Shown one piece after another: positions 1 to 54,994 of a stretch of DNA of 54,994 bases; position 1 is the stretch's first letter, and every line of letters begins with the position of its first letter. The notes under the pieces are model-generated. The model did no database searches. It worked only from the letters and a program-made list of their open reading frames with translations, and was not told where the DNA came from. The translations under genes and the position numbers were made by a program. Source of the DNA: Hyphochytrium catenoides (lineage: Eukaryota > Protista > Hyphochytriomycota); contig FLMG01000291.1 in NCBI GenBank assembly GCA_900088475.1, forward strand, positions 1-54,994, in the 5' to 3' direction.

Positions 1-3000
1 TGGCACGGCAACGTTAGGGTTGCATGTCGCGTGGCCCTGAACTTCGTTGAACAGGGAAGCAATCACCAGGTGCAGGAGCACGGGTAGGAGACCAGATTGC
101 ATACAACGCATAATGCTCTAGAGAGTTGCAGGTGCTTGCTTCACTAGTGCAAGGAAACCTTCAAAGAAGTGCTTCTTCGCCCTTCGTTGTCCCAACAACT
201 ATAAATGTGACTGCTCAGGTTTCTTGGCTGGAAAGCGATATTGCTCAGTCTTTAGAAATGGCGGTATGAGGCTTTGTCCAAGTTGCTTGAGGGTATGAGC
301 GCTTGGCGACTCTGATGCGAAATGATTAATGACTAAATGTTTACTTGAGTTCCTTGGGAAGAGTCAAAGTCGGTGATCATGGCCAACGCGGAGAGACACG
401 ACGAGATCGCTGTCTAGAACCTCAATTTTTGTAGCGGAGAGCGCACCCTAGCCTAGCCTTCTTCTTTCTCCTGGGGTGGGAAGGAGAGTCGTGGTGATGA
501 TATGGTTGGTGGAGACGTGAAGAAGACATGACAAGACAAAGAAGCGTTGGACTACGTCCTCAGAGAAGAAGGAATTTCTCGATCCACCTCCATCGCCATC
601 CCAGCAACTGACCCGTATGTCTCTGAATGCCTGGTCCAAACTTTCAAGCAGATCGGAGCACCAAACACGTGAACCACTCAGAAGAAAAGAAAGAAAGACG
701 TCAGAGAAAAAAAGAAGAGAGCAGCAACGAGCCTGTCAACAATCTGTTCCCTTGAGGTCATATGTTGGAGGAGCCTCAGCTCTGATTGTTGAATAGCGTT
801 CTTAGTATGCCTATTCCCTCCTCCTCCTACCTCTTCTCATCACCCACTGCTTGGTATGTACATCCAGGACATAAGAGAACCAGCCCGCTGCAGGAACATA
901 GCTGGTGCTGCTGAGTTACTAGGATCCCGGTCGCCAGTCAACAATCTGCATGTGAGAACCATCATCAGATAATTGAAGCCTGGACTGACTTCTTCTTCTC
1001 TCTCCTGGCCGCTTCAGCACTTGTGGTCGGTCCCAGCAGTCGTCCACCCTCCTATCATATCTATGGGCCTTGCCCCTTGGTGGCTGTTCAATAATCTGCG
1101 TGGTGGACGGAGCTGCCAGGGTTTTCGAGACGGTCCAGAGCGGAGGTTGGCCTGTCAACAATCTGAGGGCAAGATCCAAGAACCATCATACCATCATGTA
1201 TACAGTAGATAAGAGGCCGTTATTATTCAGGATAAAGGGCTCTAACTATATGATATGTGGAATATGTCTTTGTTTATACACAATCCAGTCTATGAGGAGA
1301 CAGATTGGTTGAATTGAGCCGAGCCCACTTTGAGTCTGACGTTGGCCGCCCCCTCCTTCTTCCTTTCTTCTTCTTTCTCCTCATGCTCCGCCGGGTGCTT
1401 CTTCTAGTCTGAGCGAGGAAGGAGGAGGCCCCGCTTTCAAGTATCAGCTCCTCATAGATAATAATGTTGCTGGTCGCAGCTACTAAGGAAAAGTAGTAAC
1501 CCACATCCATACTGGCGACGAAATAATAGAAGAGTACAAGTAGGTGGAGATACTTCGTCAACAAGAAGAGCGGACCAAAGAAAAGGACAACACTTAACTA
1601 CTTACTTCCCTCCTATCTCTAACCTGCTACCTATCGTGCCTCTGCCTGATCCGCCTCCTTGGATTCATCCTCTTCAAGAATAGACATTCCTTCATGATAG
1701 GTCTTTTACTATAGAAAGAGAAACTGCAAATCACCTTCTTCAGTTAGCTCCATATTGTTGAATCCTGGATTTTGTCCCTCCACTCATTCTCAGCCAGTCT
1801 CCATTATTCTCAGATAACCATCGTCCAGGCATATCTAAGCAATCAATAGTCCGTCTGATGAGCAACAAGTGCAACCAGTCGTGTCACACTTAGTTTTTTA
1901 GGGGTCAGATGCTGATGATGATGGTTCTATGGACTGTTAACAAGTTACTTACTATGACGTTAGGAGCAGTAGCCACACTTATCGTCGCAGATGTTCTCTT
2001 CGCCCAGACAAGAAAAGCTGGCAATGGGGAGCTTCTCTTATCATCGGGGATGTTCTCTTCGCTAGTTCTATCCTACCTCCTCAGCTCCAGAAAGAGGGAG
2101 GAGAGGGTTTGACGAAGTCATCAACTCCTTCAAGTTCTGAGATGTAACTTCAGCTGCAATAGAATCATTCAGCAAAATAAACCTGAGGATGCAGGTACTG
2201 TAGTAGAGAGGTAGTTTGGTGCCATAACTTCACTTCTCCAGGCAGTGATCAGCCTCTTCTCACGCTGGTTGCACAACGGACAACAAAATGCTAGTTCGAT
2301 GTGAGGATAGATGCGGATAGTAGAAGACTAAGTTTGTGCGCTAACTTGCGATACCAAGAAGCCTTTTTCCTCATTTCTCCTGAGAACTAACTTCGCCCGC
2401 TATAATTTATGTCCATCAGCTTAACATTTCTTTCCTCTTCACTTTCATGAAAGTGACCAGGCTCCTTTCCCGCAGGTACGCAATGAAGAGAAAGCTAGTC
2501 CGATAGCACCACCGGTATAGAAACGCTTTTTTCTTTGCAATCATGACTTTCATCATTCAACTTCTGCATGTACGAACACTAGTACTAGCAAAGTATTTGT
2601 ATCAAACAGAAGGTGAGTGCTCTCACTCTGGGATGCCTAAGTCTTTGTTGCACAACTGGGCGGAGCACATTTGATGATTTAAATGCAGAGCATTTAGTTA
2701 GGAAGAGAGAGAGAGAGATTCACATCGGTAGGTTTATATCTTACCTACTCCTGCCTAGGAACAACCAAGAAAGCATCAACCAGACGTTAATAACCGGGGA
2801 CCTAATGTGAAGGGCTAGTCAAGCATGCAATAGACGCTGCTAATCGTACAGTCCTCTTCTGACATCTATCGTTGTTAGGCACTCGAAAGACGTGAGGACA
2901 CTACGTATTCTCGCGCCTCTCACTGTGAACTACGAGAAAAAGAATGTATTCTAACCAGGAAGGGGTGCCAGCAGTCGCCCACACCATAAAAAATAAGCAA

Positions 3001-3784
3001 CCCCTCAGAGCTTCCAAGCATGTTGATAGTAGCTAAGTGCTCCCTCATATGTATACTTCGGAGAATGACGAGGTTTTAGTGTCTTCCATCTCAAGAAGCT
3101 TCTGATCTCAAGAAATTACTTCTTCAAAGTAGGGGCGGTTGTGGACATCCATCTATCCATCTATCTATTTATTTATTGCCAGTCCTTGTAGGAGCAGTGA
3201 TAGTAACGACCCTTGCATCATGTCGTAATAGAGTTGATAGTCGACATTATAATGATCAAGCATCATCATCATGCGGCGGGACCATTCGAGTACAATAACC
3301 TCAATCAAATAGAGGACAAATAAACAAGGCACATAAATAACAGCGTCCTCCTTAAAGGTCCGCCGACATCGGCTGCTGAGGTAGGAAGAGAAAGGCAGAA
3401 GACCGCGACCAAGACAACAAGAAGGCCATGATCCATAAGTGTCATTATTGTTCAGCATCATCATGGATTAAATAGTGACTATTAGAGTCCGCGTACCTAC
3501 TAACTCATACAAACCTGCAGCCCCTCCGGAGCTAACAAGGAGGGACGATTGCGTCATTGCCAGACCGAGTTAGTGCCGTTTGCGCTTAGCGCGTCAGTTG
3601 CTATTAACCTAGTGTAATAGAGCTAGGATGCGGGCGGCGACAGGGTCTAAAAACGCAATTATTAAAAGTAGGGCGACGAGAGGAGCCATCCGCAGTCCTA
3701 TTACCAACAAGGACACTATCGCTTTCCATGTGAGAGAGGTCGCGCACCCCAGCATCACCTGCTCACTCCATCGTTCAATGACAG

Positions 3785-3982
3785 TAGCGGCACAGCTGTT
3801 CACCGACCACTGACAACTACTCTAAGACGAGGAGGAGGAAGAAGGAAGGCCTTGTGAAGAAGGCGTTCACCTTGTTGCCTACTTTATCTTTCAATCTAGC
3901 GGTACAGCTGTTCACCGACCACTGATAACTCTAGAACGGAGGAGGAAGAAAGAAGGTCTTGTGAAGACTTATGCTGCCTACT
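3785..3982. repeat. Imperfect tandem direct repeat, two ~90-100 bp copies (3785-3883, 3897-3982)
   Basis: Both copies read tagcgg(c/t)acagctgttcaccgaccactga..aact..tcta..acg..gaggaggaagaa.gaagg.cttgtgaaga...tgcctact. Confidence 0.85.
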
Positions 3983-4479
3983 CAGTTCTTCCTTCTTTAG
4001 TACGGAACCCCTCCTATCACATTCTTGAGCCTAACTATATCCGCCTTTGGTGGATAATTATCAGAGGAAGCTCGAGCGAAGAGCCAACATTACTATCTCT
4101 ACAACCATTATTGCGACCCTGATGTGATGATCTATAAAGGGAAAGTCGACAGCAACTAGACGCCGCCCTTGGCCCCCACGGGTATACAAGCGGTAGCTTG
4201 TGGCATGGACACACAACCGCTTCTGCCGTTCTTTCCTTCTTTGTATGAAGCTGCTTTGGGTTTATAAACAACAGCACCACGATAATAATAAGCTCATGCA
4301 CATTGTTCTCCGGGTCGACGAACGAGGTGCCATTGACTAACGAGAGAGCGGCACAGCGGGAAGGCTACAGCTTTCTTATACAGCAGAAGAAGATGACGAG
4401 CAAATTGCAAGGAAAGGAGATCCAACATTATTTCAGGGCTGAAGAGGGACAAGGTAACAGCTGCACATGAAGTAGACTG

Positions 4480-4976
4480 AGAGACAGAGAGAGACAGAAA
4501 GGAGACAAAAAAAAGAGACACAAAAGAGAGAAATATGGAGGGAGAGGGAAGAATTGGGAAGAATGATGAGGGAAGAAGAGAGAGAGATGGAGAGAGAAGA
4601 GAGGCTGGTGTCAAAAACAGCGAGTGCCAGGGAGAAAGAGAAGAGAGAGAGTGCGAGACAGAAAACGGAGAGAAGATGGGAAACAGAAGGAGAGCGAAGA
4701 GCAAAAGAAGGGAAGGCAAGAAGTGGGCGAGACAGAACAGGGAGAGATGGGGAAAAAGGGAGAGCGAGAGAATTATGAGGGCAAAGAGGAAAAGAGAGGG
4801 GGCCAGTGGACTCAAAAGAGCGAGAGCGAGTGTGAGAGAAAGAAAGAGAGAGAAGAGAGTGTGCGAGACAGAAAGGGGAGAGATGGAGAAAAGAGGGCGA
4901 GTGTGGGAGTGATAGCGAGTGTGAAAGTAAGAAGAGAAAGAGAGTTAGAGAGTGGGAGACAGAAGAGAGAGAGACA
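4480..4976. repeat. GA-rich low-complexity tract with degenerate ~100-bp subrepeats
   Basis: Purine-rich run in which gcgagacagaa...gagagatgg recurs; the ORFs called here are low-complexity artefacts. Confidence 0.8.
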
Positions 4977-6382
4977 AGCAGGCGCATTGGTCCGACCCCT
5001 GCCTGACCTCCATGTCGTAATTGGCCGGACCCACCTGGAAGTGTATGTTGCTGGCGGCGAGGCGATGCCCCATACATATACCTCCCCGCTAGCGCTAAAC
5101 AAATAACATTGGGTAGACCTCCCTGATAATATGCCGCCAGTCATGTTTGCTGTGTATCTTGGGGGGACGGAGGATCGGACGGCTAACTGTGATTGATGCA
5201 CTACCTGCTTCGCCTGGTCTCTCGCTTGCTCTTCGCTCACTATCTCACGCTCTGTCTCTTTTACTCTGTGTATCTCTCTCGAAGCCATCATCTTCTCCTG
5301 TCTTCTTCTCCCACAGTTTGCTAGGCAGGAGGTGCGTGTACCCCATCATCAAGCAGCTTTGCTCACCCTTTTAGAGCTACTATTTGCACATTCTTCGTCA
5401 CCTGCCAAGGTAACGGGCTAGCTATTTCTCTGAGAGATAAGAAGACGGGTTTATCCCATGCCAGCCACCCACTCTTCTATCCATGATAGCTCATACATAT
5501 ATATATATATATCGCTTTGTTCTTCTAAAAGGCTCGACGATGGCCTAGGCCAACTCCTCCAACCTGTTCTCCTGGTCTCCGCAAAACGTTGCCACAATGA
5601 TAGCTCTGTCACTGTCTTTCCTTTGGGATACCAAAAAGCAGCGCTTCTTTGTTGAGGCATCAACCCTCTTGTCCACAAGGTGTCAGAACCACCTGCCAAA
5701 GGAGAGGCCGCGTCAGCAAAAATCCGACGGAGGATCGCTTACCTGCTGCTCTTCCTCGCGACCCTTCTTCTCCTACCTTCAGGAGGTAGAGCTGGTATTT
5801 CTAAGCTTGCCTCTTAGTCTTTCCTTTCTCTTCAGTAAAAAGAAGGTTAGTTGTCCACCCAGTCCCAAAGAAGCTCCTTGAAGCTACAGAGAATCACCGT
5901 TGACTGGCAACTAGCGACTCCGACCCTTCCACCTAACTTTAGAGCACTCCATTTTCCATCACCTCAACTGGGTTCTGCTGCTGCTGTTGCTTCCCTTGTA
6001 GGTCTCATCAACAGACGAGTTTTTCTCTGGCCGTGACGTCTTCCAGAATACTATCCCCGGACTAAGTCCAAGATCGGCGGGCGAGGCGTTCGTCTTGCTA
6101 ACTTAGACAAAGCTATATCAGGGGCGCTGCTCCCGCTCTTTCGGCAAAACCCACCTACCTCCTTATCGCAAGTGACTTTGGCTGCTCATGCACGAAGCTT
6201 TATGCTGAAGCTGTGGTGGGTCGGGCTAACAGAGAGATAAATATTGAGACGCGTCTTCATCACCAGCGCGGGACTCCCTCCCTAGTGTTCCCGTGGGCAG
6301 CTTGTATAGCGGTGGAGTTGATAGCCGTGCCACACGCTGAGCTGTTAAAGAGTCTGAAGAATACCTCTTTTTCACCGTCCTG

Positions 6383-6406
6383 CCCCGCCCAGTGGTATAA
6401 AAAAAA
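6383..6406 (+). promoter_or_regulatory. Possible GC-box plus TATA-like element upstream of the 7TM gene
   Basis: ccccgccc (6383) followed by tataaaaaaa (6396), about 210 bp before ATG 6610; motif match only. Confidence 0.25.
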
Positions 6407-6609
6407 CCTCACCGGCGGTTCAAGCATCATAAATATCGTCATCGTATCTCTGCACTGCGGATGCTCGTCGGGAAACCTCCATCTGGATCTTAAACTGTCG
6501 AGTCGTTAGCATCGTATCAACGCGCTGGGCTGCACCACCATCTCCTACGGTGCTTAGCACGCAGAAGGTCCGCGGGAAGCTGAACGCCTGGCATTGTAGA
6601 CGAAGAATC

Positions 6610-8145
6610 ATGGCAGGAGAAGGATTGCCAGGAACCGCTTCGCCAAATAGGGCTTGTGCTTATCCCTTTGTTCTTCCAGACTGCGACCGGATGATGGTGG
6701 ATATTATACCAGGGCCGCTCTTTCTTTCGTGGAAGATTGCCTACGTTACTTTTGGGCTGTTCATGACGCTGGTCGCCATCTACCAGACTGTGAGAGTCAT
6801 GGACAGGGGCAACAGGCTGCAGAAAGCCGTCTTTCCTTTCCTTTTCATAGCCTCCGGTTCCTTCATCATCCGGGGTGTGGATCCCAATGGCTATGAGGGC
6901 AAGTTCCCGTACCTTGTCAGCACCCTAGCTGACGCCCTCTGCGTTTGCTGTCTATACAGTGTATCATACACCATTGGAGTCGTGTGGGCGGGGTTGCTTC
7001 GGAGCTTCGGCTCTCATCAAGTCCATACTTCTTTCTGTGGTCGGCTTGCGGTGACTGGCTCCATTGTCCTGACGTGGATCACTGTCCTTTCTGGCAGAAT
7101 CTTCCTGGCAGTGGACCCAACGTCTCCTAATGAGCCTCTTATTGTCGGAGTTATCAGCTGCGTCCTCTTTGTTCTTGGGTCCGTATCTTTTATCTACCTT
7201 ATCTATGTTGGAGTGGCCCTAGACAAGAAGTTGCAAGAGAGCGGCCGAATGGTGGGAGATCACAAGATCACTCTTTTGCCTGAAGAAGAAGGGCAAGTAG
7301 GGAGAATGGAAGGCTGCGGCCAAGGAGGGCCGTCTGGAGGTAGTTCATCATGCTGTGGATGGTGGAAACGCGCTTCAAAAGTGATTCGCATGTGCGTGTG
7401 CTTTGGCGTTGTGGCCGTTGTCACTTCCCTCTATCTCCTGTACGTGATCTACCTCAGCCTGCACAAAGGCGAGAGAGTGAACGACTGGTATAACTACAAT
7501 GAGTGCATTGCACTGGAAAAGTCTTCATCATGCAGTGCATCTTATATGTTTGATGCCTTTGGCATCTGTGAAATGCTGGTGTCCGTGGTGCTGACTTGGT
7601 CCTTCTGGAGGGTGCCCTCACGTCAGCAGACAGCGGAGGTTGGGCCGCAGCGAAAGCCATCCACAGTAAAGGATCTGACTCCGAGCAGTTTGGGTCTGCA
7701 AGTTGAAGATTCTCTTCGTAGCACTTTCAGCTCTGTCTTCAGTCGCAACTCTTCCGCGCTGGAGAGTGGGAGTGGACAGAAAGAAGCACGGAGCTCACAG
7801 CTTGAAGAAGGAGCTGGCCGTGGCAGAAGATCGCGGTTGTCCTCAGAAGAGGACGATGAAGGGGAGGAGGAAGGCTCCTTTCGTGACGATGACGATGACG
7901 AAAGCTATGGGCTTCATACCTATAGACAAATCTCGGTGCTGCCTCGGCCTCCTCTTGCCGCCCAAAGGTCACCGACCACTACGAGGCATTTCAGCGATAC
8001 TGGTAGCAGCTACTATCTTGATGGTGCAATCCTCGAGGATAGCAACAGCAGCAGCACAAGCAGTGGGCTCACTGCAACCACAAACGGACCCCCTACTAGC
8101 AAATACCGAAGACCTCTCCAGCCAACTCTGAAAGTGATACTCTGA
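6610..8145 (+). CDS. Intronless 7-transmembrane GPCR-like protein (THH1/TOM1/GPR137-like) with a long Ser/acidic C-terminal tail
   Basis: Seven hydrophobic segments (LSWKIAYVTFGLFMTLVAIY through FGICEMLVSVVLTWSFW), an R-x-x-DP-x-GY-x-G motif after TM2, and a ~175-aa Ser/Glu/Asp-rich tail. First ATG is at 6610; the ORF track starts at GTG 6550. Confidence 0.75.
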   Translation: MAGEGLPGTASPNRACAYPFVLPDCDRMMVDIIPGPLFLSWKIAYVTFGLFMTLVAIYQTVRVMDRGNRLQKAVFPFLFIASGSFIIRGVDPNGYEGKFPYLVSTLADALCVCCLYSVSYTIGVVWAGLLRSFGSHQVHTSFCGRLAVTGSIVLTWITVLSGRIFLAVDPTSPNEPLIVGVISCVLFVLGSVSFIYLIYVGVALDKKLQESGRMVGDHKITLLPEEEGQVGRMEGCGQGGPSGGSSSCCGWWKRASKVIRMCVCFGVVAVVTSLYLLYVIYLSLHKGERVNDWYNYNECIALEKSSSCSASYMFDAFGICEMLVSVVLTWSFWRVPSRQQTAEVGPQRKPSTVKDLTPSSLGLQVEDSLRSTFSSVFSRNSSALESGSGQKEARSSQLEEGAGRGRRSRLSSEEDDEGEEEGSFRDDDDDESYGLHTYRQISVLPRPPLAAQRSPTTTRHFSDTGSSYYLDGAILEDSNSSSTSSGLTATTNGPPTSKYRRPLQPTLKVIL

Positions 8146-8889
8146 CGGTGTCGGTGCTCCTGCTCTTGTTTGAAAAATGAAGGCGTAGAAGGAGGAGACG
8201 GAGGGAGCAAATGCAAGCGGCACCACGTCCTGGTGATTGACGTGATGCCCACACTATTATAAGGGGTCCCCGCTCTTTCTCTTCTTTCTACTATCTCATG
8301 CCCATGGGAACCCAATGTCACTGCCTTATTTATGAACGACTTAGCGTTATAACGAGCTCTCTAAATGATCTGCTAACTAAACGCCAATTATCTTGCCTCG
8401 TCTTATCAACTCTTAGCACAAAGAGAGGTTCTCTCTGGCTCCTCTTCTCTCTTCTTTCCAACTAGTATTTGTTGTCGTTCCATTAAGAGAGGAGATTGCC
8501 AGACTGACGGTTCAATCCTTCTAACTGTGGGAGCATTAGTAGTGCCAAAGGCACATAATCAAAGTCCTCGAGAAAGGTCAAGAAGTTTAGAGAAGGAGCA
8601 TGTGTGCGAGGGTTTGTCAAACATTACTCAGGTGGCACCCAAGCACAGTTACCTTCACCACTTTCCCTTGCTTTTCATCCGTACTACCTCCTCCGCCGTC
8701 TCAAAGCTGCTGCTCCTCTGTTTGAATCTAGCAGTTCTTGCTAAGCCTTCATTCGACCCCTGGGTGGTCTGACTTCATCTAGCTACCTCCACTCCTCTTC
8801 ATCATCTCCTCACTAGGCCGACAGCGTCCTCTAAAGATATTATAGAGAGTCTTTGTAGCTACCACCTTCTTCTACCAGGTACCTTGCTA

Positions 8890-8916
8890 TGCTGCTGCTA
8901 CTACTGCTACTGCTAT

Positions 8917-8956
<40 letters not shown>

Positions 8957-9010
8957 ACTACTGCTGCTACTACTGCTGGTGCTGCTGCTGGTGCTGCTGC
9001 TGCTGCTGCT
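8890..9010. repeat. (CTG/CTA)n trinucleotide microsatellite
   Basis: About 40 tandem ctg/cta/gtg triplets; the poly-L/C/S ORFs here are artefacts. Confidence 0.95.
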
Positions 9011-9093
9011 GTTTTTTTGGCCTCTACTCGGCTGCCAACTCAAACTCTTTCTCTCCCTGCAGGCGGCTCCCCAAGTCCCGAACTTCAATCAGG

Positions 9094-9169
9094 TCTCTGT
9101 TTGATAATCATATCATCACATGAAGTAATCACTCCAGCTCTCTGTTTGATAATCATTTCACCACATCAT
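9094..9169. repeat. Short tandem duplication with 45-bp period
   Basis: tctctgtttgataatcat at 9094 and 9139, each followed by (a/t)tca(t/c)cacat. Confidence 0.8.
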
Positions 9170-9764
9170 GCTTTCCATGCATTGCCCATCCGACTCGAGG
9201 AAGGTATGAAAGGGAAAGAAAGCATCAGAATTGCGCGCGCCTCAACTGCAACTTGCCGCGCATCGAACAACACACCACCGTCAAGGACACCTGGGACAAG
9301 AAGAAGGAAAGAGCGTGGCTGAGAATAGGAGAGAGAAGAGGAGGGACGAAAGAGCGGGTGCTGTGAGTCTACTCATCATCCACGCAGAGTCCCTTGCTTC
9401 CTTTCGAATCACTCCTTGCCTGTTGCACAAGCCGAAGCCACGCTTGACCTTGCCCTCCTTCATTTCTTGGATTGCCACGCATTTCAGTTCTCACTGAGAG
9501 TTTCCATTGGTTGCCTTCACGGTCCGCGCTAGTTTTGAGTTTGGAAGTCCTTGGCAGGACAAAGCCTAGTCAGTGCATCCATGAGAAGCGCCTTCGCCTT
9601 ATCGAGCTCTATATTCCAAAGGCCATGCTCCTCTCCGACTAGAAGAAGTTCACTCTACTGGAGGTGAGAGAAAGATGCTCATCACACATACAGCCTACCG
9701 CGCTACTCTCATGATACCTGTCCATTTGTGGAGGAGTTGCCCTTAAGGGGCCATCTTCGATAGT

Positions 9765-9782
9765 TCTCTCTCTCTCTCTCTC

Positions 9783-9835
<53 letters not shown>

Positions 9836-10010
9836 ACATATCTATCTATCTGTCCCTCTCTCCCCATCTCTGTCTCTCTCCCCCTCTGTATGTCTCTCTC
9901 GCATTCGCTGTCTCTCTCTTCGTCTCTCTGCCTCTCTCCCCCTCTCTCTCTTCCTGCCTCTGTCTCTCATCTTCTCTCACTCTCAGTGGCTCTTCGTTCT
10001 CTCTCTCCTT
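9765..10010. repeat. (CT)n microsatellite immediately 5' of the HMG-CoA lyase gene
   Basis: Long tctc runs. Confidence 0.9.
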
Positions 10011-10015
10011 CTTCG

Positions 10016-12504
10016 ATGTATCGCTTCTCTTCTGCTTATTCAGGTTCTCCGTTTCTCGATGCCTGGTTTAAGTTCTACGCGCTAATCTGGTGCAGGAAAG
10101 AATAATTAGCCACTGACATGCAGCGTGTGGTTGAGTTAAACCTCTATCGTTCTCTGATCTTTGTTTCATTGCGGAGAGTCATCTCGTCCGCCATTTGACC
10201 TTCGCTGGTGCAGTCTTCCTCGGCGATTCTCTCAAGCGTCTCGCACTGTTCCTGCTTTTGTGATGATTGTGGAGGTTGGGCCTCGCGATGGTCTCCAGAA
10301 TGAGTCTCGAGTTATTAGCGTTGAGGTAAGACACTGGCGGGTCATGCCGCTCTCTCCGCAAGTCTTACGCTATGTATATTGCCAAGTCCGCTATAGTCTT
10401 CCAACATTTAGCTTCTATCTGTCTTTCTCTCTTCTCATTCGGGAGCCGACCAGTTCAACCCTATGCCTTGTCACTTTACCACGGCCGATACCTCGACACC
10501 TTTGCTTTAGGGCAAAAATTAGGGAACTTTCTCACAGTCCTTGCGTTATGCTTCTCTCTTGCGCTCGGTCTTTGCCGATCTCATGTGAAGACCAAAGTGG
10601 ATCTCATTGACAGGCTGTCAGCTTCTGGACTAAAGGCCATTGAAGCTGGCTCTTTCGTCTCCAAGGCATGGGTCCCACAGGTCTGAACGCCCTGTGAAGG
10701 GCTTTCTTCAGATTGTAACCTTCTTTGGGTGCTGACCGGCATGTGATTTGCTATTTCTGTTCTGATCAGATGGCGGATAGCGATGTTGTCCTTCAGAAGA
10801 TCAAGAAGTATGAGGGCGTCTCCTACCCAGTGCTCACACCTAACATGAAGGTAACGACGGTAGCAAGAGTGCCACTAATAGGAGACCTGTAACCTTACGT
10901 TTCCCGTCGTTCAATGTATCTCGTCACTGACCTTTTCGCCATTCCTCCCTTAATACGACCGGTTTTGTCTCGAAGGGTTTTGAGGCAGCTCTTGGAGCAG
11001 GCGCGCGTGAAGTTGCCATCTTCGGGGCCGCATCTGAGAGCTTCAGCAGGCGGAACATTAACTGCAGTATAGAAGAAAGTATCGCCCGTTTCCAGCCTGT
11101 CATTGACGCCGCGAAAAGTAAAGGAGTGGCTGTAAGAGGGTAAGACCCAAGTGATCATCCGCAGCTGACCAGCACGCGAAAGTTTTATGTTTACCAAAGA
11201 GTTGGAAGAACCTGTACTTCGATAAGGAAGACGGCCAGTGGAATAGAGCTGACTTCTCTGTTTATGAGGGCCCATTCGTCCTTTACCACTTTCTTAAGGG
11301 TGCCCCGTCTGTTGTCAATCTTCTTATTGTCCAGTCTGCTGACACTAAGCTGTTGCCATTCATCCGTCTTCTGGCCCGTCTCGCCTGTTACCTTGCAGGT
11401 ATGTTTCTTGTGTCCTGGGCTGTCCTTACGAGGGCGATATTGAACCTGAGAAAGTAGCGGAGGTCGCGGAGCGCCTGTTCCGCTTGGGCTGTTATGAAAT
11501 CTCTTTGGGTGACACCATTGGCATAGGAACGCCTGGTCAGCATTGCATTCCTTCAAGTCTTGTCTTCGTTCTTCGGCTGTTGTTCTCCTATCTCTCTCCT
11601 TGGCTTTAACTGACCATCGATGCAAGGCCCTCGTTGTCCCTCTCTGTTCCGCATCTGAATGCTGGCTCGCTACGTTCGTCCTGCTTTCTCAACGTAACCC
11701 TTCATTTAGTGTGACTACCCTTCTTCCATTATAATGCATTTTGAGTTCTCGGGCCTGGCAGCATCGCTCCCGTGCGACCTCTTACCTAGATACCCCCGTA
11801 TGGTCGTCAGAGTCCACCAAGAAGATGTTAGACGCCGTTCAGCAAGTTGTACCTACCGAAAGTTTAGCAGTGCACTTCCATGACACCTATGGCCGTGCCC
11901 TCTCCAACCTTATGGTTGCTTTGGAGAGCGGTATGGTTCTTTTCCATCATTCTTCCTAAACTCTTCAAGCTCATCTATCTTTTTCTCCGGCTCCAGTCAA
12001 GTCTTCTGATATCTGTTATTCGCGGCATCGTCCCGGTTCTCTCTCTTTCGCTCATCAACGCTTGTGCTTCCTTTTAGGCGTGGCCGTTGTGGACAGCGCT
12101 GTTGCTGGATTGGGTGGCTGCCCCTACGCTAAAGGTGCATCTGGAAATGTAGCTACGGAGAAGGTGCTGAAAATGCTGCAGGAACTGGGAATCGAGACTG
12201 GAGGTAGGACACTTAATTCAGGCAGCAGCTCTGGTAGTAACGGCGCCAGGGGACTGACCTAGCGACGGCGGGAAGAGAAACTTACATAGGCAGGAAATAG
12301 CGTAGGAAGAGGAAAGTTCTTGCCGCCTTTTCCTCTATTGTCAATTCACTTCCAAAAGCTCCTACTTACTGACCTCTATCCCCTTCTTGCGCCTATGCAG
12401 TAAATTTGAACTCTATTTTAGAGACGGCTGCCTTCATAAGGGAAGCCATTGCTAAAGCGCCAGTCAATGAAAATGCAAAACCGCGGGGCAAGTCAAATCT
12501 CTAA
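10016..12504 (+). CDS. HMGCL: 3-hydroxy-3-methylglutaryl-CoA lyase, ~332 aa, 9 exons: 10016-10043, 10177-10325, 10591-10680, 10770-10850, 10976-11139, 11399-11535, 11811-11930, 12078-12203, 12401-12504
   Basis: Motifs [81 protein letters not shown] and [22 protein letters not shown] introns keep phase (999 nt total). Exon 1 is the least certain. Confidence 0.95.
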
Positions 12505-12862
12505 CCAAGCAACTGCCTTCATGTGCGGTAGAAGACGAGACTGTGGACTAGAAAGGTTATTTAGGAGACAACTATAGTCCCAAGCTACAGCTTGGCGTGG
12601 TACTAGCTAATATTATGAAGGATTTTGGCATCGTCTACGAAATCTTTTAGCTCATTTGAATGGGCTGCTGTACCACCATATACCGCGCCCGTACTCCTCG
12701 TCCTCGTCCATCTCCATTTTGGCTTCCTGATATATAGACAGGACAGTCAAGACAATAGCTAAATATCTGTGGCTTGCTAGCCATCATGATAGTCCTGCGC
12801 TCTTCAAAAACCCTTCCTGATTTGGCTAGAGCAGTGCCAACGAGAGAAGTTCCCAAACCCCA

Positions 12863-15801
12863 CTAAGAGGCACTCGGGGTCTGCTCTCTCTCTTGCTGGG
12901 CACGGTTGATGTTCCTATTGATCCAAGCAGTGCTGATGAGGATGATTCCCATGAGCAGACCATACATTTGGGAGGTGAGGTACGTCCACTCCCAACCACT
13001 TCCGGAGAGAAAGGGCCGGCCGCTGTCACCGCCTCTGCACACGTTGGAGGTGCCATTGCAGGCGAAGGACACCTACAGCATGAAGCCAGAAAGTACGCAA
13101 GCTATAAATATTCAGCCTCGTACAAATCTGCGAATGTCTTAAAAAGAAACTCCGAAGAAAAGGAGCACCAGACAGGACAAGTGCAACACCTTAACGATGA
13201 AGACGTAAGAATAGCACAGCGTCAGCATAAATAGTAGAGATTCTCGAAGCGTCCAAGATAACGTGAACTCAGGATTCTCGAGGTCATGCTCGCCGAATTG
13301 AAAGAGGGCAGTAGACCCGTCGATACGTACCGTAGCGTTTGCGTAGTTGAATAACACAGGGAAGTGTTGAAGGAAGGCACTACCCAGGGTTATAGTTGTC
13401 ACGCCCTCGCGTCCTCCTTCCCGACTGTCAATCAGCCAGTCCGGCTCAGGATGGAATAGGAAAGAGCAGGACTCATCTCTGCAGGTTACGTAGTGCTCGC
13501 CGTCTAGCTCAAAGGTTATATTCGGTGCCACAGAAAGACGAAGCACAGGAAACTCTTTTCTGCGACAGTTGGTACAGACATAACCCATGGAGGCTCGCCT
13601 GTCGAGACAACAAGGCCTGGGTTAGGAAGGAGACTCGACGGTAATGAAGTTTCCGTCTTAGGATCCAGCCATTTTCTCTTACCTGCACTTGACGCCAACG
13701 ATTGCACAAATATCGCTGAGAAGCGCCTCGTAGAGGAAAGAAGGTAGGCGAATTCCAGGGGTGGCGCTGTCAATGATGGCCATGCAGTCCTGGCAAAGAG
13801 TGATATTTGAGGCGATCTGAAGCCCTGTAATCTTCACCTTCCACTGCTCGTAAAAAAGGCCATCGCGAACGACTGATGCCGAGTGAAATGTCACATTAGG
13901 ACCAAGAAGGTCAGCGTCATAGCCACCAACCATCAGCCTCGACCTGAAATACGTTTGAGGTCGCGGAAACGTCAACAGCAGAGGAACAATGAGAAAAGAG
14001 GGATGTGCTTGAAGTGGCCCTGAGGCTAGGGAGGTGAGTATGAAGAGTATAAAGAGGCACATCTAAGGCTAAGTAACTGCAGAACCAGTGGCCTCCAGGT
14101 GTTAGAGTGTCATCACTTCTATCAATATGTCTCTAGTCGTTTTCTACCATGCCCAGTATCTCCCTCTAGCCTTCTCTCCTTGCCCATTGGCCGCGCGAAA
14201 AGACTTAGCAGTGGACGTTAAACGACCCAAGGAGTTTGAACCTCCGTTAAGTGGTTGGTCTGTACTAAGTACAAAGCGCTGTCACGGTACCTGGTTCGGT
14301 CCTCGGGTTTCCATCTCCTCGCTTTGTCCCCATCGGGATTCAGATAGATGAAGAACAGCTTAGGAAGCTCAGGATGCTCATTAAAAATCAACTTTGACAA
14401 AGAAGGAACCGTGATCTACGTAAAAATAGGAGAGGAGTCAAACGGAAAGCATAGCCTCAGTCGCGCCGACAGTACGTGAAGTCATAGCGCAGCAGAGAAA
14501 GGAAGAAAGTCCTGGCGACTTGGCGCCGATCACAAGGGTCTAAAGCTTGCCTAATCACCTTGGCGCCTCCAGTCATACCAAGGCCCAGTACCCCGTCAAA
14601 GTCCACAATGCCAAGGCCGGCTGTCTCATTCTTGACTTCTCCCAGAGCCAGCTGGTCAGCCAGATAGAGAAGAGGATATTCAATGAGTTAAAGAAAGGGA
14701 GGAGTCGAATGGGGTATGAAGGGGAAACTACGGACTAGAAGGCCTAGCCCATAACTCAGAGACAGAAGACCGGAACATGACCGGGCATCTTAGAGGGTGC
14801 CGATGAAAATACACAGACCAAACTAAGGTCGATCACGATGGAAGGGTGGCTTAAGCCTCCGAGCTGTGAGATATGAGTGTACCTGGGAAGCCTGGAGCGC
14901 TGCCGGCGAGGCTTCTATGCTGATTGAATCGTAAGAAATGGAGCCAGACACACGGCCATACCCACTACAAAGCTCAAATCTCTTCTTCGTCGGTTGCCAG
15001 CTGGGAGAACGAAGCGTCAAAAGAAGGGGACGGACCTAGGAGCGCCTCCACCAGAGATAGGCTTTAAAAGGGTAGGCTTTAGCATAATCCGGCCAAAAGC
15101 GGCCATAGGTGCAGCAAGAAAAGTGCACGGTCTAGCAGACCTTGAGGCGCATAAGGCTGCTGATTGAGGCTGAAAGAGAGGAAGAGCGACAGAAGATGCA
15201 GGGAAAGGAAGAGCATGAGAGGTGTTACGTTTGTGACTTGGAGCCGTTGAATTTCGAGGTCCCAGACGGGCAGCTGGTACAGTCCGCAGCCTGCACCCAG
15301 ACGTCCGACGAGCCAGTAGCCACGACGAAGGTGAAAGGTAGAGGTGGCGTCCCCAGAGAGATTGTGGCCGTTGGATAAAGTCGGCGGCGATAAAGGAGCG
15401 GGATTGTGAAAGGCACTGGTCGGGCTGATCAGAATGGGGGAGCGTCCAGCGGATTGAAGGCACAATCCTAGTCAATACACATCGTATAGTGATCCAGAAG
15501 AGCAGGATAACTGGTGCCTACCATTGGGGTCATGAACGGTCCTCTTTGAGGAAGCCTCTTGTAGCGGGCCATTCACGAACAGAGAGTTGAAGACCTCTGA
15601 AGCCACGGCAACAGATCTATGCCCTAAGGCACCATGAGAACTTGCGAGACGCGAAGTTAGGCAGACTACTCTTGCAAGAGATAAGCAGTGCAAAGACCCC
15701 TACCTACTAGTAGCTGCATTGGCGAAGAAGATCAGAATACCAGCGAGGTACACTGGGTTCAGCCCCCTCAGCGCCTCAACTAATCCGTGCATCCTCGGCA
15801 T
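12863..15801 (-). CDS. Pepsin-family (A1) aspartic protease homolog, probably catalytically inactive and membrane-anchored; ~542 aa, 9 exons: 15801-15704, 15640-15522, 15424-15229, 15000-14883, 14651-14559, 14415-14291, 13943-13683, 13598-13190, 13072-12863
   Basis: N-terminal hydrophobic signal, then ISLGTPP..FVVATGSSDVWV..C..C, FDGVLGLG, LMVGGYD, QWKV, AIIDSAT and ITLGSAFLQHF, then C-terminal hydrophobic segments. Introns are phase-consistent (1629 nt). The last intron is uncertain; the alternative stop is at 13139. Confidence 0.85.
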
Positions 15802-16084
15802 GGTTGAGTTGGTAAAATAGAGTCATGCACAACTATTCTATGTACTTAGGATCTCATCATCTTCAAACAGGCTCTAAAGTACCTGTTGCTCAGAGAGCTC
15901 TAACGCCGCTCCCTTCCTCGGCAGTGAACTAGCAGGCTAGCCGGCCTAGATAGGTAGAGCACAAGGTACAGAGCTCCGCCCGACGAACCAGCGAACAATC
16001 AATGACGAGCCTCGATCTCCGTTATGAAGTCCACACCGCAGCAGATTTCCAGGGCTCGTTGAAGATTCCTCAATTCTCTTACAG

Positions 16085-16230
16085 AAGATTTACCAAAAGT
16101 CAAAAACGTTTTTTTTACCAAAGTAAGTAAAGATCAATAGAGCTTTGTTTCCTCCCTCGAGATAGAGGCAGTGGGTCAAAAACACTGAAATTTACAGGGA
16201 ACACCACACTTTTATGACAAGCCTTCGGTC
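16085..16230. promoter_or_regulatory. AT-rich patch in the divergent intergenic region (possible bidirectional promoter)
   Basis: tttaccaaa occurs twice and there is an aaaaacgttttt palindrome, between divergent start codons at 15801(-) and 16598(+). Confidence 0.3.
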
Positions 16231-16597
16231 AAGTTTGCATGTGAAGAGTCAAGGACCTGGCGTTCTCATGTTTGTTCTGATCTCGCTTTCTCTTCTGAAG
16301 CTTTGGGCTTGACTTCTTGCTCTTATTCATGGTTCAGGAAGTGATGGATCCGGCAGCACAAGCTCTGCTGTCATCGCCTAGAGTCCACGGTATGCCCTAA
16401 GAGTGACTGGTCATGCGTGTTCAATAGACACATCTGCTTTCATTGAGAAGCCCGTTGAGGTCCTGGCGCCTAACTAGCTCTGGAAGACGAAAGTTCTCCT
16501 GCAGGGTCACTGAATCCAAGGAGAGCAGTGCGGGCCAGCATAGAGGTGCTCGCCTTGAGAGATGAGGACTTTGAAGTCCATGAAATAAGATAGAGTC

Positions 16598-19500
16598 ATG
16601 CTTTCCCTGAACGGCTCATCGCAAACGGTCGAAGGTTGTGCCTTTTACGGGGACATGTCCGAAGAGGACTGGTGCCGCGCACGCCGTTATTCTTTGGAAG
16701 CTTTAGATATTTCAAAGCAGCAGAGAACTTTGAATGCCAAGCAATTAGCGAGCAAGCGTCGGGCCCTTACTGGTGGGCCAGTCAACAGGGACGATGAGAG
16801 CCCTCTTACGCTTCAAGAAGACCGTGTAACCCTGGGCATGAGGGCGGACGAAGCTGCTCAGTCGCTTTGTGATGCGTTGCTGCGGATCCTGCCTCCACAG
16901 CCTCTCGATGTTTGGGGGGACATCGGGAACCCCGAGCAAGAAGGAGTGGGAGGGGCATCTCTCGCTAAGGAACTAGAACAATTCAAAGTCTTTAAAGACT
17001 TTGGAGGAATCACTGCGCTATTTGGGCTCTTAGGACTGCGTACTGCCCAAGAAGCTTCCAGTCATCCATCGAAAAATCGCCCTCTCCTATCTCCTCACGT
17101 TCTGGAAGCAATGGCTCTCCCCTTTTGCTCCCTATATCAAAGAAAGGCGTTGAAGTCTACCTTCGCCCTAGAACGTGACCTCATTGAGTCTATCTTTCTC
17201 CTTCTTGAGTCTCTATCCGAACACTATGGGCCTGCGGATGAAGGAAGGGATCCTTGTCTTGAACGGGGAGATGAGCTGACTGAAGACGTAAACCTAGACC
17301 AAGGCGAGGAGTGGCAACAGCATTTGCCTCTGTTTGCGTTGTGGCTGAATGTGTCCTACGACAGGACCATCTATGATCTTTGCAATTTCTTTGCGGGGAA
17401 AGCCTCTTCTTGGTCGTTACTCCTCCGTTGCAGGCTGGGGAAGGTAGTCAGTGGCGCTTTTTCTATACTCTCTGCCGACCGGTGGGTAGAGTTGATGCAG
17501 AGGGTTCTGCCCGGGACGTTAGTTAATAAAGAAGGTGGGCTGAGAGTACTTCCAGAGGAGCATCATCGTCTCTTCAACTACGCTGAAGCGACCGAGAGAG
17601 AGAGAATTGAAGGCTCAGTGCAGAGAGAGAAACGTAGGAGAATGCTGGAGCTCTGCCCCTGTGTGGACTGGCTTGCCGGAAGAAGACTCAAAGTGGCCCT
17701 ATCCCACCAGGGAAGAAGCCACATAAGAGACAAGGAAGCGACAGAAAGGCGACCGAAGGACGGGATTCAGTACAGTTTGTTCTTCTGGGGACCAAGTTTA
17801 AATCATAGCCTCGCTTCTATAGCATCGCGCTCTCTTGCTGTCCCTGAAGAAGAAGGCATCATCTACAGCCGGCTTATGGATTTGTATACAGCCTTGTTAG
17901 GCGACCCGCGCTTCTCCTTAGGTTTGTTCACTTCTGTGGAAGACACGGAGTCGTTGGAGGCGCATGACTTTTGGTTTAGCACGGCAGATGTGCCTGACGC
18001 AGACACCTCAGAGCTTATCCTGTTAGAGGGCCTACTCAATGACAGTCTTCTTCACACCGCCCGCCTAACAGAAGAGAGTAAAGACAAGCCGTTGAGAATA
18101 CGCGGGGAGATCATCTCTGCCTGTGCTCACGTAGAGAAACGTCAGAAAGTCAGATCGGAGGATTTCCGCTCCATTCTGATGGCACTTCTCACCAATGAAG
18201 ACGTGACTGCGCGGGAGAACAACCTCTGTCTTGTCCTTCTGAAGCTGGAGAAACTGTCTAAATGTCTGATGACAGTCTTAAAGAAACACTTCGGTCGGCT
18301 TGAGGAGAGAGAGATCATTAACGGCGGAAAGGGAAGGCTGGAGCGATTGGCCATCTTCTGGGATCGACTTAAACCATGACCGGGCCTTCTCTATCCTTCT
18401 GTGCTCCTATCCTGAGCTTGAGGACGGAGCAGAGAGAATGGAAGCGGTTGAGGTTCTCTCTTCCCGTTTCTCCTCTTTTCCTGCTGCTGCTTCTTTTCCT
18501 GCCCTTGTCCGTCTCTTTTCCACGACGGAAGAACGAAAGGAGCTGGCTCAGCTTTGCCACAGTTTCCTAAAAAAACAGCTGCGCTGTACTGATAGGACCT
18601 TTAGCGCTATGGTGGCTATCACTTCTATTCTNNNNNNNNNNNNNNNNNNNNNNNNNNNNNNNNNNNNNNNNNNNNNNNNNNNNNNNNNNNNTCGGAAGAT
18701 GTGGAGCCGTCCTTTAGTTATAGAAGACGAGGATGCCATTGCCGATGAGGAACCGGTCGCCGACGAGTACGTGACGGACCATCTTTGTGGGTTACTTTTG
18801 ACTAAACCAGGAGCAAGAGAAAGACTTCTCGTCAACCCTTACATTGTACCTTTTCTCCTGGAAGTGTTCCTGGAAGGCCTGGAAAACTTTTCATTATCAG
18901 CTCCTGATGTGCTCCAGGGCTACGAGGAGATTCCCATGCAGCAGAGACTCTGTTCTGTTCTTTTCTTGTCCAGGCTCCCCATGTACTCTGTGCTGTTGCT
19001 GGGGCAACAGCCACTTCTCTCACCCTTGTTGATACGGCTCGTAGAAACTTGCATAGAGATTAAGAGTGCGGTCTATCACCGGTGCCAGTCACAGGAGAGA
19101 AAGCGTCAATTAGTGAGCTATGTAAATGGGAAGCTACTGTCTCCTGCCCTAGAGTTGGTGGTGCGGCTCGCCATAGTAGAAAGATCATCGCTGCCTGAGG
19201 CTCTGTTCCAAAGGGAGGTACTTATTCTTCTTTCACGCAGCGGACCTGCCATGGAAGCTCTCCTGGACTATCTGGAGGGGACAATCGATGTGCCTCTCAA
19301 CGATCTCACCCGTCTACAAGACACCTTCTATGAAGAGAACGTCGTTTTTGGAATGTACATGAACGAGGAGATGGACCCGGTAGATCACCTATGGGATCAA
19401 GCTATCATCCTTTGCTCCGGCAGGATGAAGGATAAAGACGCGAAGCAAGACCGGTTATCCTTGTCTGCTAACGAGCAGTCAGACAGGCACTGCAGTGATG

Positions 19501-22500
19501 ATAAGGAGCTGACAAGGAAGGTAGCGACAGACAAGGACGAAAGAAATCTGGAGAAGATGCAGAAGAGGATAGCGACGTCTGCGTTTTGGAGCCACGCTTT
19601 ACCTTCGTCTCCGTTTCTTCAGTCTTTGCTGTATCTCGAGGCCGTCAAGGTGTACCGTTTCCAGCCGTACGCAGCTTGGAGCCTTGTTTCCCTGTACAGG
19701 TCCAAAGCAACAACCTGCACCAGAGAGCGTAAGAGAGGGAAGTTCCAGAAAGAGGAATCGAGAGGTGAGTGCGATAATCGTCGAGTTGCTTGTAGCACCT
19801 ATTCTTCCCACGCCGCGTTCGGGGGCCCTCTTCGTTCTATCTGTATCTCTATCGTCTACGGTTGCCCACTTACTCGTTCCTTACTGTTCTCCCTATTTCT
19901 CAGGAAACCTCTTTGGACCAAAGAGAGAAGAGCCTGTCAGGGAAGAGGGAGAGAGTCAATGGGATCTCTCAGCCATCCATCGTAGCGTTGTATCTCATCT
20001 GGAAGAGCTTCCTTCATCCCCTGTGGTTTACTACGATCGGTCGGAGTGGATCCAATATTTAGAGCTGGACAGGGAAGAGAGCCTGGAGGACGGAAGTTTA
20101 AACCTACCTAGAACGTTAAGTGAGCCTCGCTCCCTCTCTCTTCTTCCCTGGGAGGACGGGCGCCTCCTGGCGTCACGAAAGAATGTCCGCTTCTCGGATT
20201 TACCCCTCACTCTTTTTTCGAAGAAGGACGTAAAAGAGTGGAACTCTGGTCCTCTCTCTCATCTGGAGTTTGTTGACCCGCCCAACCAGCGTGAGTTTTA
20301 CTATTATGAAGTCAAGGTGCACTATGCGCCAAAGGAAGACGTGCCTAGCGGAGAAGGGAAATCGTGGAAGGTGTCGATAGGCTTTGGAGAAGCTCTGTAC
20401 CCCGAAGGTGAGCTCCCGGGCACCGAAGGAAAGCTGAATTGGACTTCCTACCAAGCGTTCAGCATTGGATACTTCAGGTACCTTATTCCACTGCGTGCGT
20501 CTGATGGTCTTCAGTAGAACCAGCAGATTAACTAGAGCAATTGCCTTGTCTCCTGAGTCAGCTTTGTTGCCTTACTTTCTACTTCTGTCGCTTCCGTGCC
20601 CCTGGCATTCCCTTTCTATCAGTCCTACTGACAGCAGCTGTTTTTAGTGACGGCCGTATTGCCAGTTCCCTGAAGAAGGAACCACTATTTTGCTCTCCAG
20701 CACTTCAATACTTCGAAGGAGACACTGTCGGTGCAGGGATAGACGCCAGGAACCAGACGTTCTTTTTCACCAGGAACGGCAAGGTGATCGGTCCGGACTT
20801 TGGAAAGACTGACAGCAGCTTACAAGGTGAGAGGAAGAGAGAATAACTTCTATTTATCTTCCTAGCTTCACAACGGGTGAAGAGAGTGAGGAAGGAGAAT
20901 AAGTTTACGGCAAGGAAGCGGTCTCCAAAAGATGAGCAGAACATCGAGCAAAAAGTAAAGGATGATGAGAGGACTACGTCCGATCGGAGGAGACCGTCAG
21001 AGGCAGAATAGGGATGAAGGTTACCCACGACGGCGTCGATTAGAAGAGGGACGAGAGTAACGTACACGCGATGCTTACTCTCTTGATGCTGGTTGTTGGT
21101 TCATCTTCAGGGTCATCTCTATCTTGTCCAAGAGAGGAAAATCAGGAGGGCATGCGCCTTTCTCCGCATTCGCCAGAAGGTGTGCTTCCGCTTCATGGTG
21201 CGATAGGCATGGCAGGGCCTGTGGAGCTCATTATAAGTGGAAGGGACAAAGACGGAAAGGGGTCATGGGCCAGGGAGTGTACGAACAAAATGGACGACAC
21301 AGGATCTGCGACCGGAGCTGAGAAGGCCCAACGAGAGCAGCAGGAGGCAGGAGAGAAGGCTGCTGTAGGCCACGGTGTTGAGGCGCCGATTAGCAGGAAC
21401 CAAGGTCGCGGAATGCCACAGTTTCCCTGGCGTTCGCACCTCCCATGCAGAGAAAGCCGATGGGCGTACCCTGAAGCGGAAAAGGAGAAGCACGTGGTTG
21501 AGAACCGCTCCAGGATCTGTGTCACCAGGGATTTTCTTCCTGCGGAGGCCATTGTTGGCCTAAAGCGCGACCTGAAAGTGCTAGAGGAAACGTACAATAC
21601 GGGCTTAGGGCGGACGCTAGGCGCAGTAGTGGACGACTTGATAGAGGGACAAACGCTGCTCAATCTCATTAATCCATTCCTCTCCCTCTTCGTGGATGGG
21701 GTTAGCCTCTTCGAGGATGCAGAGCTCGCTCGTAAGAGATGGTTGACGGGAAGCAAGAGGAGATGGAGACGACCATGGTCTCCGTATCAGCTTCTTCCCT
21801 CTGTCTTCTCGGTCTCTCATGAGGGAGAGACGAGAATTGTCTCCGATCTCTCTCCTTGGATCCCCAAGCAAGAGTTCCCAAGCCTCTACTCCTCTTTGGA
21901 GAAGCTTTTCTCTTCTTTACTCCCACTGTTTGAGCGTTGCTGCTTCGACAGAAGCGGAAAGAACAGAGGAGAGACGCTAAGAGGGAGAAAGCTTCAAGTC
22001 ATCGTGAAAGCCACTGAACACATATTTGCTCCAGGAAGGCAATTCACACCCGAAGATTGGAAGTCAGAGGGCCTTCCCCACGAGGACATTCTTGCCGTGG
22101 GCATCTTCTTTCCTTCTCACTCTCACTCTCTTTCATCCCAGGGTTTGGCTTTTCGACAGCCTGCAAACTTTGAAGAGCTCTTCCCACAGCCTCCAGACGC
22201 TACAGTCAAGATCACTCCTTTCCCTTACTATAATCATCCTAAGTCAAACTATGGGCGGGAAACCGGCTTACTGTCGATGTCCTCCGATGGCAAGTTGAAG
22301 CAGAAAGGCTATGTCAGCAGCTGCGGAGTGGGAACGGTCGCGATCGGTGAGGGGACGGCAGTGGTCTTCAAGAACAACGTGCAGTACAAATTGCTAGGGA
22401 TAACAACGAATCCTGAGGTGGAGGGCGGAATGTCACGATCTTCGCTCACCGCTATTACATTCATGCTTGTCTGTCCTCGGCATCCGATCCCTTCGTCCGT

Positions 22501-22828
22501 TGAAGTCCCTGGCAGAAAGAACAGGCCTTGGGAGATGTGCGTCTTCCTCATGATGACTGCAATTGAGGACGCCGCTCTCTCTCTCTCTCCACCCGTACAT
22601 TTCTCTGTAGAACTCCTGCTGAGGATTATGAGTTTCGTTTCTCCTGTTACAGTGGATCTGACTATGAGCGCCATGCGAGTAGACAGGGAATGGCTAAGCA
22701 TCGAGAGAGTTTATTTTGCTCATGAGGACAACTATTACGCAGAATTGACACCAGACAAGTGGGCAGAGATCCGTACAGCTATGGTAGAGAGCTATCAGCT
22801 CGATGAGATTGATCTCCTTCGTCGCTGA
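16598..22828 (+). CDS. Large helical-N-terminus + SPRY + DUF4246-like protein, paralog A (~1880 aa); exons 16598-19764 (with a +1 frame break near 18370 and an N gap), 19904-20477, 20648-20826, 21111-22828; possibly a pseudogene
   Basis: SPRY motifs YYEVKV..VSIGFG..ELPG..SIGYFSDG..GDTVGAGID..FFFTRNGK; DUF4246-type motifs YQLLPSVF, LYSSLEKLF..LPLFE, LRGRKLQVIVK, LAFRQ, GEGTAVVFKN, FMLVCP; colinear with paralog B. Confidence 0.8.
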
Positions 22829-24469
22829 TGGGGAATAGCTACGCCAAGAAGAGGCTGGTGGAGAGGAGACGGCAGAGTACTAGACAGATTATGTTCCTCT
22901 TCGAGTCCTTTGGTCAACGTGCCACTGCCATAGCTCTTATATATATCCAGTCTCAAGCCTTGTAAGCGCGGAACCAGAAGTCGCGCAAAAACTCATAAAG
23001 AAGAGAGAAGAGAACAGAGCAGAGCCTGGTACGTTAGGTGAACCTAAGAACTCGCAAATCTCCGCCAGCATCACTTGCCGCCATAGATTCTTGGCATACC
23101 GTGCACTTATATGGAGGTGAGTTTGTTGGGAGGAGATTGCTCTCTTGGTGCCTCAAAGCGTCATACGTCCGTCGTAAGCTGCAGCAGGCGGAGGTCGTCG
23201 TCTCGTCTGTTCTGTGTGGTCAGTGGGGAAGGGTGCTTGTCTACTCTGTGCCCCCGATCAGAAGATAATGCTTGTCAGAGCTGTGTTTTTTGCTGAAAAA
23301 TGCACTGAGTTAACGAGGCCGTCTCTTGTCAGTGTAAGCACTAGAGTCCTATCTTGGTGCCCCTCTGATGTCTTCTACGGCTCTGCCATCAGCTTTTTAC
23401 GGCTTGCCATCAGCGTTTTGTCTTCAAATGGATGTGAGTTCATAGCTTTTCGTCAGCTTGTCAGTCAGGGTGCTCACAATGCAAATGCTCTTGCTTAGCA
23501 AACATCAAAAACTCTGCAAGGGAAGAGGCTTAAGAGAGAGTGGCCAGGCAGCTACCTGCTATCTGTCTGTGCTCGAGAGGCTTCCTTGAGCTTACGAACC
23601 AGAGCAGCTGCCTGTAGCGTCAGAGGTTCATTGGAAGAGGATGGAGAAACACTTTCGCTGCATAATCTATGGTGCGCTAGCCCATCAGGAAGAATAGCAA
23701 TGCATTCAGTTTGCACGATATGGATCTCTCTCTTACTTTCGCTTTGTCTTGAAGGTGCCCCTCCCTCTTTGGCTCGCAAAGAGCCTACTTCTGCTGTCAC
23801 CATCCTCCCCCTTCTTGCTGTAAGCTCTTCTTCTATATCGCATGTTCACTAATCCTCTACTCGCCAGCCTTGTCCTAAGTAGACTGGGCTGGCAGGGTAC
23901 TCGGCTTGCCTGGTGCCCATAGGAGGACACAATCTCAAGTCATTGTATGCCTCCTTCAAGGTCGTCGCTGCAATCTGCCGTGACATAGCAACCGTGATCT
24001 CTGTAGATGGACTGCAGTCTCTGGCCTGCCTTCTATTCTCTCTCACTCAGAGACAGCACTACGGCTTGCACTCTTCGCCTGGAACTCACAGACCAAGCAG
24101 AACTTCCTGGGCACCAGGTCAGTCGAGTCTCCGTCATCCTCTCCCAGCCGCTGTCCCAGCGCTGGTGGGGCTCTCAAAGCCGCGTGGCCGGAATCTTCGC
24201 TTGTCCGTTGTCTCCATAGACCAGTAACTTCAACATCAGAATCAGAACCTTTTACCGAAGATATGGCACTGATATATTCTGGTCTTGAATTCGGCACTAA
24301 AGTCAATTTTCTCCACAGATCCGTCTTTTTCAGAATAACTAACATGAAGTCGTACTCTTACTATGGATCGGAACGGCCACAACTGTGCTGTTGTAGGATT
24401 GCGCTCGCACTGTGGCCAGACAAACCTAAAGATTCGGAACCAGAAGCACTGCGCCCCAAGGAGGAAGAG

Positions 24470-24723
24470 AGGAGAAAGAGACAGAAGAGAGAGAGAGAGA
24501 GAGAGAGGGAGAGAGGGAGAGAGAGAGAGAAAGAGAGAGAGAGACAGAGAGACAGAGAGAGGGAGAGAGAGAGAGAAAGAGAGAGAGAGACAGAGAGACA
24601 GAGAGACAGAGAGACAGAGAGAGANNNNNNNNNNNNNNNNNNNNNNNNNNNNNNNNNNNNNNNNNNNNNNNNNNNNNNNNNNNNNNNNNNNNNNNNNNNN
24701 NNNNNNNNNNNNNNNNNNNNNNN
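24470..24723. repeat. (GA/GACA)n microsatellite running into an assembly gap (N 24625-24723)
   Basis: Directly visible. Confidence 0.95.
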
Positions 24724-24991
24724 AGTGAGAAACTAAGGGAGAGTACGACCAAAAACTGTGATTGTCCTGCGAATCGTTGATGCTGAAGATGACACGGAGA
24801 TGATATCGGAGCTCACAAAAAGGACCTTCGTCCACACCCCAGCGCGCCGTCACATCCGATGCGATGGCCCAAGCAGAGTCTCGCAATTGCTAGGTTTCCC
24901 ATTCATCGTTGAGGCCTCGGGAGGAGAGAGGTAGTTCTCTGGGGGATAGGCCGGCGTTGTGTCTGCACGCCCAGGCATCTGCAGCAGGACG

Positions 24992-27900
24992 ATGGGAGAC
25001 TCCGTGGCCCCGTCACCAGCATTCTTATCCTCTTCGTATCCGGTTATGGGCAAAGAAGAAACTGAGGTTCTATTAAGCTATGTGAAGCAAGCTAATGAGC
25101 TCTTCAGGTTGCAGCAAGACGGCGAAGCTGAGCTCTCGCGGTTATCCTTTCCTGCATCTGGAAGCCGACACGATAGCAAGCAGAGCGGCATTCCTTCGAC
25201 GCAGGAAAGACAGGGTCCCAGTCGGAAGAAGAGAGGGAATGATGCTGCAGAAGGACTCTGCTCTCTTGTGCTTCAGAAATTTCCCTTCTCCTCCTCACTC
25301 TTTCCTTGTGTTCATCTAGAAAGCAGTCTGAAGGCAGGGGGAAGAGGGATCGATGGTGAGTCAGCACAGAGAACGAGAGAGAAGGCAGAGATGCCTCAAC
25401 ATGTCGACCAGGCGCTTTGGATCTCGGAGTTCGAGCGCTTAGGTGGACTCACAGCCTTATATACTCTCCTACAGCTGTCGTGCTTTGGAGACGAGGAAGA
25501 AGGAGGTGCACGGTCTCTTCCCCTTCTCTCTCTTTTTACCCTGCGGCAGATGGCCTTCTCTGTGGTGTCTCTCTTACAATTCGTTGACAGTATGAGTGCA
25601 GAGTCAGCATGGACAGTCACTGAACAACTTCACGCTTCAGGTTTTGGCCTGCTTCAGAGGGCATCCCAATATTATGAGGAGAGAGAAAAGAGGACAGAGA
25701 GAGACTATCAGATTGATGAGAGAAAGCTGAGCGTGCGGGTTAGAACAGGAACCTTGTCTCAAACGGACCAGCCGGAGGAAGGAAGAGCAGTTGAAGAAGA
25801 CGAGGAAGATGAAGGCTGGACTCAAGACGTAGGAATCTTAGAGCTTTGGCTAAGAATGGTGGGGAAAACGTCCCTTCTTTCCTCTTCAGGACCAACTCTT
25901 CTCTCGTCGTCTCCGTTCCTGGCTTGTGGCGGCACTGCCTCTCATTGGATCTTATTTCTAGGCTGTAGCCTGGGAAGAGTAGTGAGAGCTTCTTTCGATG
26001 CTCTTTCTTCGTCTCTCTGGGTAGAGCTGATGCAGAAGATCCTGCAAATGGCCTTGCCACCAAAAGAGACGGAAGAAAGCCAGTTTCCCCTGGACCATCA
26101 CCGATTCTTCTTCTATGAAGGGAAAGGTAAAAAGAGAGACAAAGCAAAGAAAATGCTAGAGCTGTGTCCCTGTGTGGAGATGCTAATAGGAAGGCCGGTG
26201 GAAGAAGCTCTGCAACAAGGGGAACCGCAAAGTGGAAAGACACGACTCTCTCCACAGAGAACCAACACTCTCTCCAAGCTTGCCTCGCGCTCTCTCTCTG
26301 TTTCTGAAGAAGAAGGCACTATTTACCGGCGGCTAATGGATCTCTACAGTGGCTTAATGGACGACACCCGATTCTCTTCTCTCTTAGCAGAAGGAAGCGC
26401 AGACCAGACGGAAGATTTTTATGGCTTAGAGCAGCATGGAGACGGAGAAAAAGAAGACGTTCTCACTCTCGAGGGCATACTGGGGAACAGTCTCTTGCAC
26501 GACACAGTGGGCAATCTGACAACCCCAATGAACGATTTGGTGGTGACAGGAGTGAGACTCTCGCCTTGTGCGGAGGAAGACAAACGTAATATTCTTGAAG
26601 CGAACGCCTTCGCCACGAATCCTTCTATCCTGGCGCTTCTTTCTGCCGAAGAGCTACCTGAAAGACTGGAGAGAATCTATCTGGTCCTCCTAAAGTTAGA
26701 GCAACTGGTGCGGTGCGTAGTGAAGTATCTGAAGCAGCACTATGGCCCCGATAGTACTGAGAACGAGAGAGAGACATTCCAACACCAGAAAATAATAGCG
26801 CGGTTCTTCAACCGTGCGAGCCAGGTGACTCAGCTTCACGATAAGCTGTCAAGTGTACTGATGGCACACGGCTTCGATCAGGAAAGAAAGACTGAGTTGG
26901 TCCCGCTCTTTAGTCAAAGCTCGGAGAGGGAAGAGTGGACGCAAATCTGCCGAAACTTCCTGGAAAGGCCGATTCCGCTCTCAGATCCCACCTATGACGT
27001 TGTGCAGTCCATCATTTCGACGCTGCTGCTCCGCTCGTGGCTCCCATACGATCCAGCGTTGGATGATCCTCTCTTGTCTTCTCTCCTTCCACTGAAGGAA
27101 TGGGAGGGCGAGTTGGGCCCGCTAGGGATAGATATAGGATGTTTGACCGACGCTCTATGCGCACTGATTCCAAGGAAGACAGGAATCAGAGAGAGGATTC
27201 TTCTCGATTCTTCTCTCCTCTCTCATCTCTTGCGTCATGTCCGTCAAAGCCTCAACGAGGTCAGAGCAGTAGGTCACTATAAACGATCTTCAGACGCGGA
27301 GCTGCTGGGAGAAAGACTGTCTCCACTGCTCTTCCTTGCACGATCTCCTCGGTTCTATCCCTACTTGGAAAACCAAAGAGCTTTGCTCCAACGTCTTCTG
27401 GAAGAGATCGTAACCATGGGCATCACCTTCAGACGAAGGATCATCGAGAGGGCGCCAACATCCTCAAGGAAAGAATTTGCGGAAAGAGACGATCTTCTCG
27501 ATTCTCTTGACAATGAAATCCTCTGCCCTGCACTAGAGATTCTGCTCCGTCTCTTCCACTGGGAAGGAACTCTACTCCCAGGGTTTGTCCTAGAAGACCC
27601 TGTTCTCACCTTTATCTCTTTATGCAGCCCTACAGCGGAGGCTCTCCTTGACTACCTAACGGAGGCTAACAGAGAGCTTCCAGCCACTCTGCTTCATCGC
27701 ATAGGGACCTTCTTCAGTGGTAAGGACCCTATGAGCCATTGTGTAGACGGGAGACTGGAGAGCTTGGACTATCTCTTCAGAGAGATAATAGAGTTCTGCG
27801 CAAAAGCACTGAAAGACCTGGAAGAGGGAGAAAACGTCATGCAGGAAGAGGAAACCCTTCCTTCCTCAGGCGAGAAGGAACAGAGAGACAGAAGGGGAAG

Positions 27901-30900
27901 AGAGGATGTCCTTCTTCAGCAGATAGAGTCTTCCTTGCACTGGAGAGAAGAAATCCGTCGGTCTCTCTTTGTCCAGTCGTTGCTTTACTTGGAAGCAGTG
28001 TCAGTCTGGAAGTTGGAGCCCAAAGCCGCGTGGAGCCTCGTTGCCCGTTATAGCTCCAGAATCGATGCAGCGGGGGATGAAGCAACGGCTGTCCAGCCCA
28101 GATGCCGCGGAGGTGAAAACGGACTGTAGCGCAATTCACTCTTCCTTTCTTAGGTTTTTACTTTGTCCATGCAATGGCCTTGTGCCGCTTGACCATTATG
28201 GTCACCCATCTCTTGTTCTCTCTCTCCCTCTCTCTCTTCCCATTGTTCTCTTTTTCCTTTAGCTCTTCCCTCCATCTCTCTTTTCTACATGCTCTCTCTA
28301 TTTCCCTATGTCCACCATGAGGAACGGCACCTGTCTGCGATATGCTTAGTGAGGCTGACATACCGCACTGTCCGCGCAGAAAAGGAAGGCCCTCCGGTGT
28401 GGTGGAACCTCCACGACATTCACCAGAAACTTCTATCGCAAACGAGACGAACTTCTCGCTCTCCATTGGTGCAATACGATCGCTCCGAGTGGGTGCAATA
28501 CTGGGAACTGGAAAGAGAACAGAGCTTAGAAGAGACACAGAGCCTGCCGCCAGTGGTGTGGAAAGCTCGTTCTCTTCCTCGTCTTCCATTTGAGTCCTCA
28601 CGCTTTCTGGCGTCTCGGAGAGCCGCCCGTTATCCGGATCTACCCCTAACAGTTTTCTCCAAGGAACGAGTGGGCAATTGGAACACTGGCAAGCTGCCTC
28701 AGCTCAATCTTCATGGAGAGGAAGAGTACTACTACTTTGAGGTCAAGGTGCAGGCCACTCCCAAAGCGGAGGAAGAGAACGAGGAAGAGGATTACCTATG
28801 GCTGGCTTCCATCGGATTTGCCGAGGCGATTTTCTCTGAAGCAGAGGTTCCAGGCGCAAACGACACATTTAGGTGGTCCGTACACGATGTGTTCAACATC
28901 GGCTACTTTAGGTACCGCCCTAGACTCTCTCGTCCTCCTTCGCTCTCTCTCCTTTCTCTTCAATTCTTCGTAGCTCACTTCTTCTCCCTTTCCCCTTCCA
29001 TCTCGTGCGTTACTCTCCGCTGTTCCTTGTCTCTCCTTAAGGATGTCTGCTTTCAGTTAAGTCCTTAGGCTTCTTCTACTCTGACTCTCTCCCACTCTCT
29101 TCCTCTTTATTCTCGTTACGTTTGTTGTATGGTCCTTTGCGCCATGGATGTGTTTGAAGGAAAGAAAGCAATGTGCCTATACATGGGTCTCTATTCTCAG
29201 CAGTCGTCTTTTCCCTGCCTACTAATGCTCTCATTTGCCTGTTTTATCCCCCATCTTTCCTCTCTCTTACCCTCTGTGGTTGCTTCTCCCTGATAGTGAC
29301 GGCAACATCAACACATCCTTGCGAGAAGAGAAGACGATCATCTTTTACTCTCCTGAAGCGTATTACACTGAGGGAGACACCGTCGGCGCAGGGATAGACC
29401 TCAACGCACGGACTTTCTTCTTCACGAAAAATGGAAAGGTGGTCTTTCCTCCGACGGCTGAGAGCCTCGTAGGTAAGCCAAAGAGGAGGATGTGAAGGCT
29501 CTCTAGTCTGGTCGACAAGCAAGAGTTCTTATCCTATCCAAGTGTGGAAAGTAAGAGAGGGTTCAAAACTGACGCTGGCGGTAATGAAAGAGAACCATGC
29601 ATGGTTAACCCCTGAGAGAACATAGAGAGGGAAGCATAAGGATGGTGAAGGAGACAGAGCACTTGGCTTGGCGAGAGGGAAAGGGGTTGGGGGCGGAGGG
29701 AGAGAGAGAGAGAGAGAGAAAAGAGAGGAAAAGAGAGAACGCGATGCGTAAGAAAGCGCTGAGAGGCTTGCGGCGTGGGAGACGAATAGTGGCAGGAGTC
29801 ACAAATCGTTTTCACATTTCTCTTTGTTCTCTACGATCTGCTGACACACTATCGCCGATAACCCTTGGCCCTGTAGGGCTCAAGAGAAAGAGAGATGCTG
29901 AGGAACCTGAAGAGCCGCTTCCAGTCTTCTTCCACCCTTCTTGCAAGGTAGAGTGGCTCCACGGCGCGGTGGGTACGGAAGGACCCGTCGACCTGATTAT
30001 CAGCGGAATGGACGCGGAGGGAAAGGGACCGTGGGCGGATCCCTCGTCTTGCCCTCAAGCGAGAAACAGCAGCGAGGAGAGGGCTGACGATATGGACGTG
30101 GACGGAGACGGATCCGGCCGGGATCAGGGGAAGGCTGAGGTAGACGAGACCGACGATGATGCGACGCACTATCATCTGAATCATCCCAGGACAGAGTGGT
30201 TCCCCCATCTCCAGCAGTCGGAGATTGATAACTGGACCTATCCTGACGTGCACATAGAGAAGCTTGAGAGGGAGAATCGCTCCATCCTCTACGTCGCCAG
30301 CGATTTCCTCCCTCCACAGCTCACGCTAAGCCTACAGACAGACATGAACCAGCTGGGAGCGGGCTATAGCGCAACCCTAAGGAAAGCCCTCCGTCTTGAG
30401 AAAGAGATCTACAAGGGACAGAAAGTGGTGAACCTTCTTGATCCATTCCTCTCTCCTTATATTGAAGGGGTCAGCCTCCCGTCTGACCCTGCCAAGGTGT
30501 GTCAGCGCTGGGCAAGGGGCAATGGGAGACGATGGAGAAAGCCGTGGTCTCCATATCAACTGCTTCCTTCGGCTTTCTCTGTGTCTTCCGAGGGAGAGAC
30601 AACTATCCTCTCGGACCTTTCTCCGTGGGCACCAAAGGACCATTATCCATCGCTTTATAGCGATGTGGAGAAGCTCTTTTCTTCACTCCTTCCTCTGTTC
30701 GAGCGCTGCTGCGCGGACAGACAAGGAGAAGGAGGAGAAACCTTGAGAGGGAAAGAACTCCAAGTGATTGTGCGAAGTGCTGAGTATCCTCTCTCTCCAT
30801 CTCAAGACTCTGAGGGAGATGACTGGATAGCGACTGGTGTCCCTCAAGAGGACATTCTGGCAATAGGAATCTTTTTCTTCTCTCTCCCCCGTGGTCTGCG

Positions 30901-31594
30901 GTTTGAAGGTCTAGCCTTTCGACAGACAGTAGACGCGGACAACCTACTCCCTCAGCCTCCAGCTTTGACAGAGCAAATAACTCCGTTCCCTTACTACGCT
31001 GAGCACTCGACCATCATTCACAGAAACGCCTATTTCTTTGCTGATGGCTCTCCTACTCGTGCTGCTGACCATATGGTTGACAACAATCGCCGTTTTGTGG
31101 GCAGCTGTGAGCTAGAAACTGTTCCTGTCACTGAGGGGACAGCGGTGGTCTTCAGGAACAACATTCAGCACAGATTTCTGAAGATAACTGCGGATTCAGA
31201 AGCGGCACCATCTTCTCCGCTCTCCGTCAAGGCCCTCACTTTCATGCTGGTCTGCCCGCGTCACCCTCTGCCCTCTTCACTTGAGGTGCCACCATCGATG
31301 AACAGACCTTGGGAAATGTCCCTGTTCTTCATAATGGTGGCGCTAGAAGATGCGGCTCGCTCGTGTTCCCCTCCTCTTCAGCTGTCAGTGGAGCTTCTAT
31401 TGAAGATTGCAAGCTTTCTCTCTCCTCTCTCGTCAGAGTTGACGATCGAAAAGGTTCTGGAGCACCGAGCTCGGTTCGATAAAGAGCGGAAGCTCCTTTC
31501 GCTTGCGGACCATCAGTATGCAGAACTGACTCCAGATGGATGGTTAGACTGGAGAGAATGGATGCTTGAGGCCTATCGACTGCCCAGCTATTAA
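24992..31594 (+). CDS. Large helical-N-terminus + SPRY + DUF4246-like protein, paralog B (~1848 aa); exons 24992-28112, 28380-28911 (alternative acceptor 28350), 29297-29472, 29877-31594
   Basis: First exon is open for over 1000 aa and shares blocks with paralog A (GGLTALY, WVELMQK, MLELCPCV, LASRSLSVSEEEGTIYRRLMDLY, QSLLYLEAV..AAWSLV). SPRY and DUF4246-like motifs present, with the same three intron positions; the model totals 5547 nt in frame. Confidence 0.85.
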
Positions 31595-33186
31595 AAGTAA
31601 GGATGAAACAGCTGGGCTGGCTCTTTCTTGGAAGGAAGAGGTGCGAAAGACATGCTGACGGAGAGCCAGGAGAGGCTAGAGAAGGAGGTTCTTATACCTT
31701 CCCCTCTGTTTGCATGCAGGAGAGGAGATTTCTATACAAGTCCTAGGCGTGCATGGCGAGATAGAGTGTCTCTCTTGTTTCTTCCAAGGTCATCTCGGTC
31801 TGTCTGTCCCTCTCTTTCTCTTTCTTTCTTTCTTTCTCTTTCTCTTTCTGATCTTAGTGTCTGTTGTTCTTGTCTGGGTGTATGGCGTGTCACCTTTCGT
31901 TTCTTGTTGCCTCTTTTTCAAGCGTCGCATGCCTTTCAGAATGGCGAGCCTAGTCATTATTAATGTCAATTGAGGTGCTTGTAGAGACATGGGGTTGCTG
32001 ACTTTGATAAGCATGAGGAGCGGCTGGTTGCCACGCCGTGGCTGGGGCTTAGAACTGAGGACATCGTCAGGAAGGGAACGAGTATGGAACAGTAGAAGGA
32101 GGAGGCATCTTAGGAGATACGGAGAGAGAACAAAGGAGCAACATCAATCTATTAGAGGACAGCATCGGGAAGATGGGGGATTATCCCGTCGGCTCCGCTA
32201 CTACTCAGGATAGATAAGCGATCCCTCCCAATGACGCTTCAATCACATGGAGGCACGCGCCATGGCGCCCTTGCCTTGCTGCTGTCCTCATGCTAAGCCA
32301 CAAGCGACCTTGATATGCACAGTTGAGGTGTGATCAGACTATACAGAGCAGCGGGAGACAGAGTTGCTACCAATGCCACCATCCTACTCGTCCTTCTCGA
32401 GGGTAAAAGCCTCGCCACATCATAACTAGTCAAACTATCTAATCCAGAGCCCACCAGCCGCGCTCTGACGCAGATGGTGCCAGCGGTAGCGCCACGACTC
32501 CTATCTCATCCAGCCCTTCAGTAGCCATAGGCGGTAGCAAGCATCAAGCTCAATCAGTGGCCGAGCTCTGCCAGCGCTGGCCCAGCTCTAGAGGAGATCG
32601 GTCTGTGCCTCAGGCCTCAGACCAGCCAACAGCCATTCTGCTACTAGAAGACAGAGACAGAAAATCCTGGTTCATCCAATCTCGGTTGTCCCCAACAAAA
32701 TTCTCGGTCGTTGAATCTATATTCGTGTCTCTACCAACATTAATATCCTTTCAAATCCGGATTTGTCGGTAAGTTCGAGTTTGTTTTCAGTCACTCTTTA
32801 TTGCTTTCGGTTCAGGTGAAGAGTGGCGGGAAGGAGAAAGAGTTTGAAGTGCGATGACGGTGAGGAAGGAGACGACGGCCCCTTGTCACTTTCTCCTCTT
32901 CTCCTTTCTCCTCCTTCCTCTGTCTCCTCCGTTCCCGTGTGCTGGTGGTTCTTCCCTTGGTTGGTCACTTGCTCGCCCTCAACTTCAGCAGAGCTTCTCT
33001 TCCTTCCATTGAGATCGGGGCCCCCGATACGAAGACTGGAAGCGAGTGGGAGGACGAGGAGGCAGTGCCAACGCGCTAGGAGAAGAGTAGCTCTCACTTC
33101 CTCGAATCTTCACCTCTTTCCTCGCGTTCTTCTGCCCTGAGACGCCATCCATTCGAACCTCTGATGTCTAAAAAGGGCTGAGAGAT

Positions 33187-35137
33187 ATGGGATCGATAAG
33201 GGAAGAAGCAGATCCCAAGCAGCATTGTCGGCCCCAGAAGAGGCCGAAGAAGTCTTCATCATTGCCGCTACCAGCAGTGACTAACAATCTTGCCTCGCAG
33301 GGGCGGAGGAATGGTCAGAGGTCATCGTCGTCAACAGCTTTCACAGTCCTTACCAGCTCTGACCTTTTGGCCTACATCAGCGCACTCCAACGTGGCCGGA
33401 GGTACGCAGACTGGCACTCTGGCGATCAGGCTGCGGCCCGCGGTCATCTTAGCTTATTGAAATTGAAGAGGAGACAAGAGGAGGAACCTGCCCAGAGCGG
33501 TCCCGATGCTGAGAAATCATTGGATGGTAGAGGAGGCAAGCCAGTACCGCTTTTCTTCACTGCCAATGCCAAGAAATGGGCTATAAAGGCGCGCCANNNN
33601 NNNNNNNNNNNNNNNNNNNNNNNNNNNNNNNNNNNNNNNNNNNGAGCTAGCGGCGTCTTCCGGGCACCACGGCCTCGTTGCCTGGTTAGAAGCAGAGTAC
33701 CTCCACTTCAAGCCCAATTTGCAGACCATCATGGCTGCAGTCAGAAGTGGCGATGTGAACGTTCTCCGTTGGCTCTGTCAGCGCGCTGAGTCTTTCTCCA
33801 GTGACGAAGTACTACGGCTCATCAATCAGGCGATTGCATCGGATCAACTCAAAGCCTTGAAGTGGCTTGATGAGCGATATGGGCCTTACCCTCAGGGTGA
33901 TGTGCAGAGGCCCTTACTGACGGCAATAGTAAACTGTGTATCCGTGGACACCCTGAGGTGGGTCAGTGAACGCTACGGCCCGCGGCAGCTCTTCAAAGAT
34001 GAGGATGAGGAAGGAGATCTTATGACAGCCCTTGGATGTGTGGTCAGCCGCGGTAGCTTTCACGTCCTCTCTTGGCTCTTTGAACATGGTCGATACGGTT
34101 GTGTTGTGCGCAAGAAGCTGAAAGCCATCGTAGAGCTGGGGCTCTCGGAAGAAGTGCAGGAGATCTTAGACTGGGCAAAGGACGTCACAGGCGCACGATA
34201 TCCACTGCAAGATTCTGATCTTCACGAATGTACGCAGTCCTTCCTCTCAGAAGATGAGCTTCCAGAGAATCCGCTCCCTTTCTTGCAATGGTATCATAAG
34301 AGATGTCCCGAGCAGGCGCGGCAGTGGATTACCAATGATTTGATCTCTTCCGCATTAAGAGATAATGACTTAGAGCTCCTTGAGTGGCTGCATAGTCTCC
34401 AGGTAATGACAGATGAGAAGTTCTTCTCTAACTTCAGGCCTAGAGAACTATTGCGCAACCTCACAACGCCAAAGGGAGCAATGGTGCTGCGCTGGCTGCA
34501 TCGGGTCTGCCCACAGCGTCTTCAACGCACTAAACCTTCCAAGGATGACGCCACTCGGGCTGCTGGCAACTATAACAATCAGGAGCTGCTGCAGTGCATG
34601 GAGGATATTTGGGGAGGAGATGTGATGTCTTTGATTGACATTAGAAAGGCAATGCCATCGGCTGCTAGCCAATGGTCCGTGCGGCCTGTCCGCTATCTAC
34701 AGCAGCTTATGGACAGCGGTCGGATTACGCTTAAGAGACAATGCTCAACTGGTAGTGCTGCTGAGAGCACTATTGTCAGTGCTGCGAATCCTGGTGTAGT
34801 AGGATCATGTCAGCAAGAAGAAGGTGCGGATGATGCCTGGAAGAGAGTGGCCGTCATTAGAGCCACAAGATGCGGTGATGTACCAACGCTAGAATATCTA
34901 TGGCAAAGCAGTTACGACTTCAGTCGCGCGAGCAACGTTGCTTGCCGGCTGATTGCATACGGCTGCCTAGACCCTTCGGCCTTCCTTCTCTCCAAGTCGG
35001 TCACTGTGACAACTGTGGAGATGCTGAACACGGCAAAGCGGAAGAAGCAGTGGGACGCACTTTATTGGCTGGCCAAGACGGCGTCTCCGGCTGTCTATCA
35101 AAACTGGCTCTCTTCAATTTCTGGTGAGAGCCAGTAG
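33187..35137 (+). CDS. Intronless ankyrin-repeat-like protein, copy 1 (spans N gap 33597-33643)
   Basis: ORFs 33187 and 33719 join across the gap by colinearity with copy 2. Degenerate ANK-like helices: AAARGHLSLLK, AASSGHHGLVAWL, AVRSGDVNVLRWL, AIASDQLKALKWL, ALRDNDLELLEWL, ATRCGDVPTLEYL. Confidence 0.8.
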
Positions 35138-37633
35138 TACGTGCTAGACGATGGGCCTCCTCTCGGGCAGTTATTAGGAGGAGACGAGCATCTCTTCGAT
35201 GGGACTGCAGGGCAAAAGCGATAGATTGATTAACCCCAATGATGAGGGAGCAGCTCGTAGAGGGGCCAACGAGGAGATTATCATGGAGGATAAAGCTCTT
35301 CCTTCGACTAAGCTTTTCTTCTTGCTGGAGAGTCCATCAAGAAGGCCGGCAGGTGCAAACCAAGGACAGAGGATCTCAGCACTTACGGCTTCCTATGTGG
35401 AGAACGAAGGCAGCAGACCGTTACTCTCGTACACTTTGGTGTTGATCTACTATTGAGGGCAACGCCGCACTGATGGCGAGGACAAGGAGGAGTCGATGAG
35501 CTGCTGGCGTAGACACTACGAGCCCCAATTTCCCCAGGCTGTTGGAGCAGTCGCAGTCACCACGAGTTTCCCAGGTCCTACGAGCTCCTCAAAGAGCATT
35601 CCCTGGAGTTGATATGTTAGTCTTCTTCTGTCAGGATAGTGCTACTAGGAGCGCGGGAGCGGAGCGCCGTGGCGGTGGCGACTGTAGAGTTAGTTAGGGA
35701 CGGGGGACCTAGCGCGATCTTTATGTCTCTTGCTCGCCTAGTTCTCATTCCAGGCTGAGGTGACAATGGCTTCGTGAAGTGGGAAACAACCACGATCTCC
35801 TTCCTTTCTGTCTATGTATAATGTATCTATAAACCTGCTACCCGTGCTTTCTCATGCTTACCAGAGGTTGCTCATCGTATGATTGTCCCTCTTCGCTTGC
35901 CAGAGCGTCAAGCGGAAGATCTGCTTTCGATGGTTAGCTCCTCTGTTCTCTCATCTTCTCCATTACCAAGTCAGTCATCTTCTAGTATCCTAGAAAGAGC
36001 AAGGCGGTCTCCTATCATCTATCTTCACTCCATAGCATTGACAAATAGTCAGTGCTGACAACATGCTCCAGCTGACCCATCACTCGGAATAGGAGATGAT
36101 AATTTTCGCTTGGTTCAGGCAGCTCCGTAGTGCCAATTCCTTGTGTATGGATGGCTTCCACGGAGTGTCAAGCAGCTCTTTCTCCCCGCTATAGCTTCTG
36201 TTCCTTCCGTTCCCTAGCCCCGGGTCCATTGTAAAAAAAGCCGCTCCTTTGCCGGCATTCATAAGACGATTAGCACTCGACGTAAAGAAGAAAAAGCAGC
36301 GGCCTCAGGGACCAGGAAAGAAGCAATATGCTTTGGCGTGTCACAGATGCGTGCGCCTCGCTCGCTTGCCAGGGTGTTCGCTGGCTGGCTCTGTTGATTG
36401 TCAGCAAGCTTTCAACCTAGCGCTATTTTTTTAGTGGCACCTGCCATCTGCCATCGCCCACTATCAAGAAACTCGCTCCCATCACCCACTGCCTCAACCC
36501 CGTATCGTTGTTGTCTCACTCCTTCTCCTACCCTCAACTCCTCGATCCTTGCTTCTCCTGCTCTTCAGTTCTCACCAATGGCAGCAGCTTCCGGCCCTTC
36601 AGGACACTTGGCGCTCACATGCTCAGGAAGAGGAAAGAGAACGATGCAGTAGCAAAAGGAGACATAGTAGAGGAGAGAGAGGACATCGGAGTAACATGAT
36701 CTGTTAGAGGACAGCACAGGAGAGGAGGCGAATATCACGCAGCTCAGCTTTCTCCTGCTTCAATCACACGGAGTCACAGGCAATGGCGCCATTGCCTTGC
36801 TGCTGTCCTCATGCTACGCCGTAAGCGAACATGATATGCACGATTCAGATATACTCAGATTATAAGGAGCAGCGGGAGGCAGCTTTGCTACTAAGGCCAC
36901 TATCCTTCTCACCATCAACGAGCCCAAAAGCCTCGCCACACCATGAAGCACTCAAACTTCCTAATGCAGAACTTATCGGCCGCGCTCTGACGCAGATGAT
37001 GCAACCGGTAGCGCCACGACTCCTATCTCATCCAGCCCTTCAGTAGCCATAGGCGGTAGCAAGCATCAAGCTTAATCAGCGGCCGAGCTCTGCCAGCGCT
37101 GGCCCAGCTCTAAAGGAGTCTCTGTCTGTGCCTCAGACCAGCCAACAGCCATTCTAAAACAGAGACAGAGACTCCTGGTTCATCCAATCTCGGTTCTCCA
37201 TCCGGTCCCTTCGGTATTGATAATTATATTTGTATCTCTCACCATCATTGGTGTCTTCCAAAGTAAATCTCGGACCGTCTAAGCTTGTCTTCGGTCGGAA
37301 CTAACTGCTTTCGGATACACGATGAAGAGTGGCGGGAAGGGCGAAAACATTTTGAAGTGCATTGGCGGCGATCGCTGTTCCCTCCGCCTCTGTCTGTCGC
37401 CTTCGTATGTCGCCTTCGTCCTCTTCTGTCTATCTCACTCCGTTGTCCTCCCTTATTATCTCAACAGAACTTTGTCTTCCTGCCGTGAGAGCTGAGCACC
37501 GATAAGCAGACCTGCAGGAACGAGGAGCAAGGTTGTGCCACACGGACCAGGAGGAGTGATCCTCCTGTTTTCCTCCACGGTTCTTTCTTCCTTGTTCCCG
37601 CATGCCTCTTCTGTCTCGGGAGTGCTGAGAGTT

Positions 37634-39556
37634 ATGGGATCGATAAGGGAAGAAGAAGCAGAGACGGGACAGTATCGTCGGCCCCAGAAGAGGCCGAAGA
37701 AATCCTCATCATTGCGGCTACCAGTGACTAGCGCCATCGGCTCCCAGGGGCGGACGAATGGTCAGAGGTCATCATCAGCAGCAACATTCACAGTCCTAAC
37801 GAGCCCTGACCTCTTGCTCTACATCAGCGCATTGCAACGTGGCCGGAGGTACGCAGACTGGCACTCTGGCGATCAGGCTGCGGCTTGCGGTCATCTTAGC
37901 TTATTGAAATTGAAGAGGAGACAAGAGGAGGAAGCTGCCAAGAGCGNNNNNNNNNNNNNNNNNNNNNNNNNNNNNNNNNNNNNNNNNNNNNNNNNNNNNN
38001 NNCTGGAACACTATCGGCAATCATTGGAGAGCTCTGTCCCTGAGCTGTTTGAGCTAGCGGCGTCTTCCGGGAACCTCGGCCTCGTTACCTGGTTAGAAGC
38101 AGAGTATTTCCACTTCAGGCCTAACGTGCAGACCGTAGTGACTGCAGTCAGAAGTGGTGATGTGAACGTCGTCCGTTGGCTCTGTCAGCGCGCTGAGTCT
38201 TTCTCCAGTGAGGAAGTACTACGGCTCATCTATCAGGCGATTGCATCGGATGGACTCAAGGCTTTGAAGTGGCTGGATGAGCGATATAGGCCTTACCCTC
38301 ACGGTGACGTGCAGGCGCCTTTACTGACGGCAATTAGAAATGGTGTCTCCGTGGACACCCTGAGGTGGGTCAGTGAGCGCTACGGCCCGCGGGAGCTATT
38401 CAAGGATGAGGATGAAGAAGAAGACTTCATGGTAGCGCTTGAATGTGTAGCCGGCGGCGCTAGCTTTCACGTCCTCTCTTGGCTCATTGAGCATGGTCGA
38501 TACGGTCGTCTTGTGCGCAAGAAGCTGTATGCCATTGTAGAGCTGGGGCTCTCGGTAGGGGAGCCACAGATCGTAGATTGGGCAAGGGAAGCAGCAGGTA
38601 TATGCTTTCACCGGATGGATCTTGATATCCACGAATGTACGCTGGCGTTCCTCTCACAGGATCCAAATCCTACTAATCCGCTCCCGTACTTGCAGTGGTA
38701 CCACGAGAGATACCCTCAGCGTGCGCGGGAGTGGGCCACCAATGAGTTGATCTCTTCTGGACTAGAAGACGACAATGTAGAACTCCTTGAGTGGCTGTAT
38801 AGTCTCCAGGTAATGACAGACGAGGAGTTCTTCTCTAACTTCAGGCCTAGGGAACTATTGCACACCCTCTCATCACCATCGCCAACGGGACCAATGGTGC
38901 TGCGCTGGCTGCATCGGGTCCGCCCACAGCTCTTTCAAGGCATTAGACCTTCCAAAGAGGACGTCACTGGCGCTGCTAGCCAGCTTGATAATCAAGAGCT
39001 GCTGCAGTGCATGGAGGATATATGGGGAGCAGATGTGATGTCTTTGATTGACATTAGAAAGGCACTGCCATTAGCTGTTAGGCAAGGGTCCTTGCGACCT
39101 GTTCGCTATCTACAGCAGCTTATGGACAGCGGACGGATTCCGGCTCCATCATCTCCGACTATTGCTGCTGCTCCCGCTGGGAGCAACGTTGCCGGTGCCG
39201 AAGATGCTGGTCATATAGTAGAATCCAGTCAACAAGAAGAAGGAGCGGATGATGCCTGGAAGAAAGAGGCCGTCATCAAAGCCACACAATGTCCAGGCAT
39301 GCCAGCATTACATTTTTTATGGGAAAGCGGCTACGACATCACTTGCGCAAGCAAAAGAGCTATTTTGCAGGCGATTGAATCCGGCTGCCTAGACACTCCG
39401 GCCTTCCTTCTGTCCAAGTCGGCCGCTGTGACAACTGTGGAGATGCTCAACACGGCAAAGCGGAAGAAGCGTTGGGAGGCACTTTATTGGCTGGCCAAAA
39501 CGGCGTCTCCGGCGGTCTATCAAGGCTGGCTCTCTTCAATTTCTGGTGAGACCTAG
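37634..39556 (+). CDS. Intronless ankyrin-repeat-like protein, copy 2 (spans N gap 37947-38002)
   Basis: ATG 37634 (MGSIREEE) matches the copy 1 start; same repeats (AASSGNLGLVTWL, AVRSGDVNVVRWL) and the same C-terminus WLSSISGE. Confidence 0.8.
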   Translation: MGSIREEEAETGQYRRPQKRPKKSSSLRLPVTSAIGSQGRTNGQRSSSAATFTVLTSPDLLLYISALQRGRRYADWHSGDQAAACGHLSLLKLKRRQEEEAAKSXXXXXXXXXXXXXXXXXXXLEHYRQSLESSVPELFELAASSGNLGLVTWLEAEYFHFRPNVQTVVTAVRSGDVNVVRWLCQRAESFSSEEVLRLIYQAIASDGLKALKWLDERYRPYPHGDVQAPLLTAIRNGVSVDTLRWVSERYGPRELFKDEDEEEDFMVALECVAGGASFHVLSWLIEHGRYGRLVRKKLYAIVELGLSVGEPQIVDWAREAAGICFHRMDLDIHECTLAFLSQDPNPTNPLPYLQWYHERYPQRAREWATNELISSGLEDDNVELLEWLYSLQVMTDEEFFSNFRPRELLHTLSSPSPTGPMVLRWLHRVRPQLFQGIRPSKEDVTGAASQLDNQELLQCMEDIWGADVMSLIDIRKALPLAVRQGSLRPVRYLQQLMDSGRIPAPSSPTIAAAPAGSNVAGAEDAGHIVESSQQEEGADDAWKKEAVIKATQCPGMPALHFLWESGYDITCASKRAILQAIESGCLDTPAFLLSKSAAVTTVEMLNTAKRKKRWEALYWLAKTASPAVYQGWLSSISGET

Positions 39557-42253
39557 GGAATACGAGTACGTGGTGCTGGAAGATGGGCCCTCCTCCAGCA
39601 GTTGGGCAGATAGCATCTACTCAAGACGGTCATCCTCTTCGAAAGAACTGTTGGGCAACAATGGACTATTGATCAACCCCAATGAAGGAGCAGCTCGTCG
39701 TGGAAGGGGCAATGAGAAGATTACGTGAAAGGTAAAGTCTTCTCTCCATCAAGAAGGTCGGCAGGCACAAATTACTAAGGACAGAGGTTCTCAGAGACGG
39801 TTTCCCATGTGGAAGGACGAAGGCAGGTAGAGCGTGCTCCCTTCTCAAACGTCGGACGTATATACTTCGATGTTGAGCCTACTACTGTGGGTCAGGCGCT
39901 GATGGTTGGTGGCTAGGGCAACAAAGAAGAGCGGATGAGCTGGTGGCGCATACTACGAGCCCGTACTGTCTCTGACTGTGGGAGGAGCAGTTGAAGGCAT
40001 CACGAATGACCCAGGTCCTACTAGCTCCTCAAAAACCATTTCCTGGAGGCCTGGTGGTGGTATTAGCCTTCTTTTGTTCGAGTAATGTTGCTACCGAGCG
40101 CGGAGGGCCGTAGCGTTAAAGACAGCAGAGTTTTAGGGCCGGGGGAGCTAGCGCGATCTGAGCAGGAGGAGCTAGCGCCATCTGTATCTCTCTTTTTCCC
40201 CTTCTCCTCCTTCCAAGATTGAGGTGACAGCCGGTTGATGAGTGAGGAAGGACCACCTCCTATTCTGCCTATGTACATTCTGTCTATGTGTTAGGAATTA
40301 TGTTAAACCTGCTACTCGTGCTTTCTTATGCCGCCTACAGGAGGAGGCTGCCTTATTATGGTTGGCTCGTCTCCTTTCTCAAATCTTCTTCATCAGGTCA
40401 ATCAGCCATCTTCCACTATCATGGAGAGGGGCCAGGCGGTCTCCTATCATCTATCTCCACTCCATAGCATTGACAAATAATCGATGCTGACAAACATGCT
40501 GCAGCTGACCGATCACTAGGAATGAGAGCCGTCAACTTCACTTGTTTCAGGCAGTTCCGTATCGCCCATTCCTTGAGATTAGAGGGCGCACAGAGTGTCA
40601 CAAGAAGAACCGCTTCTTCCGAGCGTAGCTTCTTATTACATAGCAAGAAGGGTCAAGAGGGATATGAGTCAGAGGAGAAGCCCTTACTAAGAACAATAGT
40701 TCTATCAAGGAAGACACCTCATCAAGAAGAAGAGAAGCTCTTAGAGAACAATCCGCGTTTGTAGGCGCCATTTATATAAATGTATCCTTGGCTCACTTCA
40801 TCTCATGACAGCTTAGGCCCTGCCTTTGCTTGGTCCTACTACTACCAGGCCCGGGAGAACCTTAGAAATGGACAAAGGATGAAGCAAAGAAGGAGGAGGA
40901 AAAGAGAACGACGCTAAAAGGAGACGGTTTGCCGGGCAGGACGACGCGTCGGCGTGACACGATCTCTCCCACAGACACGATGGTAGCGATGATGTCTCCT
41001 TCTTCTCCCGCATCCATGTTACCATCGGCATCTGGTCCTGCTCGGGCGCTGACGCCCAGAAGCGTTTTGCGTAGAAGGGTAACACTACGGCTTATAACTT
41101 CATTTTATAAATGAAGGCAACATCAGGGAAACCACCTCGGCATCGATGAAGAAGATGTTGGACAGACGGATCTTGCACGATCTCTGTAACAACGCTCCTG
41201 ATGGCGTAGTGCCTCCTGCAGTGTCCTCTTGACTTCAAGAGCTGGGTGGAGACCAACCAGACAATAGCGGGCTCTCATTCTCGCTGTTGCAGCTTCTGTT
41301 CCTTGCCCTATGCTACTGGTCGATTAGGTTCAACAAGGAGATTGTCATAAGATGTTTGGCAATATTACGGTTCAGAACAAACAAGTCCAACATGCTGCGA
41401 TCCTGTTCTGCCTTGCTTAGAAGTTTATACATCATCACTCTCCACCTAGGAGGAGGTATGTTCCTGTCGATGTGTCACACAAATGGTGCATATGTGCAAT
41501 CTCCCTGCTCCGGACATCCGTCCACTGGCTCTGTCTTGTCAGCAGGCACCTTACTGCCCTGGCCTATTGCAAGGGCCTTTTGCGCCATTCACCACCTCAG
41601 CGTCGTATCGTCGTTGGTGTCATAATCGTTCTCCTACCCTCAACTCCTCGCCTTTTCCGTTCTCCTCCTCTTCAATCAGTTCCCAGCAATGGCAGCAGTT
41701 TGGGCAACTTCGGCATTTCAAGGACACACAGGGGAGAAGATTCTTCAACTAAATGGCTCATGGTTATAGCTTTAGCCTGGCAACAAAGAGGAGTGCTTCT
41801 AGAAGCTGTCCTTCTTCATAGATATCTCATATACACTGTCACCAACGACCATGTGGCGGATATTGCTGGATATCCTCCCATCGTCGCAACTCCGCCCCCC
41901 TTCATGTTGCTCCCACGCTGCTTGTCATCAGTGCCATTAAGCTGGCTCTCTGTAGCTCGAGCAATAGTAGTGGTGGTTCTGCTTGCAAGAGTATTACTGT
42001 TCCTATCTCTAATAGTAGGATCTCTTTATCACGTTGATCATCTCACCAGCCAGCAGCAGCGTCGACGGCCATCGGTGCCTGACGACGAAGATGATGATGG
42101 CACCACTTCCACTGATGATGTTTGACAGCCGAGCGAACAAGAGCTGCACTACAGAAGAAAGATCATGTAACGACCATGGAGGAGGGTGAAAGGGGACTAT
42201 GGAGGGCACAGGGTGAAGGAGGAGGAGGAGGAAGGAGGAAGGCACCATCAATC

Positions 42254-42513
42254 AAACGGGAATTTTTTACCCGTTTTATTCGGCCAAAATCACTTTTCCT
42301 GCCCACAGTAAGTCAATGACCGGCTTGGCTTTTTTATTTTATTTATAAATGCAAAGCAAAAAACTAGATAAAAACTCGCCAACTCTTTGATAGAGTTTGT
42401 CTATGGTTTTTATACTTTTAGCAAATTATATCCATAGTTTTATATAATAGTAATAAGAACTATGGATATTATAATGCAAGCCAGAGTAGCGACAGCCCAG
42501 TGTTTTACACTGT
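42254..42513. other. AT-rich island made of consecutive inverted repeats
   Basis: aaacggg..cccgttt; ataaaaac(42368)..aactct-ttgat-agagtt..gtttttat(42413); atatccatagtt(42428)..aactatggatat(42469); cagtgt-ttt-acactg. Confidence 0.6.
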
Positions 42514-44607
42514 CGAGCAGAGCCTAGATATCAAGGCAAGGAGAAAAAGGCAAATCTAAGAAGCTGTGGGACGGAGCTCCCTTGTCCCACCTTCAAGATC
42601 CAAACAAGAGAGAGAGAGAAAGAGATATACAGAAGAAACGAGACAGAGAAGGTGGTCCTGGGAGGGGTAACGTGTAATGTTCAAACGAGGAAGAGTAGTT
42701 TCCACCACACCAAATCTTCCTCTCTCCTCCCTCTCTCTCTCTCTCTCTCTCTGTTGCTCTCTCCTCTCTTCTCATGTTCATGTCTCTTTCTCTCTCTCTC
42801 GCTTGTTTCGCTCTAAAGGCTCATTCTGTCATCTCTAGGAAGTGCCTTAGCAGTCTATGATTGACCTGGACGCTCTCGTCTCCTGCTGCCGCATCTTCTT
42901 CTGGTGGGACGATGAGGGGATTGACGCTGCTACTTATTGGACATCAACGTAAGGCCCACAGAAGAAGGGAGGAGGGACAGCTTCACCACATCATCGCCCA
43001 TGGGAATGTGGGTCAGAACCTATACAGGAGAGTAGAAGAGGTACAAGAGCAGTGACAAGAAGGAAAAAGAGACTGATATCTTTTAGCAAAGACAGCCAAC
43101 GGCACAAGAAGAAGACAGGGCACCACCACGGCAGACAACCAAGCGTCAACTATCGAGTGGCCTAGGGTGGACAGCACAGCAAGAGGTGGTGAGAGCATCA
43201 TCAGCGACGCAGAGTGAGAAGATTGACTCTTGGACCTTGCACAACGAAGATGTGAAGACCGCCAGCTGGCGGTGGAGAGATCTAGCGTATCTTATGGCGG
43301 TGCAGCCCTCCATGGCAAGGGACGAGTGCGCTGGCCCTAAGATTCGGACGGTCGGCCTTGATTCTGTTTTTCTTATTCTTGCCCATGCTGGAATATTCAA
43401 AGAGGATAGAGTGATGGACGCCCCTGCTCTCGTTCTCTCTCTCTCTCTTTCTCGCTCTCTGCTGTCTCTTTCTCTCTCTCTCTCTCTTGCTCTGTGGCTC
43501 CTTCTCTCCTCTCTTCCCCCATCGCCATTGACTTGGACAACTGGAGCGCCATGATGAGAAGGAAGATTGGTATTTTCAGGTCTTTCCTGACAGATTTTTT
43601 CCACCTGATACGGAGCTCGCTGCACTGGCATCAAAACCGTTGATTCTAATTCAGAACCCTCTCTTTCTGCTCTCACCTTGTCCTTCTCTCCGTTTGGCTC
43701 GCCCGCCATCATTACGGGTGGGAATCAGTTAGGACCTCATCTTATTCTGAAGCTTTGTCAATGGCTTCAAAGCCTTTGAGGCGACCCATGGCACAGCGCT
43801 CGTCGGAGTTTTATCCTTTGTGGCCTACCAGCCACATTTCGTCCCATCATCACGTTATGAGAGCGTCACCCCAAGGCAACAAGAGAAAGAGATCAATAGA
43901 TGATGATAGAGAGCCTGCCCAAAGGGAAGAGGAACAAGATCTGGCACATATATATGTATTGAAGTGCAGAGAGGTTAAACAGGGTAACCGAACAGCAAGA
44001 GATGATGAGAGTTTGTGTCTCCTACAATGGACAAATAAACCAGCAGCAGCATGAAGCCACAAGCAATCCAGAAGCCGCAAGGTGAATAAGGCAGGCAGAT
44101 GAAGAAGGAGAGAGAGGGAAAGAGTGCACGAAGAGAGAAAGAAGATGGTGCGAAAACAGAGGAGGGTAGCTTCTGTCCTTTGGCCATTGAAGGCTCCAAA
44201 TATTAGAAAAGTAGTGACAGACCACTGACAAGTGACTTCAACAACAAAGACGATGAGGGCAGAACCTCCGAAAGATCGCGCCGGCCATCTCCTGTCATGT
44301 CGAATCCCCTAGGTGAGGAGTTAGGAAGAAGGGATAGGGAAGAGATAAGACGGGGGGAGAAAGAGAGATAGAGAAGAGCTGGAAGGAGCAAGATTTGAGA
44401 AGGCAGAGTAGTTGACAGCCTCTTCCTTGTTTTGAGATGGACGGCGCTTCTTGGACGGCACTTCTTGCTCGCTCGTTGTCCTTTCCCTCCGACTTTCACA
44501 AAGCAACTTTCCCAGTGCCAATCACTTCAGCCTAAGAACCACAAGAAGATCAGGTCCTCGTCCGCCCTTCTTTCAGAACCTCTCTTCCCCACACCTTCAA
44601 CATCAAC

Positions 44608-45228
44608 ATGAAGCTCTCTATCGCTGGACTTGCTGCCGCTCTCTTCGCCGTTGCTGGCGCTGCCGATGTCGCCTCCCCACCTCAGGACAAGATCACCGTG
44701 GACCTGGTGACCGTGAACGGCTCTGGATGCCCTCCTGGCTCTACAGCTGTCGCTGTAGCTCCTGACAACACGGCCTTCACCGTCACGTACAGCTCCTACA
44801 TGGCTTCTGCAGGCTATGGCACTCAGCCCACTGACTCCAGAAAGAACTGCCAGCTGGCAGTCCAGGTGCATGTTCCTCAGGGCTTCACCTACGCCGTTGC
44901 TAAGGCTGACTACAGAGGTTTTGCTAACCTTGCTGACGGCGCCAGCGGTTCTCAGCGCGCTTCTTACTACTTCCAGGGCATGTCTGAGACCACCCGCACC
45001 ACCCATCTCTTCAACGGCCCTATGGAAGACAACTGGCAGGTGACCGACGTAGCCGATGTGGCTGCTATCGTCTACCATCCTTGCGGCGCTAAGAGAAACC
45101 TTAACATCAACACTGAGGTTCGGGTGAACAAGGGCACCTCTAACGCTCAGTCCACCAGCTTCATCAACATGGACTCCACTGATGCCTCCATCAGCACTGT
45201 CTACCACTTCCACTGGAAGCGCTGTTAA
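44608..45228 (+). CDS. Secreted DUF4360-family protein, copy 1 (206 aa)
   Basis: Signal peptide MKLSIAGLAAALFAVAGA; motifs VNGSGCP, DNTAFTVTYS, RKNCQL, ADYRGFA, SYYFQG, NINTEVRV, MDSTD; terminal WKRC; four Cys; intronless with strong codon bias. Confidence 0.92.
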   Translation: MKLSIAGLAAALFAVAGAADVASPPQDKITVDLVTVNGSGCPPGSTAVAVAPDNTAFTVTYSSYMASAGYGTQPTDSRKNCQLAVQVHVPQGFTYAVAKADYRGFANLADGASGSQRASYYFQGMSETTRTTHLFNGPMEDNWQVTDVADVAAIVYHPCGAKRNLNINTEVRVNKGTSNAQSTSFINMDSTDASISTVYHFHWKRC

Positions 45229-45989
45229 GCTCATCGTCGCTCTCACAATGCAGGCTGTCCCTTACTCAGGCACTCGGTCTTTCTCCAAAGAGTGATATCG
45301 TCCAACGAAACGTAGGAGAGGGTCTGATGGCTTACTAGCGATGGTTCATATGAGACAGTAGAGAGAGAGCGCGATAGCCAGAGAGTAAATACCTTTTTCA
45401 AATTGATTATAATGAGAATCTTTGTGTCCGCTTTTCTACCTTGACGCCTTGCTTGCTTGGACGATTACCGCCACATTGCGTCAGACGTAAGCTGAAGGAA
45501 GCACCGACTCGTTGATCTTCTTTCGTTCATCACATGTTCCTCCCTCACAAGTTCGTCCTCATCAACACCTAATAAGAAACCTCTTTCGCATCTACAAAGA
45601 GCTATTGTTACAATGAGTGATGGCCTCAGGAAGGTAGGGCGGTACGACGTTTTAAGGGAAGAGTATCTGTTCAGCGAGATACAGGAGAAGCTGTTTGACC
45701 TCCTCCGATTCCCACATCCATCGATCACAGGTGACAGACCACCATCACATGTGACAAAGCGACAACATGGACGGCAGAAAAAGCAATCAACCAGTCAGTG
45801 GTAGATGCAAGAGTTGGACGGGTACTTTGATTTGGAAGCAAGAGGATCATACCACCAGCAGGATGTACAGCTCTTCTGAGATAGGTGTGCCACCGGCGCC
45901 ATCTGCCCTTTATATGTTCACAGGAGTATATGATGGATCTGGGGACGACCTTCTAAATGGACCAATCCGCCTTCGTCACCGTTGCAAAG

Positions 45990-46121
45990 TAGCTCTCGAG
46001 GAAAGGAGAAGGAGATCCCTACCTACCATCTCTCTCTCCCAGTACCGCTTGGACCATCAGAAGACTATCACAGCTGGGAACTAGCTCTCGAGGACAGAGA
46101 AGGAGATCCCTACTACCTATC
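45990..46121. repeat. ~40-bp direct repeat with 92-bp spacing
   Basis: tagctctcgagga..agaaggagatccctac..acc at 45990 and 46082. Confidence 0.75.
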
Positions 46122-49100
46122 AGTGGCAATGCATCTCTGCATGAGACCAAAGGCCCCACTATAATGATGGGTTCCTGTTGGTCGGAACCCAATCTGCGGG
46201 ACTTTCTAGGAGCAACAACTCATCTTTGACTAGTTCAACGGCGACCGATTGCGCTAGCAAAAGTTCCCCTTAGCGCGACGCTTCGAAAGCACTGAGCTTA
46301 GTTGTCTTATGGGTCCGTATGTATTATCTGTGGCTTAGTAAGGATGACTGTCGTTGAAGATGGAGGTTGGGCTTTGACCTTGAAGCAGTGGCGGCAATAA
46401 TGGGGCAGAGGTATCACTTGGAAAAGGCAGACCTCTCTTTAGGGATACTCGTAGGTGACAGTAATACCCTTTGCAGCGCTCTACAAGTTCACATGTGTCT
46501 CCTTAATACTGCACGTGTGGCCTTGGACTACCTGGGCTGTCATCATGGGGTCACAATGCTAATACTTTTCGATAGGGAGGAAGAGTCAATCACAATAGGC
46601 GGCGCATCTCTCGTATGTAGGCAGGCGGGCTTCTCCCACAACTTCTTGGGAGCACTGCAAAGAGCAACGTGCCCAGCGATTCAGCCCTCATGGTACCCTC
46701 CTCCAGGTGGCTTCATCCAATGCTCCAACGTCAACCTGCCTCACCTACCTTTCTGAGCAACTATGATGGGGAGATGGGTGGTAGAGGAAGAATAGAGGTT
46801 ATACTCTTCGAACCAGATGCTTCCCTCTTTGCTACTGCTTTTCATGAGGACCAATGATGATAGAACCAAAGGAAAGCAGGACCGACCACTATCGATCTGG
46901 GCTGACCTAAGATGATGAGAACTAGTGGTAACCTGCATGGTCTTCTAATTCTGCCTAACTCAGGTTATCCTTTGCTACGGATCTTTGACTCTCATCAATC
47001 TTGTCTCTGTTGCCCCTGCTCATGACTCACGATGCGTGATTTCTTCTCCTCCTCTTCAATTATATGTTGACCATGGTGCCTCAGGTCAAGACGCACGGTT
47101 TTCTTTCTCCCCCTTTTCTTGCTGACCTTTGCAGCGAGCGTTGTTCAGCAGGTTAAAACGTTGGCCCCAATTAGGTTCTTACCGAAGAAGTGGTTTAGCA
47201 TTGCTTACTCCTCGCTAGGCTACGTTTCTGTATGCCATCACCACCTCTCTTCTTCTGGTGCCTCCTTCTCCTTCATCTTCTTCATATCTTCAACATAAAA
47301 AGGACGACACATTTTTACAAAGAGCGAGACAGAGGAACAGTAAGAAGCTGCTCATCAAACCATTGGGTCATCTTTCGGTCAGAAGAAGAACAGAGAAGAA
47401 GGAGCGGCGGGCCGGCAGCGACGTAGTTCTATAAACGTCTTGTCCTTGTTTGCATGGAGGACGGCATGGTGGTGCACTACTTACTACTACTGCCTATCAT
47501 CCACCACCCATCGTGACGACGATGATCATGGTGGTGGCGGGCTCTGGCTAATAATCTCCCCGTTGTAGTGCCTCCTTTCCCCCTCCTCCTTCTTCCCTCT
47601 TCTTCTCAGATGATGGGCTGACCTAAATGTTCTTCCCGCTCGGCATCGACGAAGCCGCAGCAGTAGAGGAGGTCAGGCAGCACGGCCAACAGTACTTCTC
47701 CGCTTTGTGTTACTACTGTGTGTGTGTGACTACAGCTGATGGTTGGGCTGGCGCTGTTGATGACTAGAAGAAAGCCCTACTCGTACTACTGTACTACTAT
47801 TGTAGTAGCTCTATGGATATTTGCAGGCCGTGCGTGGCCTATGATCCCTATGGCTATGGCTTATGATAGATCTTATTAGAACTATCAGAACAATTTTCTT
47901 TCTGAATAACTGACAGGACATCATCAGAACCTTTTTAAACTTGAAGATGACTGGGTAGGTCTCCTTCTGGGGACCCACCGGTTTCTCAGGTTTGATAGCT
48001 AGCATAAATTCTCCCATGGTCCGGGCAACAAGTTGTCCTGTCTTTTCTTGTAGGCGAGACAGGGCTTGTGGGTCCACCTACATTACTGCTGGCCACAAAA
48101 TGCCGAAGCTGTTCTGAAAAGGAACCCAAATTTATTTCAAGTTCTAGACGGGTAGGGCTTGCAGAGAAGAGGAGCTATACTCGCTTGTTATTATACTGGC
48201 GAGTTCTAGCATTTGTAGTAGTGTTGAAATTTCCTTGATCCTTCATAGTGTACACAACAGGATTTTGCTGGGTTATTTTACCGTTTGCTCGAGGTAATAA
48301 GGAGTATAATGAATGGGCAAATTAGAACTTTTATTACGTAGATTGATTACTGTATGGAGTATAATGAATAATAAGGAGTACATTTTTTAGGTGAAAAGTT
48401 TGTTGCTGCTACATTCTTTGGTAATAATAAGAATGTACGTTTAGAACTTAGTCCCTTGACTACTCTAATTTGGTAAGAGCAACCTGGTCTTATTATTGGT
48501 GCTTGTTATTCTGGGCAACAGAACCCGATCTTTGGACATTCCCAGAGTCCTAAGGTTTCGCTGTTTCTGTTTGTCCCATCTGCCTCTTCCCTCGTTCTCA
48601 GCGTCTGCAATCTTTCCCGTACTTCATTGGAAGCTCAATCAACATTCAACAGCAGGCATTAGACAGGGCACTGCTGCTGGTCAGTGTCAGAGCATAAGAT
48701 GTTAGCCTTTCACAGGTCTGCGCGGATTTCTTGAGTATAAAAATAAAGACTACAAGCAGCCGCTGTAGGAGTCTAGAGAGTCAAGAGACGTTCTTAGATA
48801 TCAGAAGGCAAAGGGAAGATAGTCCTACCTAGTCCCTGAGGCTGTGCCTGGGGGGCAACGAAGTAGTAAAAGGACCAAAAGATGAAGGGCCAGTGCACTT
48901 CCTGCTCCTTCCGATCATCCCACTTCTAATTAGTATGAGTTTCTTTTTACTGGAGAGTTTGTCAGTCTTTCCCCCTCTTCTTCTCTTTCCTCCGCTGCAT
49001 TGTATCCCCCTCCTCTCCCCATCATCGTTTTCTTTGGCCTAAAGTTATGACTGCCGCGTCACTTCGCTGTTTATCCTACTCGAGGTTCTACCACATCACT

Positions 49101-49595
49101 TCGTGCTGCTCATGCAACGCTCCTTATCCTCCCACGTCTCCCGCTCTTTTCTTTGTCTTCTTGGCCCCTTCACAGCGACGGCAAGCAGTCGTCCATGTTA
49201 GCACCGACAATATCTTTTACGTTCAACCATAAAAAAGGAGAGTAGCAGAGGATAAATTGGATGTTGAAAGTTCTGCTAGGCAGGCAACAGCCCAGGCAAC
49301 ATCTTGCTTCCAGGATCCTCACCTTCTTAGCTAGCAACCCCTCGCTAACGTACCGCATCAACTGCTCCCAAGCACCATTTCCTCTCAAAGCTGCTCTTTT
49401 TCCTTACTCCATTGGTGTTTAGCTAAGACTTTCTTCCCTTTATCAACTCGTCTCCTCTCCTTCCCTTCTGTTAGAGGGCCGCCTTTCTAGAGAAGTCGCA
49501 GCTCCTCCTCAGCAACCTCACTATCAATCTTTCTCGCATCCTGAGACCCAGAACAAAGCCACCAGGAGCATCACAGCAAACGTGCTAGACAAAAC

Positions 49596-50210
49596 ATGAA
49601 GTTCTCTCTTGCCGGTCTTCTTCTCGCTGCCGCGGCCCTTGTTGGAAGCGCTCAAGCTGTCCCTCCCCCAAAGGACAAGATCACCATTGATGTCGTCACT
49701 CTGAACGGCTCTGGGTGTCCTCCTGGCTCTGCTGCCGTGGCCGTCGCTCCTGACAACACGGCATTCACCGTCACCTATAGCTCCTACCTCGCCTCGGCAG
49801 GCTATGGCACGAAGCCCACGGACGGAAGGAAGAACTGCCAGCTGAACCTCCGTGTAAATGTCCCAGGTGGATTCACATTCGCCATTGCCAGCGCTGACTA
49901 CAGAGGCTTCGCCTCCCTCGCTGCTGGCGCCACAGGCTTACACCAGGCTTCCTACTACTTCCAGGGCAACTCTTTGACCACCTCCAGCTCTAAGACCTTC
50001 AAGGGCCCCATGGAGGACAACTGGCAAGTGACTGACGACTCTGATGTCGCTATCTACGCCCCATGCAAGGAGAAGCGCCTGTTTAACATCAACACTGAGC
50101 TGCGTGTCAGCAAGGGCACGTCCAGTCCTCAGAGCACCAGTTACATGGCTGTGGATTCCGCTGATGGCTCAATCACCACGAAGTACAACTTCTCTTGGCA
50201 GAAGTGTTGA
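49596..50210 (+). CDS. Secreted DUF4360-family protein, copy 2 (204 aa)
   Basis: Signal peptide MKFSLAGLLLAAAALVGSAQA and the same motifs as copy 1; intronless. Confidence 0.92.
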   Translation: MKFSLAGLLLAAAALVGSAQAVPPPKDKITIDVVTLNGSGCPPGSAAVAVAPDNTAFTVTYSSYLASAGYGTKPTDGRKNCQLNLRVNVPGGFTFAIASADYRGFASLAAGATGLHQASYYFQGNSLTTSSSKTFKGPMEDNWQVTDDSDVAIYAPCKEKRLFNINTELRVSKGTSSPQSTSYMAVDSADGSITTKYNFSWQKC

Positions 50211-51696
50211 AGTCGTTTCTCACCTCTAGGGAATACGAAGGTTGAAGCGTGACAGCGGCATGAGTGGTGCAAGGAGCCAGCTTAAGTGTTTCTCCTAGGG
50301 GCTTATTTCTAGCAAAGGGTTGTTGCTGCGCAGCAACCATAGAGCGCAAAGACGGTATTGCGGTTGTTGAACGCCATAGGGAGGGAGGCAGGGAAGAGAG
50401 CGAAAGGAAAAGGTCTTCTGAGGTTCAAGCAAGGTTGTGCGTGTAGACGTAGGATGCAGCGGCACGTAGTAGTGGTGACTCTCCCACGCACCGTACGATA
50501 TAAGCAACACAAGGACATATTTTATAAATACGTAGAATAGTTAAGGTGTAAAGGACAACTAATGGACAGTAAGCGGTTGATGAGCCACAAGAAAAGGCAG
50601 CAGGAGTATCCTTTTTCTCTTCGAAGGGCGAAGAGGCCGTCAGTGATGGAAAACAGCACTCGATATTGCTCTTCTTTCTTCCGATCATCCCCACTGTCAT
50701 CCTGTTGTCGACATCTTGTCTTCCTCTTGTCATAAGCAGTGGAGTAGAGCGCTCTACCTTGTTAGAGCTGATCGCCTCACTACCAGAAGTCAGCAATGCT
50801 TCTTGGTCCACTCATAACTTTTTGGTCATTGTTGCTGACGCTTTCTCTCCGTGAGATTACTGCTTCTAGGAGGAACCACCATCAACATGGCAAACACAGA
50901 GCAAGAGAGAGACAAGGAAAAGAGAGAAGAGAGAGAGAAGCGGTATTACGAGGAGAAAGAGGACCGAGCAAAACAAAGAAGGATAACAAGAGAGAGAGAG
51001 AGAGAGTTTTTGAGAAATGAGAAGAGAAAAAAGCAGACCTATTCTTCTCAAAGTTTTTGCTTATCTGAGTGGTGTACGTGCAAACCTAAGAATGAGACGA
51101 GCTCGTCATCATCATCATCAACTCCCCAACCTCTCTCTCACTGTATGAAGGCTTCTAGTTCCACCTCATGCACCAAGGCGCGGCGGCCGTACAAGTACCA
51201 TCAATAATGAAGAAAAGAGTGGACCTGACCGGTAATGCCCAAAAAATAAGAATTATGCAAGCCGCTTCCAGCAGCAGGAGCTTCAAAAGATGAGACTTTT
51301 GCCGTGTAGTAACGACCACTCTGCTGTTGTCTCGGCGTAGTAAGAGTAAACCCTTCTTGAAAGCAGAGATAGCGAGCCCTTTCTTGTCATGTTTGCTTTT
51401 AATACCGCCCTTCGCAACGTTCATCAATTTTCGCGAAAATTAAGGAGGGGCTACGGCGGGTTGCGGAGCTAACCCTTGATGATCTGCAAGAGAATCGCTC
51501 CCACTGCAGTGTCGGAAGCGTTGTTGGTCTGAACCACAAAAGATTGTTGCTCAGAATCCGGCGGCGGGTTGATGATAGCTCCCGGAGCAGAAGCTACTAG
51601 AGCTTCTTCATTTAGTGCAGCACGCTCTTGCTCTGCCTGAGCAGTTTATCGGCCTCCTTCATTAGTCCGTCAAAGGCGCCGAGATCTTGGCGAACC

Positions 51697-52511
51697 CAAT
51701 CTCGTATTGTTGACGATAAGCTGATCCCGTGGTGGGAATGGCCAAGTGGCTTTCTGTTATTGAGTTGATGAAGTCTGGCTACTACTATTGTCAAATAAGA
51801 ATCAACAATGATGAGGACGGTGATGAACACAACGAGACAGCTTTCACGACTCGGTATAGCGTTTACGAGTGGAAGGTACTACCCTTTGGGCCGAGCGGTG
51901 CTTCATTTACCACGTTCATTCATTTATGAGGTTGATGCAACAAGAGGTGCTCCCCCCTTACTTGGATAATAAGTTGGTTGTGATGATAGTCTTCAGGATC
52001 AGCTCTGTATGCTCAGGCCTATCAAGCTGCTGAACGCGCAAGCCGCTCTACTCGTCGACAGTTAACATTCCACTCCAAAGACCTAGTCTGGCTCAAGGCC
52101 GAGGTATCGTGAACCCCGACTGTGGTGATGGAAAACGTACCTATCTACCTCGTCGGCCTGGTACTCTTTCCGGCATCCAGAAGAAGATTGGTAATAATGA
52201 TGATGCCGACTACACCTGGCATTGCCCAGGGCTTATCCGCTCCACCCAGTCGTTCACGTCTCCTTGCTGGAGAATTATCACCTTCCCCTGATGAACCTAT
52301 TCATAGACGCAAGCAACAAGAAGCAACCTCAGCCGATTCCTTTTGTAGGTCCTCTCGGCGGTGATGATCTACATTATTATCAGCTCGAAAAGATATTGAA
52401 GAGAAGATAGAGACTTGAGACTACCACCGTCCTCGGCGCCAATATGTCGCCACATGGCTCGTCGGATACCCTCTCTTTGATGCTACGTGGGAAACAGAGT
52501 CAAATTTTATG
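51697..52511 (+). mobile_element. Decayed, internally deleted Ty3/Gypsy chromovirus pol (RT N-part, integrase C-terminus, chromodomain)
   Basis: RT: RIVDD..AKWLSVIELMKSGYYYCQIRI..TAFTTRYSVYEWKVLPFG. Integrase tail: DLVWLK..LHPVVHVSLLENY. Chromodomain: YYQLEKILKRR..QYVATWLVGYPLFDATWETESNF. Stops and frameshifts throughout. Confidence 0.88.
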
Positions 52512-52673
52512 TCCGATGGTGAAGCAGCCCCACGCAGCTTCTTCTAAACACCGTCAACACTTGGCTCTTCTCTAACTTCGTAGCCACTGGACCTGATGTT
52601 GATGGAACCTGCTGGTGGCTTGACTAGTACTTTGCGCTCTACTTTTCTTGCCGCGGATGGCAACAGGCGCGGC

Positions 52674-53365
52674 AGGAGGGGAGCATGTAACATCTTCTCC
52701 TTCTATTCATCGATGCGTTGAAAAGAATGTTTCCTGAACAAGCCAAAGGATCACGTCCGTTATGATGAGGAGCGGCAGTCCACACCCGATACGCTCAATG
52801 ACACTCTTTTTGCACTGTGTAGCTGATAGTAGTAGTCTAGATCTTGCAGGGTCTGCATAGTAAAGGGATGAGCGAAGACAGAGTTCCCCCGCTGTAATCT
52901 GTAACCTCACGTCACGTTTTCCAGACTATCTGCACTTTGGCTAGTGCGCTACAGTGTCTTTTCCTAGGCTTCCTCTGTGCCTACGCTTAGCGTACGATGA
53001 GAGACCGACAGGTGTCAGGAAGTTGTACCACCACCGGCAGGTTCTGGACGCTACATAGAATCTCTGGGAAGATGAGTCTCCTGTCTCTTCTCTCTTTTTA
53101 TCTCTCCTCTCGCTCTCGCCATTCTCTGTCCTGCTCACTCTTTCTCGTCGCCCGCATTTACTCCCTCTCTTTCTCTTCCTCTCTTCTCTCTGTCCCTCGT
53201 CTCTCTGTCTCTCCTCTCTCTGTGTAGGTTTGCCATGACTTTGAAGGTGTTTCCCTCTAGAAGCAGTGATGTCACCAAGAGAGCGCGAGCACCAATAATC
53301 AAGTACTTATTACGGACCAAGAAGCATCACGACCTCTGGTGACGTGCACGGCGGTTCGCCTTACA
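52674..53365 (+). mobile_element. Polypurine tract and putative 3' LTR (TGTAA 52686 ... TTACA 53365)
   Basis: aggagggggag directly precedes tgtaaca, ~170 bp after the chromodomain. The right end is inferred only from a TTACA inverted terminus, and no second LTR was found. Confidence 0.5.
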
Positions 53366-53853
53366 ATAGCGCGGACATGCATAAATAGCAGTCGCCAGTG
53401 AGCTAGCCCTCTTCACGGGTCCTCAGCCTGGCGATCAGCTCTAGCAACCAAGAAGGAAGAGCGTACCTCTCCACTGTGGACAACAGGAAGAAGATAAAGC
53501 GTCCAGCAGGACAGGATGGCAGTGGGAGATGATCGGAAGAAAGAAGAGGGATAGTAGAGGAGCATCCACCACTGACGGCGTCTCCTCCACTTCTAATAAG
53601 AACAAGAGCACTACTCCTGTCTTTTCTTTTAACTCGACCAACCAGTTACTGTCCAATATTAGTTGTCCTTATTAGCCATGGTTCCTACTCTTCTTACAAT
53701 TGTTTTGCTTGCGGCGGAACTATGGTACGGTTTGACTCCCACTGCTATGTGGCGCTGCAACCTACATCTACACGACAAAGCTTTGTTGAACGGCAAGCAA
53801 CCTCCATGTGTCTGTCTCATGCTTCAACCTTCGTCGTCCCTATGAGGTGAAGG

Positions 53854-54468
53854 CTAACACTTCTGCCAAGAGAAGTTGTACTTGGTAGCGAATGAGCCAT
53901 CAGTGGAGTCCACAGCCATGTAACTGGTACTCTGCGGGCTAGACGTGCCCTTCTTCACGCGCAGCTCAGTGTTGATGTTAAACAGGCGCTTCTCCTTGCA
54001 AGGGGCGTAGATAGCGACACCTGCCTCGTCAGTCACTTGCCAGTTGTCCTCCATGGGGCCCTTGAAGGTCTTAGAGCTCGGAGTGGTCAGAGAGTTGCCC
54101 TGGAAGTAGTAGGAAGCCTGGTGTAAACCTGTGGCGCCAGCAGCGAGGGAGGCAAACCCTCTGTAGTCAGCGCTGGCAATGGCGAATGTGAATCCGCTTG
54201 GGACATTTACACGGAGGTTCAGCTGGCAGTTCTTCCTTCCATCGGTGAGCTTCGTGCCATAGCCTGCCGAGGCGAGGTAGGAGCTATAGGTGACGGTGAA
54301 TGCCGTGTTGTCAGGAGCGACCGCCACGGCAGCAGAGCCAGGAGGGCATCCAGAGCCGTTCAGAGTGACGACATCAATGGTGATATTGCCTTGGGGTGGA
54401 GCGATCTCCTGAGCGCTTCCAACTAGAGCCGCAGCGGCGAGGAGAAGACCGGCAAGAGAGAACTTCAT
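53854..54468 (-). CDS. Secreted DUF4360-family protein, copy 3 (204 aa), inverted relative to copy 2
   Basis: 16 of 204 aa differ from copy 2 by manual count. Shares the 5' leader catcacagcaaacgtgctagacaaa.catg and the 3' block cacctc.taggga..acgaaggttgaagc. Confidence 0.92.
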   Translation of the reverse strand: MKFSLAGLLLAAAALVGSAQEIAPPQGNITIDVVTLNGSGCPPGSAAVAVAPDNTAFTVTYSSYLASAGYGTKLTDGRKNCQLNLRVNVPSGFTFAIASADYRGFASLAAGATGLHQASYYFQGNSLTTPSSKTFKGPMEDNWQVTDEAGVAIYAPCKEKRLFNINTELRVKKGTSSPQSTSYMAVDSTDGSFATKYNFSWQKC

Positions 54469-54994
54469 GGTTTGTCTAGCACGTTTGCTGTGATGAGGCT
54501 TCTGTTGAGTTTGGACCTGGGTCTCCGGATGCTGGAAAGATCAATAATGAGGTTTCTGGGGACGCCCGACGCGAAATTCAGTGGTGGTGGGGTTTCCAAC
54601 GACAGGCGGCCATATAGCAAGACGAGTGAATGGAGAGGAGGAAGTAGAAGGAAGTGAAGGTCGTGCTGTAGACGATAGAGAGATAAGGAGAAGCAAGGGC
54701 GGAGAAGAGGAGCTCTCACAAGGTGGTAGGCAGTTGATGCGGTGGTGCCCTGCACTAGCGACCGACGAATGGATGATAGGAACGTGACAAGCTGTTGCCC
54801 CAATCGTCAAGATTCCATCGTCTTCTATCCTCCTTTCCTTTCTGGCCGTGTCCCTAAAGATACTGTCGGGTCTAGGATGGACGGCTGCTGGTGGTGCTGT
54901 CGATGTACGGCAGACCAAAAAGACCAGGAGGCAGTAGGAGAAAGAGAAAAGGACCGAGGGAGATAAGAACCGTTGAATGATGAGCCGCCGCGCG

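Follow-up and report, generated by a model that had tools for sequence, protein, structure and literature searches.

DUF4246 proteins (PF14033, often accompanied by PF21666) are widespread, occurring in fungi, liverworts, Streptomyces, and other organisms, and their function is not known; the canonical members stand alone and are about 450-600 residues long. Collagen P3H1 and aspartyl/asparaginyl hydroxylase are active enzymes with TPR repeats and no SPRY domain, in which the helical repeats help hold the substrate and the 2-oxoglutarate (2OG) oxygenase domain is C-terminal. JARID2 carries a catalytically dead 2OG-oxygenase fold of the JmjC subfamily and acts as a scaffold. In RanBP9/RanBP10 and the ryanodine receptors, an SPRY domain lies within a large helical scaffold and serves partner recognition.

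The window, a stretch of 54,994 nucleotides from Hyphochytrium catenoides, contains two neighboring genes (here A and B), each predicted to encode a long helical region followed by an SPRY domain and a C-terminal DUF4246 domain. The C-terminal domain of A and B is homologous to canonical DUF4246, with the same fold and the shared motifs S-x-YQ-[WL]-LPS, LQVIV, and FxLVxP, but both proteins lack DUF4246_N and the H-x-E/D...H triad, and have about 1280 extra N-terminal residues (putative solenoid and SPRY). With the prolyl-hydroxylase-type 2OG/Fe(II) oxygenases (PHD2/EGLN1, bacterial and viral P4H, HrmJ/BelL) they share the double-stranded beta-helix fold, although the sequences are only 7-13% identical, A and B lack the iron ligands, and there was no sequence-level PDB match. 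As in P3H1 and aspartyl/asparaginyl hydroxylase, a putative helical repeat region precedes a C-terminal 2OG-oxygenase domain (P3H1 is also among the fold matches), whereas the putative solenoid of A and B is far longer and unrelated in sequence, and an SPRY domain is present. What A and B have in common with JARID2 is an oxygenase fold kept after the loss of iron ligands, presumably for binding, while the subfamily and the partner domains differ and no sequence relation is detectable. As in RanBP9/RanBP10 and the ryanodine receptors, SPRY sits within an extensive helical scaffold, where it would serve to recognize partners, but A and B have no LisH/CTLH or channel parts, and those proteins have no oxygenase-like domain.

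Both genes were predicted from the genomic sequence and lie on the forward strand: gene A at 16598-22828 (exons 16598-19764, 19904-20477, 20648-20826, and 21111-22828), and gene B at 24989-31594 (exons 24989-28112, 28380-28911, 29297-29472, and 29877-31594). The coding sequence of B is unbroken and 5550 nt long (1849 codons and a stop). Comparison of 16001-23400 with 24724-32200 by tblastx gave about 25 blocks, colinear and on the same strand, that are 38-64% identical, and identity per exon is 32-48%. Three introns interrupt each gene at matching places, and coordinate arithmetic puts them in phases 1, 2, and 1 in both; all six are GT..AG introns (donors GTGAGT, GTGAGA, GTGAAA, or GTAAGC, and GTACCT or GTACCG for the middle introns), the middle intron interrupts the motif IGYF-S-DG at one and the same Ser codon in A and B, and the last exon is 1718 nt in each. 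These blocks and coordinates bear out an earlier note on this DNA, which had described two colinear, diverged paralogs of about 1850 residues with equivalent introns and last exons of 1718 nt. An assembly gap at 24625-24723 lies between the genes, 265 nt upstream of the B ATG (24989) and outside the open frame that starts at 24950.

Exon 1 encodes the N-terminal all-helical region. In A (16598-19764, donor GTGAGT at 19765) it is covered by two open frames, 16598-18376 and 18282-19982, and is colinear with B exon 1 at 32-33% identity; in B (24989-28112) it gives 1041 solenoid-like residues within a single open frame at 24950-28126. The region spans about 1040 residues and is Leu-rich (15% Leu); for B, a moderately confident AlphaFold2 model built from 9 sequences (pLDDT 63) shows about 44 helices and no strands. 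Foldseek matched the model exclusively to alpha-solenoids (transportin 3, Ufd2, NF1, Kap95) at E ~1e-4 but with TM of 0.1-0.2; solenoid regions of RyR1 were among the weak matches. Language-model neighbors of the region are solenoid families, with low recognition. Pfam reported no repeat or family in the N-terminal region of A or B, and for the helical regions and SPRY N-half exons of the paralogs gave sub-threshold, chance-level matches only (UPF0300, Nop14, astrovirus capsid; ELMO_ARM at 20.6 bits in L028, a contig from another organism). A word-index protein search with B exon 1, which needs shared 5-mers and may mask records from the same genome, had no match, a blank that carries little weight. 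The Leu-rich solenoid proposed in the earlier note thus holds as far as composition, helicity, and the class of structural matches go, but the TM values and pLDDT leave the solenoid itself tentative. Of the basic patches that the note had read as NLS-like, SRKKRG and LKRKRD are present in B but absent from A, and both lie in low-confidence, non-conserved stretches, so that they are weak evidence for nuclear signals in B.

The SPRY domain is split by two introns over exons 2, 3, and 4 in both genes. A exon 2 (19904-20477, donor GTACCT at 20478) encodes a linker and the SPRY N-half (YYYEVKV ... SIGFGE ... LPG ... SIGYF); it is 46% identical to B exon 2 and aligns as a homolog with exon 2 of five further paralogs. 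B exon 2 (28380-28911, donor GTACCG at 28912) likewise encodes the linker and N-half, and aligns to the paralog exon 2 sequences. The middle of the domain is in A exon 3 (20648-20826; GDTVGAGID ... FFFTRNGKV; acceptor TTTTTAG, donor GTGAGA) and B exon 3 (29297-29472), which scored 18.8 bits (profile positions 62-95) and 22.0 bits (positions 62-87) against Pfam SPRY (PF00622). Both scores are for single exons and fall under the cutoff of 26.3 because no one exon contains the whole domain. Reading through exons 2-4, both genes show the SPRY landmarks in sequence: YYxEV, IGxA, xPG, SxGY-x-x-DG, GDxxGxGxD, xFFTxNG, and the final strands before xxG. The paralog C2331 has an SPRY match above the cutoff (28.1 bits) in the same frame as its DUF4246 domain, and weak matches are found at the same relative position in the paralogs C685, C578, C637, and C1884. 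Alignment of the N-half to the genome's own bona fide SPRY domains with hhalign was weak (P = 0.028 over 21 columns), and the language-model neighbors of B exon 2 were SPRY and Neuralized clusters (0.86-0.89), which we treat as a lead only. Profiles made from the DUF4246 alignment and from that of the SPRY exons matched no PDB entry.

Exon 4 (A, 21111-22828; B, 29877-31594) completes SPRY with its last strands and continues through a disordered linker into the DUF4246 domain, which Pfam recognized at 67.9 bits in A and 75.6 bits in B (cutoff 26.7). In the AlphaFold2 model of B exon 4, residues 134-570 are confident, with core pLDDT mostly >85; every Foldseek match at E <= 1e-3 is a 2OG oxygenase, and VIA-align gave Z of 12-14.4 over 170-200 aligned residues to HrmJ, BelL, PHD2, P4H, and P3H1. 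On this model, the DUF4246 domain of A and B adopts the double-stranded beta-helix that is typical of 2-oxoglutarate/Fe(II) oxygenases. A word-index protein search with B exon 4, subject to the same 5-mer requirement and possible masking, returned no match. Of 34 outside relatives, about 30 have the canonical motif W-H-x-E/D-G ... Q-H-[KRH] ... R-[KR], presumed from sequence to be the 2-His-1-carboxylate triad with the 2OG-binding Arg. Its counterpart in A is W-K-S-E-G and Q-Y, with both histidines lost; in B it is W-I-A-T-G and Q-H, with the first histidine and the acid lost and the distal His kept. The usual position of the 2OG-binding Arg is replaced in both, and Pfam did not report DUF4246_N (PF21666) for A or B, while it is present in the canonical C2078.

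The helical, SPRY, and DUF4246 layout is found at 11 loci in the H. catenoides genome (A and B included), which also has two canonical stand-alone DUF4246 genes, C2078 and C2461. The full triad is kept in two of the 11 three-part loci, C1884 and C4646, and is also intact in both stand-alone genes; A, B, and seven more paralogs have it incomplete or not at all. In C1884, an open frame of 1434 residues contains the helical region and the SPRY N-half, and a frame of 692 residues contains the SPRY C-half and DUF4246. In the DUF4246 tree (LG+G4), A and B group as sisters (SH-aLRT 100%), but the tree did not resolve whether all SPRY-fused copies have a single origin. The tandem pair of the earlier note belongs to an 11-locus family, and the layout also occurs in one other organism. 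Since neighboring parts share single open frames in paralogs, the helical, SPRY, and DUF4246 parts are predicted to form one protein rather than separate genes, which upholds the three-part architecture that had been described.

That the giant architecture might be an artefact of gene modeling, with helical, SPRY, and DUF4246 genes simply lying side by side, could be argued from the blank Pfam results for exons 1 and 2 and from models that rest on genomic sequence. We regard it as very improbable and reject it: one SPRY domain spans exons 2, 3, and 4, the intron phases join the frames exactly, the order is the same at 11 loci and in another organism, and the paralogs place adjoining parts in single frames. 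A more serious question is whether gene A may be a pseudogene, since its reading frame shifts between ~18295 and 18432, a point that the earlier note had not raised, and an assembly gap follows at 18632-18691, inside exon 1. Both flanks of this gap are open up to the gap and in the same order as in B (41 residues in B against 27 plus the gap in A), and neither side shows the 'PYxP' motif that other family members conserve; judging from the sequence, the gap therefore conceals real coding sequence. If the frame change were real, A would be decaying and B alone functional, in keeping with the lack of a conventional intron at that site and the loss of both triad histidines from A. However, beyond this one site about 5.6 kb reads through in the frames expected and every splice site is intact, and family comparison places the site in a length-variable loop. 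An odd 139-nt intron (GTCGGC..CAG) is a candidate there, and an indel error is plausible because the genome, that of a heterozygous diploid, was assembled and scaffolded from short reads (PMC5795050). Decay of gene A is thus unlikely on balance, though we give it appreciably more weight than the other alternatives.

A further alternative is that A and B are still active as oxygenases or other enzymes, non-canonical ligands replacing the missing His/Glu. Conservation of the domain beyond the triad is good, with 74 invariant columns among six group-I DUF4246 domains; the distal His is kept in B and C3378, the Glu in five of the six aligned group-I copies, and new invariant Cys/His residues common to the group-I copies (FERCC, LVCPxH) could make another metal site. 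Against this, the proximal His is replaced variously across the group-I copies (by I, K, K, T, R, and Q), Tyr takes the place of the distal His in most of them, and the 2OG-binding Arg position is variable. Such scattered replacements look like relaxed constraint and not like a new fixed ligand set. The loss of His ligands makes 2OG/Fe catalysis unlikely, and is compatible with other chemistry or with ligand binding; A and B are probably non-catalytic, and we consider retained activity improbable. The enzyme-fold decoy or ligand-binding domain suggested in the earlier note fits A and B, with their enzyme fold and degenerate metal site, but the family is not a decoy as a whole, because C1884 and C4646 keep the full triad.

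The reading that we favor, with moderate confidence, is that A and B are a tandem-duplicated pair in a lineage-restricted family of giant single-chain proteins (solenoid, SPRY, and DUF4246), and that these two most likely act without catalysis. A protein of this family would consist of a fast-evolving alpha-solenoid of about 1000-1400 residues, an SPRY domain, and then a DUF4246 domain with the 2OG-oxygenase fold. A targeted hydroxylase logic seems likely for C1884 and C4646, which keep H-x-E...H: the solenoid and SPRY would grip a partner protein for modification by the oxygenase domain. A, B, and most other members, with the iron ligands gone and the rest of the domain conserved, would be pseudoenzyme scaffolds, adaptors, or binders, dead copies built on the same partner-recognition frame as the triad-intact members. 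The protein nature of the partner is inferred, as are activity in the intact copies and binding without modification in the dead ones. A scaffold or sensor role, as proposed in the earlier note, is likewise putative. A bolder scheme, which we put forward speculatively and consider doubtful, is a hyphochytrid-specific writer/reader or sensor system in which C1884 and C4646 would hydroxylate a target chosen by solenoid and SPRY, the nine degenerate paralogs would read the mark or a metabolite (e.g., 2-oxoglutarate), and the fast-diverging solenoids would couple reading to different partners. If true, this would make the writer/reader family an expanded receptor-like pseudoenzyme family without a described counterpart.

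The modeled structure ties DUF4246 to the prolyl-hydroxylase-like 2OG oxygenases. One genome holds canonical copies, triad-intact SPRY-fused giants, and giants that have lost the site in different ways, a natural experiment and a clear case of repeated pseudoenzyme evolution in one gene family, and comparing these copies offers a straightforward way toward an initial activity and initial substrates of DUF4246. Genes of 5-6 kb with an intron-split domain are also easily mis-modeled as two or three genes.

A literature search on DUF4246 returned no paper; matches to 'PF14033' were Plasmodium gene names. SPRY was not found together with DUF4246 in 62 long outside relatives examined with Pfam, in 120 word-search matches, or beside 80 metagenome DUF4246 loci, which were returned by a scan with general family motifs; a metagenome scan with group-I-specific motifs returned no relative. 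P0011, P0018, P0022, and P0027, which are triad-poor or the nearest outside relatives, are stand-alone or WGR-fused and carry no SPRY fusion. The suggestion that SPRY plus DUF4246 is not a described family agrees with its absence from these inspected relatives, with one exception: in the Logan contig L028 the two-frame layout recurs, and the phase-2 intron is found there too, again within that Ser codon.

Our sequence comparisons show genes A and B to be a tandem pair, with metal sites predicted to be dead, in a lineage-restricted family of giant proteins that join a helical solenoid, SPRY, and an oxygenase fold. The window sequence is eukaryotic with many introns, and three-frame open segments together with tblastx place two colinear genes on its + strand: gene A (exons 16598-19764, 19904-20477, 20648-20826, and 21111-22828) and gene B (exons 24989-28112, 28380-28911, 29297-29472, and 29877-31594; 1849 codons, defect-free). 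Both were searched exon by exon, and candidate introns were judged by whether the frame stayed open once the flanking exon DNA was joined. The earlier note had claimed a colinear paralog pair with introns at equivalent positions, and A and B indeed share tblastx colinearity and intron phases (1, 2, 1); the exon coordinates confirm last exons of equal length (1718 nt), and the four splice junctions predicted for the first and third introns all have GT donors (GTGAGT, GTGAGA, GTGAAA, or GTAAGC) and CAG or TAG acceptors at the predicted sites. The middle intron (20478-20647 in A, 28912-29296 in B) has a GTACC donor in both genes, and interrupts the same Ser codon of the motif IGYF-S-DG. In exon 1 A and B are 32-33% identical; the figure is 46% for exon 2 and 48% for exon 4.

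The SPRY domain is spread over exons 2-4 of both genes, each with the complete set of ordered SPRY landmarks: exon 3 covers SPRY profile positions 62-95 (under the Pfam cutoff, the domain being searched in separate exons), and the last strands come from the start of exon 4 (LHGAVG.EGPV.LIISG). DUF4246 lies in both last exons, well over the Pfam cutoff. Searching the 61.0 Mb assembly (4759 contigs), we found 13 DUF4246 loci: two canonical stand-alone genes, C2078 (L012:1246-3306) and C2461 (L039:5230-7137), both ending in SLCEH, and 11 SPRY-fused loci (A, B, C3378, C578, C4015, C685, C4225, C1884, C4646, C2331, and C637). So the A/B pair, for which a genome-wide paralog count had been proposed, is real, but the fused genes are more than a pair. 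At every fused locus, a long open frame of 777-1434 residues lies upstream of an exon with the N-terminal half of SPRY that terminates in ..GY.R, and then come the C-terminal half of SPRY and DUF4246. In C1884, a single frame of 1434 residues runs through the helical region and the SPRY N-half, and another of 692 residues covers the SPRY C-half together with DUF4246; in C2331, a single frame holds SPRY (28.1 bits, over the cutoff) and DUF4246. Since a single domain (SPRY) cannot be shared between genes, and the parts are joined by common frames, the helical region, SPRY, and DUF4246 are, judged from these frames, one polypeptide, and the single-frame paralogs C1884 and C2331 bear out the three-part architecture claimed earlier. 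Long poly-Glu/Asp inserts were seen in the SPRY N-terminal half of C1884 (L024:521-4822), C4646 (L027:467-1315), and C2331 (L025:7352-7975).

Two assembly gaps touch this region. The one at 24625-24723 is intergenic, 265 nt 5′ of the B ATG, and the B frame opens only at 24950. The other (18632-18691) is within exon 1 of A, where both flanks are open to the gap edge and align to B in order; it hides coding sequence, because B has 41 residues where A has 27 plus the gap, and neither flank has the PYxP motif of the other group-I paralogs. Apart from this gap, A is open except for a shift of reading frame between ~18295 and 18432, where no GTRAGT-type intron fits. The shift may be a 1-nt indel near 18368-18376, either real or an assembly error, or it may be an unusual intron of 139 nt (GTCGGC..CAG); the site falls in a loop of variable length among the paralogs, so homology cannot choose between the two. 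The published assembly, with 4758 scaffolds and the mitochondrial genome, was built with Platanus from short reads of a heterozygous diploid (PMC5795050), which bears on how these defects of A are read. The helical region of C3378 (L013:6100-9646) is likewise broken, at a different place from A, into open frames of 443 and 777 residues that overlap; an intron and a frameshift are both conceivable there.

The helical regions of seven loci, including A and B (group I), are homologous at 22-33% identity; that of C1884 matches C4646, and those of C2331 and C637 stand apart. The DUF4246 tree pairs A with B as sisters (support 100), recovers group I as a clade on a long branch (100), and joins the remaining fused copies in one cluster (93). 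This tree is compatible with a common origin of all fused copies, which it neither shows nor excludes. No Pfam family was found in the N-terminal 1041 residues of B, whose model has ~44 helices (pLDDT 63). The Leu-rich solenoid proposed in the earlier note is supported insofar as the structural matches are alpha-solenoids only and the language-model neighbours are solenoid families too, but these matches are weak; the proposed NLS-like basic patches were found in B but not in A, and in low-confidence stretches.

For B exon 4, an AlphaFold2 model built from 40 sequences has high confidence at residues 134-570. All of its Foldseek matches at E <= 1e-3 are 2-oxoglutarate/Fe(II) (2OG) oxygenases, and VIA-align gave Z of 12-14.4 over 170-200 residues against HrmJ, BelL, PHD2, P4H, and P3H1; because of these matches, we assign the modeled DUF4246 fold as a prolyl-hydroxylase-like double-stranded beta-helix. 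Some outside DUF4246 relatives have overlapping Pfam 2OG-FeII_Oxy_3 or 2OG-FeII_Oxy_5 matches, and the outside motifs are W-H-x-E/D-G, Q-H-[KRH], and R-[KR].

We aligned the iron-binding triad (H-x-E/D...H) across 12 of the genome's loci, all except C2461; the stand-alone genes can serve as internal controls for this family, and C2078 was confirmed to have an intact triad. C1884 and C4646 are likewise intact, with H and E in the first motif and a distal H. C685 keeps the first H and E and has lost the distal His (Y), C2331 is partial (first His lost, distal H), and C3378 has lost the first His (K-R-E, distal H). Both His are lost in C637, C578, C4015, and C4225 (distal Y) and in A (K-S-E, distal Y); B has lost the first His and the acid (I-A-T) and keeps a distal H. 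Since these replacements differ from copy to copy, they suggest that the metal site is under relaxed constraint. Outside the triad the domain is conserved: 74 columns are invariant across six group-I DUF4246 domains.

Against 1.84 billion representatives, in libraries where records of this genome are possibly masked, a profile search gave 1758 matches, the best at only 207 bits. The SPRY-exon profile matched none of the best 150 of these 1758 (194-989 residues long), and Pfam found no SPRY in the 62 longest, whose occasional partners are PBZ, WGR, DEK_C, ubiquitin, ZZ, BTB, Ank, HEAT, CVNH, and CobW_C. Several of these domains point to chromatin or ADP-ribose signalling; fused relatives include P0020, P0042, P0064, P0095, P0114, P0155, and P0168. 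When the C1884 frame, which is more canonical, served as the query of a word search, it gave at least 120 matches, from liverworts, chytrids, Mucoromycota, and Streptomyces, with no SPRY among the 120 listed. SPRY was near 0 of 80 metagenome DUF4246 loci, and the same test was positive in 8 of 8 control loci. The fusion, described earlier as unfamiliar, is thus absent from the outside relatives inspected, with one exception: Logan contig L028 (SRR28521185) has the solenoid-SPRY-DUF4246 layout at L028:240-4580, with a 904-residue frame ending in the SPRY N-half, a 542-residue frame with the SPRY C-half and DUF4246, and a degenerate metal site (W-E-L-A-G). It shares 38-42% identity with C2331 and C1884, and its phase-2 intron interrupts the same Ser codon as in the A/B family. 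L028 comes from another eukaryote, because its adjoining HutD-like gene has no match in the H. catenoides genome.

We infer that the triad-intact copies would be targeted hydroxylases, in which the solenoid and SPRY hold a protein partner, and that A and B may be non-catalytic binders or scaffolds built on the same solenoid-SPRY frame. Group I also has invariant Cys/His residues, specific to it and lacking in canonical DUF4246, in the motifs FERCC and LVCPxH (30707-30712 and 31253-31264; B exon 4 residues 277-278 and 459-462), in the same columns of A and four other paralogs; they are candidates for a new metal site or disulfide.

Follow-up and report, generated by a model that had tools for sequence, protein, structure and literature searches.

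How pseudofungi, which cannot phagocytose, gain foreign genes, and which ones they keep, is debated. The question arises at a locus of Hyphochytrium catenoides, described as a free-living saprotroph, where three genes for DUF4360 proteins of actinomycete type lie in a window of 54,994 nucleotides (the whole stretch of DNA analysed, contig FLMG01000291.1). Do these genes belong to the nuclear genome, where did they come from, and what might their products do? The features concerned are as follows.

38003-54994, no strand: gap-free stretch linking genes A, B, and C to an ankyrin-repeat ORF (38003-39556) and to non-coding DNA of about 48-51% GC
44608-45228, plus strand: DUF4360 gene A, intact ORF of 206 aa, stop within the coordinates
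44608-44667, plus strand: signal-peptide-like N-terminus of gene A, MK and 17 uncharged hydrophobic residues, model pLDDT <50
49569-50208, plus strand: arm 1 of an inverted duplication, comprising the B coding region and 27 nt upstream, 92% complementary to arm 2
49596-50210, plus strand: DUF4360 gene B, intact ORF of 204 aa, stop within the coordinates
53854-54468, minus strand: DUF4360 gene C, intact ORF of 204 aa, stop within the coordinates, convergent with B
53856-54495, minus strand: arm 2 of the inverted duplication, comprising the C coding region and 27 nt upstream

All three genes match the full length of the Pfam family PF14273 (DUF4360), covering positions 1-178 of the 178 in the profile, with E values of 5e-70 to 2.6e-66 and scores of 223-235 bits, the curated cut-off being 27 bits. 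The DUF4360 domain of each contains exactly four cysteines, the last of them C-terminal. In gene A numbering these are Cys41, Cys81, Cys159, and Cys206, and they are invariant in the Hyphochytrium copies, in actinomycetes, and in the distant branch of the family. The 5′ ends of B and C encode the same N-terminal layout as gene A, which we read by rule as a signal peptide (MK followed by an uncharged hydrophobic run); from this layout we infer that the products are secreted. The three proteins are colinear with their bacterial homologues from the signal peptide to the last residue without interruption, and the coding regions are thus free of introns. ORF, Pfam, and colinearity evidence agrees with the initial annotation, which had described three intact ORFs of 204-206 aa with signal peptides (here a rule-based call), four cysteines, and no introns. 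Its reading of the codons as mostly C- or T-ending also stands, third positions being C at 0.44-0.49, T at 0.24-0.27, G at 0.18-0.23, and A at 0.06-0.09. Of the actinomycete-type motifs that it had quoted, NGSGCP, DNWQ, and MDSTD are present in the Hyphochytrium proteins and common to their actinomycete relatives.

The DUF4360 genes are physically part of the nuclear DNA of the host. Of the four N-gaps in the scaffold, the last ends at 38002; the remaining 17 kb is without gaps and carries all three genes, and neighbouring ORFs encode eukaryote-style DUF4246 and ankyrin domains. In three DNA runs, which were available as Logan contigs and therefore give only coarse depth, the depth over the genes equals that over the spacers. 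The same runs contain two haplotypes, with indels at half depth, as expected for the diploid nucleus of H. catenoides (PMC5795050). Flank GC is 48-52% at all ten DUF4360 loci of the genome and the genes themselves have 50-58% GC, whereas the loci of bacterial homologues average 70%. Likewise, the GC3 of the copies is 0.51-0.70, whereas 79 bacterial homologues average 0.93; this difference bears out the amelioration proposed in the initial annotation. All ten starts have an A at position -3, and no Shine-Dalgarno sequence was found at any of them. Bacterial contamination or a chimeric scaffold could be suspected in a short-read assembly, on a scaffold with N-gaps and with gene C only 526 bp from the scaffold end. 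However, this reading retains almost no probability in the face of the gap-free linkage, the base composition of genes and flanks, the even depth, the diploid haplotype pattern, the eukaryote-like start context, and the spread of ten copies over seven scaffolds; published contamination screens of the assembly also reported nothing of note (PMC5795050). These findings uphold the earlier argument against simple contamination and also speak against a mis-join. The Gypsy relic that had been claimed on the scaffold was not located, and none of the 20 ORFs scanned has a reverse transcriptase or integrase Pfam match. An Rfam search of the whole window found nothing.

Across the genome, we identified ten intact, intron-free DUF4360 ORFs on seven scaffolds, scoring 221-235 bits against PF14273. 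All ten begin with MK followed by an uncharged hydrophobic run of 11-21 residues. That this genome is of H. catenoides is borne out by an exon ORF that matches the solved channelrhodopsin HcCCR (456 bits over 195 aa). The genome is otherwise intron-rich, as seen from multi-exon HSP70 genes elsewhere, and averages 3.64 introns per gene (PMC5795050). Genes B and C are 92% identical in amino acid sequence, and gapped similarity is visible in the flanks of their inverted duplication; a second gene pair lies on another scaffold. The nearest paralogue of gene A is a copy on scaffold C573 (81% amino acid identity). The local expansion suggested by the initial annotation is thus seen in the two pairs, but the expansion is also genome-wide. 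Paralogue identities are 55-70%, so that the copies are as far from each other as from bacterial proteins, which indicates that any transfer would be old and its donor lineage not nameable. All the paralogues are under purifying selection, with dN/dS of 0.08-0.29 and dS above 1.5 in old pairs. Their codon usage resembles that of the host HSP70 and tubulin genes, which suggests that they may be highly expressed. The one possible RNA run, labelled with another organism and sharing 6% of words, gave no sequence over 44350-50300.

Sequence searches place the closest relatives in Actinomycetota. The best 120 proteins, taken from a search of 5.8 billion clusters, and the best 80 GTDB loci all belong to Actinomycetota or to metagenome contigs, at 58-69% identity; there is no eukaryote among the best 120 matches, in a collection that offered no other hyphochytrid genome and from which records close to this one were withheld, and one metagenomic top match comes from a bacterial contig with a GC content of 72%. 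The named top matches are mycelial (for example Allokutzneria oryzae, Lentzea spp., Micromonospora sp. CPCC 205371, and Streptomyces celluloflavus). Their proteins are similar over the whole length with almost no indels, and share the signal peptide layout, length, four cysteines, and invariant motifs. They differ in their bacterial host and higher GC3, and lack the eukaryote-like start and flank contexts of the Hyphochytrium genes, which are also present in ten copies compared with one or two per genome in the three actinomycete genomes checked. This subfamily spans at least four actinomycete orders and at least 554 loci, and occurs in 6 of 301 Actinomycetota genomes of an even sample. Seven megaplasmids of Streptomyces, Kitasatospora, and Streptantibioticus carry the gene, which points to mobility on the donor side. 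A viral vector was considered and rejected, no relative having been found in IMG/VR or GenBank phages. The gene neighbourhood of 79 actinomycete loci gave no functional clue, the largest shared neighbour family being present at only eight of them.

Fungi are the usual donors to pseudofungi, and DUF4360 is common among them. In addition, neighbouring genes encode the fungal-style DUF4246 domain, and a language-model feature search (Atlas) ranked Ascomycota DUF4360 clusters first, a ranking that confirms the family only and is silent on origin. Transfer from fungi, or vertical inheritance within eukaryotes, is nevertheless extremely improbable. The ascomycete, chytrid, and Chara representatives are only 35-39% identical to the Hyphochytrium proteins, compared with the 58-69% of actinomycetes. 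A branch of about 1.5 substitutions per site, with support of 100/99 (100/100), divides the Hyphochytrium copies and Actinomycetota on one side from the type seen in fungi, chytrids, Chara, and Bdellovibrionota on the other, with the Hymenoscyphus, Spizellomyces, Quaeritorhiza, and Chara representatives all in the opposite clade. No fungal-type copy was found in the Hyphochytrium genome. The copies thus group with Actinomycetota and not inside a broad, vertically inherited eukaryotic clade, and their assignment in the initial annotation to the actinomycete rather than the fungal type is upheld by both identity and branch support.

On the trees, a single clade is the best treatment of the ten copies. 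The FastTree, quick, and recoded analyses recover them as monophyletic and the unconstrained C20 trees do not; constraining them to one clade gave a tree 3.3 lnL better (AU p 0.54). Several independent transfers from different actinomycetes, in place of one transfer and duplication, would be in keeping with the unconstrained trees and with paralogues that are only 55-70% identical. We consider this very unlikely, given the better constrained tree and the three analyses that recover monophyly. Moreover, no copy has a supported specific bacterial sister, and ongoing duplication is evident from recent duplicates and inverted pairs.

Whether the Hyphochytrium clade appears nested in the sampled Actinomycetota or sister to them depends on the model. 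Nesting is seen in the FastTree tree (95), the quick tree, and the Dayhoff-6 tree (78). With the site-heterogeneous LG+C20 model and a distant outgroup, the root falls at or among the Hyphochytrium copies, so that they appear either as the sister of all Actinomycetota or as a grade at their base. Support for this basal placement is weak (UFBoot 2-70, 82/84), and the AU test rejects neither arrangement (p 0.315 for nesting). A possible nearer outgroup, P0200, was discarded: with denser sampling its clade of uncultured bacteria (68% GC) nests in Actinomycetota on a long stem and so cannot root the tree. Compositional attraction was likewise rejected as a strong explanation of the basal placement, as GARP and FYMINK fractions differ by at most 0.03.

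The outgroup-rooted trees raise the reverse direction, in which the subfamily evolved and diversified in a hyphochytrid-like eukaryote, was acquired by mycelial actinomycetes, and spread on megaplasmids. Besides the rooting, with named Actinomycetota on one side of the branch, this direction gains from the similar amino acid composition of the two groups, which makes simple compositional attraction a weak excuse, and from the sparse occurrence of the gene in the even sample. We nonetheless judge it very unlikely. The branches concerned have UFBoot values of 2-70, monophyly of the Hyphochytrium copies is at least as likely, and three other analyses, Dayhoff-6 among them, nest the copies inside Actinomycetota. 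The breadth of the subfamily across actinomycete orders is likewise unfavourable, with no other eukaryote among the best matches of the 5.8 billion clusters, as is the lack of introns in ten copies when set against the genome average given above (PMC5795050).

A structure prediction followed by Foldseek, as suggested in the initial annotation, singles out one known structure. The AF2 model (pLDDT 87, with a disordered N-terminus) has as its best PDB match Bd1399 of Bdellovibrio bacteriovorus (8OKH), the only solved DUF4360-like structure, with a Z score of 12.6 and an rmsd of 3.1 Å over 156 residues. Both are elongated jelly-roll β-sandwiches. The next match has a Z score of 8.6, and the others are generic jelly rolls at or below this value. 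In gene A, Cys41-Cys81 and Cys159-Cys206 would form two disulfides; those of Bd1399 have the same placement, one between a loop near the N-terminus and a strand, the other between a late loop and the C-terminus (PMC10792529). Bd1399 differs in belonging to another branch of the family, with 9-11% sequence identity that sequence search does not detect; a PDB sequence search returned only a chance match (E 0.83). Comparison with CBM4/16/27/61-like folds gave Foldseek TM scores of 0.2-0.37 and Z scores of at most 7.9, within the background range and indicative of generic jelly-roll similarity only. The polar and aromatic residues that are invariant across the DUF4360 family are all retained in the copies; the invariant residues include a patch of D53, R78, Y102, R103, Y120, Y121, D147, D189, and D192.

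Taken as a whole, the origin that we consider probable is a single old bacterial transfer of an actinomycete-type DUF4360 gene to the Hyphochytrium lineage, followed by duplication, amelioration, and a retained secreted role. Both the direction and the single origin are our reading of the trees, searches, and gene structure. A gene of the mycelial-actinomycete type, with its own Sec-type signal peptide, would have entered the nuclear genome of the H. catenoides lineage, most likely once, and adapted to the composition and codon usage of the host. Duplication would then have produced about ten intron-free copies, some of them paired locally, as B and C are, and all kept by purifying selection. 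The product would enter the ER by its retained N-terminal signal peptide, fold as a Bd1399-like jelly-roll β-sandwich pinned by two disulfides, and be released outside the cell. Retention of the family-invariant polar and aromatic residues makes it most likely that the Hyphochytrium copies have the extracellular molecular activity of their actinomycete counterparts. Any ligand or role is conjectural; our best guess is that the products may bind or act on an extracellular polymer, from a substrate or a cell wall, while the organism grows osmotrophically and attached to a surface.

A bacterium-to-osmotroph transfer of a secreted protein, as proposed here, would be a familiar kind of event. Prokaryote-to-oomycete and secretome transfers (McCarthy & Fitzpatrick 2016, PMC5023847; Misner et al. 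2014, PMC4316629; Savory et al. 2015, PMC4447370) are of the same kind, in that a fungus-like stramenopile has fixed a bacterial gene whose product is extracellular, but there the recipient is an oomycete rather than a hyphochytrid and the gene family is different. A full-text literature search returned nine papers that use the term DUF4360, none of them about stramenopiles, and the term is absent from the oomycete-transfer papers; we found no publication of an actinomycete-type DUF4360 in Hyphochytrium. Secreted DUF4360 proteins are known from filamentous osmotrophic fungi, including VdSCP27 of Verticillium dahliae, PnSsp1 of Parastagonospora nodorum, and mycorrhiza-induced SSPs, all of the same Pfam family with about 200 aa and four cysteines (PMC7170778; bioRxiv 10.64898/2026.09.14.751338; PMC10949477); plant necrosis induction has been reported for proteins of the VdSCP27/PnSsp1 kind. 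The fungal proteins differ in forming a separate subfamily, the identities and branch support given above referring to the fungal, chytrid, and Chara proteins compared, and not to VdSCP27 or PnSsp1.

For the debate on foreign genes in pseudofungi, the only sequenced hyphochytrid offers a bacterial gene that is multi-copy, selectively maintained, and, by prediction, ready for secretion. This fits the over-representation of actinomycete-like sequences in gene clusters linked to osmotrophy (PMC13345962). Two or more unrelated forms of DUF4360 are now seen in eukaryotes, among them the actinomycete type and the type of fungi, chytrids, and Chara; candidate plant effectors are found among the fungal members of the latter. 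Repeated recruitment of this extracellular module by filamentous or surface-attached osmotrophs is therefore a possibility, and Hyphochytrium would provide a tractable second eukaryotic context for work on DUF4360 function.

The open reading frames (ORFs) of the window that bear on this analysis, including three DUF4360 (PF14273) genes referred to as A, B and C, are as follows.

21071–22828: large ORF with a partial DUF4246 match, C-terminal part only (profile ~239–398)
29642–31594: large ORF with a partial DUF4246 match, C-terminal part only (profile ~239–398)
33719–35137: ankyrin-repeat ORF
37535–39556: ankyrin-repeat ORF
44608–45228, forward strand: DUF4360 gene A, intact ORF, 206 aa
49596–50210, forward strand: DUF4360 gene B, intact ORF, 204 aa
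53854–54468, reverse strand: DUF4360 gene C, intact ORF, 204 aa

The two DUF4246 ORFs lie in tandem upstream of the ankyrin-repeat ORFs. On another scaffold, C3799, a rhodopsin exon ORF gives a 456-bit match to the solved HcCCR (8GI9/8IFU) across 195 residues, and weaker ones to HcKCR1 and HcKCR2; the genome is accordingly that of H. catenoides or of an organism that cannot be told apart from it.

In a Pfam search, genes A, B and C matched the PF14273 profile over its whole length (E 5e-70 to 2.6e-66). A six-frame search of the H. catenoides genome revealed ten DUF4360 open frames, free of internal stops, on seven scaffolds: three of them in the window and a pair on C777, with single copies on C4245, C4, C573, C1394 and C161. 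The ten proteins share 55–99% pairwise identity. The copies on C1394 and C161, both 3.6 kb scaffolds, are 99% identical (dS 0.09) and may be alleles of each other, so that the distinct loci number nine or ten. Every copy begins with MK and an uncharged hydrophobic run of 11–21 residues, and contains exactly four domain cysteines, the last of which ends the protein in all except two copies. The three intact ORFs of putatively secreted type described in the initial annotation are thereby borne out.

We considered whether these genes could derive from contamination or a chimeric join. The window scaffold contains four N-runs, the final one ending at 38002; the gap-free stretch 38003–54994 links genes A, B and C with an ankyrin-repeat ORF and spacers of 48–51% GC. 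Three DNA runs (two samples, one study) covered 44350–50300 throughout, at a depth of 480–680 over gene A and of 290–830, mostly 380–580, over the spacers. Within this interval, depth rises twofold or more at one place only, gene B, for which near-identical paralogues exist. Alternative contigs with indels occur at about half depth, as expected for a nucleus that is diploid and heterozygous. The ten genes have a GC content of 50–58% and their flanks 48–52%, against averages of 66% (coding region) and 70% (locus) for 79 bacterial homologues. All ten copies carry A at position −3, and none of the ten inspected start contexts contains a Shine-Dalgarno sequence. The gap-free linkage, even depth, haplotypes, host-like GC and start context therefore make contamination or a chimeric join very unlikely, as the initial annotation had argued. 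In the A–B spacer, an indel polymorphism lies at 47555–47631, where one haplotype (two DNA runs) has 35 other bases in place of 75.

A search of 5.8 billion protein clusters gave 2478 matches; the best 120 showed 59–69% identity, and all named ones among these 120 were from actinomycetes (Allokutzneria, Lentzea, Streptomyces, Kitasatospora, Amycolatopsis, Micromonospora, Nocardia and similar genera). One unnamed top match lies on a 72% GC contig dense in bacterial genes. At least 554 GTDB loci match (one genome per species), and the best 80 are all from Actinomycetota, in the orders Pseudonocardiales, Kitasatosporales, Micromonosporales and Streptosporangiales. In an even sample, 6 of 301 Actinomycetota genomes carry the gene, all six of 7–10 Mb. 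The actinomycete-type gene is also found on seven megaplasmids of Streptomyces, Kitasatospora or Streptantibioticus (0.7–2.8 Mb; NC_016113.1, NZ_CP109366.1, NZ_CP108248.1 and others). Rhizobiales plasmids carry distant DUF4360 genes at 31–35% identity, and Nostoc plasmids match too.

When 1.84 billion cluster representatives were searched exhaustively with HMMER, 3813 family members were identified, and organism names were sought for twenty of them. Two-domain proteins occur in the chytrid Quaeritorhiza haematococci (P0121, 508 aa, 39% identity to the query) and the charophyte alga Chara braunii (P0123, 535 aa, 37%). Further representatives come from the ascomycete Hymenoscyphus (P0269, 38%; P0278), the chytrid Spizellomyces punctatus (P0223, 42%), Pseudobacteriovorax of the Bdellovibrionota (P0125, 36%) and the Actinomycetota Actinomadura, Streptomyces and Catenuloplanes (P0124, P0216 and P0229, 42–56%). 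The earlier assignment to an actinomycete rather than a fungal type thus agrees with 59–69% identity versus 37–42% for the named ascomycete, chytrid and Chara representatives.

A FastTree phylogeny of 238 rows unites the ten copies in one clade inside a 99-tip actinomycete clade, with three Streptomyces sequences as their sister group (support 95). With IQ-TREE (LG+C20+F+G4, 72 rows), a branch of ~1.5 substitutions per site, supported at 100/99*, splits two DUF4360 types: a fungal, chytrid, Chara and Bdellovibrionota type, and the window copies with Actinomycetota. The copies thus fall with Actinomycetota and not in a eukaryotic clade. In this 72-row analysis, the window copies came out of the unconstrained search as a basal grade; a tree constraining the copies to one clade was 3.3 log-likelihood units better (AU p 0.54). 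Named Actinomycetota form one side of a branch with support of only 82/84, and the AU test does not reject placing the copies with the Streptomyces trio within Actinomycetota (p 0.315). Adding an uncultured high-GC bacterial clade (86 rows) gave the same picture, with UFBoot 2–70 on the critical branches. Dayhoff-6 recoding of this alignment recovers the copies as a single clade (64) that is deeply nested and has Micromonospora sp. CPCC 205371 plus an Actinophytocola MAG as its sister (78); composition differs little between groups. These trees firmly establish, at the sequence level, that the copies belong to the actinomycete-type subfamily, and they favour a single origin; nested versus sister placement relative to Actinomycetota depends on the model.

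The two-domain proteins P0121 and P0123 group with single-domain ascomycete and chytrid proteins and with that of Pseudobacteriovorax; an inter-domain history may also lie behind the "eukaryotic" branch. In the 86-row tree, the added uncultured clade sits on a long stem within Actinomycetota. One of its contigs (ENA contig_5812_np1212, 68% GC) holds a head-to-tail array of five DUF4360 genes (L096:3134–7470), and related metagenome contigs hold two or three each; tandem amplification therefore occurs in bacteria too.

We infer transfer from a bacterium to the eukaryote because the subfamily spans a broad range of Actinomycetota, because no other eukaryote with it appeared among the best matches listed, and because all ten copies are intronless, in contrast to the visibly multi-exon HSP70 genes of the same genome. 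The horizontal transfer initially proposed appears essentially right.

Amelioration and expansion, both also proposed, are likewise apparent. GC3 is 0.51–0.70 in the copies versus 0.93 in the 79 bacterial homologues, and by this comparison would have fallen from ~0.93 after transfer. In seven of the ten copies, third-position A (0.06–0.09) and C (0.42–0.49) match or exceed the bias of host HSP70 and tubulin (A 0.08–0.16, C 0.33–0.40), unlike other window ORFs (A 0.18–0.28, C 0.24–0.31). Such usage is consistent, if indirectly, with selection for efficient translation. Genes B and C are arranged as convergent inverted duplicates with 92% identity across 640 nt, and gapped similarity runs into both flanks. 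C777 carries a second, older pair. Gene A belongs to the older members, and its closest relative lies on another scaffold. dN/dS is 0.08–0.29 in every paralogue pair tested, and dS ranges from 0.09–0.25 in recent pairs to saturation (>1.5) in old ones; the family has therefore long been duplicating under constraint. GA/CT purine/pyrimidine-rich, microsatellite-like tracts lie beside several copies (e.g. 50899–50938, 53174–53213 and the flanks of the C4 copy, L003), and in the C4 copy the start codon is immediately preceded by a long (CT)n run.

The AlphaFold2 model (mean pLDDT 87) is all-beta apart from the disordered signal peptide. Its best structural match by far is the DUF4360-like Bdellovibrio protein Bd1399 (8OKH; Z 12.6, rmsd 3.1 Å over 156 residues), followed by generic jelly rolls (virus capsids, CBMs, TNF-like proteins; Z ≤ 8.6). 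The cysteine spacing of the Hyphochytrium copies fits the two disulfides described for Bd1399. All family-wide invariant residues are retained in all ten: GSGC, D53, FT, G69, R78-K79-x-C81-Q82, P90-x-G92, Y102-R103-G104, Y120-Y121-F122-Q123-G124, D147, P158-C159, N166, D189-S190-x-D192, W203 and C206. The conserved charged and aromatic residues among them point to a putative specific binding or catalytic site. An N-x-S sequon in the NGSGC motif, beside the first disulfide cysteine (44716–44724, 49704–49712 and the matching gene C codons), is kept in all ten copies, while the eukaryote-type branch mostly has G in place of N; this Asn could be glycosylated in the eukaryotic secretory pathway. 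Fungal DUF4360 proteins, which belong to the other subfamily, are secreted, show induction when a host is colonised or during development, and in some cases cause necrosis.

A full-text literature search for DUF4360 returned no paper on stramenopiles, and none was found joining Hyphochytrium, Streptomyces and "horizontal". The term DUF4360 does not occur in the accessible portions of the Hyphochytrium genome paper and its supplements, or of the supplements of a 2026 osmotrophy and gene-transfer study. The DUF4360 genes of Hyphochytrium are real, and are apparently an unreported example of a well-known type of event.
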